Shown here in pieces: positions 1 through 64,000 of a stretch of DNA of 64,000 nt; position 1 is the stretch's first letter, and the number at the start of each line of letters is the position of its first letter. Location: assembly GCF_039654945.1 (NCBI RefSeq), contig NW_027361765.1:17298001-17362000 (forward strand). The letters run 5' to 3'. The notes below the pieces were generated by a model. It was not told the origin of the DNA, did no database searches, and saw nothing but the letters and a program-made list of their open reading frames with translations. Source of the DNA: Dendrobates tinctorius. Lineage: Eukaryota. Both the position numbers and the translations under genes were made by a program.

Positions 1-98
1 ATCCGCTGCCCCCGTTTTGCACAACTTTCACAACGTGCGACGGTACGTTGCCCCGACACAGGCCACGGCCGTTGCACAACGCTAGTGTGAAAGTAGCC
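1..98. mobile_element. Right end of a Harbinger-type MITE
   Basis: Ends GTGTGAAAGTAGCC followed by TAA; the same terminus (GGCTACTTTCACAC) occurs at 49551. Confidence 0.75.
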
Positions 99-184
99 TA
101 ATCCTATCCTGTGTGATACTGACTGCTCAGCCGTGTATCTAATCCTATCCTGTGTGATACTGACTGCTGAGCCGTGTATCTAAT
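99..184. repeat. Two copies of a ~41-bp tandem unit (taatcctatcctgtgtgatactgactgctsagccgtgtatc)
   Basis: Direct duplication visible. Confidence 0.8.
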
Positions 185-309
185 AGACGATAACACCATA
201 GAAATGATAAGAATAATAGGCCTCAGTTACCACAACTGTCTACAAAGAAAACTGTTGCTGATAGCAACCAATCACAGCTCATTTTTCATCTTTTAAACAG
301 CTCTGGGAC

Positions 310-788
310 AGCGTGGCAAGTTTTGAGTGGCGACTTTTATGTGGCGAGGTTGGTGTATGTGTGGTGAAATGTGTGCTGAGGGTGGTATATGTGTTGGAGC
401 ACGTGGTAGTGTGTGGCGCATTTTGTGTGTGTGTTCATATCCCCATGTGTGGTGAGTATCCCATGTCAGGGCCCCACCTTAGCAACTTTACGGTATATAC
501 TCTTTGGCGCCATTGCTCTCATTCTTTCAGTCCCCCTTGTTCACATCTGGCAGCTGTCAATTTGCCTCCAACACTTTTCCTTTCACTTTTTCCCCATTAT
601 GTAGATAGGGGCAAAATTGTTTGGTGAATTGTAACGCGCGGGGTTAAAATTTTGCCTCACAACACAGCCTATGATGCTCTCGGGGTCCAGACTTGTGACT
701 GTGCCAAATTTTGTGGCTGTAGCTGCGACGGTGCAGATGCCAATCCCGGACATACACATATACACACATTGAGCTTTATATAGATAGA
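310..788 (-). mobile_element. Probable non-autonomous Helitron-like fragment (5' end)
   Basis: Minus strand begins TCTATCTATATAAAGCTCAATGTGTG..., the TC-start AT-rich pattern of Helitron 5' ends; no CTRR 3' end found. Confidence 0.4.
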
Positions 789-860
789 ACTTTGTATTTA
801 TCAACACTGTTTGTAGATGCACAACTTATACTATGGTAACTGTATAGTAATTATCTACTA

Positions 861-2176
861 CAGGGGTCCTCAACCTGTGGCTTGTGAGCCTAAGATTCGC
901 TGCTTGTGGCTGTCCTCCACCCATTAGCACCATGACTAGCAAACAGCTATGAAGAGCAGGTCCCCAGATGGTGGCTTTTGTGAGTAAGTCTCATAGAATA
1001 GCAGCAGATCTGCTTGAGAATATACTGGTGGGGGAGATCGCAAATATTGCCAGTTAAAGGGATGCTTGAAACTAGATCAAATAGTGTGGTGGGGGTGCTT
1101 GATGCGAGAGCACCAAATGGGAGGGGAAAGATTGAACTCCTAGATGTAAGTATAATGTCTGTAGGTGAGGCGGTCAAAAGGTCCTTTACGTATTCTTTGG
1201 CTGTCATTATACCAATAATGGGGGCTCTGGATGTCACTACAGTGGGGATAGGGGTCACTGGAGGTGGCTAAACACTAAGGCTAAGTTAACACGTAGCGGA
1301 ACTCTCGCGGAAATTACCGCAAGAATTCCGGAATTCCATTCCGCAGGAAAATTGCATTTTAAATTCCCGCGGAAAAACTAGCATTTTGCAAGCGTAATTA
1401 GCTTGCAGAATACTAGCGTTTTCCAAGCGATCTGGAGCATCGCTTGGAGAACTGAGTGACAGGTTGGTCACACTCATCAAACAGTGTTTGACAAGTGTGA
1501 CTAACTTTTTACTACTGAGGCCGCCTATGCAGCCGACGTCCCCCGCAGCCATTCCCAGTAATCCTTTGTGAAAATGCCCGCGATGATGTACGTTCTCGTG
1601 GGATCGCGACGTCTCACGGTGATTCGCGATGACCGCGAGACTTCGCGATCCCGCGAGAGCAGACGCCATCGCGGGCATTTTCGCAAAGGATTACTGGGAA
1701 CGAGAGCGTGGAGAAAGGCGGGAAGGCTGCGCGGGACGTCAGAAGGTGAGAATAACAATATTTTTTATTTTAAATTCTATTTTTTACAGGGATATGGTAC
1801 CCAAAGCCTGGAGGTCAGTCTCCTCTCCTCCGGACCGTGGGTATCATCCGCAATTGTTCTGCTTGCTTTTCGCATGGTGGGCACAGCCACATGCGGAAAG
1901 TAAGCAGAACAATGCATTCTTATGGGTGCGGTATTGCCGCGATTCCGCAAAATAATGAGCATTCTGCGGTTTTTACCGCGAAGCGATTCCGCCGCAGTAA
2001 AAACCGCAGCATTAGCACAGCATTGCGGAATCCCATAGGATTGCATGGGATGCTTATTTTTCGTGTTTTCGCGGTTAAAACCGCTGCAGAAACGCGAAAA
2101 AGATGCAATGTGTGAACTCAGCCTAACTCTCATAGCTGAATCTTGCTCTCAAGGTAAGAAAGGTTGGGGACCACTG
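861..2176. mobile_element. hAT (Charlie-like) non-autonomous element
   Basis: TIRs CAGGGGTCCTCAACCT / AGGTTGGGGACCACTG; 8-bp TSD atctacta/atctagta. Confidence 0.85.
1279..2123. mobile_element. Harbinger-type non-autonomous element nested in the hAT
   Basis: GGCTAAGTTAACAC...GTGTGAACTCAGCC, TAA TSD; related copy at 39905-40839. Confidence 0.88.
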
Positions 2177-2697
2177 ATCTAGTACCTAGATGGTGTGTAA
2201 TTACGTAGGTAAAGCTGCACTATAAGTTCCTTTTTATAGGTGGTTGCAAGCTCTTAATAAGTTAGACTTGAGTCCCCAAAATAATCGACTGAATTAAAAG
2301 GGGTAGAAGCAGCTCTCCATAAATTCAGTGTGAACAATGGTTTTATTCACCCAAATCCATTAGATATCTGCAACTTTCCCTGTCTGTAGATGGCATGTAA
2401 TGTATAGTAAGGGTACATCACACAGTTGCAAAATCCGCTTTAAATTTTGCTGCGTTTTCTAATGTTCTAAAGGTGAAACCGGAGTTTGATATCCGCATAT
2501 TAAGGCTATGTTCACACATTGCTTTTTTATGCAAATTAAAAGCTGCATTTTGCAGTACCAGCAAAAGCTATGAGATTTCAGATATCTCATGCACACACTG
2601 TTTTTTTTCCCCCTGACTGAATTGGAAAACTACTGAGTTTTTTTAAAACTGCAGCTTGTCACTTCTTTGAGCGGTTTTTCACCAATAGAAAGCTATA

Positions 2698-4325
<1,628 letters not shown>

Positions 4326-5071
4326 TAAGTAAGTGCAAAAAATGCAGGTATCAGGTTTTGCTGTGTTTTTAGTTTATAAAAGGGGAAAAAAGCATGTACA
4401 GCAGTATGGGAAACACATTAATTTTTTTTATTTATTTATTTTTTTTCTCCAAGTTTAACCCCTTAACGACCGCCGATACGCCTTTTAACAGCGGTAATTA
4501 AGGGTACTAAAACCACAGCGCCGTTAATTCACGGCGCTGTGATTTAAGTGAATAGCTCCCCCCAGTGTCGGATTTTCTCCGGGGTCTCGGCTGCAAGGGG
4601 TAGCCGAGACCCGAGAGAACATGAATCGGTCGGTTTTTACCGACCCCTGCTTTTGCGATCGCCGTTATTAACCCTATAACGGCGACCGCAAAAAAAAAAA
4701 AAAAAAAGCCGCGATTTTACATTTAATTTCTCTTTCCTCTGATGTGATCGCACATCAGAGGATAGAGAAATAGGGTCCCCGGTCCCCTCCCGGTACCTCT
4801 CCCTTGTCCTCCGTCCCCTCCCGGTGGTCCCGCTCCCGCCGGCGTCATCCGATAGGCGCCGCCATCTTGAAAATGGCGGGCGCATGCGCAGTGCGCCCGC
4901 CGGGAATCTGCTGGCTCCGGCTGGCAGATTCCATTCATTATTTTGATCACTATGATAAACGATCATAGTGATCAAAATAATAAAAATAGTACATAACCCC
5001 CCCGTTTATCACCCCCTTATATAGGCACACATAATGAAATAAAAAAAATATTTTTTTTTTCAGTTTTCCAT

Positions 5072-5282
5072 AAGGGTTAGGGTTAGGCTAGGGCTAGGGT
5101 TAGGCTAGGGTTAGGGTTAGGCTAGGGTTAGGGCTAGGGTTAGGGTTGGGCTAGGGTTAAGGGTTAGGGTTGGGTTAGGGTTGGGCTAGGGTTGGGCTAG
5201 GGTTAGGGCGAACTAGGATTAGGGTTAGAATTAAGATTAGGGATTAGGGTTGGGGTTAGGGGTGTGTTGGGGTTAGGGTTGG
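5072..5282 (+). repeat. Degenerate telomere-like (TTAGGG/CTAGGG/TTGGG)n array inside the piggyBac-like element
   Basis: Roughly 35 hexamer/pentamer units. Confidence 0.92.
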
Positions 5283-5393
5283 AGCAAGAATTGAGGGGTT
5301 TCCACTATTTACCAACTTTGGGGGTCTAAAAATTGGGGTCTAAAAAAATCACTTTTGTGGAAATAAAAAAGACTTATTTTCATGGCTCTGCGT

Positions 5394-6900
5394 TTATAAA
5401 CTTCTGTGACGCGCTTGGGGGTTCAAAGTGCTCACCACACATCTAGATAAGTTCCTTAGGGGGTCTAATTTCCAAAATGGGGTCACTTGTGGGGGGTTTC
5501 CACTGTTTAGGCCCATCAGGGGCTCTGCAAACGCAACATGATGCCCGCAGACCATTCCATCAAAGTTTGCATTCCAAAATGGCACTCCTTCCCTTCCGAG
5601 CTCTCCCATGCGCCCAAACAGTGGTTCCCCCCCACATATGGGGTATCAGTGTACTCAGGACAAATCGCATAATAACTGTGGGGGTATGATTTCTCCTGTT
5701 ACCTTTGTAAAAATAAAAATTTGGGCGCGAAAAGATCATTTTTGTGGAAAAAAAAATGGATTTCTTATTTTCACGGCTCTACGTTATAAACTTCTGTGAA
5801 GCACTTGAAGGTTCAAAGTGCTCACCACACATCTAGATAAGTTCCTTCATGGGTCTAGTTTCCAAAATGGAGTCACTTGTTGGGGGTTTCCACTGTTTAG
5901 GCCCATCAGGGGCTCTGCAAACGCAACATGATGCCCGCAGACCATTCCATCAAAGTTTGCATTCCAAAATGGCACTCCTTCCCTTCCGAGCTCTCCCATG
6001 CGCCCAAACAGTGGTTCCCCCCCACATATGGGGTATCAGTGTACTCAGGACAAATCGCATAATAACTGTGGGGGTATGATTTCTCCTGTTACCTTTGTAA
6101 AAATAAAAATTTGGGCGCGAAAAGATCATTTTTGTGGAAAAAAAAATGGATTTCTTATTTTCACGGCTCTACGTTATAAACTTCTGTGAAGCACTTGAAG
6201 GTTCAAAGTGCTCACCACACATCTAGATAAGTTCCTTCATGGGTCTAGTTTCCAAAATGGAGTCACTTGTTGGGGGTTTCCACTGTTTAGGCCCATCAGG
6301 GGCTCTGCAAACGCAACATGATGCCCGCAGACCATTCCATCAAAGTCTGCATTCCAAAATGGCACTCCTTCCCTTCCAAGCTCTCCCATGCACCCAAACA
6401 GTGGTTCCTCCCCACATATGGGGTATCAGCGTACTCAGGGGAAATCGCATAATAACTGTGGGGGTATGATTTCTCCTGTTACCCTTGTAAAAATAAAAAT
6501 TTGGGGGCGAAAAGATCATTTTTGTGGAAAAAAAATGGATTTCTTATTTTCACGGCTCTACGTTATAAACTTCTGTGAAGCACTTGAAGGTTCAAAGTGC
6601 TCACCACACATCTAGATAAGTTCCTTAATGGGTCTAGTTTCCAAAATGGGGTCACTTATTGGAGTTTTCCACTGTTTAGGCACATTAAGGGCTCTCCGAA
6701 CGCAACATGGCATCCGATCTTAATTCCAGCCAATTCTGCGTTGAAAAAGTCAAACGGTGCTCCATCCCTTGCGAGCTCTGCCGTGTGCTGAAAAATGGGT
6801 TTACCCCCACATATGGGGTATCGGCGTATTCAGGAGAAATTGTACAACAAATTTTGTGGTTGATTTTCTCTTTTAACACTTGTGAAAATAAAAAAAATTG
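5394..6900. repeat. ~390-bp tandem repeat, about 4 units
   Basis: ttataaacttctgtga recurs at 5394, 5784, 6174, 6563; the middle units are near-identical. Confidence 0.92.
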
Positions 6901-7906
6901 GTTCTGAAGTAATTTTTTTCCAAAAAAAAGTTAAATGTTAATTTTTTCCATCCACATTGCTTTCGTTCCTGTGAAGCACTTAAAGGGTTAATAAACTTCT
7001 TGAATGTGGTTTTGAGCACCTTGTGGGGTCTAGTTTTTAGAATGGTGCCACTTTTGGGTATTTTCTGTCATGTACACCCTTCAAAATGACTTTAAATATG
7101 ATGTGGTCCCTAAAAAAAATGGCTTTGTAAATTTTGTTGTAAAAATGAGAAATCGCTGGTCAACTTTTAACCCTTATAACTTCCTAACAAAAAAAAATTT
7201 TGCTTCCAAAATTGTGCTGATGTAAAGTAGACATGTGGGAAATGTTATTTATTAAGAAATTAATGTGACACATCTCTCTGATTTAAGGGCATAAAAATTT
7301 AAAGTTTTAAAATTGCAAAATTTTAAAATTTTTTGCCATATTTCTGTTTTTTTCATAAATAAACACAAGACTTATCGAAGAAATTTTACCACTGACATGA
7401 AGTACAATATGTCACGAAAAAACATTCTCAGAATCAGCAGGATCCATTAAAGCGTTCCAGAGTTATAACCTCATAAAGGGACAGTGGTCAGAATTGTAAA
7501 AATTGGCCTGGTCATTAAGCTGCAAACTGGCTCTGTCGCTAAGGCCTCTTTCACACTTCAGTTTTTTGCCATCAGTCAAAATCCGCCAAAATTTGAAATT
7601 GGCGGATCCGCAAAAATGAAAACAAAACGGATGCAAACTGATGGAACGGATCCGTTTTGTTGAGGATCCGCCATACCGATTTTACGGCGGATCCTCAACA
7701 AAACGGATCCGTTCCATCAGTTTGCATCCGTTGGATCCGTTTTCTTGCGGATCCGTTTTTCCACACCTCCAAAATGGGATGCTCCCAAATATGATTGGCT
7801 CTTGGAAAATGCTCTCAAATGTGATTGGATGCTGGAAACTAGGGAGAAATATATCTAGGGTGTTGTGATACAATTTCTTTGAAAGGTTTTAGAGCTAGTG
7901 GCAGCG

Positions 7907-9234
7907 ATGGAAGGAGTTAGTGCGAGTCTGGAAGGAGTTATTGCGAGTATTGACAGCTTCTGTGTGGAATTGGATCTTCACTTGAATCGGTTGGCAATTA
8001 TTGCTATCGAGAGGGAGAAAAGAAGACTGCGAATCCTGCGTATGAGGAGACGGCGCCAGTGGATTCATCCCATTAATGCGCAGAGGTTCACCCGTGGCGT
8101 TTTTTCCACACTGTACCTGGAATTGAGGGATGCGCATGCGGATGGAATTCTTTGAGATATTGGTGGATCGTGTTTGAGAACAAATCCGGAGAAGGGACAC
8201 ACAAATGCGGTTTTCTATATCACCGGCGGAGCGTTTGATGGTGACCCTTCGGTAAGTTATCTACCTTTTAAAATGTTTCAGATTCTGCAGGCTTTTATTA
8301 TGTTATGGCTTGTAGTTTGTATTAATTTTACTTTTTTTCCCTTTTTTTAAGATTCCTGGCAACTGGAGAATCCTTCACCTCCCTCCATTTCCAGTTCCGG
8401 ATTGGGATTTCCACTATTACTGGAATTGTACAACAGACCTGCCGGGCATTATGGGATTCTCTACAGGAGGAATACATCCCAGAGCCAACACAGGAGAGTT
8501 GGCTGGAGATTGCAGAGAAGTTTCAAGAAATCTGCCAGTTTCCAAACTGCATCGGTGCCGTGGATGGCAAGCATATCAGGATTGTGAAACCCATGGGATC
8601 TGGTTCACAGTTTTACAACTATAAAAAATACTTTTCTATTGTGCTTATGGCCATTTCGGATGCAAACTGCAAATTCATTGCCGTGGACATTGGTGCATAC
8701 GGTCGTTCTAATGACTCTCAGGTGTTCAAGATTTCCACCATGGGCCGTCGCTTGTATGGAGACAATTTTAACTTCCCACCTCCAAGACCACTCCCTGGAA
8801 CAACAGGCCCACCAATGCCTTTTGTGTGCGTTGGCGACAATGCTTTTCAACTTTCAAAACACCTACTGAAGCCATATGGTAGTCGTGGATTAACACACCA
8901 GAAAAGAATCTATAACTATCGGTTAACCAGAGCGCGCAGAGTGGTGGAGTGCGCGTTTGGAATTTTAACTGCCAAATGGAGAGTACTGTTAACGGCCATG
9001 AAAATGAAAACAGAGACTGTGGATGAGGTGGTAAAGTCCTGTGTAATCCTGCACAATTTTGTCCTTTCAAAGGAACCAGTTTCCATCGATGAAAATGTGT
9101 ATGAAACCACCTTGTGGGATTATGAGCAGCAAACTTTTCGGAGTACTGGTTCAGTGGCAAGAATTAGGGATACCTTTGCAGATTATTTTGTTACACCAGA
9201 GGGACAAGTGGACTGGCAAGATGACATGATATAA
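7907..9234 (+). pseudogene. Harbinger (HARBI1-family) DDE transposase, 2 exons (7907-8251, 8352-9234), exon 1 disrupted
   Basis: WIHPIN, ISPAERLMVTLR|FLATG, GAVDGKH, GDNAF, RRVVECAFG; frameshifting deletion near 8130 and in-frame TGA near 8176. Confidence 0.92.
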
Positions 9235-9803
9235 TTTTCTTCATACCAATTGTGAGTAATTTTTTTTTTTTTTTATCTGAAATTTTACCAAGTGTTTGCT
9301 TTGCACAAGCATTGTGTTTTACCATGTGATTTGGTTAGTTTTACACTTTGCAGTGTTACCAATTGTTGGGTACCAAGCGTAAAGTTACCAAGTGTTGTGT
9401 ACCAAGCGTTTTACACTTTGAAATGTTCACAAGTGTTGGTTATCAAATGTTGTGCTACCAAGTGTTTTTTTGTACCTTGTACACCACCGGTGTACTGTGA
9501 AATATTACCCAGTGTTGTGTTAACAAGTGTTGTGTTACCAAGTGTTGTTTTTACCTTTTACACCACTGGTGTAATTTGAATAAAGAAGCAAAAAATAAAC
9601 ATCACAATAAAGTTTTTTGAAAAAAAACAGTTTATTTCTGACAATTTGTATTAACTGTATTTTTTTTTTTTTTTTTAATTTTTTTATTAACTTTTTTGTA
9701 ACTTTTTTTGGTATATTACCTTTTTGGTAACTTTTTTTTTGGTATATTACCTTTTTTTAATTTTTTTGGTATATTACCTTTTTTTAATTTTTTTTTTGGT
9801 AAA

Positions 9804-12407
9804 TTACAAACTATGATAATGTTGGGTGGAGATAGTATTGGAGGGGTTAACAGGGTTGACCACATCGAGGGGGGGGGGGGTAGGGGACTGGGGAGGGAGT
9901 TGGTGAGGACCAGAAGTGGAAGGGGGGTTTAACACATGTGGTTGGGACGGGAGTGGATGGACAGACGAGGTTTGTGGGTACATTGAAGGTGTATGTGGGG
10001 GTGGGTATGGCGAGGGCATTGGGGTATAATGCAATGGGGAAGGTAGGTACCGGGAAGAATGGAATGGGGAACTAGAGAAAGGAGAGGGAGTGGTAGGAGG
10101 AGGGACGGCTGTGTGATGGATGGTGGTGGAAGGATGGACGGGGGAAGGATGGACTGTGGATGGATAGACAGGGGGAGGATGGACTGTGGAAGGATAGACA
10201 GGGGGAGGATGAACAGGGGGAGGATGGACAGGGGGAGGATGAGATGCTTCAGCAAGCACTTCCATTAGAGCATTCTGACAGGCTTGCATCACACGCATCT
10301 GCTGGTGAGTACTTAAACCTTCCATTTGCCGGACAACAGATTGAAAAAAGGTATGTCTCGGTGTCTGGTTTGATTCTAAACTCATCTGTTCCATGTATCT
10401 TCTGAGTTCCATGATACTTTGATTGATCATGGTCAACCCAGAAGATAACCGTTGTCCATAAGTGTGGAAACCGTGTTGAACAGTTGAGTTTAGACTCAAA
10501 CAGTCAGACAAGGTCAGCCTTTCCTGACTCCTCAGACGCTGCCGGCCAGAACCAAAAGTTGGTCGAGATGTTGCGGCAGTGTCTGAGGGGTGGGGAACAG
10601 GGAACAAGTCGTCACCAGCAGCTTCATGTGATGAAGTCTGCCCTGCTGCTCCAGTGCTGGTGGAGGGGATAGAGGGATCAGACAAGAGGGTAGGTACAGA
10701 AGGGTCGGATACCTCGATGTGGTCATCGGGGGCGGTCTCACTAGGGATCACTCCAGAGGGATGCAACTCTGATGCAGACTCCCGAGTGCTGCAGATGGTG
10801 CTAAAAAAAAAGAAAAAAAAATGTATATTAAAAATATTGATATTTAATTTAAGTCTGCTGAAAAAAAAATTGGTTAAACATTTCTACTACAGGAATTGTT
10901 TGGGGAATATTTACCTTCTGCACGCCATTGTAGATCGCAGGAACGCCAGGGCTTTGTAGTTTTTGTACTGGGGTCCCCGGCGTCCTCCCGACGATCCACT
11001 CGGGGTCTGAATCTCTTTGTTGTAGTCCCTCTTGAAGCGATCCCGGAGCGACCGCCACCGTGTGATAACCCTGTCACCTGTGAAGCAAAAAAAAAAAAAA
11101 GGTTTAGTATTCAACACACTTCACATGCTGGAAATATAAGTTACTGAAGTTGTAATACTTACGCACAAAATCTCTGGCCCTCGCATTGAGTTCCTCCCAG
11201 TTGTCAATAACTGAAGAACAGACTTCATCCCAGAGCCGTCGGGTGGTTGGTTGGTCGGCATGAAGACGGTTTGCCATGTTCCACAGCGGCTCCCGGATTT
11301 CCACCTCATGGATGAGGTCATCACTATCAATAATGACACCCTCCTCCTGATGTCTGCGGGGAGCACGCTGTGAAACCTGTGAAGATAAAAAACAAAACAA
11401 AAAGCAAAAAATTACATTATATTCAAACACATGATGTTCATTTAAACAATTATCAAAATAGGGTTACTTACCGTTTGCCGACCACCAGAGGCATCACCTT
11501 GACGACCCTGGGATGTCCTGGGAGTCACTCTAGTGCGGGCACCGGATTCTGAAGACTGTGGGGAAGAAAAAAATAATTTTTGGATGGATGCGTAGTTATG
11601 GTGTGTGCACTGTGATGAATGTTTGTGTTGGGTGTAGCATTATGTATCTGTGTATGTGGTAAACTTACAATCTGCGCACCCCCTCCGTGTGTCTCTCCAC
11701 CCTGCACGTCTCCTCCTGGAAGCTCCTCTGAATCAGCTTCCTGTTAAAACATAATAGGATAGTGTTTTTAACCACAAAAAAATTATGTTAAATAAAAAAA
11801 AAAAAAAAATTTTTTTTACCTCAGCTCGCTGATGATGTGAGGGGGAGCTTTCAGGAGAAGACATTACGGCTTGGGGCAGCTGCGTTGCTTCCTGAACTGA
11901 TCTGCAAGTATAAACACACTTGTTAAGCTACTATACAAAGTATCATAATAAGCTTTCAGGCTTTTATACTTACAGGGAAAACAGTGTTTGGCTGGCAGTC
12001 TCTGCTTCGGCCTGGCTGGCAGTCTCTGCTTCGGCCTGGCTGGCAGTCTCTGTTGCGGTCTGGCTGGCCCTCTCTGCTGCAGCCTGGCTGGCCCTCTCTG
12101 CTGCTGCTCTCTCTGCTGCGACCCTTTCTGCTGCGGCATTGCTGTTAGTGCTTGAAGTGATCTGCAAGTATAAAGACACTTGTTAAGCTAGTATACAAAG
12201 GATCATAATAAGCTTTCAGGTCTTTATACTTACAGGGAAACTAATGGTTGCCTGTACGCTGCGGTGTGGCTGTTCCTCTCTGCTTCGGTCAGGGTTGTTT
12301 CTGCTGCGGTCTGACCGGTCATGTCTGCTGCGTTGTTGATCCCTGCTGCGGTCTGAATCTCTGCTGCGGTTGGGCTGGCCGTGTCTACTTGTATGGTGGC
12401 GCTTCAT
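9804..12407 (-). CDS. Harbinger Myb/SANT-like (MADF) DNA-binding protein with BESS-like motif; 8 coding exons, ~657 aa predicted
   Basis: Exons 12407-12234, 12161-11974, 11901-11820, 11740-11669, 11555-11472, 11376-11163, 11077-10915, 10800-9804, all GT-AG and phase-compatible; LIHEVEIREPLWN...RWRSLRDRF (MADF), FFQSVVRQMEGLS (BESS-like), Pro-rich tail. The true start could be the later ATG of MSSPESS. Confidence 0.8.
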
Positions 12408-13229
12408 TGTGTGAACTGAAAGAAAATGATATGAAAGTTTAAAAAAAAAAAAAAAATTTTGTATGTGTAATTCCCTGAAACTAATTATACACAATTTTAA
12501 GTGTTTGCATGTCTACATTCCCTTATCTCAGAGTGTAACCAGTAATTGAAGGTGTGTAATTGCTGTGTATACCAGTTTGCATTCCCTGAAACTCTCACCG
12601 AGAGTGTAACCAGTGATTAAAGGTCTCACCGAGTGTAACCAGTGATTGAAGGCGTGTAGTGTGTAATTGCTGTGTATACCAGTGTTTGCATTCCCTGAAA
12701 CTCTCAACAGAGGTGTTTAATTTCTGTGTATACCCACTGTGTTTGCATGGTTTTGAATTCCCTGAAACTCAGCTGTGTATACCCATTTTTTCATGTTATG
12801 TTGCAATCTCACCTTTAACCACACTTGTATACCAAAAAATTTTAATTACCTTTATGGTAACTTAATTTTACCTTTTTTAAAATGATACAAAGGAGATTTT
12901 TTCAAAACAATTTATTTATTTTTTTTTTTATTTTTTTTTCCAAAAAATAGGAGCTACTCTGCTCTTTATTTTAAATACCACAATACATGAAAAATAAAAA
13001 AATGCAAATTTACAACAGATACATTACAAAATTAAAATATTTAAAAAAAAAAAAACCACAAACACGCATAACACACAGCCAGGCTACACACTCCAGGTGT
13101 CTTGCAGGTGGAAGATTTGCAGCGGAGTTTGAAATTCTATCAGTCAGGCTGGTGTTTGATGTCTGGTTCGGTGTCTTCAGTGTGGCTGTTGCCAGATGTC
13201 TGGGCCCAAACCACATACAATACCATTTA

Positions 13230-13979
13230 GGCCGGTTTCACATTTGCACTTTATAGCGCAGCGATGGCCTGCACACATCCGCCACTAATCCCTGCCTACT
13301 ACCGCACATGAACGCTTGCGATCTGCCCACCCTATCTTTATCATGGGGTGCGCTGGCAGGATTTTACAGTGTGCTTCGCACTTTTGAAGGTGTGCCGTGA
13401 GCGCCAAAATGCAACATGCTGCGTTTGGCGCACAAGGGCACACCTTCAAAAGTGCGCAGCACACGGTAAAATCCTGCCAGCGCACCATCTGCGCACCCTA
13501 TGATAAAGATAGGGTGGGCAGATCGCAAGCCTTCATGTGCGGTAGTAGGCGGGGATTAGTGGCGGATGTGTGCAGGCCATCGCTGCACTATAAAGTGCAA
13601 ATGTGAAATCGGCCTAAATGGTATTGAATGTGGTGTTATTGGGCCCAGACATCTACATCAAACACCAGCCTGACTGATACAGTCAGGCTGGTGTTTGATG
13701 TAGATGTCTGGGCCCAATAACACCACATACAATACCATTTAGGCCGGTTTCACATTTGCACTTTATAGCGCAGCTATTTCCTGCACACGTCCGCCACTAA
13801 TCCCCACCTTCTAGCGCACATGTACGCTTGCAATCTGCGCACCCCATACTAAAGATAGGGTGTGCAGATCGCAAGCGTCCATGTGTGCTAGTAGGCGGTG
13901 ATGACCAGATGGGACGGGGATTAGTGGAGGACGTGTGCAGGTTATCACTGCGCTTTAAAGTGCAAATATGAAACCGGCC
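13230..13979. mobile_element. Two palindromic Harbinger-type MITE copies (13230-13614, 13742-13979) in a fold-back arrangement
   Basis: GGCCGGTTTCACATTTGC termini; the second copy has a TTA/TTA TSD. Confidence 0.82.
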
Positions 13980-14673
13980 TTACACCACACAATCACAGCA
14001 AGAAATACATTAAAGTTGTATGAAAATAACATGCAGTACACATGCAACAGAAAAAAAAAAAGATGGAAAAAAAAAAAACTAAAAATGCACACACACGCCA
14101 CACACGCCACACACATACACACGCACACACACACGCTCCAGGGGTCTTGCAGGTGGTAGACTTGCAGCTGGGCAGACAGGTTTTATAGCTCTAGTTGAAT
14201 CTTCTGTCAGGCAGGCTGGAGTCGTATATCTTGCTTGGAGTCTTCAGTGTTGCTGGTGCTGGATTGTCTGGGCCCAATTACACCACATACCATACACCAC
14301 TCAATCGCAGCAATCACAGCATAAAAAATACAATATAATTACAGTTGTATGAAAATAAAAAGCAGTACACAAGCAACAGAAAAAAAAAATATAAAAAAAA
14401 ACAGACATGCAACACTCGCAGACCACACACACACACACACACACACGCTACACACTAGCAGGCCATACACAGAAATGTCATAGGTATACTTACACTTGGT
14501 AAAGCTGGTACTGGCAGGCCTCTTGATAGCTGTGTGGCTGCAGGCTTGGTGGGTGTCTGGCAGGCTGGGTGGTCTGGCAGGCTGGGTGGGTTGTCTGGCA
14601 GGCTGGATGGCTTGCTTGCTGTCTGGCTGGCTTGCTGTCTGGCTGCTACTGCATGTCTGGGCCCAATTAGCCC

Positions 14674-14686
14674 ATCTTATATAGTT
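14674..14686 (-). promoter_or_regulatory. Candidate TATA box for the MADF gene
   Basis: Minus strand CTATATAAG just inside the subterminal array, followed by a GTAAGT donor near 14492. Confidence 0.4.
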
Positions 14687-15794
14687 TTGGGACTGTCTGG
14701 AAAAGTATCTTTTTTTCTGGGCATGCGCAGTGCGATTTTGCGGATCCTGCCGGCGGATTCCGCAAAATCGCGGATCCCGGCGGATCCGCCGTCCATAGGA
14801 GCCCATGCTACCGCATGGCGGATGACGGCGGATCCGCCGTCATCCGCCATTTTGACGGCGAAAAAAAACGTTACATGCTCCGTCCCCCTCAGACAGAATC
14901 CGCAAAGAATTTTGCGGATCCGCCGAATAGCGGACGCAACGGACGACCATCCGTCAAGATCCGCCACTAATGTATCCCAATGGGGAAAATGGCGGATCCG
15001 CAACAAGAAAAAGCGGATCCGCCAATTTCAAATTTTAGCGGATTTTGACTGATGGCAAAAAACTGAAGTGTGAAAGAGGCCTAAGGGGTTAAACCATAAT
15101 GTCTTGGTCTCATCATCTGAGGATGGCAGTTAGAATAAATACATTTTAATTAAACTAGTGATGTGTGTAAAGTAAACATTGGCTGACCAAGGTGTGAAAT
15201 TGAACCTGTTCAACTCAAGGGCTGACCAAAGGGCGAAAGTAAACAGTGTCCTACAAACTCAATGCTCTGCCAATGTCTTAAACTATTCCCGGCAACTCCC
15301 CTCCTTGTTACATTTGTAATTATGTATTTTTTTCATGAATTCATATGTTCATAATATTGTAGGGATTTGCTCTTTTAGGCAGTGGCAGGGCCGCAGTAAT
15401 GAGGCAACACACAGGCTTAGAGTCCAACTTCAGTGGTTTAATGACACTTAAACAGCAGGTTAGTAAAGTAAAGAAAAAACACTAACATACTCCTGCTTGG
15501 AGAACCACTGGTCCTAGACTCACCCTTGCACGGGACGGGCTTAGCCCTGCTGTTCTGTTCCCATGTACTATACACTTGTATTGCTCCCGGGTCACTATTA
15601 TTAAACCTTGATTTTAGATACTCTAACTCAAATATTTTTATACCTTTTGCTTACTAGACTGTATGAGAACATGATTGGAAATAAAAAAAAAAAAAAAGAA
15701 AAATGAAATTGAAATCTTTATTTATTTATTATTTTTTTTTTATTCAGAAATGAGCAGAGGTCATTAATTTGACAAATGATACCTTTTATTATAG

Positions 15795-15878
15795 GAATAT
15801 GTGAAGCAACAAGCGGTTTCCCAGAGTAAAAAGAAAGAAAAGAAGGCCAGCAAGGAAAGCGATGAACAGAAGCTGCAG
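15795..15878 (+). CDS. tars3: Candidate tars3 N-terminal exon ([28 protein letters not shown])
   Basis: ttttattatag acceptor, CAG|gtgggt donor, 84 nt, phase 0/0; Lys/Glu-rich, like the TARS3 linker before the TGS region. Confidence 0.7.
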
Positions 15879-18800
15879 GTGGGTATCTTGTCACACCATT
15901 TCCCCTAAAGTCTAAATGGCATGTGTGAGAGATTTGCATGGTGAACTTCAGCATGGTGTGAAGTGGTGCTTGGGATTTTAGTTTCCTTTTATCATGTTAA
16001 AAAAAGAAAAGTTCACCTTTCTGTTCCCTTTAATTTATTAAGCTCTTAATACAATGCAGATTCTATAGATGTGATTAACATGGTACACTTTAATGTGGTT
16101 ATTAGTGGTGAGCAAACGTGCTCAGATAAGGTGTTCGAGTCCCTGCGGCTGCATGTCTCAAGGCTTCTACAGTCGCAACACATGCAGAAATTTCCTAACA
16201 AACAGACAATCCCTGCGTGTGTTGCGGCTGTCGAACAGCCATGAGACACACAGCCTTAAGATGTCATAGTTGAACACCATGTTACTTACAGAGACCGGCA
16301 AAGGAGAGGCAGCAGTTACCCAGGTAGGTGAGCATTTGTTTCTTTTATTTTTTATTTTTTTACTTTGTTGCAGATTATGATGGGATTGTTGCAGTTTCTG
16401 CATCTCTCGTTGAACTCAATAAAGTCTGTAATGAATTTACATGCTGCAGATTTAAATCTTCATTATTTGGCAATTTCCACCCTGATTATCCGTCCCCCCC
16501 CCCCCTCAGTTGACCTGAACCTCCTCATATGGGATATTTTAGGCATGCACCTGGTGCTAGCTGTGCAGTTTTCATATTTGAATCCTCTTGTAAAACGCTC
16601 AAAACTGTTAGATAGTAATTGCTGTATTATTTTACCAGCATTTACATTTGTAAAATTCCTTCCATGAGCAAATTCATAATTGGTAAAAAAAAAAAAATCT
16701 AGATAATGGAGATTGCCCCGCAACCATTTTTTACACCTTGACTGTAGCAGGAAACGATGCTAAATGGCTATGAAGGGGGACCAGACTGGCATCACGATAC
16801 AGCACCAACATCTTCAACAAGTGGACAACCCAACTCCTTCCAGCTTGTTCACCGAAGGGAATATCTGGACACTATGCAAAGGCCTTGGAAAGTCATTTTC
16901 CCACTTGAGGTATGGGATGGTAAGACCATGCTTACGTGCAACTCTTCTTTTTGTCTGATTTGCTTCCTCATTTACTATTTTGTTCCACTGTTGGGATCTC
17001 AGGAAGACCTAAAGGAGCCGGCTTCAACCATTATATTGAAAAGACTGGAGAAAATAAGGGAGGCAAGCAACCACAACCAGTCAGTCAGTGAGCCACATTT
17101 ACCCACATGGCTGGAACTATGTGAGGAAAGCAGGTTTAAGTCATCTGGTGCCTCATGGACGGTCTTATTCCAGGACCCAGTAAGTACGCGGTCAGGTCAT
17201 CTGCTTTACATAACACATCTTTAATCCATATATCATGGAATGCAGAAATGAGGCAAGAATGCTACTACATGCATAACTGCCAAAAAGAAAAGCATGATGG
17301 GAAATTTTATATAACTTTTACTATTAGAAATTACAGCGTACTGACTCGTTTCAACCACACGGGTCATAGCATTTACTAACTATGCCTGTAAAACTACAAA
17401 CATTCATCCAGAGTTCCTGGAAATCTTCTGTAGACACTGCTCAGGATTTTTAGGCTTCATTCACACAAGATGCATTTACGCCTCCGTTTTTATTTTCTTT
17501 CTTTAAAATATAGTACGGTTGTATTACTGTGCTGTTAAAAGTTGCGAGCTAAATTACAGAAACAATATTTTCTTCCTTTCTAGTCTCCAGACCCCTATTT
17601 ACTGTTACTGAAGAGAGGATTACAAGGCAACCCCAAAGAACAGACAAAAAGAAAGTCCCAATCGGGGGGTAAGTCACAAGATTGCGTCTGCTACTAACTG
17701 CTTCTGTGGAAAACTCAGATCTGACCCCATCCGTCCAATACCGCTCTGCATGTGATAAGTTGTTCCAGACTTTTGTTCTATATCTGTAGCTGCGCTAAAA
17801 ATAAGAAGGGAAAAAAAAACTTTGATATTCCTGTCGCATATAGACATGATGGGTATTGGCCAATTAAAACAAATTACAGAAGCAAAGAATGGGTAAAAAA
17901 ATAAAATGCTGCCCCCTCACCAGCTCTGTTATTTTGTGGACCGATTGAATGATTTTTGGCTGGTTAGCACATTCTAGTACAAGGGTCTGTGAAAAACTTG
18001 GACAGCAGACTCGTGTATGGCATCAGTCGCCTGACTGCTGCTTTTCTCTGACTGTTTGCTGACAATAGTTTGTGAATCTTTATCAGTTTTTCTCACATTA
18101 CAAAAAACAAGCTGATGAAACACTGATGGCAAAAATTGACACTGATAAAAATCTGATCCAAAAGATGGATTTTTTTTTTTACGTCACCATACCATGAGAA
18201 AGAAAAAAAACAGCTCTCTGAATGAGGCCTACCTCCCGACTCCTTTGCTGACTGCTCCGATAGTTAACCAGGCAATAACTGTTGCGTCACCTGTCCACAG
18301 AGACCCATGATTGGCTGCAGCAGTTGAGTGACCCAAATGGCTCGGCATTAGAGGCGCTATTCCAGTCACTTGTCTGCTGCAGCCAGTCATAGGCCTCAGA
18401 AATAAATAGTACCGGTCCCTCTTCCTCTCTTGCCTCTGTAAGAGAACACAGTGTTACTAGCAGGAGCTATGAAACATCGATATTACAAGAGCTCTGCTTG
18501 CTTTCAGGGAATGAAAACCTTCATGTTTGTGTTCAATGAGTGAAACCTTCTTTATGAGCTAATGCATTTAACTGTATAGTTTGGAAATTATGCTAACTGC
18601 TTTCTAGTTTGATATCTTTAGCCAAAATGTTTCTTTGTTGCTCAGGTTCCCTGATCAAGAATCCAACTGAACGAAAAAAAGGGAAAATGGAAGTGAGTAA
18701 TACTGATTATACTTAACTGTACTCTAACATATTCGCCATCTACAGGGGAACTGTATTATAATAAATCAGCCGATGTGCCGAAGAAGTCTGTCACAAGATG

Positions 18801-21800
18801 TCAATGGTCAGGGGCCATGAAGTTTGATGCCTACTAGTTCCAAAGGGCTCACTTAGACAAGCTTATTATGTGGAGGCGCGCTATGCGTGTGCCCCACAGA
18901 CGGTACACAGGGACACATGGCTGATTTACCTAACAGACTGGTGCAGGAGTATAGCAGGCAGCGTCTATGTGGACAAGCACACACAGCCAGTCAGTTTTCG
19001 GCGTGACTAGCAGGAGTTTTAGTATGGCATACTGCAATGATCTATAATTTGATGACCAGTCGGGGGGCTAACCTCAGGGACCCCCTTTGAATGAAGGGAC
19101 TTCAGTGCTATTGTAGTGTGGTGTCCTCTTCACTGGTTTTCCCGTGCATGGCGCTTCTGGCTTTTCCCTCTGTAGGGAACACAGTATGGTCTGTGATGTA
19201 TGCTGAGCACACAGTTAGTCCAGTTTTTTTTTTTTAGCACCAGGGAACAGTTCACAGTGAAATTGGAATGTGAATGTAATGTATACATTTAAAGGGTTAC
19301 TCCAATCTTCTAAAGTGGTGACATATTGTTACAATAGGCCATCTCTTCATGATCAGTGGCTGCGGTGTTGGTTGGGGCGGCGTTGCTGGTTTAGTGATGC
19401 TTTGCCATCCACTCTGCTGCGTACCACAGCATTGCCCTATTATATGGATACAGAGAATCGGAGCACAATTAGCACTGACACCCGGCTGCCGATCGCAGCA
19501 GGGCAGGAGCCGAGGAGCATTAGCATATCGTATCAGATGCCATACACTAGTGTGACCCCCGGCCTTAGTGTTTTGTTCTTGCTGCTGAGCAGATTTCTTG
19601 TTTTTGTTTTTTTATTTATTATTATGGTATTATTATTTTTATGCATGCAGTAAAACACAATGTGTCTAGTATAGAATTGACACCAATAAATGTATACTCA
19701 TGATGGACATTTGCACTGGAAACCTTTTAATGATGTCATGTATTTTTTTTTGTCTGACTTTTTAGTGTTTTCTGTACTTTGTGCAGCTTTTCCACACGCA
19801 AACATTTAGAAACCCTTTTTGTGTCCCTGATCTCCTTCACTATTTCTACGTAGTCTCATACCTATATATCTGTTAATTACATGGCAGCTTTTCAGAAATT
19901 GTAGTCAGGATTACATGGAGTACTATCTTACACCTGCATTTGGCCATAGACTGTGATATCATCATTTGTATGCAGTATACATGTCTGGAGGTTTGTTTTT
20001 GTTTTTTTGTTTTTACTGTCTGGCACCAAAAAATGAAGCCAAGTTGTCAACGATTTGCTAACATCTGACAAATGTGAAGGATCCAACCATCTAATACTGT
20101 TCAGTGCTTCCTGACTCTTCTCTGACTACATATGTTGGGGGAAAATGAGGATCAGGCAGTAGAATTTTAATATGCCCAATCATTTTTTTTCTTGGGGATA
20201 TAAACCACCAGTGGTGCTTAATACCTTCTTATTATGAAGCATTCATGTGCGGAAGACTCACAAAATATAGCTGAATTGTTCATCCAACAGCTGTCCGTGT
20301 ATAATCATAAGGCTGGCCATATATGATTAACTGTTTTTTTGCTTGCTAAAATACCAACTTACACGTGATATTTTGACAATATAGGTTCCATTAATAATGT
20401 TGCTATAGGTACGTCCATTAGTTTCCCATTCATATGAAGGATTATTAGAAGAGGAGGAGGGAATATAATCTGCAGCGTCATAACTGGGCAAATCACAAAA
20501 CAATATGGCGTAGTTTACATTTAGATTTTCAGTTTCACTGTTCATCATAATGCTCCGTGTTATAAACCTCGTTGCCTTAATTTGTTGGTGTTCACCTTTT
20601 TATTTTGGAGCAGTGACTGAGGGATCTGATCATTGCGTGAGTTTGTCAGTGGCTGACGACATGTGCATGGTACTTGCATTGCTGTGGAGTAGTGTAAGGC
20701 TCTGTTCACACCGGTGTCCGAGCCTCTGTCCATATCTTTCATTGGAAATTCAGCCTGTCTTTAAAGGGAAAGTAGCCCGGCATGGCTTCACCCAACAGTC
20801 AGGTTACTGTAGTCTGACCAATGTGGCAGAGCATTGCCCCAGATTTGAACAAAGCCTTCATATGATATTGATTTTTGTGTTCATATTTTATTCTACTGAC
20901 CTAAAATTTAATTTGGGTTTGTGATTTGTGTGCTCAGAAGTTCCAAATCATTGTTTCTCTGAAAAGCGGTTTTTCATTTTAGGAATTTCTCTTCTTAAAT
21001 ATTAATTCAATGGAATGTGTTATCAGAAAAAGACCTGTTAAGACGAAGTCTATAATAAATCTATATTTATTTTCATATGTTTTCTTGTTTGACTGATTTT
21101 TTTTTTCCTTAACATGTAATTCTATAAAATGCATATGCACACCCTCAAATATGTCTAAAGAGGTATTAATTGTTTATATATGCACTGTGCACTTTACATG
21201 TCTTTCATGAATTGGTATTTAACTTCTAGCCTATTTTTCTCAATGGAAAGCTCGTTTCGATTATACCTTTGTGCATTGAGCACCTTTTGTGCGTATTACA
21301 GTTAGTACTTGCCTTGTGTCCTTACGCTCCCGTATTCTGTATATGTTCCTAAAGCTTGAACTGATATTTTATTAATCACTTTTACCAGTAAATATCAATA
21401 AAATTTATTTTTTAGTCTTTCATATTTTGCAATTTATCGTCATACCTCTTTAGACATATTTGAGGGTGTGCATCTGCATTTTGTTAAGACGTTGTTGCCC
21501 ATTCTAAATTCGACTATGTTAATGTGTAATTTTATAAGTAAAATTTGACTACTATGTCGTCAGTGCACAAACAACTGGGGTATTACAAATCCCACATTAG
21601 ACTATTGCGGTCCATAAACCACAGCGTGAAGTCCTGCTATGGGCAGAGTACGGTTTCTTTGCGTGTACTTTCTTTGACAGAAATGTAAGTGAACTTAGGG
21701 CTGCAATCACAAAACCCCACCACCTGTGCACTGTCAATTATTGTTTTATTATAGATATTCTTCATTTTAAAACTAACGTGTATATATAGTCCTGCTGATT

Positions 21801-24800
21801 TCTGACTTTCATCTTTAGGCTATTCCATCCCCAGAATTTATCAAGGATCGTCTTGAAATCTATGACATTTTGAAAAGGGAACATGATGCTTTAATGGCAG
21901 ACCGAGCTGCAAAACAAAGCAAGCCCATTAAAATAGTTTTGCCTGACGGAAAGGCCATTGATGGACAGTCCTGGAGATCAACCCCTTTTGAAGTGGCTGC
22001 AGGAATAAGGTAACTAGTTTTTTTTTAATCATTTTTAAGTGGATTTTGTAAACTATTTCACAATACAAATCACATACAATACTAAAGTGATCTTACAGAC
22101 CTGATAAGGCTGGTGTACTTACTGTAAAAAATCCATGGCAGAGCGGCTTCCAATGCTCAGTACAAGCTGCAGCAGGCAGCCAGTCAGGCTGGTTGTCGAA
22201 GACTGAATATATTTGGACTCGTAGCTCTCTCACCCTTTACCTGGACTCCTAAACTGGTCATTTTAAAAGCCTGATTATGCAGCCATTCTGACATGGCTTT
22301 TCACAGTAAGTACACCAGCCTCACTAGTTGCAAGAGATCTGTATAATAATGTATGCAGTTTAGTTTAAAAAATCTAGTGACAGCCATTTTCAGAATGTTT
22401 ATAGTTGAGCAGCGCACAGACTTTTTTTTTTTGGAAGCTCTTTACCTAAGGTCCAAATTAATTTGGCAGCAATGAAAGAAAAGATGTACCCAATTGTATT
22501 TGGCTTCTACAACCGTGATTAAAATCGTGATGTGTAATGAGGTCTTTGTGTTTGCTCCATTCCTGGTAAATGCACATTGCATAAAGTTTAGTCACCTGCA
22601 TAGTCTCAAACCAGTGAAATGTTCGTGTGTCTTTCAGCCGTGGACTGGCCGACATTACCGTTATAGCCAAGGTGAATGCTGAGCTCTGGGATCTCGATCG
22701 CCCACTAGAAGGAGACTGCACTTTAGAATTGCTGACGTTTGACAGAGAAGAGGCTCAAGCCGTAAGTTACAGATGAATATACAGTAGTGTTAAAAAAAAA
22801 AAAAAAACAGATTCTTAAATTATCGTAAGTTTTTGTGTTATTCTAAACGGACCATAGTCTGGAACAGGCAGGCATGTGCAATCATTCTGCAATAAAACTT
22901 GTAAGGGTATTACCACCCGAGACATTTCTGGAATAACGAAAATGAATGCCAATAATGTCGAATGGATAAAAGCCAGTGAGACCTGTGCATGTGGGAAGAA
23001 TTGGGGTTCCTTCTCACAAAGATACCATTCCAGAGAGAAGGTGACAAGTGCACGTGGCTCTGTGTAGTATACTCAGCTGCCATAAACTACATTGATGCCC
23101 ACTTTTACAGCATATACACTTTCTGGAGGGCCAAACAAAGGTCAAGAGATGCATTCTCTAAATATTTATGAGGGACACAAAGATGGCCAAGTACCACATC
23201 TCTTCTTTTATATGAAAACTACATTGAAACCGCCAAACACAGGCAATTGTGTTTGCAACCAGATTGTTGAGGGCCACACAGAATGGCGTTGTTGGATGCT
23301 TATGGTCCCCAAGCCACAGGTTGTACACCCTTGCCATACAGTGGGGCAAAAAAGTATTTAGTCAGTCAGCAATAGTGCAAGTTCCACCACTTAAAAAGAT
23401 GAGAGGCGTCTGTAATTTACATCATAGGTAGACCTCAACTATGGGAGACAAACTGAGAAAAAAAAATCCAGAAAATCACATTGTCTGTTTTTTTTTTCAT
23501 TTTATTTGCATATTATGGTGGAAAATAAGTATTTGGTCAGAAACAAGCAATCAAGATTTCTGGCTCTCACAGACCTGTAACTTCTTCTTTAAGAGTCTCC
23601 TCTTTCCTCCACTCATTACCTGTAGTAATGGCACCTGTTTAAACTTATCAGTATAAAAAGACACCTGTGCACACCCTCAAACAGTCTGACTCCAAACTCC
23701 ACTATGGTGAAGACCAAAGAGCTGTCAAAGGACACCAGAAACAAAATTGCAGCCCTGCACCAGGCTGGGAAGACTGAATCTGCAATAGCCAACCAGCTTG
23801 GAGTGAAGAAATCAACTGTGGGAGCAATAATTAGAAAATGGAAGACATACAAGACCACTGATAATCTCCCTCGATCTGGTGCTCCACGCAAAATCCCACC
23901 CCGTGGGGTCAGAATGATCACAAGAACGGTGAGCAAAAATCCCAGAACCACGCGGGGGGACCTAGTGAATGAACTGCAGAGAGCTGGGACCAATGTAACA
24001 AGGCCTACCATAAGTAACACACTACGCCACCATGGACTCAGATCCTGCAGTACCAGACGTGTCCCACTGTTTAAGCCTGTACATGTCCGGGCCCGTCTGA
24101 AGTTTGCTAGAGAGCATTTGGATGATCCAGAGGAGTTTTGGGAGAATGTCCTATGGTCTGATGAAACCAAACTGGAACTGTTTGGAAGAAACACAACTTG
24201 TCGTGTTTGGAGGAAAAAGAATACTGAGTTGCATCCATCAAACACCATACCTACTGTAAAGCATGGTGGTGGAAACATCATGCTTTGGGGCTGTTTCTCT
24301 GCAAAGGGGCCAGGACGACTGATCCGGGTACATGAAAGAATGAATGGGGCCATGTATCGTGAGATTTTGAGTGCAAACCTCCTTCCATCAGCAAGGGCAT
24401 TGAAGATGAAACGTGGCTGGGTCTTTCAACATGACAATGATCCAAAGCACACCGCCAGGGCAACGAAGGAGTGACTTCGTAAGAAGCATTTCAAGGTCCT
24501 GGAGTGGCCTAGCCAGTCTCCAGATCTCAACCCTATAGAAAACCTTTGGAGGGAGTTGAAAGTCCGTGTTGCCAAGCGAAAAGCCAAAAACATCACTGCT
24601 CTAGAGGAGATCTGCATGGAGGAATGGGCCAACATACCAACAACAGTGTGTGGCAACCTTGTGAAGACTTACAGAAAACGTTTGACCTCTGTCATTGCCA
24701 ACAAAGGATATATCACAAAGTATTGAGATGAAATTTTGTTTCTGACCAAATACTTATTTTCCACCATAATATGCAAATAAGGCTGGTTTCACATTCGCGC

Positions 24801-27800
24801 TTTTTAAGCGCACGCACGGCCGGGGGTAGCTCCGCCCCCGAGCCGGCTCTCTGCCCGGCGTGCCCGCCCCTTCCTTGTAGCGCCGCCTCCTAGCGCACAG
24901 CGGCGCCTGCGATCGGCGCACCCTATCTTTAGCATAGGGTGCGCAGATCGTGCGCAGGCCGTGCGCTAGCTAGTTGCGCTTTGACCTGCGCTGCGCACTT
25001 TTGACGGTGCGCCGTGCGCGCCAAAATCAAACTTTTCGGATTTTGGCGCGCACGGCGCACCGTCAAAAGTGCGCAGCGCAGGTCAAAGCGCAACTAGCGC
25101 ACGGCCTGCGCACGATCTGCGCACCCTATGCTAAAGATAGGGTGCGCCGATCGCAGGCGCCGCTGTGCGCTAGGAGGCGGCGCTACAAGGAAGGGGAGGG
25201 CACGCCGGGCAGAGAGCCGGCTCGGTGGCGGAGCTACCCCCGGCCGTGCGTGCGCTTAAAAAGCGCGAATGTGAAACCAGCCTTAAATGAAAAAAAAACA
25301 GACAATGTGATTTTCTGGATTTTTTTTTCTCAGTTTGTCTCCCATAGTTGAGGTCTACCTATGATGTAAATTACAGACGCCTCTCATCTTTTTAAGTGGT
25401 GGAACTTGCACTATTGCTGACTAACTAAATACTTTTTTGCCCCACTGTAGTTTTCAGCAGCGGCACAGATTCTTCTGCAATATACTCATTGGCCTGTAAG
25501 ACATGATAGTACAATTTTTTTTGGGGGGGGGTTAAGTGCACCTCTTACTTGTTTTTGATTATTCAATATAGAATTAAAACAACCCAAGAGTACTGTACAA
25601 TGCTAGTGACTGGAACATTAGTGATTTGAATTGTATTGAGTAGAGGGCTCTTCAGCTTCACCCATCAAAATCCTCTGCAAAATCCAGAAAGGCTTTAGCT
25701 GCTTGTGAACTCAGAACTAGTCCTCTTCTAGATATTGGAAGTCAGTGAAGTGCAAGCTTTTCTAACTACATGTTCCTTGCAAACCTGCAGGTTTACTGGC
25801 ACTCTAGTGCGCATATTCTAGGCGAGACCATGGAGAACTACTATGGAGGCTGCTTGTGCTATGGCCCACCTATAGAAAATGGCTTCTATTATGATATGTA
25901 CTTGGAGGAAAGGTAAATGTCTCTACAAATGTACAATATATGGGAAATGTTTACATACTGGAATAGTGAACACATTACTGTAACTTGTGTTGTGTTTTTT
26001 TGTTTGTTTTTTTAAAGTAACTATGCCACATATTACCTTTTAATAGATTTACTAAAAATGTTATTTTAATTGTGATTAACCCTGTATATGTTTGTGTATA
26101 GAGGGGTGTCCAGCAATGAGTTTCCGGTCTTGGAGGATATGTGTAAAAGCATCATTAAGGAGAAGCAGCCGTTTGAAAGGTTGGAAGTCAGTAAAGAGCT
26201 GCTCCTGGAAATGTTCAAGGTAAAGTGGACTGCAAATGTATAGATGGCATTTTCTTTGCATATGGTGTCCCTATGGGTTTGTTGTAATTGTACATACACA
26301 GAACTATATAATGATGATTTCAATATATTAAGAGCATAAAAACTTTGATGGTAGTGCTTCTTTAAAGGGAGTCTTTCATGCTGCCCGAACAAGCATTACA
26401 AATATGAATGTTTTACTCAGAAATGCTGCAGTGGTTTAAAGAAAAACATTGTTGGAAGTGTGACCATAGACGAGGTCCTTAGTCACAAAGTGTATCTCCC
26501 AGTACTTTCCCTCCCTCTCCCCCTAGACCAGGGGTGGGGATCCTTTTTTCTGACAAGGTCCATTTGGAAATTTCTTTCTGAGGGCCGCACAAAATTAATC
26601 AGTTAACTTGCCCCCTAATGTGTTGGATGGAGCTGCTTCTCTTCGGTGTGGCTATGATGTTATGTCATATTGAGCATGTTTGTCACAACTGCTTTTCCAG
26701 GTTTGTGTTGGTCTGGGGCACAGTCAACTCTTGGTGATTTATACGTTTTGTAAAGCATCTACATCACATAGGAGATGCTGGAACTGCTGTTTATACATCA
26801 CATAGGAGACTGCAACTGCTGTGTATATAGAATGATGATCTTTTTATTTAGCGCCAGCATATTTCGCAGAGATTTACAGTTTAACAGTTCATACACAAGT
26901 CATAAGTAACAACATTAAAAATTATACAATAATCAATGCAAAATGAGACAACCCTGCCTGTTATGATTGGGTCACCGAGGAGGAGCGCAAGCCCAAGCTA
27001 AGCCACAGAAATCCAGAAAGGTTGGTAACTAAGCGGATTGCAGACCCCTGATCCTATCCACACAACTAGCAGTAGCCGTGGAGCGTACCTACGATGATCC
27101 TAGACGCCTCAGCACAGCCGGAGAGCTAACAGCCTAAAGCAAGAAAGGGGAAATCTAAACTGCCCCAGAGCAGACCCCAAAGGAATAGATAGCCTCCAAA
27201 CATATATTGTTGGTGAGACAAGATGAAAACACAAACGCAGGCAGGAAAATACACTGAGCAAATGATGGGGCCCACACTGACTAGACAGGACAGGAAAGGA
27301 AAGACGCTGTCTGCAATCACGCAAAAAGTCCAACACGTCTGATGCAAAAAACACTGGAGTCGCACGACTTCGCCCACTATATCAGCACTCTGGTATATTC
27401 TGAAAGCGGAGCAAAAAGAGGCCAATCTAATAAGGGACAAAAACAAACTGGCACAAGCAGTAACATATGCACGGTGATTCAGCACAGCCCCAGCCGGAGC
27501 TGGCTGACCCACACAAAACTGAGAAAGACAAAACCAGATCAAATGCAAACAGAATAGCAAATGAACACTTAGCTGAACATGCAGGGACTGAGCTGGAAAC
27601 ATCAGACCTCAGGAGGCAAGAAGAAAATCAGCAGGGATAGAGGGAGTCGGCTGTCTTAAATCCCAATCTGAAACCCCAGAAAGCGAATTCACCACACCTG
27701 CCTGTAAAAGCTTACAAAGTACAGGTGCTTATTTACAATGATGGTCCAGTCATCTTGAGGGAGTGGGCAATAGATAAAGGCTGCATGAGCTAGTTACCAG

Positions 27801-30800
27801 CCAGTATTTGTGGTGCTATTGGTTTCAGTGGAGTTTGATGGAGAGTTATCATCTATATAGTCAATGGGACACGCACTCACACTCTCATACGGCATTCCAG
27901 AGGATTGGCGTGATCCAGGAGAAGTCTTTGAACCGAGAGTGGGAGGTACGGATTAGTGCAGACATTAGTCGAAAGTCGCTTGCAGAACGTTATGAATGGG
28001 TAGGCCAATAATCAGAAATGCTAGAGGAGATGTAGGGAGGTGACGCACTGAGGAGAGCTTTGTGGGTGAGAACAAGCTGTGTAAATGGGATCCTGTGGGC
28101 AGCCAGTGCAATGACTGGCACAGAGCAGACGCATCTGAGTACCGACTAGCCAGGTAGACGACCCTGGCTGCTGCATTAAGGATGACCTGGCGAGGGGAAA
28201 GTCGAGTGAGGGGGAGGCCAATAAACGGAGAATTACAGTAGTCCAGGCGGGAGTGGATCAGGGTGACTGTGAGGGTTTTTATTTCCATGATAAGAAAAGG
28301 GCAGATTCTAGAGATGTTCTTTAGGTGTAAGCGGAAAGAGACGGCAAGAGATTGTATATGGGAAGTGAAGGAAAGATTGGTGTCAAACATGACACCCAGA
28401 CAGGGCGCCTGCTGCCGGGGTTTTGTTATGGTGCCACCCACGGAGAGGGAAATGTCAGCTTTAGGGAGGTTAGTAGGGTTGTGGAGTCGGAGTCATGGAG
28501 TCGGAGCTCATTTTGGTGGAGTCTGTATAAAATGGTCCGACTCCTAAAATATATAATAAATTGGGTATAGTAGTTCAATGCAGAATGTGCTGAATATTTT
28601 TTCATAGGAATTTGGGAAAGTTATGAAATGTCCTATAAATGGCTGTTCTATTCCTGATCTAAGGCTACATTCACACACAGCGTTTTTGCTGCGTTTTTTG
28701 AGGATACGTTTTTCAGCTGCAAAAGCAGATCAGCTTTTTAAAAAACCGCATCACCTGAAAGGTTTTTGAGCTCATAGATAATGTTTTCAATAGCAAAAGC
28801 AGATTAGAAATCTGCTCTATCTATGCATTTATCCATATCTGTCTATCCATATCTTATCTGTACCAAAAAGAATGAAAGCTGGGTAGCACACAGACTAACA
28901 CTTTTTTTTTTAGCACCAGTCATGTATACCTCATAGCTGCCCAAAAGGACGCCCAGGACAGGCATTGCTCATCTTCAGTAACACATCAACATCAATTGAT
29001 AGTTGGAATAAATAGACTGCATTCACCACATCTCAAGTGTAGGGGTGTGCAGTATAAGGTTCTGCAGCAGCTGAAGTATGCAGTATGAGATTCTGCGGAA
29101 CAGTATGAGGTTCTCTGCCCCCCCCCCCTAGTTTTGATCCTGGCTAAAACCGTTTGTTATAGATATGGCGAACCCTCAGGTAACCCTAAATGAAGGTCAA
29201 TGGACACAGGTGGCTGAATTGAAGGAATTGCTTAATCACCTATTTACCGCGACTAAAAAATTACAAGCTGAGGATTTAACTCCTGGCATTTTCATAAGGG
29301 AGTGGAAGAACTTGCTATTTTGACTGTCCCAAAGAGGAGATTTAATCACAGATGGCATTTCTGCTTCAATGAAACGGAGAGAGACACAGCTGTTGGAAAA
29401 TAAAATTTTTCTGGCAGCTGTTTATGTGGACCCAAGTCATCGTATATTGCTTGATGAGCAACAGCTTACTAAAGGAAAAGAAGCTCTGACTGAGGTAGCA
29501 GTTAAGATGAGTGGCCTACAGGAGGACTGCCAGGCACAAGAGGACTTGGGTCCTGACAGTGCTACTTCTGCCATATCTTCATCCTCATCAGATGAGGAGT
29601 TTGACTTTGACAAGTATTTGGATGATATGGAGCAGGCAAAGCGTTGCTGCAAGGAAAAAGATTTCACTCCGTCTCCTATAGCAAGCAGATTGACCATATT
29701 TCAGCAAAATGTTCACTTGTTCTCAAAGAAAAAGAAAACTTCAACCGTTCATCAAAACTGACTGTGCATGAGGCAATTCCGTTATACTTGGAAATTGTTA
29801 GAGATGTTGCCCATGTGGTTACGGCTTTGCCTCCAACCCAAGTTAGTGTAGAGAGGTTGTTTTCTGGCCTTAAAATTATAAGGTCAGATTTTAGGTCATC
29901 TATGAAGGAGGATCTGATGGAGGCAATTCTATTTCTTAGAACAAATTCATAGACTGCACAAATGTTATTTAGTATGTTTTTGTTGAAAACTCTTTTTTGC
30001 CACTTACATAGTTTNNNNNNNNNNNNNNNNNNNNNNNNNNNNNNNNNNNNNNNNNNNNNNNNNNNNNNNNNNNNNNNNNNNNNNNNNNNNNNNNNNNNNN
30101 NNNNNNNNNNNNNNNNNNNNNNNNNNNNNNNNNNNNNNNNNNNNNNNNNNNNNNNNNNNNNNNNNNNNNNNNNNNNNNNNNNNNNNNNNNNNNNNNNNNN
30201 NNNNNNNNNNNNNNNNNNNNNGTGTATTACATATTTACAATTTATTACAGTTTTTTGTGTTCTAAAGTTGTATTCCAATAAATATATATTGTGTTCTATC
30301 TAAATGTCTTGATTATTGTATCATAAAAATGATTAAATGTCTGATGTTCACATTGTACTACAATACATTTTTCACTTAAATATAAGCAATATATGTCGGA
30401 GTCGGTGGAAGGGAAATTGAGGAGTCGGAGTCGCAGGTTTGGCTTACCGACTCCACAGCCCTGGTTAGTAGACGACGGGAGCAGAAGAAGTTCAGATTTG
30501 GAAAGGTTGACTTTCAGAATGTAGAGCGGACATGATGTTGGAGGCTGCAGACTGACAGTCACTGATGTTCTGTAGTACAGCAGGGGTAAGGTCTGGGGAT
30601 GCTGTGTATAGTTTTGTCATCAGCATAAAGCTGGTACTGAAAGCCAAATCTGCTGATAGTGTGTCCATTTAGGGCTGTATAGAGAGAGAAGAGAAGGGGG
30701 CCAAGGACTGAGCCCTGAGGGACCCCAAAAATGAGAGGAAGAGGAGACGAAGTGGAACCAGCGAACAAAACACTGAAGGAGTGGTCAGAAAGATAGGAAG

Positions 30801-33800
30801 AGAACCAGGAGAGAGCAGTGTCCTTTGTGCCTATTGACTGGAGCATAGAGAGTAGGAGGTGGTGGTCAACAGTGTCGAAAGCTGCAGAGAGGTCAAGAAG
30901 AATGAGCAGAGAGTGGTCACCGTTGCATTTGCTGTTGGAAGGTTGTTGGTTACTTTGAGTGCAGTTTCTGTCGAATGTATGGGGTAAGCCGGACTTTGAT
31001 GGATCTAGGAGAGAGAGAGTGGAGAGGTAACGGGTAAGACTGGAGTGGACCGGGCGCTCCAAGAGTTGAGATGAAGGGGAGATTGGAGTTATTTGTGCAG
31101 GATGGATCGAGAGAGGGTTTTTTTAAAATAATGGAATGAGGAGGGGAAAATGCCAAAGGAGAGTGAGAGATTGCAGATTGTATTTAGGTGGGTAGTGACG
31201 ACAGGAGAGAGAGAGACTGGAGGAGATGTGACGGAATGGGGTCAGTAGTGCATGTAGTGGGATGACAAGAAGCGAGGAGCCTGGAGACTTCTGTGATGGG
31301 ATCAAATGTAGAGAGTGAGCCAGGGGAGAGATGCAGTGGGGACTGGGAGTCACAGCAATTGGTGGGTGGAAGTGGATTGCCTCACTGGTATTGTCATTTT
31401 TCCCTATAAAGTGGGAGGCCAGGTCATCAGCACATAGGAGACACTTGGGCTGTTGTGTATACATCACAGGTGACGCTGGGGTGCCTGGACATCACTGGGG
31501 AGTGCTGGGGGTGTCACTGTTCTGTTAATCTGTGGGAAGAGGGAGCACCCTGCTCGCTAACTCCGCCCACAGTGTGCATCCTCAAACTGGCACCGGCCAG
31601 TGTAAGGACGTAATCCTTCAATGCATGTGCATGCAGTGAATGTGAGGGTTTAAATGGCTAGTAGCCAGCAAAACATGGCTTCTGGCCCAAGCACTGCAGT
31701 CCCCGGGAACCTGGCTAGACGTTCCAAGAGGTTCCCAACCCTTGCCCGAGACTAACAGGTGGAGGAAGGAAGAATCCTGTCTGTCTAATTGAATGGGAGT
31801 GAGGAAGTCAGCAGGGATCTGTCATTTGGTTCTCATCCCTGGCTGCGTTTTCAGCATTTCAGAGTAAAACATACGTGTTCGTAATGCAGGAGCCGGTCTG
31901 ATTCATTGACGCTGTGGTTCGGGCAGCATGAATCATGTGCCCCTTTAAGGGACCCTGTCACCAGTGTTGTCATATAACCAACTAACACTATGACCTTATT
32001 CAGAACATGTGCTGCATTCTATAAATGCTTATATCATCCCCTAACTCCCCCTGTATATGCTCGCTGTTTGTTATTCTGGCTAGTCCGGTCCGATGGGCGT
32101 GGTTTCCATCCCTCTACCTCGCTGCTTCCCCCCCTTCCTTCTCGGCTGCTGCTCCCTGTCCTCCTTTAATTGACGAGGATGAGGCGGCATAGTGGCTCAG
32201 TGGTTAGCACTGCAGCCTCGCAGCGCTGGGATCCTGGGTTCCAATCCCACCAAGGACAACACCTGCAAGGAGTTTGTATGTTCTCCCCATGTTTGCGTGG
32301 GTTTCCTCCGGGTTCTCTGTTTTCCTGCCACACTCCAAAGACATAATGATAGGGAATTTAGATTGTGAGCCCCATCGGGGACAGTGCCAATAATGAGTGC
32401 AAAGCGCTGTGGAATTAATGGCGCTATATACCGTATATACTCGTGTGTAAGCTGAGTTTTTCAGCCCCCTTTTTTGGCTGAAAAAGACCCCCTCGGCTTA
32501 TACTCGAGTCACGGTCCCTGAAATTGAAAAAAAAAATTACATACTCACCACTCGTCGCTGGGGGTCGGGTGCCAGTGTCCCGAGCAGGCGGGGACACTGG
32601 CGCGCTATGGGGGTCAGTTGCCGGTGCCACCGCTTGCTCAGGCCCCTGGCACTGGGTATATTCACTTGTCCGCATTTCAACGCTGCGTGCCGCTCTGTCT
32701 TCCGGGTCCTCTGGCTGTGACGTTCATGTCAGAGGGTGTGATGACGTGGTTAGTGCATGCCCTCTGCCTGAACAGTCACTGACAGAGGACCCGGAAGATA
32801 GAGCGGCGCGCAGAGATGAAACGCTAACAGGTGAATATAGCCAGTGCTGGGGGGGCCTGAGCAAGCGGCAACACCGGCACCTGACCCCACATAGCGTGCT
32901 GGTGTCCCCGCCTGCTCAGGACACCGGCACCTGGCCCCCAGCGACGAGAGGGGAGTGTCATTTTTTTTTTTTTTTTCTAATCGCAGCAGCATTATTACAT
33001 ATTGTATTATAGAGCAAGTTATGGGACCACATATAACTTTTGTGCAGCATTATATGGGGCTTATTTTTCTATGGAGCATCTTATGAGGCTAACGTTATCC
33101 TTTGTGCAGCGTTATATGGGGCATATTGTATTATGGAGCACGTTATGGGGCCACAATTAACCTTGGTGCAGCATTATATGGGGTATATTGTATTACAGAG
33201 CACGTTATGGGCCACAATTAACCTTTGTGCCGCATTATATGGGGCATATTGTATTATGGAGCACGTTATGGGGCCACAATTAACCTTGGTGCAGCATTAT
33301 ATGGGGCATAATTTTCTGTGGCGCATCTTATGGGGCCAACATTATCCTTTGTGCAGCATTGTATGGGGCATATTTTAATATGGAGCACCTTATGAGGCCA
33401 TCATCAACCTTTATGGAGCATCATATGGGGCATATTTTGTATAGAGCATCTTATGGGGCCCATCATGAACTGTGTGGAGTATTATATAGGGATTCTGATT
33501 CAATATGGATATTCAAAAACATTTATCCTACTGATGTCTCTATTCATTTTACTTTTATTGGTATCTATTTTTATTTTTGAAATTTACCATTAGCTGCTGC
33601 ATTTCCCACCCTCGGCTTACACTTGAGTCAATAAGTTTTCCCATTTTTTTGTGGCAAAATTATGGGCCTCAGCTTATACTCGGGTCGGCTTACACTCGAG
33701 TATATACGCTAAATGAGTAAAATAAAATGACGCCTCGTGGTTTCCACATTGCAGGGAGAAATTTTGCACCCGCAGCAGGGCACTGCAAAGTGCACAACAT

Positions 33801-36800
33801 TTATGGAGTGCAGCACAGGTGTTGAATAAGGTCACAGTTTTAGTTGTTGGATGACAAAACTGGTGACCTGTTTCCTTTAACCCCTTTCTGACATCAGACG
33901 TACTATCCCGTCCATGGGACCCGGGCCCCTATGCCCATGGACGGGATAGTACGTCTAGCGCCATCAGCGGCCGGGTGTCAGCTGATTATCACAGCTGACA
34001 CCTGGCACAATGTGTCAGGGGCGGTCACGGACCGCCCCCGACACGTTAACCCCTTGCACACCACGATCAAACACGATCGCGGTGTACCGGGGGTTAAAGG
34101 GAAGCATATGCAAGGAGGGGGCTTCGTCCGTGCTTCCCTGAGCCCCCCACAGCAGCGCAATGTGCAGCGCTGCTGCGGGATTCTCCATCCCTGCAGGACC
34201 CCGAATCCAAGATGACAACGGGGACCTTCGGGGGCCTACAGGGAGCTGGTTTCTTCAGTGCCTGCAAAGCGCAGGCACGAGGAAGCCTTGTGCAGTGCCT
34301 GTGACAGGTCGCTGATCTGTCACAGTGATATGTGATGTGACAGATCAGCGATCTGTCAAAGGACAGTGTTGTCCCACCTGGGACAATGTAATAAGGTTAA
34401 AAAAAAAAAAAAAATATTCCCTAATAAATTCATTTTTTGGAAATAAAAAAACCAAAACAATAAAAGTACACATATTTGGTATTGCCGCGTCCGTAACAAC
34501 CCGCCCTATAAAACTGTCCCATTAGTTAACCCCTTTACCGAACCCCTTTAAAAAATAAAAATAAAAAACGACTATGCCTGATGAAGAGACCTGAGTAGTC
34601 TCGAAAGCTTGCAATGTGTTACCATCTTTTCAGTTAGCCATTAAAAGGTATCAACCACTGAGGACTCTCAATTCTGAATATTTTTCTATCTACTGGCTAA
34701 CACGGTACAAAGATATACATCTTTCCTGAAGCAAAAAATTATTTATTATCATACCGCCGAACAAAAAGTGCAATAACGCGCGATCAAAAAGACGCATATA
34801 AATAAACATCGTACCGCTGAAAACATCACCTTGTCCCGCAAAAAAACGAGCCGCCACATAGCATCATCAGCGAAAAAGCAAAAAAAAGTTATAGCTCGTA
34901 GAATAAAGCGATGCAAAAATAATTATTTTTTATCTAAAATTGTTTTCATTGCATAAAAGCGACAAAACATAAAAAAACAACATAAATGAGGTATCGCTGT
35001 AACCGTACTGACCCGAGGAATATAATTGCTTTATCAATTTTACCGCAGGCGTAACTGTGTAAACACACCCCTCAAAAGAAATTCATGAAATGCTGGTTTT
35101 TGTTCATTCTGCGTCCCAAAAATCGGAATAAAAAGCGATCAAAAAATGTCACGTGCCCGAAAATGGTACCAATAAAAACGTCAACTCGTCCCGCAAAAAA
35201 TAAGGCCTCACATGACTCGGTGGGTCAAAATATTGAAAAATTATAGCTCTCAATATGTGGTGATGCAAAAACTATTTTTACAATAAAAAGCGTCTTTTAG
35301 CGTGTGACAGCTGCCAAATATAAAAACCCGCTATAAATAGTAAATCAAACCCCCCTGTTATCACCTCCTTAGTTAGGGAAAAATAATAAAATTAAAAAAT
35401 GTATTTATTTCCATTTTCCCATTAGGGCTAGGGTTAGGGCTGAGATTAGGGTTAGGGGTGTGTTGGGGTTAGGGTTGGAGTTATAATTGGGGGGTTTCCA
35501 CTGTTTAGGCACATCAGGTGCTCTCCAAATGCAACATGGCGTCTGATCTCCATTCCAGCCAATTCTGCGTTGAAAAAGTCAAATGGTGTTCCTTCCCTTC
35601 CAAGCTCTGCCATGTGCCCAAACAGTGTTTTACCCCCACATATAGGGTATCCGCCTACTCAGGACAAATTGCAAAACAACTTTTGGTGTCCAATTTCTTC
35701 TGTTACCCTTAGGAAAATGAAAAATTGGGGGCAAAAATATCATTTTTGTGGAAAAAAATGTTTTTTTTATTTTCAAGCCTGGGCGTTATAAACTTCTGTG
35801 AAGCACTTGGGGGTTCAAAGTGCTCACCACACATCTAGATAAGTTCCGTGGGGGGTCTAGTTTCCAAAATGGTGTCATTTGTGGGGGGTTTCCACTGTTT
35901 AGGTACATCAGGGGTTTTCCAATCGCGACATGGTGTCCGATCTCAATTCCAGCCAAAAAAGTCAAATGGCACTGCTTCCCTTCTGAGCTCTGCCTTGCGC
36001 CCAAATAGTCGTTTATACCCACATATGGGGTATCGGCGTACTCGGGACAAATTGCACAATAACTTTTAGGGTCCTGTTACCCTTGGGAAAATAAAAATTG
36101 GGGTGAAAAAAACTTTTTTTGGAAAAAATATGATTTTTTTAATTGTACCGCTGTACGTTATAAACTTCTGTTAAGCCCTTGTGGGTTCAAAGTTCTAGTT
36201 TCCAAAATGGGGTCACTTGTGGGGAGTTTCCACTGTTTAGGTAAATCAGGGGCTCTCCAAACGTGACATGGCGTCCGATCTGAATTCCAGCCAATTTTGC
36301 ATTGAAAAAGTCAAATGGCGCTCCTTCCCTTCTGAGCTCTACCATGCACTGAAACAGTGGTTCCCCCCCACATATCAGGTATCAGCGTACTCAGGACAAA
36401 TTGCACAATAACTTTTGCAGTCCAATTTCTCCTGTTACCCTTGGTAAAATAAAAAAAATTGAACCTGAAATATTTTTTTGTGAAAAATGTTCATTTTTTT
36501 TTTTTTTTAAATATTCAAAAAATTCCTGTGACGCACCTGAAGGGTTAATACAATTCTTGAATGTGGTTTTGAGCACCTTAAGGGGTGCAGTTTTTAAAAT
36601 GGTGTCACTTTTGGGTACTTTTGGGTATTTTCTGTTATATAGACCCCTCAAAGTGGCTTCAAATGTGTTGTGGTCCGGAAAAATAAAATGGTGTTGCAAA
36701 AATGAGAAATCGCTGGTCAACTTTTAACCCTTAACTTCCTAACAAAAAAAAATTTTGGTTCAAAAATTGTGCTGATGTAAAGTAAACATGTGGGAAATGT

Positions 36801-39800
36801 TACTTATTAAGTTTTTTGTGTGCCGTATCTCTGTGATTTAAGGGCATAAAAATTCAAAGTTGGAAAATTGCGAAATTTTCAAAATTTTCACCAAATTTCT
36901 GTTTTTTTTCACAAATAAACGCAAGTTATTTGAATGAAATTTTACCACTAATATGAAGTACAATATGTCACGAGAAAGAAATGTCAGAATCACTGGGATC
37001 CATGGAAACGTTTCAGAGTTATTACCTCATAAAGGGACAGTGGTCAGAATTGTAAAAATTGGCCAGGGAGTTAACGTGCAAACCACCCTTGGTAGTGAAG
37101 GGGTTAAAGGGTGTGTGCACACGCTGCGGGTTGTCCTGCGGATTATCTGCAGTTTTTCTGCGGTTTAGCCTGCGGTTTTCCCCTGCGGTTTGACACCTGT
37201 CATGGAGCAGGTGCTAAACCGCTGCGGAATCCGCACAAAGAATTGACATGCTGTGGTTTTGAAACCGCAGCAAATCCGCGCGGAAAAATCCACATCGTTT
37301 GAACTGCTGTTTTCATTTTCCATTGATTTTAATGGTACTGTACACCGCAGCAGAAACTGATACGCAGGACCAAAACCGCTGTGGATCCGCAGCAGAATCC
37401 GCAGCGTGTGCACACACCCAAGTAGTCCTAACAGCCGTTTATCTTGAAATAAATAAAAATGGTTAACTATGTGCTCTTTTCATAACATTTTTAATAGTTT
37501 GCATTAGTAGTAAAAATATTCCGCTAAATGGTGTAAAACGTAAATTTAGTGCAGGTATTTATTGCAGGAAAATGTTGAAAATTTTGGGCACAAATGCAAT
37601 AATATAAAGCTTCTAATGCCAGGGCTGTGGAGTCGGTATAAATTACTGTGATTCCTAAAATATATAATATATTGGGTATAGCAGTATAATGCAGGATGTG
37701 CTGTAAAAGTTTTCATAAGAATTTGTGAAAGTTCTGAAATCTACAAATGGCTGCTCTATTCTATTCCTGACCTAAGATTATGTTCAGACGTTGCGTTTTG
37801 CGGCACTTTTTTAATGCACATTTTAATTCACACACTTTTTTTTTTTTTTAGCTAACTAATTTGGAAAACTGGTTTCTTTTTTAAAACTGCCACATGTCCC
37901 TTCTTTCAGCATTTTTTCAGTGTTTTTATCCATAGAAAGCAATGAGTAAGTGCAAAAATGCTGCAAAACCCGATGCCTGCATTTTTTGCTGTGTTTTTGC
38001 ACTTACTCGTTGCTTTCTATGAGTGAAAATGCTGCAAAAATCTTAAGGAAGTTGCATCATCATTTTTTGGAGGGCACTAAACTTTATCAGGATGCGCAAG
38101 AGACGAAAAAAAAAAAAGAAGCAGTAAATACACAGGAAAAATCGCAGCAAAACGTACTTTTTGTAATCAGCTTTTTTTTTTACTGCCAAGAGAGCAGGTT
38201 TTGTCTGCAGAAAAAAACTACAGCAGAAACGCAACATAGCCGAAGGATCTTGGCGTTTAGTGGAGATGAATAGTAACATAGTTAGTAAGGCCGAAAAAAG
38301 ACATTAGTCCATCCAGTTCACCCTATAAAATTCTGTCAGAATAAATCCCCAGATCTACGTCCTTCTAAAGAACCTAACAATAACTGTAAGATACAATATT
38401 GTTACGCTCCAGGAAGACACCCAGGCCTCTCTTGAACCCTTCGACTGAGTTCGCCATCACCAGCTCCTCAGGCAGGGAATTCCAGATTCTCACTGCCCTA
38501 ACTGTAAAGAATCCTCTTCTATGTTGGTGGAAAAACCTTTTGTCCTCCAGACGCAGAGAATGCCCCCTTGTGACGTCACCTTCCTTGGTATAAACAGATC
38601 CTCGGAGAGATATTTGTATTGTCCCTTTATATATTTATACATGGTTATTAGATCGCCCCTCAGTCCTCTTTTTTTCTAGACTAAGTAATCCTAATTTTGC
38701 TAATCTCTCTGGGTATTGTAGTTCCCTCATCCCCTTTATTAATTTTGTTGCCCTCCTTTGTACCCGCTCTAGTTCCATTATATCCTTCCTGAGCATCAGT
38801 GCCCAAAACTGTACACAGTACTCCATGTGCGGTCTAACCAGAGATTTTGTACAGAGGCAGTATAATGCTCTCATCATGTGTATCCAGACCTCTTTTAATG
38901 CACCCTATGATCCTATTTGCCTTGGCAGCCGCTGCCTGGCACTGGCTGCTCCAGGTAAGTTTATCATTAACTAGGATCCTCAAGTCCTTCTCCATGTCAG
39001 ATTTACCCAGTGGTTTCCCCTTCAGTGTGTAATGGTGATATTGATTCCTTCTTCCCATGTGTATAACCTTACATTTATCATTGTTAAACTGCATCTGCCA
39101 CCTTTCGGCCCAAGTTCCCAACTTATCCAGATCCATCTGTAGCAGAATACTATCTTCTTTTGTATTGACTGCTTTACATAGTTTTGTATCATCTGCAAAT
39201 ATCGATATTTTACTGTGCAAACCTTCTACCAGATCGTTAATAAATATGTTGAAGAGAATAGGTCCCAACACCGACCCCTGCGGTCCCCACTGGTCACAGC
39301 GACCCAGTTAGAGAATATACCATTTATAACCACCCTCTGCTTTCTATCACTAAGCCAGTTACTTACCCATTTACACACATTTTCCCCCAGACCCAGCATT
39401 GTCATTTTGTGTACCAACCTCTTGTGTGGCACTGTATCAAAAATCAAGATATACCACATCCAAAAATGACTCACCTTGGTCCAGTCTATAGCTTACCTCA
39501 TCATAAAAACTCATTAGATTGGTTTGACATGAGCGATTCCTCATAAACCCATGCTTGATATGGCGTTAAACAGTTGTTCTCATTGAGATAATCTAGAATA
39601 ACATCCCTCAGAAACCCTTCAAATATTTTACCAACAATAGAGGTTAAACTTCCTGGCCTAAAATTTCCAGGTTCACTTTTAGAGCCCTTTTTGAATATTG
39701 GTACCACATTTGCTATGCGCCCTTCCTGTGGAACAGACCCCGTCGCTATAGAGTCTCTAAATATAAGAAATAATGGTTTGTCTATTACTTTACTTAGTTC

Positions 39801-42800
39801 TCTTAGTACTCATGGGTGTATGCCATCCGGACCTGGAGATTTATCTATTTTAATCTTATTTAGCCGATTTTGCACCTCTTCTTGGGTTAGATTGGTGACC
39901 CTTAGGCTAAGTGCACACGTACTGGAACTCTCGCGGAAATTACCGCGAGAATTCCGGAATTCCAGTCCGCGGGAAAATCGCATTTTAAATTCCCGCGATT
40001 TTCCCGCGGAAAAACTAGCATTTTGCAAGCGTATTTAGCTTGCAAAATGCTAGCGTTCTCCAAGCGATCTGTAGCATCGCTTGGAGAACTGATTGACAGA
40101 TTGGTCACACTCGTCAAACATAGTGTTTGACGAGTGTGACCAACTTTTTACTACTGAGGCCGCCTATGCAGCATCAGTAGTAAAAGATAGAATGTAAAAA
40201 AAAAAATAAAAAACGGTGTTATTCTCACCCTCCGACGTCCCGTGCAGCCGTTCCCAGTAATCCTTTGCGAAAATGCCCGCGATGACGTCAGTTCTCGCGG
40301 GATCGCGGTTATTCGCGATGACATCGCGCGAATGACCGCGAGACTTCGCGATCCCGCGAGAACGGACGCCATCGCGGGCATTTTCGCAAAGGACTACTGG
40401 GAACGAAAGCGTGGAGAGAAGCAGGAAGACTGCGCGGGACGTCGGAGGGTGAGAATAACAATATTTTTTATTTTAAATTCTATTTTTTACAGGGATATGG
40501 TACCCAAAGCCCGGAGGACAGTCTCCTCTCCTCCGGACCGTGGGTACCATCCGCAAATGTTCTGCTTACTTTCCGCATGGTGGGCACAGCCACATGCGGA
40601 AAGTAAGAGGAACAATGCATTCCTATGGGTGCGGGATCGCCGCGATTCCGCAAATTAATGAGCATGCTGCGTTTTTTACCGCGAAGCGATTCCGCCGCGG
40701 TAAAAACCGCAGCATTAGTACAGCATTGCGGAATCCCATAGGAATGCATGGGATGCTTATTTTTCGCGTTTTCGCGGCAAAATCGCGCGGTTAAAACCGC
40801 CACGGAAACGCAAAAAAAACGCCACGTGTGAACTCAGCCTTAATATGGGGTTTTCTTTGTCTCTCGGCATTTCACCTAGCATTTCATTTTCCACTGTGAA
40901 TACCGTGAAGAAGAAGGTGTTTAATATATTAGCTTTTTCCTCATCATCTACAACCATACTTTCCTCACAATTTTTTAATGGGCCTACACTTTCACTTTTG
41001 ATTCTTTTACTATTGATATAGTTGAAGAACAGCTTGGGATTAGTTTTACTCTCCTTAGCAATGTGCTTCTCTGTTTCCTTTTTGGCAGCTTTAATTATTT
41101 TTTTAGATAAAGAATTTTTCTCCTTATAGTTTTTTAGAGCTTCAACGGTGCCATCCTGCTTTAGTAGTTTAAATGCTTTCTTTTTACTGTTAATTGCCCC
41201 TCTTCTTTGTTTAGCCACATTGGGTTTTTCCTATTTCTTGTCCTTTTATTCCCACAAGGTATAAACCGCTTACAGTGCCTATTGAGGATGTTCTTAAACA
41301 TTTCCCATTTATTTTCTGTATTCTTATTTCTGAGGACATTGTCCCAGTCAACCAGATTAAGGGCATCTCTAAGCTGGTCAAACTTTGCCTTCCTAAAGTT
41401 CAATGTTTTTGTGAGTCCCTGACATGTCCCCCTAGCGAAAGACAAGTGAAACTGTACAATATTGTGGTCGCTATTTCCTAGATGCCCAACAACCTGCAGA
41501 TTTGTTATTCTGTCAGGTCTGTTAGATAGTATTAGGTCTAAAAGTGCTGCTCCTCTGGTTGGATTCTGCACCAATTGTGAAAGATAATTATTCACTACAG
41601 ATTATTATAATCTGTGCTGCACTTTATGTACATGCTCAGTAGTGACCAGTGGTGTGGAGTCATAGCTGAGATGAATCTGTGCTGCCCTTTATGTACATGC
41701 TCAGTAGTGACCAGTGCTGTGGAGTCATAGCTGAGATGAATCTGTGCTGCACTTTATGTACATGCTCAGTAGCGACTAGTGTTGTGGAGTCATAGCTGAG
41801 ATTAATCTGTGCTGCACTTTATGTACATGCTCAGTAGTGACCAGTGCTGTGGGGTCATAGCTGAGATGAATCTGTGCTGCCCTTTATGTACATGCTCAGT
41901 GCTGTGGGGGCATAGTGGAGATGAATCTGTGCTGCACTTTATGTACATACTCAGTAGTGACCAGTGCTGTGGGGTCATAGTGGAGATGAATCTGTGCTGC
42001 ACTTTATGTACATGCTCAGTAGTGACCAGTGCTGTGGGGTAATAGTGGATATGAATCTGTGCTGCACTTTAGCACATACTCAGTAGTAACCAGTGCTGTG
42101 GGGTAATAGTGGAGATGAATCTGTGCTGCACTTTATGTACATGCTCAGTAGTGATGCTGTGGAGTCATAGCTGAGATGAATCTGTGCTGCACTTTATGGA
42201 CATGCTCAGTAGTGACCAGTGCTGTGGGGTAATAGTGGAGATGAATCTGTGCTGCACTTTATGTACATGCTCAGTAGTGATGCTGTGGAGTCATAGCTGA
42301 GATGAATCTATGCTGCACTTTATGTACATGCTCAGTAGTGACCAGTGCTGTGGAGTCATAGCTGAGATGAATCTGTGCTGCACTTTATGTCCATGCTCAG
42401 TAGTGACCAGTGCTGTGGAGTCATAGCTGAGATGAATCTGTGCTGCACTTTATGTACATGCTCAGTAGTGACCAGTGCTGTGGGGTCATAGCGGAGATGA
42501 ATCTGTGCTGCACTTTATGTCCATGCTCAGTAGAGACCAGTGTTTTGGGGTCAGGGAAATGAAGAAGTTGGAGGTTTGGCTTACCGATTCCACAGCCCTG
42601 TCTAATGCGCCAAGTTTTTCTTAATTTAGTTAAATTAAATTAGTACTAACAGAAACTGGGGGGGGGTGTTCACTTTCCAGCACATTCTAGTTAACGAATT
42701 TAGGTGCAGATTTAAAAAAGAGAAAAAAAATTATCCGATGCTTTGGGTAATTTCGTTTGCAATATTTTTAAAACGGATCTTTTTAAATCTGCACCTAAAT

Positions 42801-45800
42801 TCATTAACTAGATGTGCCTGAAAGTGAACCCCCCCAACCTACCCTCAGTTTTTGTTAGAACTAATTTTTATGATTTCAATGTTGATTGTCGTATATAACT
42901 TTGATTTTTTTTTTTCCTCATTTAGTACAACAAATTTAAGTGCCGGATCTTAAATGAAAAAGTCGATACGCCAACCACTACTGTATACAGGTAGGTGAAA
43001 TCACATGGTTACTGGGTCCACAGACCTTGCAGCTGCCAGGAGCTCTGTATAGACACTGGTTGTATTCCAACTATTCACAGTATAGCAAGTTAATAGTACT
43101 GTAGGGGAATCCATGTGTAGCGCAAAAGATGGCCAGATCAAAAAAGGCTGTAATAACCAATGCCCCTGTGTGGATGTGATTATTAGCAGATATGACATGT
43201 GTGTTTGAAATGTATGAAAGCTATAGAGATTATTCATTTTGTAACCTCCCATGCCGGAAGATGTTTTCCTTTCCGATAAGCTTTTTGATTCATGGTTTCA
43301 TTGAATTAAGATCAGAGATTCTTCTGCTAAATTGAGTTATTGCATCCCCTATGAATTTAGGGTTTTATTTCACGTAAATACAAAAAAATTACTGCTTTCT
43401 TCTAACTTTTAAAGTGAACATGTCAGTTGATCCATGCAGTCTGCATTCACATCAGAGAGACGCTTCTGTGTTTTAAACACCTGTTTAAGGGCTCGCGCAG
43501 ACTGGTTTCAGTCAAAACATTGGCTTGCTTCCGGACCAATGTTATTGAATGAGGCGGTGCACATGTCTGAATTTTTCCTGAGAAAAATCTCAGCATGCAC
43601 TATTTGCGTCTGATAATCGGACGGCACCTCACCTATTTATGATGGCGTCTGTGCAACACACCGGATTACTGTTACTGTAAGACGTTAAGCAAGTTGAAGG
43701 TTAAATAATCTCTGAAAGGCCTAAAGGTAAAAATGACACATTTTTCTTTGTATAATAGGCAAAAAATATATACCATATACTCGAATATAAGCAGAGTTTT
43801 TCAGCACATTTTTTTGTGCTGAAAACTCCATCCCCCCCCCCCCCCCCCCCCTCGGCTTATACTCGGGTGAGGGTCCCACAAGATGGAGGCGGAGCAGCGG
43901 GTCACAGGAGGCAGGAGCTGACTTATGCGGCTAAAGCCTGTGCCTGCTGCTAAAAGAGAAATGAAGATTCACTGCTCGCAGTGAATCTTCATTTCCCTGT
44001 AATAGCGGGCACAGTGGTCGCAGCCGCCGGCTCCTGCAGCTGCCAGGTGATCACGTGTGCCCGCTACTTAAGAGAAAGGAAGTGAATATTCATTCCCTTT
44101 ACTAGTGGCACTTGTGAAAGCCCAGCCACTGCAGGAAGCCTGCGGCTGACACTGTGCGCACTACTAAATAGCAATGAATTCTTGCTGCTTTTCACGCACA
44201 TAGTCCCGGCGTAGGTAGCACTGAGTTTTCCGGCAGCAGTCCTCTTCATGTAAGCAGCACATGTCGTCACTGCCGTGCACTGCTTACAAGCATATATCGG
44301 CTTGTTGCACTGGAACAAGACGCAGTGATTGAGCTTAGGGACGGTAAGTTGGATGGTTTATTTCTCCTTCGCCTCATTGGGGGACACAGGTACTGTGGGA
44401 CACATGTACTGTGGGTGTATGCTACTGCTGCCTGGAGGCTGACACTAAGTGAAAAAAGAGGTTAGCTCCTCCTCCGCCCTATACACCCTCGCCCCGATTG
44501 CGGGCGGAAACCAGTTCATGCTTGGTGTCCGTTGGAGGCACACACGTCTGTTTTTTCTCCAGATTTAATTTTTTTTTCTTTTTCCTTTTTTCTATGGAGA
44601 TGAGACAGGGGCGACGGACCCTAGTGAAAGGGTCTGATCTCCCCAAACCAACAGCGGGCGAGTGTTGCCTCCACGTATCCTCTCCCGCAACGTGGGACAA
44701 GTCTGGTCTTTTTTCCCAGACTTTTTTAATTTTTACCTTCCATGAAGATAAGACAGGGGCAACGGACCCTATCGAAAGGGTGAACACCAGGGTGAACACC
44801 AAGGTACCCATGTTTGTCGCTCGGTCCCGGGACCCACAGCCAGTCACTGTGGATGCGTTGGTTCTGCCATAGAACCAGTTTCGCCTCCCATACTTATTCC
44901 CCTCGCTGCCACTACTTCCGAGGGTCATCAAGAAGATCAAAACAGAAAGGGTTCCAGCGATTCTGCTGGCCCCAGACTGGCCCCATCGAGCATGGTACGC
45001 AGATCTAGTGCAGCTGCTCGCCGACGTTCCTTGGCGACTGCCAGAGCGCCCAGATCTACTGTCCCAAGACCCGATCTTCCACCCGAGCTCAGGGGCCCTG
45101 TGTTTAACGGCATTGCCGTTGAATCTTGAATTCTGACCCAGGCGGGGTCTGGACGCGAGGTGGTTGCTACAATGGTTATTGTCTTGCCTTCATTTTGTCC
45201 AGCGCCGGTACACCACGTGGAAAAAGCTCTTCACACGTTGGACCTGGTAAGAGCCCTCAGGAGGTATGTGTCACGGACGGCACCCTTTCGGCAGACAGAC
45301 GCTGTTCCTGCTCCCTGAGGGGCGCAGGAAAGGACTCGCGGCCTCAAAATCGACCATAGCCAGGTGCATTCATCTGACCATTCAGGAGTCCTACCGCATC
45401 AGGGGTGCGCCGGTTCCAGCAGGGATCAGAGCGCACTCTACTCGGGCAGTGGGCGCCTCTTGAGTGCTTCGGCACCAGGCTTTGATGGAACAGGGTTGCA
45501 AGGCAGCAACCTGGTCCAGCCTGCACACGTTTGCCAAACATTACAATATCCATACTCAGGCTTCAGCGGATGCGAGCCTAGGTAAAAGGATTCTCCAAGC
45601 AGCGGTGGCGCACCTTTAGACAGGAGGTGCATGTAGCTTGGATCAGTGAGTCAACTTCCCACCCAGGGACTGCTTTAGGACGTCCCACAGTACCTTTGTC
45701 CCCCAATGAGGCGAAGGAGAAACATGGATTTTTGTGATAAGCTCACCGTAAAATCCTTTTCTCCGAGACGCTCATTGGGGGACACATCACCCACCCTGAT

Positions 45801-48800
45801 AGCCAATTGGCTCTTGTTTGTTCAATTAATGTGCATTTTCGTTGATATTAGGGTGGTTCTTTTCTAGACATATTGTTACCTGCATTAAGGCTGTTTTTTG
45901 TTGTTCTCCTACTGCTTTTGCACTAAACTGGTTTCCGCCCGCAATCGGGGTGAGGGTGTATACGGCGGAGGAGGCGCTAACCTCTTTTTTTTCACTTAGT
46001 GTCATCCTCCAGGCGGCAGTAGCATACACCTATAGTACCTGTGTCCCACAGTACCTGTGTCCCCCAATGAGCGTCTCGGAGAAAAGGATTTTATGGCGAG
46101 TTTATCACAAAAATCCATGTTTTATTTTATTTATTTTTTTCTGGTGGGGGCCATACAGACCAGGATGTGGATGAGGATGCCATGCAGACCAGGATGGGGA
46201 TGTGGAGGCCATGCAGACCAGGATGGGGATGTGGAGGCCATGCAGACCAGGATGGGGATGTGGAGGCCATGCAGACCAGGATGGGGATGAGGAGGCCATG
46301 CAGACCAGGATGGGGATGAGGAGGCCATGCAGACCAGGATGGGGATGAGGAGGCCATGCAGACCAGGATGGTGATGAGGAGGCCATGCAGAGACCCAGGC
46401 TTATGCTCAAGTCAATAAGTTTTCCCTGTAGTACCCCCTTTTTGCAAGTATCACGGCTTCTAAACTTTTTTTATGCAGCCAGACAAGTCTTTCAACTCTT
46501 CTTTGAGGGATTTTCAATCATTCTTCCTTGGAAAATTCTTCCAGTTCTGTGAGATTCCGGAGTCGTCTAACATGACTGCTATTTTGAGGTCTAGCCACAG
46601 ATTTTCAATGATGTCCAGATCAGGAAACTGTGAGGTCCACTGTAAAACCTTAAGCTTATGCCTTTTTTAGGTAGTCTATTGTGGATTTTGACGTGTTTAG
46701 GATCATTATCCATTTGTAGAAGCCATCCTCTTTTCAACTTCATGTTTTTTACAGATGAATTTTATTTGGCTTCCAGAACTTATGTTGAGCTCCACTGTTC
46801 CTGTTAACTGCCATTTCTTAATTACATTTCAAACTGCTGAAAGGGCAACTTGAAAATGCTTTGCTATCTTCTGATAACCTCCATCTGCTTTGGCGGCCTC
46901 GACTATTTTCAAGACCTAACTCTAAACAAGCTAATTAGGGTCTAAAACCTTGGCCAAAGTTATATGAGCACACAGATCTCCAAGGGAGCTCAGACTTTTG
47001 AATCACCCATTTTCCTTATTGTAAGTTTTAAAATGTAAAAAATGACAAATATGTAATTTATTTCTTTATTTATTTTTTGCCTAAAATACAATGGAAACGT
47101 GTCATCTCTAACTTTAGGCCTTTAAGACGTCATTTCATTTTCAACTTAACTGTTCACAATAACCGTAACCTTGACCAGGGGTGCCCAGACTTTTACATCA
47201 CNNNNNNNNNNNNNNNNNNNNNNNNNNNNNNNNNNNNNNNNNNNNNNNNNNNNNNNNNNNNNNNNNNNNNNNNNNNNNNNNNNNNNNNNNNNNNNNNNNN
47301 NNNNNNNNNNNNNNNNNNNNNNNNNNNNNNGGAAAAAAAGTATTTAGTCAGTCAGCAATAGTGCAAGTTTCACCACTTAAAAAGATGAGAGGCGTCTGTA
47401 ATTTACATCATAGGTAGACCTCAACTATGGGAGACAAACTGAGAAAAAAAAATCCAGAAAATCACATTGTCTGTTTGTTTTTCATTTTATTTGCATATTA
47501 TGGTGGAAAATAAGTATTTGGTCAGAAACAAAATTTCATCTCAATACTTTGTGATATATCCTTTGTTGGCAATGACAGAGGTCAAACGTTTTCTGTAAGT
47601 CTTCACAAGGTTGCCACACACTGTTGTTGGTATGTTGGCCCATTCCTCCATGCAGATCTCCTCTAGAGCAGTGATGTTTTTGGCTTTTCGCTTGGCAACA
47701 CGGACTTTCAACTCCCTCCAAAGGTTTTTTATAGGGTTGAGATCTGGAGACTGGCTAGGCCACTCCAGGACCTTGAAATGCTTCTTACGAAGCCACTCCT
47801 TTGTTGCCCTGGCGGTGTGCTTTGGATCATTGTCATGTTGAAAGACCCAGCCACGTTTCAGCTTCAATGCCCTTGCTGATGGAAGGAGGTTTGCACTCAA
47901 AATCTCACGATACATGGCCCCATTCATTCTTTCATGTACCCGGATCAGTCGTCCTGGCCCCTTTGCAGAGAAACAGCCCCAAAGCATGATGTTTCCACCA
48001 CCATGCTTTACAGTAGGTATGGTGTTTGATGGATGCAACTCAGTATTCTTTTTCCTCCAAACACGACAAGTTGTGTTTCTACCAAACAGTTCCAGTTTGG
48101 TTTCATCAGACCATAGGACATTCTCCCAAAACTCCTCTGGATCATCCAAATGCTCTCTAGCAAACTTCAGACGGGCCCGGACATGTACAGGCTTAAGCAG
48201 TGGGACACGTCTGGCACTGCAGGATCTGAGTCCATGGTGGCGTAGTGTGTTACTTATGGTAGGCCTTGTTACATTGGTCCCAGCTCTCTGCAGTTCATTC
48301 ACTAGGTCCCCCGCGTGGTTCTGGGATTTTTGCTCACCGTTCTTGTGATCATTCTGACCCCACGGGGTGGGATTTTGCGTGGAGCACCAGATCGAGGGAG
48401 ATTATCAGTGGTCTTGTATGTCTTCCATTTTCTAATTATTGCTCCCACAGTTGATTTCTTCACTCCAAGCTGGTTGGCTATTGCAGATTCAGTCTTCCCA
48501 GCCTGGTGCAGGGCTACAATTTTGTTTCTGGTGTCCTTTGACAGCTCTTTGGTCTTCACCATAGTGGAGTTTGGAGTCAGACTGTTTGAGGGTGTGCACA
48601 GGTGTCTTTTTATACTGATAACAAGTTTAAACAGGTGCCATTACTACAGGTAATGAGTGGAGGAAAGAGGAGACACTTATAGAAGAAGTTACAGGTCTGT
48701 GAGAGCCAGAAATCTTGATTGCTTGTTTCTGACCAAATACTTATTTTCCACCATAATATGCAAATAAAATGAAAAAAAAAACAGACAATGTGATTTTCTG

Positions 48801-51800
48801 GATTTTTTTTTCTCAGTTTGTCTCCCATAGTTGAGGTCTACCTATGATGTAAATTACAGACGCCTCTCATCTTTTTAAGTGGTGGAACTTGCACTATTGC
48901 TGACTGACTAAATACTTTTTTTCCCCACTGTATATATATATATATAGATATATATAGATATATATATTGATATATGATCTATATATTATTCTCCACATCC
49001 TAGAAAACAAATTTCACTCTGATCAGAGTGTAAAGTGTATTGTAAGCTCTTACTAGCAGGGTCGTCATTATTTTTGCTTTAATTATTGTATTATCTTTAA
49101 CATAGTTACTTATGACTTGTATATGAACTGTCGAATTGTAAAGTGCTGCCGAATGTGTTGTCGCTATATATATGATCATTATTATTATTACCCTAGTCGG
49201 ACCGGTTTTCTCAAATGGAGAACATATGGTCATCTGTATCTTCCCTATAGGAAACCTGTCAGCTGATACATGCTTGCCCAATTCATGAGCATAAATTCTG
49301 GTGTCCCAGCCGCACTGGAGACTAGTCAGACAGCAGGTCTCTGGTGGCTTCTTCCCACCCACTGCACTGGATTGACAGGTCTCTGCCTACATGTGCATAT
49401 AGAAAGAGACCTGTCAATCCAGGGCAGCAGGCGAGGAGAAAATGCCGGGGACCCGCCTGTCCGACTAGTCTCCAGTGCAGCTCAGTCCCCAGCAGCTATA
49501 AAATTATATTTGTGTCTGACACGCTGCATCGTGTCAAGATACCTGGCTTAGGCTACTTTCACACTAGCGTTTTTTTGTGCTGCGTGCGCAGTCCAAACGC
49601 ATGCAGAAAACGCATCAAGCGTTTTGCATGCGTTTGCTTATTTTATGCGCATGCGTTTTAACCAGTTTGTTGCCATGTGTAGTCTTAAAACGCATGTGTC
49701 TTTAAACGCTGACATGCGCATGTCCATGCGCATGCCTGCGTTCCCATAGACTATAATGTGATTTTTATCGGTCGTCCATGACAGCACCACCTGAGAGAGG
49801 GGATCCGCCCTTCAGGAACAGGAAACCTACAGATACAAAAGGGCGGCACCTCTTCCACGCATCAGTTGGTTTCCTGTTCCTAGAGGACGGGACTTCCTTC
49901 AGATCGTCCATCATGGAGTCGCCGAGGGATTCCCAGGCCGGCTGACCGACCCAGGTAGCGAGGGGGTCTCCTACCTCAGTCAAGCTCGGGTCCCTGGAAG
50001 CGCCACGGTGGGGCCGGGTAGGTCACCACGATGGTGGTGAGAGCAGGTGGAGCCAGGGTTCCGGTGGACAGCCGCCTCCATATTGCCACACCAGGAGGTA
50101 TGTATGTCCCGGGCCCCTCCTGGTGCGCTCTCCCCGTGGTCCGCTCTCTCTCTCTTCCGGCCGGGCCGGCGGTGGCGCCCGGTCGGCGGGCGCAGGTCGG
50201 CGCGGGTGGGGGCTGTGGCCTTGCCTGAGCCGGAGGCGCCGTGTCGGCTCCTTCTGCGCGTCCCTGCAGGCCTCAGACGGGTGGTGGAAGTGACGCGGCG
50301 GAGGGGACGGGGACGCCGAAACCGGAAGTCGGGTGCCGGCCGGCTTCCGGCGCGCGCCGCGTGTGCACTGCGGTACTGGGCGGTGGCCGGGGGGGGGGAT
50401 GACCGGAGCTTGCGGGGGGAGGGTCGTGGGGGGGTCCCGGGTGGGAGGTGCGCGCCAGAACCCTGCTGACCCGGACAAGGAGGCCTTAAAAGGCAGGAGG
50501 TGACGCTGCTGGGGTGTTTCTGAAGGCCCAGCGATGGATACGACAGAAGCCCCCATAGAGCAGCTGGACGAGGTGCAGGAGCACCCACAGAAACAGGCCA
50601 CAGTGAAACCACATGCGAGTGGCCAGCAGAAGAAGAAACGGACAGGCGGACAAAGCCACAGAAGTTCCTCCAGGCTAAAGGACCCTCCTGCCTCCCTCCG
50701 TGATCCGGTACCTGCCTCATCTGCATGGGTAAGAGATCTCCGTGAATGTACCCTGATGCAGTGTTCCCTTATGTTTTTTTGCAGGGGAAGAAAGCTACGG
50801 GAAAACAGAAGCACAGGGAATGTGCCCTCTGTAGTTCCCCCCTACCAGATGACCACCCTAAAAAATTATGCCAGCCATGCATACGACAGACGGTAGGGGT
50901 TAATAAAGACAGGGAGTCCAGGGGTAGATTGTCAGGCCCTTATACTCTCCCCCGTTTATGCAGGTAGCGGAAGAGACACCTGACTTTACTTCAAGCCTGA
51001 GAGAGATGATCAGGGCAGAAATGAAAGTCTTACCTCAAGGTGAACCTTCTAGGAGAAGAGAGGCTAGTGGTTTAGGCTCGGAGGCCTCAGTCACTCCTAG
51101 GAAAGGTGACAACTCCTCGGACTCCTCGGCCTCCTCGTACCCTGATGCAGTGTTCCCTTATGTTTTTTTCGCAGGGGAGGAAAGCTACGGGAAAACAGAA
51201 GCACAGGGAATGTGCTCTCTGTAGTTGCCCCTTGCCGGACGGCCACCCTAAAAAATTGTGTCAGCCATGCGTGAGACAAACGGTAGGGGTGGAAGGGGAC
51301 GTTGGCCCTGGGGTAGATTGACAGGCCCTTACACTCTCCCCGTCCATACAGGTAGCGGAAGAAACGCCGGACTTCACCACAAGCCTGAGGGACATAATCA
51401 GGACAGAGATAAAGGCCCTATCTAAAAAGGATTCCTCTAGGGGAAGAGAATGTAGTTTCTCAGGTTGAGTCCTCGACCGCCCTAAGGATCGATGACTCTT
51501 CAGATTCCTCGGCCTCCACTTCGTCTTCTTCGGAGGAAGACTCGAGTCGATTCTGCTTCCCCTTAGACCAGATGGATAAGCTAGTTAAAGCAATAAGGTC
51601 CACCATGGGGGTAGCAGACACAAAACCGGAACTTTCAGCTCAGGACGTGATGTTCGGGGGTCTAGATCCCAGGAAGCGGAAGGCCTTTCCATTAAATGAT
51701 AAGGTCCAGAGCCTAATAGATAGGGAATGGAAGAGACCTGAAAAAAGAGGCTCCTTACCTCCGGCCTTCAAGCGGAGGTACCCGTTTGACGACCCAGTGG

Positions 51801-54800
51801 TAAACGGATGGGATAAGGCCCCTAAGCTGGACGCGGCAGTAGCCAAAGCCTCCAAAAAATCTTCCATTCCCTTTGACGACATGGCCTCCTTAAAAGACCC
51901 GCTAGATAAGAAAGCAGACTCCTTTTTGAAGGGAACTTGGGAGATGTCAGCAGGTGCTCTAAGACCAGCGATAGCTGCCACATGTACGGCCAGATCCATG
52001 ATGGTCTGGCTAGACCAATTGGATTCCCAACTAAAGGACGGAGTCTCAAGAGCTTCTATCCGGAAAACGCTGCCAATCATCCAAAGTGCGGCAGCTTTTT
52101 TGGCTGATGCTTCAGCAGACTCTGCGAGGATGGCAGCCAGAACTGCGAGTTTATCTAACGCAGCTCGAAGGGCCCTTTGGTTAAATTGCTGGCCGGGAGA
52201 TATCCAGGCCAGATCACGACTCTGCTCCATTCCATGTGAGGGTGAATATCTGTTTGTCCCAGTCTTGGATGAACTCTTAGAGAAAGCCGGGGATGATAAA
52301 AAGAAGTTCCCCAGTCTACCGAATCCTTCTTACAGACGTCCCTTTACCAGGAAAGGCTATTTCCGTAGAAGGCCGTCCAGAGATCAGGGCAGATGGGAGG
52401 ACAAAAGAAGGAGAGGTACAGGCCCAGTGTTCCATCCTCAGGTGGCTGGCCTACATCTGACGGCGTGGAGTTTGAACGGACACTGCTGAGAGAAAAAGGC
52501 TTCTCCCCAGACCTGATTAACACCCTACTTAAAAGTAGAAAAGTCATCACTACCAAAATCTATGTCAGAATTTGGAATAAATTCCTGCACAACTCTGGAG
52601 TGGTCGCTGGCGCTTCAGCACCTGTAAACCAAATCTTAGAGTTTCTTCAGAAAGGTCTGGATATGGGGCTCTCCACTAGTACCCTTAAAGTACAAGTATC
52701 AGCCTTGGGGGCCCTCTTTAGCTGCAACATCGCGGGTAATTACTGGATCAGTAGATTCATTAAGGCAGCAGGTAGATTCAGGCCAATAGTGAAGGATAGA
52801 TTCATGCCATGGGACCTGAACCTAGTCCTCACGGCTATGACAGAAGCCCCATTCGAACCTATCTCATCAGCTTCCATAAAGAACCTGTCCCTCAAAGTAG
52901 CCTTCCTGGTAGCTCTAACCTCAGCTCGTAGGGTAAGCGACATCCAGGCATTATCTAGACGTCCTCCTTATATACAGATCAAGGACGATAGGGTAATACT
53001 CAGACCTGATTCGGCGTATTTACCTAAGGTAGTTTCCAGCTTTCATAGGACACAGGAGATAGTCCTTCCATCTTTCCTCCCTAATCCAGCTAATGAGAAG
53101 GAAGAGAAACTTCACACCTTGGATGTTAGGAAATGCCTCATAGAATATCTGGCAGTTACCGATCCCTGGAAAAAAGATAATGCCCTGTTTGTCTCCCATC
53201 AAGGCCCTAGGAAAGGTTGTAGAGCGTCAAAAAGTACACTAGCCAGGTGGGTTAGAGAAGCGATCTCAATAGCATACACCTCAAAAGGCAGGTCGCCACC
53301 CCGGAAGCTGAGGGCGCATTCCACCAGAGCCATGGCGACCTCGTGGGCCGAAAGATCAGAAGTGTCCATTGACCAGATATGTAAGGCGGCTACTTGGTCC
53401 TCTCCGAGCACCTTTTATAGTCATTATAGGCTAGACTTGGGTGCTTCCACAGACCTCTCTTTTGGTATAAGGGTACTGCAGGCTGTAGTCCCTCCCTAAA
53501 TAGTTTTACTCTCTGTAATTCTCTCAGGTGGTGCTGTGATGGACGACCGATAAAGTCTTAGTTACTCACCGGTTAACAGTGTTTTTCGGAGTCCATGACA
53601 GCACCCGTATATTCCCTCCCTTTAGTTTAAATTTGGGAGTGCACTTCTTCCTCTCGTATGTACACTGGTAAGGAATAGATGTGTAAAAGTACTGTATATA
53701 AATTTTGCTATTAACCATTGTGGTCCTCTTGTGCTCTGTAATCCAACTGATGCGTGGGAGAGGTGCCGCCCTTTTGTATCTGTAGGTTTCCTGTTCCTGA
53801 AGGGGCGGATCCCCTCTCTCAGGTGGTGCTGTCATGGACTCCGAAAAACACCGTTAACCGGTGAGTAACTAAGACTTTTTGCACATTCCGTGCGCTTTTG
53901 TGCGCACGCATTTTTTGACACAGGTTGGGCGCACAAAAAATGCAACAGGGTGCGTCCGGCGCGCCTAGGCGCACACTGGAAAAACGCATGCGCACAAAAA
54001 CGCTTACAAACGCTAGACCATGCGCACCCATGTTAAGCATAGGGGCGCATTGCACGTGTACGATGCGCTGCACTAAAAAACGCTAGTGTGAAACCAGCCT
54101 TAGATCATACAACCAGTGCCTGATACATGCTGCCCAAACTATGGACAAATTGTATCAGCTGACAGGTTCCCTTTAATGCTGAATTGCGGCTTCAGATTAA
54201 AAAAAATAGCTGAAAGCATGACTATCCAAGAGGTGACTGGACCAAGAGGAAGGTACTCGCTGGCTTCTCCCCATTATGTGTCTGTATGCGGAGAGACCTG
54301 CTAGTCTAGCTGAGTGGACGTCCCACGGTGCAGCCAGCAAGATTCAGGGAAAAGGTTCTCGATTTTTTTTTCTTTTTTCTTTTTACTAGAAAATAATCTT
54401 TTATATCAAATTTTAAGAGTGCAGCTTTATTTTGTTAAACACTATGGTATGCAGACATTGAAAATGTGATATAGGAATTGTATTACACCTATAGAAAATA
54501 AGTAAAAATGAAGGTACTTGGTGCATAAATTGGCCAATTCATGTGAGCCCAACAGCCAGCGAATAGGCAACCTTATCAGCTGGGACCCCAAACTTAGCAT
54601 GATGCCTCTCCCTGGCCAAAAGCCTACAATGACATGGGCAGGCAGGATCAAGCTCTGTTTAAACCTGCCATAGGATGATGGGTGGAGTGCTCAGTCAGAA
54701 GGCGTGTTACAAATGTCAAAATACTGACCTGACCGTCACTGCCAAACAAAGACAAATGTTCACATGTGCAAGCTACGAGAGCCACTCTATTACACATGTA

Positions 54801-56864
54801 TTGGCCAACTTATGCTCGAAGTACCTTAATTTTTACTTATTTTCTATAACATAATGTAATTCTCATTTCATGTATTTAATGTCTGCATCCTATAGCGTTT
54901 AACAGCGTGCAGAATTAATTTGTTAGTTACATATAGAATGGCTCTCTTGGTTTGCACCTGTTCACATTTGACTTTCTGTTTGGAATTGATGGTCAGTCTT
55001 TTGATATTATATAAAATTTTGTCATCACATGCACAGTAGTTTTCTCTACTTTACTGTTATCTCTCACTATGAAATCCCTAATTCCCTGTGTCCTCACTTA
55101 GGTGTGGTCCTCTTATTGACCTGTGTAGAGGTCCCCATGTGCGGCACACAGGGAAGATTAAAGCCTTAAAAATATACAAGGTAAATATTGGGGCTTGGTA
55201 TAGGTTTTTACATTGTATTTTCAGAATATATATATATATATACAGTCATATGTAAAAGTTTGGGCACCCCTATTAATGTTAACCTTTTTTCTTTATAACA
55301 ATTTTGGTTTTTGCAACAGCTATTTCAGTTTCATATATCTAATAACTGATGGACTCAGTTATATTTCTGGATTCAAATGAGGTTTATTGTACTAACAGAA
55401 AATGTGCAATCTGCATTTAAACAAAATTTGACCAGTGCAAAAGTATGGGCACCCTTATCATTTTCTTGATTTGAACACTCCTAACTACTTTTTACTGACT
55501 TCCTGAAGCACTAAATTGGTTTTGTAACCTCATTGAGCTTTGAACTTCATAGCCAGGTGTATCAAATCATGAGAAAAGGTATTTAAAGTGGCCACTTGCA
55601 AGTAGTTCTCCTATTTGATTCTCCTATGAAGAGTGGCATCATGGGCTCCTCAAAACAACTCTCAAATGATCTGAAAACAAAGATTATTCAACATAGCTTT
55701 TCAGGGGAAGGATACAAAAAGTTGTCTCAGAGATTTAACCTGTCAGTTTCCACTGTGAGGAACATAGTAAGGAAATGGAAGAACACCGGTACAGTTCTTG
55801 TTAAGCCCAGAAGTGGCAGGCCAAGAAAAATATCAGAAAGGCAGAGAAGAAGAATGGTGAGAACAGTCAAGGACAATCCACAGACCACCTCCAAAGACGT
55901 GCAGCATCATCTTGCTGCAGATGGTGTCACTGTGCATCGGTCAACAATACAGCGCACTTTGCACAAGGAGAAGCTGTATGGGAGAGTGATGAGAAAGAAG
56001 CCGTTTCTGCAAGCACGCCACAAACAGAGTCGCCTGAGGTATGCAAAAGCACATTTGGACAAGCCAGTTAGATTTTGGAAGAAGGTCCTGTGAACTGATG
56101 AAACAAAGATTGAGTTGTTTGGTCATACAAAAAGGCGTTATGCATGCGCTGTATTGTTGACCGATGCACAGTGACACCATCTGCAGCAAGATGATGCTGC
56201 AGGTCTTTGGAGGTGGTCTGTGGATTGTCCTTGACTGTTCTCACCATTCTTCTTCTCTGCCTTTCTGATATTTTTCTTGGCCTGCCACTTCTGGGCTTAA
56301 CAAGAACTGTACCTGTGTTCTTCCATTTCCTTACTATGTTCCTCACAGTGGAAACTGACAGGTTAAATCTCTGAGACAACTTTTTGTATCCTTCCCCTGA
56401 AAAGCTATGTTGAATAATCTTTGTTTTCAGATCATTTGAGAGTTGTTTTGAGGAGCCCATGATGCCACTCTTCATAGGAGAATCAAATAGGAGAACTACT
56501 TGCAAGTGGCCACCTTAAATACCTTTTCTCATGATTTGATACACCTGGCTATGAAGTTCAAAGCTCAATGAGGTTACAAAACCAATTTAGTGCTTCAGGA
56601 AGACAGTAAAAAGTAGTTAGGAGTGTTCAAATCAAGAAAATGATAAGGGTGCCCATACTTTTGCACCGGTCAAATTTTGTTTAAATGCAGATTGCACATT
56701 TTCTGTTAGTACAATAAACCTCATTTGAATCCAGAAATATAACTGAGTCCATCAGTTATTAGATATATGAAACTGAAATAGCTGTTGCAAAAACCAAAAT
56801 TGTTATAAAGAAAAAAGGTTAACATTAATAGGGGTGCCCAAACTTTTACATATGACTGTGTATG

Positions 56865-56929
<65 letters not shown>

Positions 56930-58989
56930 AAAATTTTCTTATATCAATCATATTTTTCTCTTGCCTTTCTGCTGCTTATAGTGTTATTGCTAATACCATT
57001 CATCTGCCTGATTAGTCTGGAATTGATGTAATCCCTCTCGCCCCCCCCTGCTGTGAGTCAACACGGACAGGAATAATGTGCTTTCTGATCTATGCCAGAA
57101 GCATCAGAAAACCCCGCTGTGTGGATGTGTCCATAGCCATAAAGGTGGTTATCCGGAGCCGTTAATGTCAGTGCCGATGACGAGATCGGCAGGTATCATA
57201 TACATGCCCTAAACGGCGGGTCCTAACGTCCTCAGCACTGCTCACTACCAATGTGGACGGCACTGGATAACCCCTTTAACTTTATAGTGACCTCTCTAGT
57301 GTCCATACATTGAAGTACTCCTGCATTGATCAGGTTGATTGATAAGAGCAGACTCTGATCTGAATATCTTCTCATATATTATGTGATTGTTTTTCATTCC
57401 CATCTTACTATAATCTTGTAGAATTCTTCTACGTATTGGGAAGGGAAAGCGGACATGGAAACATTGCAGAGAATATATGGGATTTCCTTTCCTGATAATA
57501 AGCTAATGAAGGAGTGGGAGAAATTCCAGGAAGAAGCGAAAAACCGAGATCATAGGAAGATTGGAAAGGTTTGTATCTCTCTCATTATGAAGTGGGAAGT
57601 CAGTGATCACCTTGTTAACGTGCTGGGTATTTGTAGCCTGTTCTATGAATTAGTCTGTAAATAAATGGTAAAATATATCAGATTTACTGCAAAAAAAAAA
57701 CCCCCGTATATAAAACTTACATGCACATTGAGCAGTTTCCTAATTTCTATCTATTACACAAATGTCTCCTGTTTTTGAGGGGGGCTATGTGAGTATTAGG
57801 TACAGCTTACAGGTACAATAACATTTCTTTTTATACATAGTAATACAGACCAAAAGATGCAGGTTTTTACATAAGCTGTTCCTGAAATGACCGTTGGTTA
57901 TTAAATCTTCTAATGCTTAATTTTCCTTTGCTTCCAGGACCAAGAGCTGTTCTTCTTCCATGAGCTGAGTCCGGGGAGCTGCTTCTTTTTACCTCGGGGG
58001 GCTTATATCTATAACACGCTGATTGACTTTATCAAGGTTAGAGCAGCATTTGGAGTTAGTGTAACTTTTATTTTCTGTAGCAAGAAGTATGAAGGATATA
58101 CGCACCTTTTGTATATGTGACATCTGATAAATGTGCAAAGATGTCGGTGATGGACGTACAAGGACTAAAACCCCACCTGTTGTAGTGATGGTCCTTCCTT
58201 TTGTATGTGGCACTGGCATCGGCAGAATTAAGAGATATGAAAATATTTCAAGCCAATTTCAAGCCAGCCATTGTGATTAGGAGGCAGGGGTCTGTGCTTA
58301 TTGATATGGTGCAGACTTATTTTTTTTTTTCAGATCAGACTATACCATGAATGAAGATTTCAGCCTAGTGTATTCAGAACACACTTTCACATAGTACTAA
58401 TACCTCCACAAATAAAGATTTGATCACGGCTCGCTCCAGTGTTTGCTGTGCAAGCCGGAGGTCACTTTTCAGTGCTAGTCTATGAGAGGCAGAACAAGGT
58501 TCTCATACACTTCCATTGAAAGCTTGTGAACATTACATCTGACTTCTGGTCAGTCAGAAGCTGCAGTCGTAGAATAGTGGTTCAGGACAGGAGGGATGCC
58601 GGGAAGGACTGAAGACTGCAATGGGTAAGTATAAGACCTTAGATTAGTAACACCATTCCAGCTCTGAAATATAAAAACCGCTGGAGTGGTGCTTTAAGTG
58701 AAGTACTAGTGAAATGTTCACATTACTTCTTCAGCTCTTAGCTTTCATGTCAGTAACAATTCTGTGCCATGATCTTTTCTGAGGACATGCCCATTAATGG
58801 CATAAATGGACTGCTGTTACAGGAGGAATACCAGTTGAGACATTTTACAGAAGTAGCAACACCTAACATCTACAATAGCAAGCTATGGGAAGCGTCTGGC
58901 CACTGGCAGCATTACAGTGAGAACATGTTCTCCTTTGAGGTTGAAAAAGAAATGTTTGCACTGAAACCTATGAACTGTCCTGGACATTG
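15795..58989 (+). CDS. tars3: Threonyl-tRNA synthetase, cytoplasmic-type, TARS3/TARSL2-like; multi-exon, incomplete at both ends of the window
   Basis: Exons 21819-22009, 22638-22761, 25791-25912, 26102-26219, 42926-42990, 55102-55180, 57422-57568, 57938-58036, 58823-58989 have AG/GT ends and compatible phases and join into one frame (TGS, editing domain, start of catalytic core). [41 protein letters not shown] and [12 protein letters not shown] match TARS3 rather than TARS1 as I recall the human sequences. The span includes three less certain upstream exons. Confidence 0.88.
17584..17668 (+). CDS. Candidate tars3 exon ([28 protein letters not shown]-)
   Basis: Strong pyrimidine tract tttcttcctttctag, G|gtaagt donor, 85 nt, phase 0/1, open frame; no homology recognised. 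Confidence 0.5.
18646..18692 (+). CDS. Candidate tars3 micro-exon ([16 protein letters not shown])
   Basis: ttctttgttgctcag acceptor, gtgagt donor, 47 nt, phase 1/0, complements the 17584 exon exactly. Confidence 0.55.
21046..21481. mobile_element. Unclassified insertion with a 10-bp TSD and an internal 41-bp inverted repeat (Penelope-like geometry)
   Basis: tgttaagacg at 21036-21045 and 21482-21491; 21126-21166 inverted at 21442-21482. Confidence 0.5.
21819..22009 (+). CDS. tars3: tars3 exon [12 protein letters not shown]...[23 protein letters not shown] (TGS start)
   Basis: tttag/gtaact, 191 nt, ThrRS homology. Confidence 0.93.
22638..22761 (+). CDS. tars3: tars3 exon [41 protein letters not shown]
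   Basis: tttcag/gtaagt, 124 nt, TGS motif. Confidence 0.95.
23704..24726 (+). pseudogene. Tc1 transposase (340 codons) with one premature stop at 24472-24474
   Basis: [25 protein letters not shown] in one frame; TGG>TGA relative to the sister copy. Confidence 0.95.
24781..25282. mobile_element. Harbinger-type fold-back MITE, near-perfect 502-bp palindrome
   Basis: GGCTGGTTTCACATT termini, symmetric to a ~10-nt loop near 25032, flanked TAA/TTA. Confidence 0.92.
25791..25912 (+). CDS. tars3: tars3 exon [12 protein letters not shown]...[17 protein letters not shown]
   Basis: ctgcag/gtaaat, 122 nt, HSSAH editing motif. Confidence 0.96.
26102..26219 (+). CDS. tars3: tars3 exon [39 protein letters not shown]
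   Basis: tatag/gtaaag, 118 nt. Confidence 0.95.
26959..27696. mobile_element. Solo LTR (738 bp)
   Basis: TG...CA ends, 6-bp TSD cctgcc, interrupts the L2 3' UTR. Confidence 0.75.
29170..29952 (+). pseudogene. hAT transposase C-terminal remnant with hATC dimerisation domain
   Basis: AAVYVDP and [17 protein letters not shown] motifs; stop and frameshift. Confidence 0.85.
30015..30221. other. N gap (207 nt)
   Basis: Run of n. Confidence 0.99.
32183..32430 (+). mobile_element. tRNA-derived SINE with L2-like tail (last bases at ~33710-33727)
   Basis: A box TGGCTCAGTGG, B box GGTTCCAATCC, central GCGTGGGTTTCCTCCGGG, tail AAAGCGCTGTGGAA..GGCGCTATATA. Confidence 0.9.
32431..33709. mobile_element. 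Tc1/mariner (pogo-like) non-autonomous element inserted in the SINE tail
   Basis: TA|CCGTATATACTCG ... CGAGTATATACGC|TA; internal inverted repeat ~32535-32970; ~60-bp tandem units 33040-33490. Confidence 0.82.
34572..34728 (+). mobile_element. Penelope-like pLTR fragment inserted in the piggyBac-like element
   Basis: Hammerhead motif followed by ATTAAA and a short tail, the usual pLTR order. Confidence 0.65.
34575..34613 (+). ncRNA. Minimal type I hammerhead ribozyme motif
   Basis: TGC-CTGATGA-A-GAGAC-ctgagta-GTCTC-GAAA-GC-TT-GCA: canonical core, 5-bp stem II, palindromic AAGCTT in place of stem III, 3-bp stem I. Confidence 0.78.
37109..37419. mobile_element. Harbinger-type MITE
   Basis: GGGTGTGTGCACACGCTGCGG / CCGCAGCGTGTGCACACACCC; TSD not clean. 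Confidence 0.75.
38271..41595 (-). mobile_element. CR1 LINE, 5'-truncated within the endonuclease, frameshifted ORF2
   Basis: [62 protein letters not shown]; (ATGTTACT)-like 3' tail. Confidence 0.93.
39905..40839. mobile_element. Harbinger-type non-autonomous element inserted in CR1
   Basis: TTA|GGCTAAGTGCACAC...GTGTGAACTCAGCC|TTA; homologous to 1279-2123. Confidence 0.9.
41609..42552. repeat. 65-bp minisatellite, ~14-15 units with short deletion variants
   Basis: Unit aatctgtgctgcactttatgtacatgctcagtagtgaccagtgctgtggagtcatagctgagatg. Confidence 0.95.
42638..42866. repeat. Imperfect inverted repeat (~85-bp arms), MITE-like
   Basis: gaatttaggtgcagatttaaaaa / tttttaaatctgcacctaaattc with matching outer segments. 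Confidence 0.75.
42926..42990 (+). CDS. tars3: tars3 exon [22 protein letters not shown]
   Basis: tttag/gtaggt, 65 nt. Confidence 0.95.
44361..46122 (+). mobile_element. DIRS1-like element, heavily deleted, with ITRs and ICR
   Basis: TTTCTCCTTCGCCTCATTGGGGGACACAGG left end, inverted right ITR plus extension, ICR ~45680-45790; pol C-terminal and YR remnants ([10 protein letters not shown]). Confidence 0.88.
46147..46392. repeat. 29-bp minisatellite, ~8.5 units
   Basis: ggccatgcagaccaggatggggatg(t/a)gga. Confidence 0.93.
46426..47201 (-). mobile_element. Degraded, internally deleted Tc1-like fragment
   Basis: Minus-strand [13 protein letters not shown]-like remnant near 46590-46630; GGGGTGCCCAGACTTTT terminus running into the gap. 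Confidence 0.6.
47202..47330. other. N gap (129 nt)
   Basis: Run of n. Confidence 0.99.
47331..48930 (-). mobile_element. Tc1-like transposon, near-identical to 23339-25447 but inverted; one tip lies in the gap
   Basis: Same TIR and transposase; ends CCCCACTG|TA. Confidence 0.96.
47541..48562 (-). pseudogene. Tc1 transposase with a 1-bp loss in a G run (~48310) and catalytic E>K ([10 protein letters not shown])
   Basis: ORFs 48302-48562 and 47541-48302 join if one base is restored. Confidence 0.92.
49040..49190 (+). mobile_element. L2/SINE 3' tail fragment
   Basis: TTGTAAGCTC...TGTAAAGTGCTGCCGAA...CGCTATATA...(ATT)n. Confidence 0.65.
50534..52489 (+). pseudogene. DIRS ORF1/gag-like (CxxC-x12-CxxC finger and LAP2alpha-like region), predicted spliced, with an internal duplication and one frameshift (~51466)
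   Basis: Blocks 50534-50728, 50785-50892, 50964-; [33 protein letters not shown] motifs in 51572-52489. Confidence 0.8.
52393..53499 (+). CDS. DIRS tyrosine recombinase, uninterrupted ORF (368 aa)
   Basis: [15 protein letters not shown] (R), HTLDV, AHSTR (HxxR), ATW, FYSHY (Y). Confidence 0.9.
   Translation: MGGQKKERYRPSVPSSGGWPTSDGVEFERTLLREKGFSPDLINTLLKSRKVITTKIYVRIWNKFLHNSGVVAGASAPVNQILEFLQKGLDMGLSTSTLKVQVSALGALFSCNIAGNYWISRFIKAAGRFRPIVKDRFMPWDLNLVLTAMTEAPFEPISSASIKNLSLKVAFLVALTSARRVSDIQALSRRPPYIQIKDDRVILRPDSAYLPKVVSSFHRTQEIVLPSFLPNPANEKEEKLHTLDVRKCLIEYLAVTDPWKKDNALFVSHQGPRKGCRASKSTLARWVREAISIAYTSKGRSPPRKLRAHSTRAMATSWAERSEVSIDQICKAATWSSPSTFYSHYRLDLGASTDLSFGIRVLQAVVPP
55102..55180 (+). 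CDS. tars3: tars3 exon [26 protein letters not shown]
   Basis: cttag/gtaaat, 79 nt, DLCRGPH motif. Confidence 0.96.
55641..56093 (+). pseudogene. Truncated Tc1 transposase, DNA-binding region only (MGSSKQLS...KKVL*)
   Basis: Paired-like HTH, GRPRK; TGA where VLWTDETK is expected. Confidence 0.88.
56068..56460 (-). pseudogene. Mirror copy of the truncated Tc1 DNA-binding region
   Basis: Same N-terminus as far as STIQR, then reads into the antisense spacer. Confidence 0.85.
56859..56923. repeat. (TA)n microsatellite
   Basis: Direct. Confidence 0.95.
57422..57568 (+). CDS. tars3: tars3 exon [24 protein letters not shown]...RDHRKIGK
   Basis: ttgtag/gtttgt, 147 nt. Confidence 0.96.
57938..58036 (+). 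CDS. tars3: tars3 exon [33 protein letters not shown]
   Basis: ttccag/gttaga, 99 nt. Confidence 0.96.
58823..58989 (+). CDS. tars3: tars3 exon [11 protein letters not shown]...[10 protein letters not shown](C)
   Basis: ttacag/gtgagt, 167 nt, SGHW and KPMNCP motifs. Confidence 0.96.
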
Positions 58990-60720
58990 GTGAGTTTTTA
59001 ATGTTCCTGTTCCTTTTATGTCAATACAAAATCAAAGTTTCCATTTGTCTGTTTAGATCACACAGTATTTACCTGTTTGTGTGTAGCACGCATGTAGATC
59101 TACATGTGAAGTGAATTGTGGCACAGGTCGAACAAGATACAGATAAATGGACACAACACATACTCTGTAACCACTATCGCTATGTATCCCCCCCTCTATG
59201 CCCAAAGTCGGGGCTGGGTACCATCTGCTAGCACACAGGAGCTGCCGCCTGCACAGCACACACGTTCGCGGGCGCTGCCGCCTGCACAGCACGCCCAACT
59301 CTTGCACTAGTACTTTACTGCTCTTCAGTCACACAGTCTGACAAACAGCACTGCTACACATACATTGACACTGGTCTGTGCTCAGTACACTATATCCTCC
59401 TCTCTAACCAGTACAGTGAGAGGAAATTCACCATTTACATCATGTGATCTTGTTACAATAGCAATTGCTGGCGGCTTACTGGAGTACTGGGTGCTACAGC
59501 TTTAGCCCATAAGTTCCAGAACAAAGGAAAATATTAACTGATAACAGTAGCATTCAATACATGCTAGTCCTTAACCATTCCCACTTGGTAGGACACGGAA
59601 CCACAGTCTGTGCGCATGTCCACCTGGGCCATGAGATTGTTCTTGGCATCTCCATAAATAAACCTTACCCCCATCCCCTTCCCAGGGACTAGCACGAGTG
59701 GAAGTGTTTCCCTTACCAGGGTCACCAAACTACTTGAGTCGTGAACTTCCATTACTAGGACACGGTTCAGTTAGCTGGTATATGTGAGGAACTGCACCGC
59801 CGGTGGGGTAAGCAAAGTAGGAGGAGTGTTGGCCAATGCTGCTGTCCCAATTGGTTCTGGGACTTAATTACACCATCTCTCTGTACCGATATGTTATATG
59901 AACCTCGCTGCCAGTGTTGCAGACCCCAATTTTTCTTCGCACAAATCTATTACAGGGACTGCTCTCCACACTCCTTCGAGCTGCACCAGCAGCTATGAAA
60001 CCGCAGCAATATCTCCTTCTGGCAGGACAGCTCCTCTATACTTTCAGAGAGTGTAATGCTGCTGCTGCCTGTAGCCTGGACATTCAGTCTTTACACTGCA
60101 ATCTCCTGTGCTCTCTGGAACTTTACACCCGCATTTCATTCACCAGTTGTAGGGATTTACTTTCTCACGTAGGAATTGGGTAGCGTTCACACAAGCAGTT
60201 CAGTTTGCTCCAAACTGGTGCAGTTTTATTGCTTTCATAAAACTCCCAAGAGATTCAAAACCAAAAATAGCCTTTTCTGGGCACAATGGTATCACAGCAA
60301 ATAACCAGTTAATTTACCAAGCACATACATCAGTGTGGGCTCACCCCAACAAACAGTCCTTTCTTCCAGAGCAAAATTTACATCCCACCAATCTCGTTCT
60401 CCTCTTCAGCCTGTGCCCCAGCGCCAAACCGCAGTATTCAACTTCAGGCACATTTCACTCTGAATAGGCAGCAACCTCCATACTGTTCCATGCAGCTCCA
60501 ACACACACACTGCTCAGCCTTCCCAGCTGACCTATGAAGTCCCCACCTAGAGAGAGACCCTGCGACATCTCGCTGAGCTACAGCTGACATTTTCGCTGGT
60601 AACTCATGAACAGCACACTTGATTCTGCTCCATCCAGCAGACTTCAATTAATATAGACTTGGCACACACCAAAAAGATTCTGATGCAGAAAGGTGGTTTT
60701 AATGGATTGCAGTACATACA

Positions 60721-60755
60721 TACAGACGTTTCGGTCTAGGACCTTCATCAATGTA
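60721..60755 (-). ncRNA. Minimal type I hammerhead motif (variant core UUGAUGA)
   Basis: TACA-TTGATGA-A-GGTC-cta-GACC-GAAA-CG-TC-TGTA. Confidence 0.68.
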
Positions 60756-61664
60756 CTGTGAAATATAAATAAAGATAACAAAAATAAAAATTGACAAAGA
60801 AAGTATATACAACAAATTACATGGGTTTTCAAAATGAAAAATGGATAACATGCTGAGACATCGTTCACATTATAGCACAGAATAAATGTTGGCACAGGGA
60901 ATAGCAAGCAATCATGAAGAACAAGATCAAGAGAAGGAGGCACATACCAATAAGTTGTACTGTGAGCTCTTAGTGACTGGGCTTTAAGGGAGACACCTAT
61001 GGGAAAATGAAGCTGCTATAATGGCTGCTATGGTGGCCAGAAGTAAAGAGTAAAGGGATACACAAGCTGCACCACATCCATTACATACCAACACTGCAAG
61101 GAGGCACCTGCGGCCGTCCCACTGTGGGAGGAGAGGAAATGCTAAATAACTTCATGACAAGAGGCATAAAGACTGTCAGGTTGTGCATAGAGAGATCATT
61201 GGATCTTACCGTGGTTCTATATAACAAGTGGACGCAGTATCCACCGCGAATCCAAGGGTGCTGTGATAAGAGAGAGTGACAGGGTTTTATAGTCCTGGGT
61301 GAGATGTAGCAGGTGCCTCCTTGCAGTGTTGGTATGTAATGGATGTGGTGCAGCTTGTGTATCCCTTTACTCTTTACTTCTGGCCACCATAGCAGCCATT
61401 ATAGCAGCTTCATTTTCCCATAGGTGTCTCCCTTAAAGCCCAGTCACGAAGAGCTCACAGTACAACTTATTGGTATGTGCCTCCTTCTCTTGATCTTGTT
61501 CTTCATGATTGCTTGCTATTCCCTGTGCCATCATTTATTCTGTGCTATAATGTGAACGATGTCTCAGCATGTTATCCATTTTTCATTTTGAAAACCCATG
61601 TAATTTGTTGTATATACTTTCTTTGTCAATTTTTATTTTTGTTATCTTTATTTATATTTCACAG

Positions 61665-61699
61665 TACATTGATGAAGGTCCTTGACCGAAACGTCTGTA
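61665..61699 (+). ncRNA. Minimal type I hammerhead motif (variant core UUGAUGA)
   Basis: TACA-TTGATGA-A-GGTC-ctt-GACC-GAAA-CG-TC-TGTA; GUC cleavage triplet. Confidence 0.68.
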
Positions 61700-62008
61700 T
61701 GTATGTACTGCAATCCATTAAAACCACCTTTCTGCATCAGAATCTTTTTGGTGTGTGCCAAGTCTATATTAATTGAAGTTCACGGATTGGGATCCTACTT
61801 GTGCACCACCTCCGGTAACCAGGGTTGTGCCAACGGTTTTGTTCCATCCAGCAGACTGACACACCTAGTGAACACAGACCCTGGTTCTAGTAAAAAGTTA
61901 GCCAGGTGTATTGAATCAAGACCTGCAGCGATAGGATTTATTCCAGTCCTGCCTGGCTTTGCTACAACGGCAAGTTGTCTTTATTTTACAATACATGTGT
62001 TCATTCAT

Positions 62009-64000
62009 TTTCTCCTTCGTCTCATTGGGGGACACAGGAACCTGTGGGTGTATGCTACCGCTATCTGGAGGCTGACACTAAGTAAACAACACAAGGTTAG
62101 CTCCTCCCCCGCCGTATACAGCCTCGCCCTGCTTGCGGGCGGAAACTAGTTTTTTGCTTAGTGTCTATGGAGGCACACGTCTGGTCTTTTTCTCCAGACC
62201 TTCTTTGACTTTTTTCTATGAAGATTAGACAGGGGCAATGGATCCTATTGAAAGGGTCCGATTTCCCCAAACCATCAACGGGCGAGCACGTGCGAGTGGC
62301 CCTCCACATAACCTCTCCCGCGACGTGGGACATGATGCCCGACCTGGTCCTGTCCATCCCTAGGTAATGAAACCATGGGCTGCGCAGAGGCACAAGATGG
62401 TCCGAACCGCCCCCACTGCTCCACCAACGCTTGACGGCGGTGCTACAAGTCGGCGGACGGTCCCTCTCAGCCCTGGAAGCTGGATGGAGTTAGGGGGCCT
62501 GCACCGTCCTGGATTTCCCCCCACCCACCCCTATTTCCCTCTACCTGTCGGAGAAGACGTCCTGGATGGAGGTACAGACAGAGTGGGGAGGGCTCTGGAG
62601 GTAGCGCCAGTGGAGCTCTGCATGCAGTCGTCGGGGTAGCAGAAGGCACTTGGACTGCAGGGACAGCGGTGTGCTCCGGGAAGGGTGCGCTCCCCTCCCC
62701 CGTCCTTTCTCCCCTCCCCTGTCCTTTCTCCCCATAGCGGCGGGGGTAGTGACCCAGTGCCATCCGCGTGCTGGCAGCCTACCGACCGCCGCCCCCGGCG
62801 GACGGATGCTGTAAATTTAGCCCACGGTTTCGGCCGGGGGTAGGCCGCGGCGGAAGTCCTGCCCTCCCCATGCGATTTCACTTCCAGCGGCCCGCCCTCC
62901 GGAGCCTGGGCGGGCGCTGGATAAATTGAGACCCCGGCTTCATGTCGGGGTAGGCCGCGACCGGGAAGAGAGGTCGGCCTGCCCCACAGCGTTACAGCAA
63001 GCAGGACCCATGATTGGTGGCACGTGCGGGGACGCAGGACCGGGTAAGTGCGGTCTGTCTGTAGGAAGCACGCTATAGACTCTCAAGGGGTGCTCCCCCC
63101 CCCCCCCCCCCGCAAGTCTCCAGTAGGGCAGTACAGACACCTGGCAGAGACAATATGGCTGGGAAAGGGAAGACGCACACGTTCCTCTACGCTGCATGCA
63201 TCTCCTGTAGGGCTTCGTTTCCGAGGGCGCAGAGCAGCAAATTGTGTGAAGCCTGCGACTCCGAACCCGCCCGGGAGCCCTCCCCTGCAACCGAGTCCAA
63301 CGATCCAAATTCTCTGGAATGGGCTCTATCACTATCGCAGTCTATGGCATCGCTTACAAAGGCGATCGAGTCTCTTCGCGCTCCAGATAGGGGCAGGGAT
63401 GGTGGCTCGCTTATCTGGGAAGGATCCTCCACCTCACAAGAGCCTCCGGCCTGCAGGGGCCGCTCTCATGCCAGGCAGGTGCGAAGGAGGCGAACCCACA
63501 CGGAATCTCCCGGCCCATCCGGTGCATCGGCATCCGTGAGTTCAGCATCACGCTCTCCTTCACCAGTGGTCAGGAGCGGGCAGAGTTCAGATTGTGACTC
63601 AAACGAGCCACTGGACTTAGATACCCTGGGGTGTCGGGAAACAGTGGACAGCCTCATTGATGCTGTTAATCAGACCCTGGGGCTGGAGGATGATGTCACC
63701 CTGGCCTCAAGCCATATCCTTTAAGCGGGCTAGGCGACCGCATAGAGTGTTTGGCACTCATCCAGAGTTTGAAGACTTAGTGCAGCGTCACAGAGAACGG
63801 CTGGATAGGCGTTTCTCGGGCCAGAAGACAATAGAGGCAAGATATCCTTTTGCCCTGCAACTCCATAAGAAATTGGAGGAAGGAATCCCCAGTGGTGGAT
63901 CCACCAGTGTCACGCTTGGCCTCGAAGACCTTATTGTCTGTACCTAGTGGCTCGTCCATTAAGGACCCCACTGATCGGCTCATAGAGAGTTTGGCTCGCT
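62009..64000 (+). mobile_element. DIRS1-like element (family of 44361), 5' part, runs off the window
   Basis: TTTCTCCTTCGTCTCATTGGGGGACACAGG left ITR; GC-rich leader; gag from 63155. Confidence 0.87.
63155..64000 (+). pseudogene. DIRS gag-like ORF1, frameshifted
   Basis: CISC-x12-CEAC finger, ARYPF, VDPPVSRL, IKDPTDR spread over different frames. Confidence 0.8.

Follow-up and report, generated by a model that had tools for sequence, protein, structure and literature searches.

Evidence for spliceosomal introns in the gag gene of a DIRS1-like retrotransposon of Dendrobates tinctorius and for their retention by most genomic copies

Retroelements are expected to lose introns, and introns have been reported in some fungal recombinase retroelements. 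A stretch of 64,000 nucleotides of the Dendrobates tinctorius genome, referred to here as the window, raises the question of whether a vertebrate DIRS element can carry spliceosomal introns in its gag gene (ORF1) from copy to copy. According to the original prediction, gag starts at ATG 50534 and is divided by two short GT..AG stretches into blocks lying in three different frames, one of them a 108-nt exon that encodes a zinc finger-like motif; all of these features are present in the sequence. The element resides within an intron of the host threonyl-tRNA synthetase gene, on the same strand, and is flanked by TTT at either end. It is non-autonomous, the RT/RNase H/methyltransferase region being deleted, and gag is consequently fused straight to the recombinase frame at 52422/52423. 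The features outside gag are as follows.

49764..53878, forward strand: DIRS1-like element, delimited by its sequence, inverted repeats I8 and I11, and full-length relatives
49774..49872, forward strand: left inverted terminal repeat, whose partner is 53740-53848
50098..50103, forward strand: donor-like GAG|GTATGT in the leader
50486..50491, forward strand: TATA-like TTAAAA downstream of a GC-rich stretch, candidate internal promoter
52423..53499, forward strand: 3' part of the tyrosine recombinase frame (PF00589, E 2e-5, under the curated cut-off)
53521..53605, forward strand: internal complementary region, matching both termini by complementarity, with overlap AAA at 53552-53554
near 25800-25925, 55100-55180 and 57422-57568, same strand as the element: exons of the host threonyl-tRNA synthetase gene

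The element splits a MITE-like palindromic repeat, the halves of which lie at about 49550-49763 and 53879-54100. The introns of the host gene also carry a deleted DIRS copy (44361-46071), a Tc1-like transposon (47331-48924), a Tc1-derived long palindrome (55226-56875) and another long palindrome (60641-61779). A search of Rfam over 49700-54000 returned nothing matching up to E 1.

The structural traits of DIRS1-like elements are all present, namely inverted terminal repeats, an internal complementary region with a 3-nt junction, and TTT ends. In a natural full-length relative (L093), ORF1 contains the LAP2alpha domain (PF11560, E 3e-14), which has been linked to DIRS gag in the available part of PMC4495291, and the following frame matches RVT_1 (3e-17) and RT_RNaseH (1e-5), with Dam at 0.009, under its cut-off. 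The tyrosine recombinase matched PF00589 at E 2e-5 and 7e-5, both under the curated cut-off, and contains the HSTR motif; its frame of 554 aa overlaps the RT frame. The element is thus DIRS1-like. As far as the accessible text of PMC9210276 and PMC3266345 describes them, Xenopus elements of the DIRS-37_XT type share the inverted terminal repeats, internal complementary region and TTT ends, and a LAP2alpha gag, RT/RNase H/methyltransferase and an overlapping recombinase frame are likewise common to frog DIRS1-like elements. The same sources present the frog DIRS ORF1 as one frame, whereas here it consists of three exons (two in distant families). An uninterrupted ORF1 is a descriptive rather than a defining trait, and it is absent from this family: only 2 of 103 scored intron-bearing copies are open when unspliced, which bears out the view that the split frames are a family trait and not damage to this copy.

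The layout of gag in the window copy is given below.

50534..50707, forward strand: gag exon 1, 174 nt, 58 codons, ending R-D-P; end corrected here
50708..50784, forward strand: intron 1, 77 nt, CCG|GTACCT donor, GT..AG, phase 0, defined by precise-loss copies
50727..50757, forward strand: conserved intronic core, beginning at a GTAAGA site that is unused in every intron-less copy found
50751-50757, forward strand: candidate branch site CCCTGAT in intron 1, by motif
50785..50892, forward strand: gag exon 2, 108 nt, CxxC-x12-CxxC finger, subfamily A sequence
50893..50963, forward strand: intron 2, 71 nt, GT..AG, phase 0, precisely lost at 36 places and skipped in one contig
50964..51136, forward strand: start of exon 3 of subfamily A, where the foreign insert ends
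51137..51351, forward strand: subfamily B resumes, with the 3' half of intron 1 (to 51174), exon 2 (51175-51282) and intron 2 (51283-51351)
51352..52422, forward strand: gag exon 3 with the LAP2alpha-domain region; in the window copy the frame breaks near 51470

The second finger exon calls for comment, as it had been described as a diverged duplicate. Its acceptor at 51174, its exon (51175-51282) and its 69-nt second intron with a stop at 51319 are all where they were placed. The duplication itself, however, is not a feature of the family, being absent from all 29 subfamily A loci. Sliding scores identify the window copy as a subfamily B element holding an insert of about 389 nt of subfamily A (about 50748-51136), with its left boundary in the near-identical intron 1, and positions 51137-51700 are 98-99% identical to 39 other B copies. 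An insert of this kind looks like a template switch during copying. The intron length of 69 nt holds for the window copy but is private to a few copies, the subfamily B intron 2 being 70 nt in 26/29. Each subfamily otherwise shows the same gag layout, as seen in the 29 copies closest to the first block (A) and the 29 closest to the second (B). Twelve A copies (L078-L089) lie on one contig at multiples of about 25 kb and are probably a tandem segmental array.

A first look for the gag-start stretch gave more than 2,000 candidates in the 6.36 Gb genome, and a word-index protein search with 110 residues gave one match. Between subfamilies, dN/dS in the spliced frame was 0.07-0.08 for exon 2 and 0.09-0.20 for the opening 60 nt of exon 3; the other frames gave 0.84-3.9, the family pairs in this comparison not being independent. 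The exon frame restored by splicing is thus shown, at the level of sequence, to be under purifying selection. The exon 2 finger yielded only a weak DZR_2 match (E 0.012). The splice sites are conserved as well. Acceptor 1 reads CAG or TAG in 29/29 A, 29/29 B and 30/30 C copies, and the GT of donor 2 is kept in 29/29, 26/29 and 30/30, respectively, family C consisting of 30 loci picked by exon-2 similarity. The GT/AG ends are preserved around an intron-2 interior that has been rewritten: in family C, intron 2 ranges from 57 to 101 nt, has an identity of 0.53-0.54 to its counterparts and is precisely absent from 4/30 copies (two of them identical duplicates). The pattern is that of U2-type introns, with GT donor, pyrimidine tract and YAG acceptor conserved, and CTGAT and CTTAC branch-like motifs were noted by eye. 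Whereas the interior of intron 2 drifts, that of intron 1 does not, and its identity remains 0.78-0.79 between families whose synonymous sites are saturated.

Copies that lack an intron exactly provided a further line of evidence. Searching with the finger exon led to long open frames and to three copies exactly without intron 2, and one match lacked the GT..AG stretch that begins 21 nt upstream of the 50729-type donor. Genome-wide junction patterns then revealed eight copies without intron 1 in the close subfamilies (control 0), all joined at the 50708-type donor, and two more in distant family E, against 104 intron-bearing copies there (control 0), both also at the upstream donor. Intron 2 was precisely absent from 36 places (12 plus 24, less one shared, plus L170; controls 0), of which 16 were viewed in context and the others are defined by the junction pattern. 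The intronless copies that had been proposed as a check are accordingly present, ten for intron 1 and 36 for intron 2. Families C and D yielded no copy devoid of intron 1. Intron-bearing matches numbered 1,343 for intron 1 (control 0) and 959 for intron 2 (control 91), giving loss rates of 0.6% for intron 1 (8 in about 1,350) and 1.4% for intron 2 (12 in about 880, from the matched pattern pair). Some 98-99% of genomic copies thus retain the introns, and approximately 0.6-2% lack one of them exactly. The loss is nearly always of a single intron: 7/8 intron-1-less copies keep intron 2, and 12/12 intron-2-less copies keep intron 1. A sole copy without both introns was seen (L117), with its intron-2 joint 3 nt short of precise.

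The ends of the introns share 2 nt for intron 1 and, for intron 2, 5 nt in A/B and 3 nt in family C, which is too short to account for the recurrence of precise losses. We infer that the intron-less copies derive from spliced RNA and that the host spliceosome thus does remove these introns. In a tree of 118 rows the losses were scattered over the subfamilies, with 7 label changes per 7 copies and 14 per 15, counts that overstate independence because young branches are poorly resolved, so that the true events are fewer; the tree leaves out the window copy, L022, the nine loci that had been retrieved in duplicate, eleven copies of the tandem array, and 18 copies whose boundaries could not be scored (L117 and L161 included). 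Moreover, for 16/22 intron-less copies an intron-bearing copy is at least as close a neighbour as any copy that shares the loss. Several independent loss events have clearly occurred. The intron-less copies are otherwise ordinary elements, as the left-repeat motif lies upstream in 5/8 (intron 1) and 10/12 (intron 2) and two of them are full length with RT and recombinase frames intact. Conversely, both introns are present in seven full-length loci whose gag, RT and recombinase frames are all intact. Taken together, the precise intron-less copies, the selection on the exon frame and the conserved GT/AG ends uphold the central claim that spliceosomal introns interrupt this DIRS gag and stay in place in most copies, and the introns are almost certainly real.

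The same copies place the splice sites to the base. Intron 2 spans 50893-50963, as predicted, and acceptor 1 also stands, whereas the donor proposed for intron 1 at 50729 does not: the real donor is at 50708, 21 nt upstream. The intron is hence 77 nt long, and the length of 56 nt, about which the prediction itself had expressed reservations, resulted from a wrong 5' end. None of the ten intron-1-less copies used donor 50729, even though the loss patterns permitted gaps of 0-24 and 0-30 nt and thus covered it too. Exon 1, counted as far as the upstream donor, has a length divisible by three in 27/27 A, 24/25 B and 17/18 D copies scored. The GTAAGA site follows that donor by 21 nt in A/B and by 22 nt in 19/24 C and 18/18 D copies, so that its use as a donor would shift the frame; the 50729 equivalent is accordingly out of frame in those 19/24 C and 18/18 D copies scored, and a stop follows it in family E. 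In 13/18 copies tabulated, splicing from the GTRAG/GTAAGA site would lead to a frameshift or a stop. Of the 9 positions of the U1 consensus, the used donor matches only 4-6.

The unused site opens the core at 50727..50757, which gave 1,343 matches in the genome (control 0) and is likely a regulatory element, judging from its conservation. A hairpin or dimerisation signal in intron 1 was also considered but found no support: the same stem was predicted in the eight sequences folded, but z-scores ranged from +0.7 to -1.9 and a compensatory change was found in 0/11 pairs. Distant families, retrieved using the finger exons of public proteins and sharing about 50% protein identity, lack intron 2 and have an intron-1-like site at the same place, with a weak GTAY donor, GTRAG 22-27 nt 3' of it, and an acceptor that adjoins the finger exon. 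In family E the internal site, at 108 nt from the acceptor, is far enough away to be usable. For families F and G, motifs suggest the intron. The public gene model P0002 is identical to locus L211 on either side of the intron and skips it at the upstream donor; the junction residues also match in models P0003, P0044, P0162 and P0163, which come from another frog genus, genomic structure having been seen for P0002 alone. Such models may be partly ab initio, and the spliced form is already among automated models. The predicted start of protein P0167 reads as though a pyrimidine tract had been translated, with a final Q immediately ahead of the finger exon, which hints at the same intron in another organism.

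None of the sequencing runs listed is recorded as RNA; four contig sets from one study, which may be RNA-derived, were compared with the locus. One contig skips exactly 50893-50963, at a depth of 3.66 and with 30 nt on its short side, which is consistent with splicing, but an intron-less genomic copy could equally be its source. In the same four sets a joint over intron 1 is absent from every contig, and several contigs read straight through the introns. The most upstream gag-side contigs among the matches listed begin at 50479 and 50494, a weak indication of a start close to the TATA-like box, which lies about 45 nt ahead of the ATG; an A/T-rich box occupies a similar place in subfamilies A, C, D and family E. 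No contig covers 50160-50435, which we did not count as evidence. For the donor-like site in the leader at 50098, two pattern searches for a splice partner gave one match each, neither of them a GT..AG joint to exon 2.

How, then, could introns that the spliceosome removes persist through copying? The genomic counts suggest that the RNA is probably sorted into an unspliced template and a spliced protein message. Full-length RNA from the left repeat would be taken for copying before splicing and would not give full-length Gag, although it could still yield shorter Gag from downstream ATGs. Gag would be made from a spliced message without the left repeat, perhaps initiated at an internal promoter near 50490, a separate start being suggested by the TATA-like box. 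In the full-length relatives (L091-L110) the RT frame follows the gag stop, deleted from the window copy, in frame, and 15/19 loci have TGA CTAG at that stop, which we take to be a read-through context; Gag-Pol may thus arise by UGA-CUAG read-through of the spliced message. Gag and Gag-Pol would act in trans, with which the RT-less window copy is in keeping. Intron-less copies would be reverse transcripts of occasionally spliced RNA, or recombinants with spliced message. As the most speculative step, the intron-1 core with its strong-looking unused donor might repress splicing on the template RNA or mark the RNA for copying, which would explain why intron-less copies have founded no subfamilies. 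Neutral introns would disappear under a steady loss of 1-2%; that these have persisted implies a cis-acting function, for which the conserved core is the candidate. It is conceivable, though doubtful, that splice-gated expression is a general strategy of a large clade of frog, and perhaps vertebrate, DIRS elements, in which the genomic RNA is neither spliced nor translated, spliced message supplies all Gag and Gag-Pol, and the intron-1 core acts as a cis switch or packaging mark, hence the survival of the introns.

Other readings have to be weighed against this sorting of RNA. That the two stretches are frameshift sites or products of decay, and the intron-less copies microhomology deletions, is highly improbable. 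The 5-nt end homology of intron 2 in A/B and the subfamily B intron 1, which at 78 nt is open in frame, would suit such a reading, but it is largely refuted: each of the nine possible pairings of intron lengths modulo 3 is represented in a set of 108 copies, a spread incompatible with any fixed frameshift; the same GT..AG ends are used repeatedly by deletions, at a homology of 2-3 nt; and partial remnants of intron 2 under 57 nt were not seen. Alternatively, there may be one transcript class with poor splice sites, Gag coming mostly from unspliced RNA via downstream starts, the spliced finger isoform being minor and retention passive. Most contigs over the region do keep the introns, the used donor fits the U1 consensus poorly, and the open frame after intron 2 comprises 391 aa including the LAP2alpha domain. 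We nevertheless consider passive retention quite improbable, as the strong selection on exon 2 indicates that the spliced product matters, the intron-1 core is more conserved than synonymous sites, and passive introns would erode at 1-2% loss per copy, whereas the intron-1-like site persists at about 50% protein identity.

It is also unlikely that the introns are efficiently spliced while the template is something other than spliceable sense RNA, such as antisense from the right repeat or DNA amplified as such, with losses arising by conversion from message cDNA. Losses of single introns are also compatible with short conversion tracts, and exchange between subfamilies does occur, as in the window copy. 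Against it stands Dictyostelium DIRS-1, in which, according to the available text of PMC7192593, a marker intron was removed from the element's own transcript prior to copying. In favour of the sorting of RNA, the same text reports that unspliced cDNA was obtained when such an intron was placed close to the 5' end, an outcome that its authors ascribed to competition between splicing and retrotransposition factors, and that the DIRS-1 proteins work in trans. Also at odds with a template other than sense RNA, most intron-less copies have the left-repeat motif and, in the two full-length cases, the intact RT and recombinase frames of ordinary elements.

Sorting into two RNAs recalls retroviruses, in which unspliced RNA serves as genome and gag-pol message and the balance of spliced and unspliced RNA is controlled, among other means, by decoy 5' sites such as the NRS of Rous sarcoma virus. 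The retrovirus-like partition originally proposed thus applies loosely as regards two RNAs, and a strong-looking donor left unused is a further likeness; its polarity, however, is reversed, as the full gag frame exists here only after splicing, and there is no envelope gene. In Ty1/copia elements with spliced gag (Arabidopsis EVD, Drosophila copia), a spliced message likewise produces Gag while the dominant intron-retaining RNA is copied, and U1 binding within the element has a second role, as far as the accessible text of PMC5580714 goes. Their intron lies around the protease and splicing truncates an open gag-pol, whereas here small introns within the first 430 nt of gag interrupt a frame that splicing creates, so that splicing would be required for Gag-Pol also. 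The present element has inverted repeats and a recombinase, with no LTRs or integrase. Penelope-like elements, an unrelated class and the known exception to intron loss, likewise carry a short intron (75 nt in Penelope) from copy to copy, close to an internal promoter, for a reason given as unknown in the available part of 10.1101/2021.04.23.441226; there, the introns of Penelope and Chlamys-3 are in the 5' UTR, whereas those described here are coding and have measurable loss rates. The Penelope-like hallmarks (GIY-YIG endonuclease or telomere-type RT, pseudo-LTR, 5' UTR intron) were not found, and the three frames of L093 gave no such Pfam match.

In the literature searched, which did not extend to two key reviews and Repbase, we found no account of natural introns in DIRS gag, vertebrates included. 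The words 'intron' and 'splic' occur 0 times in the main texts of PMC9210276 and PMC3266345 in the form available, the supplements of the former giving ORF details per family that may bear on novelty, and neither occurs in the accessible text of the fungal survey PMC3783388. Natural DIRS gag introns are not stated in the available portions of PMC9341512, PMC13465315, PMC12477816, PMC9940879, PMC8547959 (with 'intron' twice) and PMC5745447. ORF1 of such DIRS families would be mis-described if read as one frame. The system allows retention to be measured straight from a genome, with rare escapes that locate the splice sites exactly, and its 30-nt conserved core offers a concrete target for how template RNA is shielded from the spliceosome. 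It is also relevant to how vertebrate DIRS elements replicate, a cycle about which little is known; according to the accessible text of PMC4495291, these elements gave rise to the mammalian LAP2alpha exons.

A second DIRS family is represented in the window at 62009-64000 and by loci L131-L160, and its finger is already in frame with gag. A search for the pre-ATG donor/acceptor junction of this family returned no intron-less copy. In about 25/30 of its copies, by eye, GTRAGT is followed by a C-rich tract and mostly TAGCAG just before the ATG, an arrangement that would be compatible with a possible 5' UTR intron.
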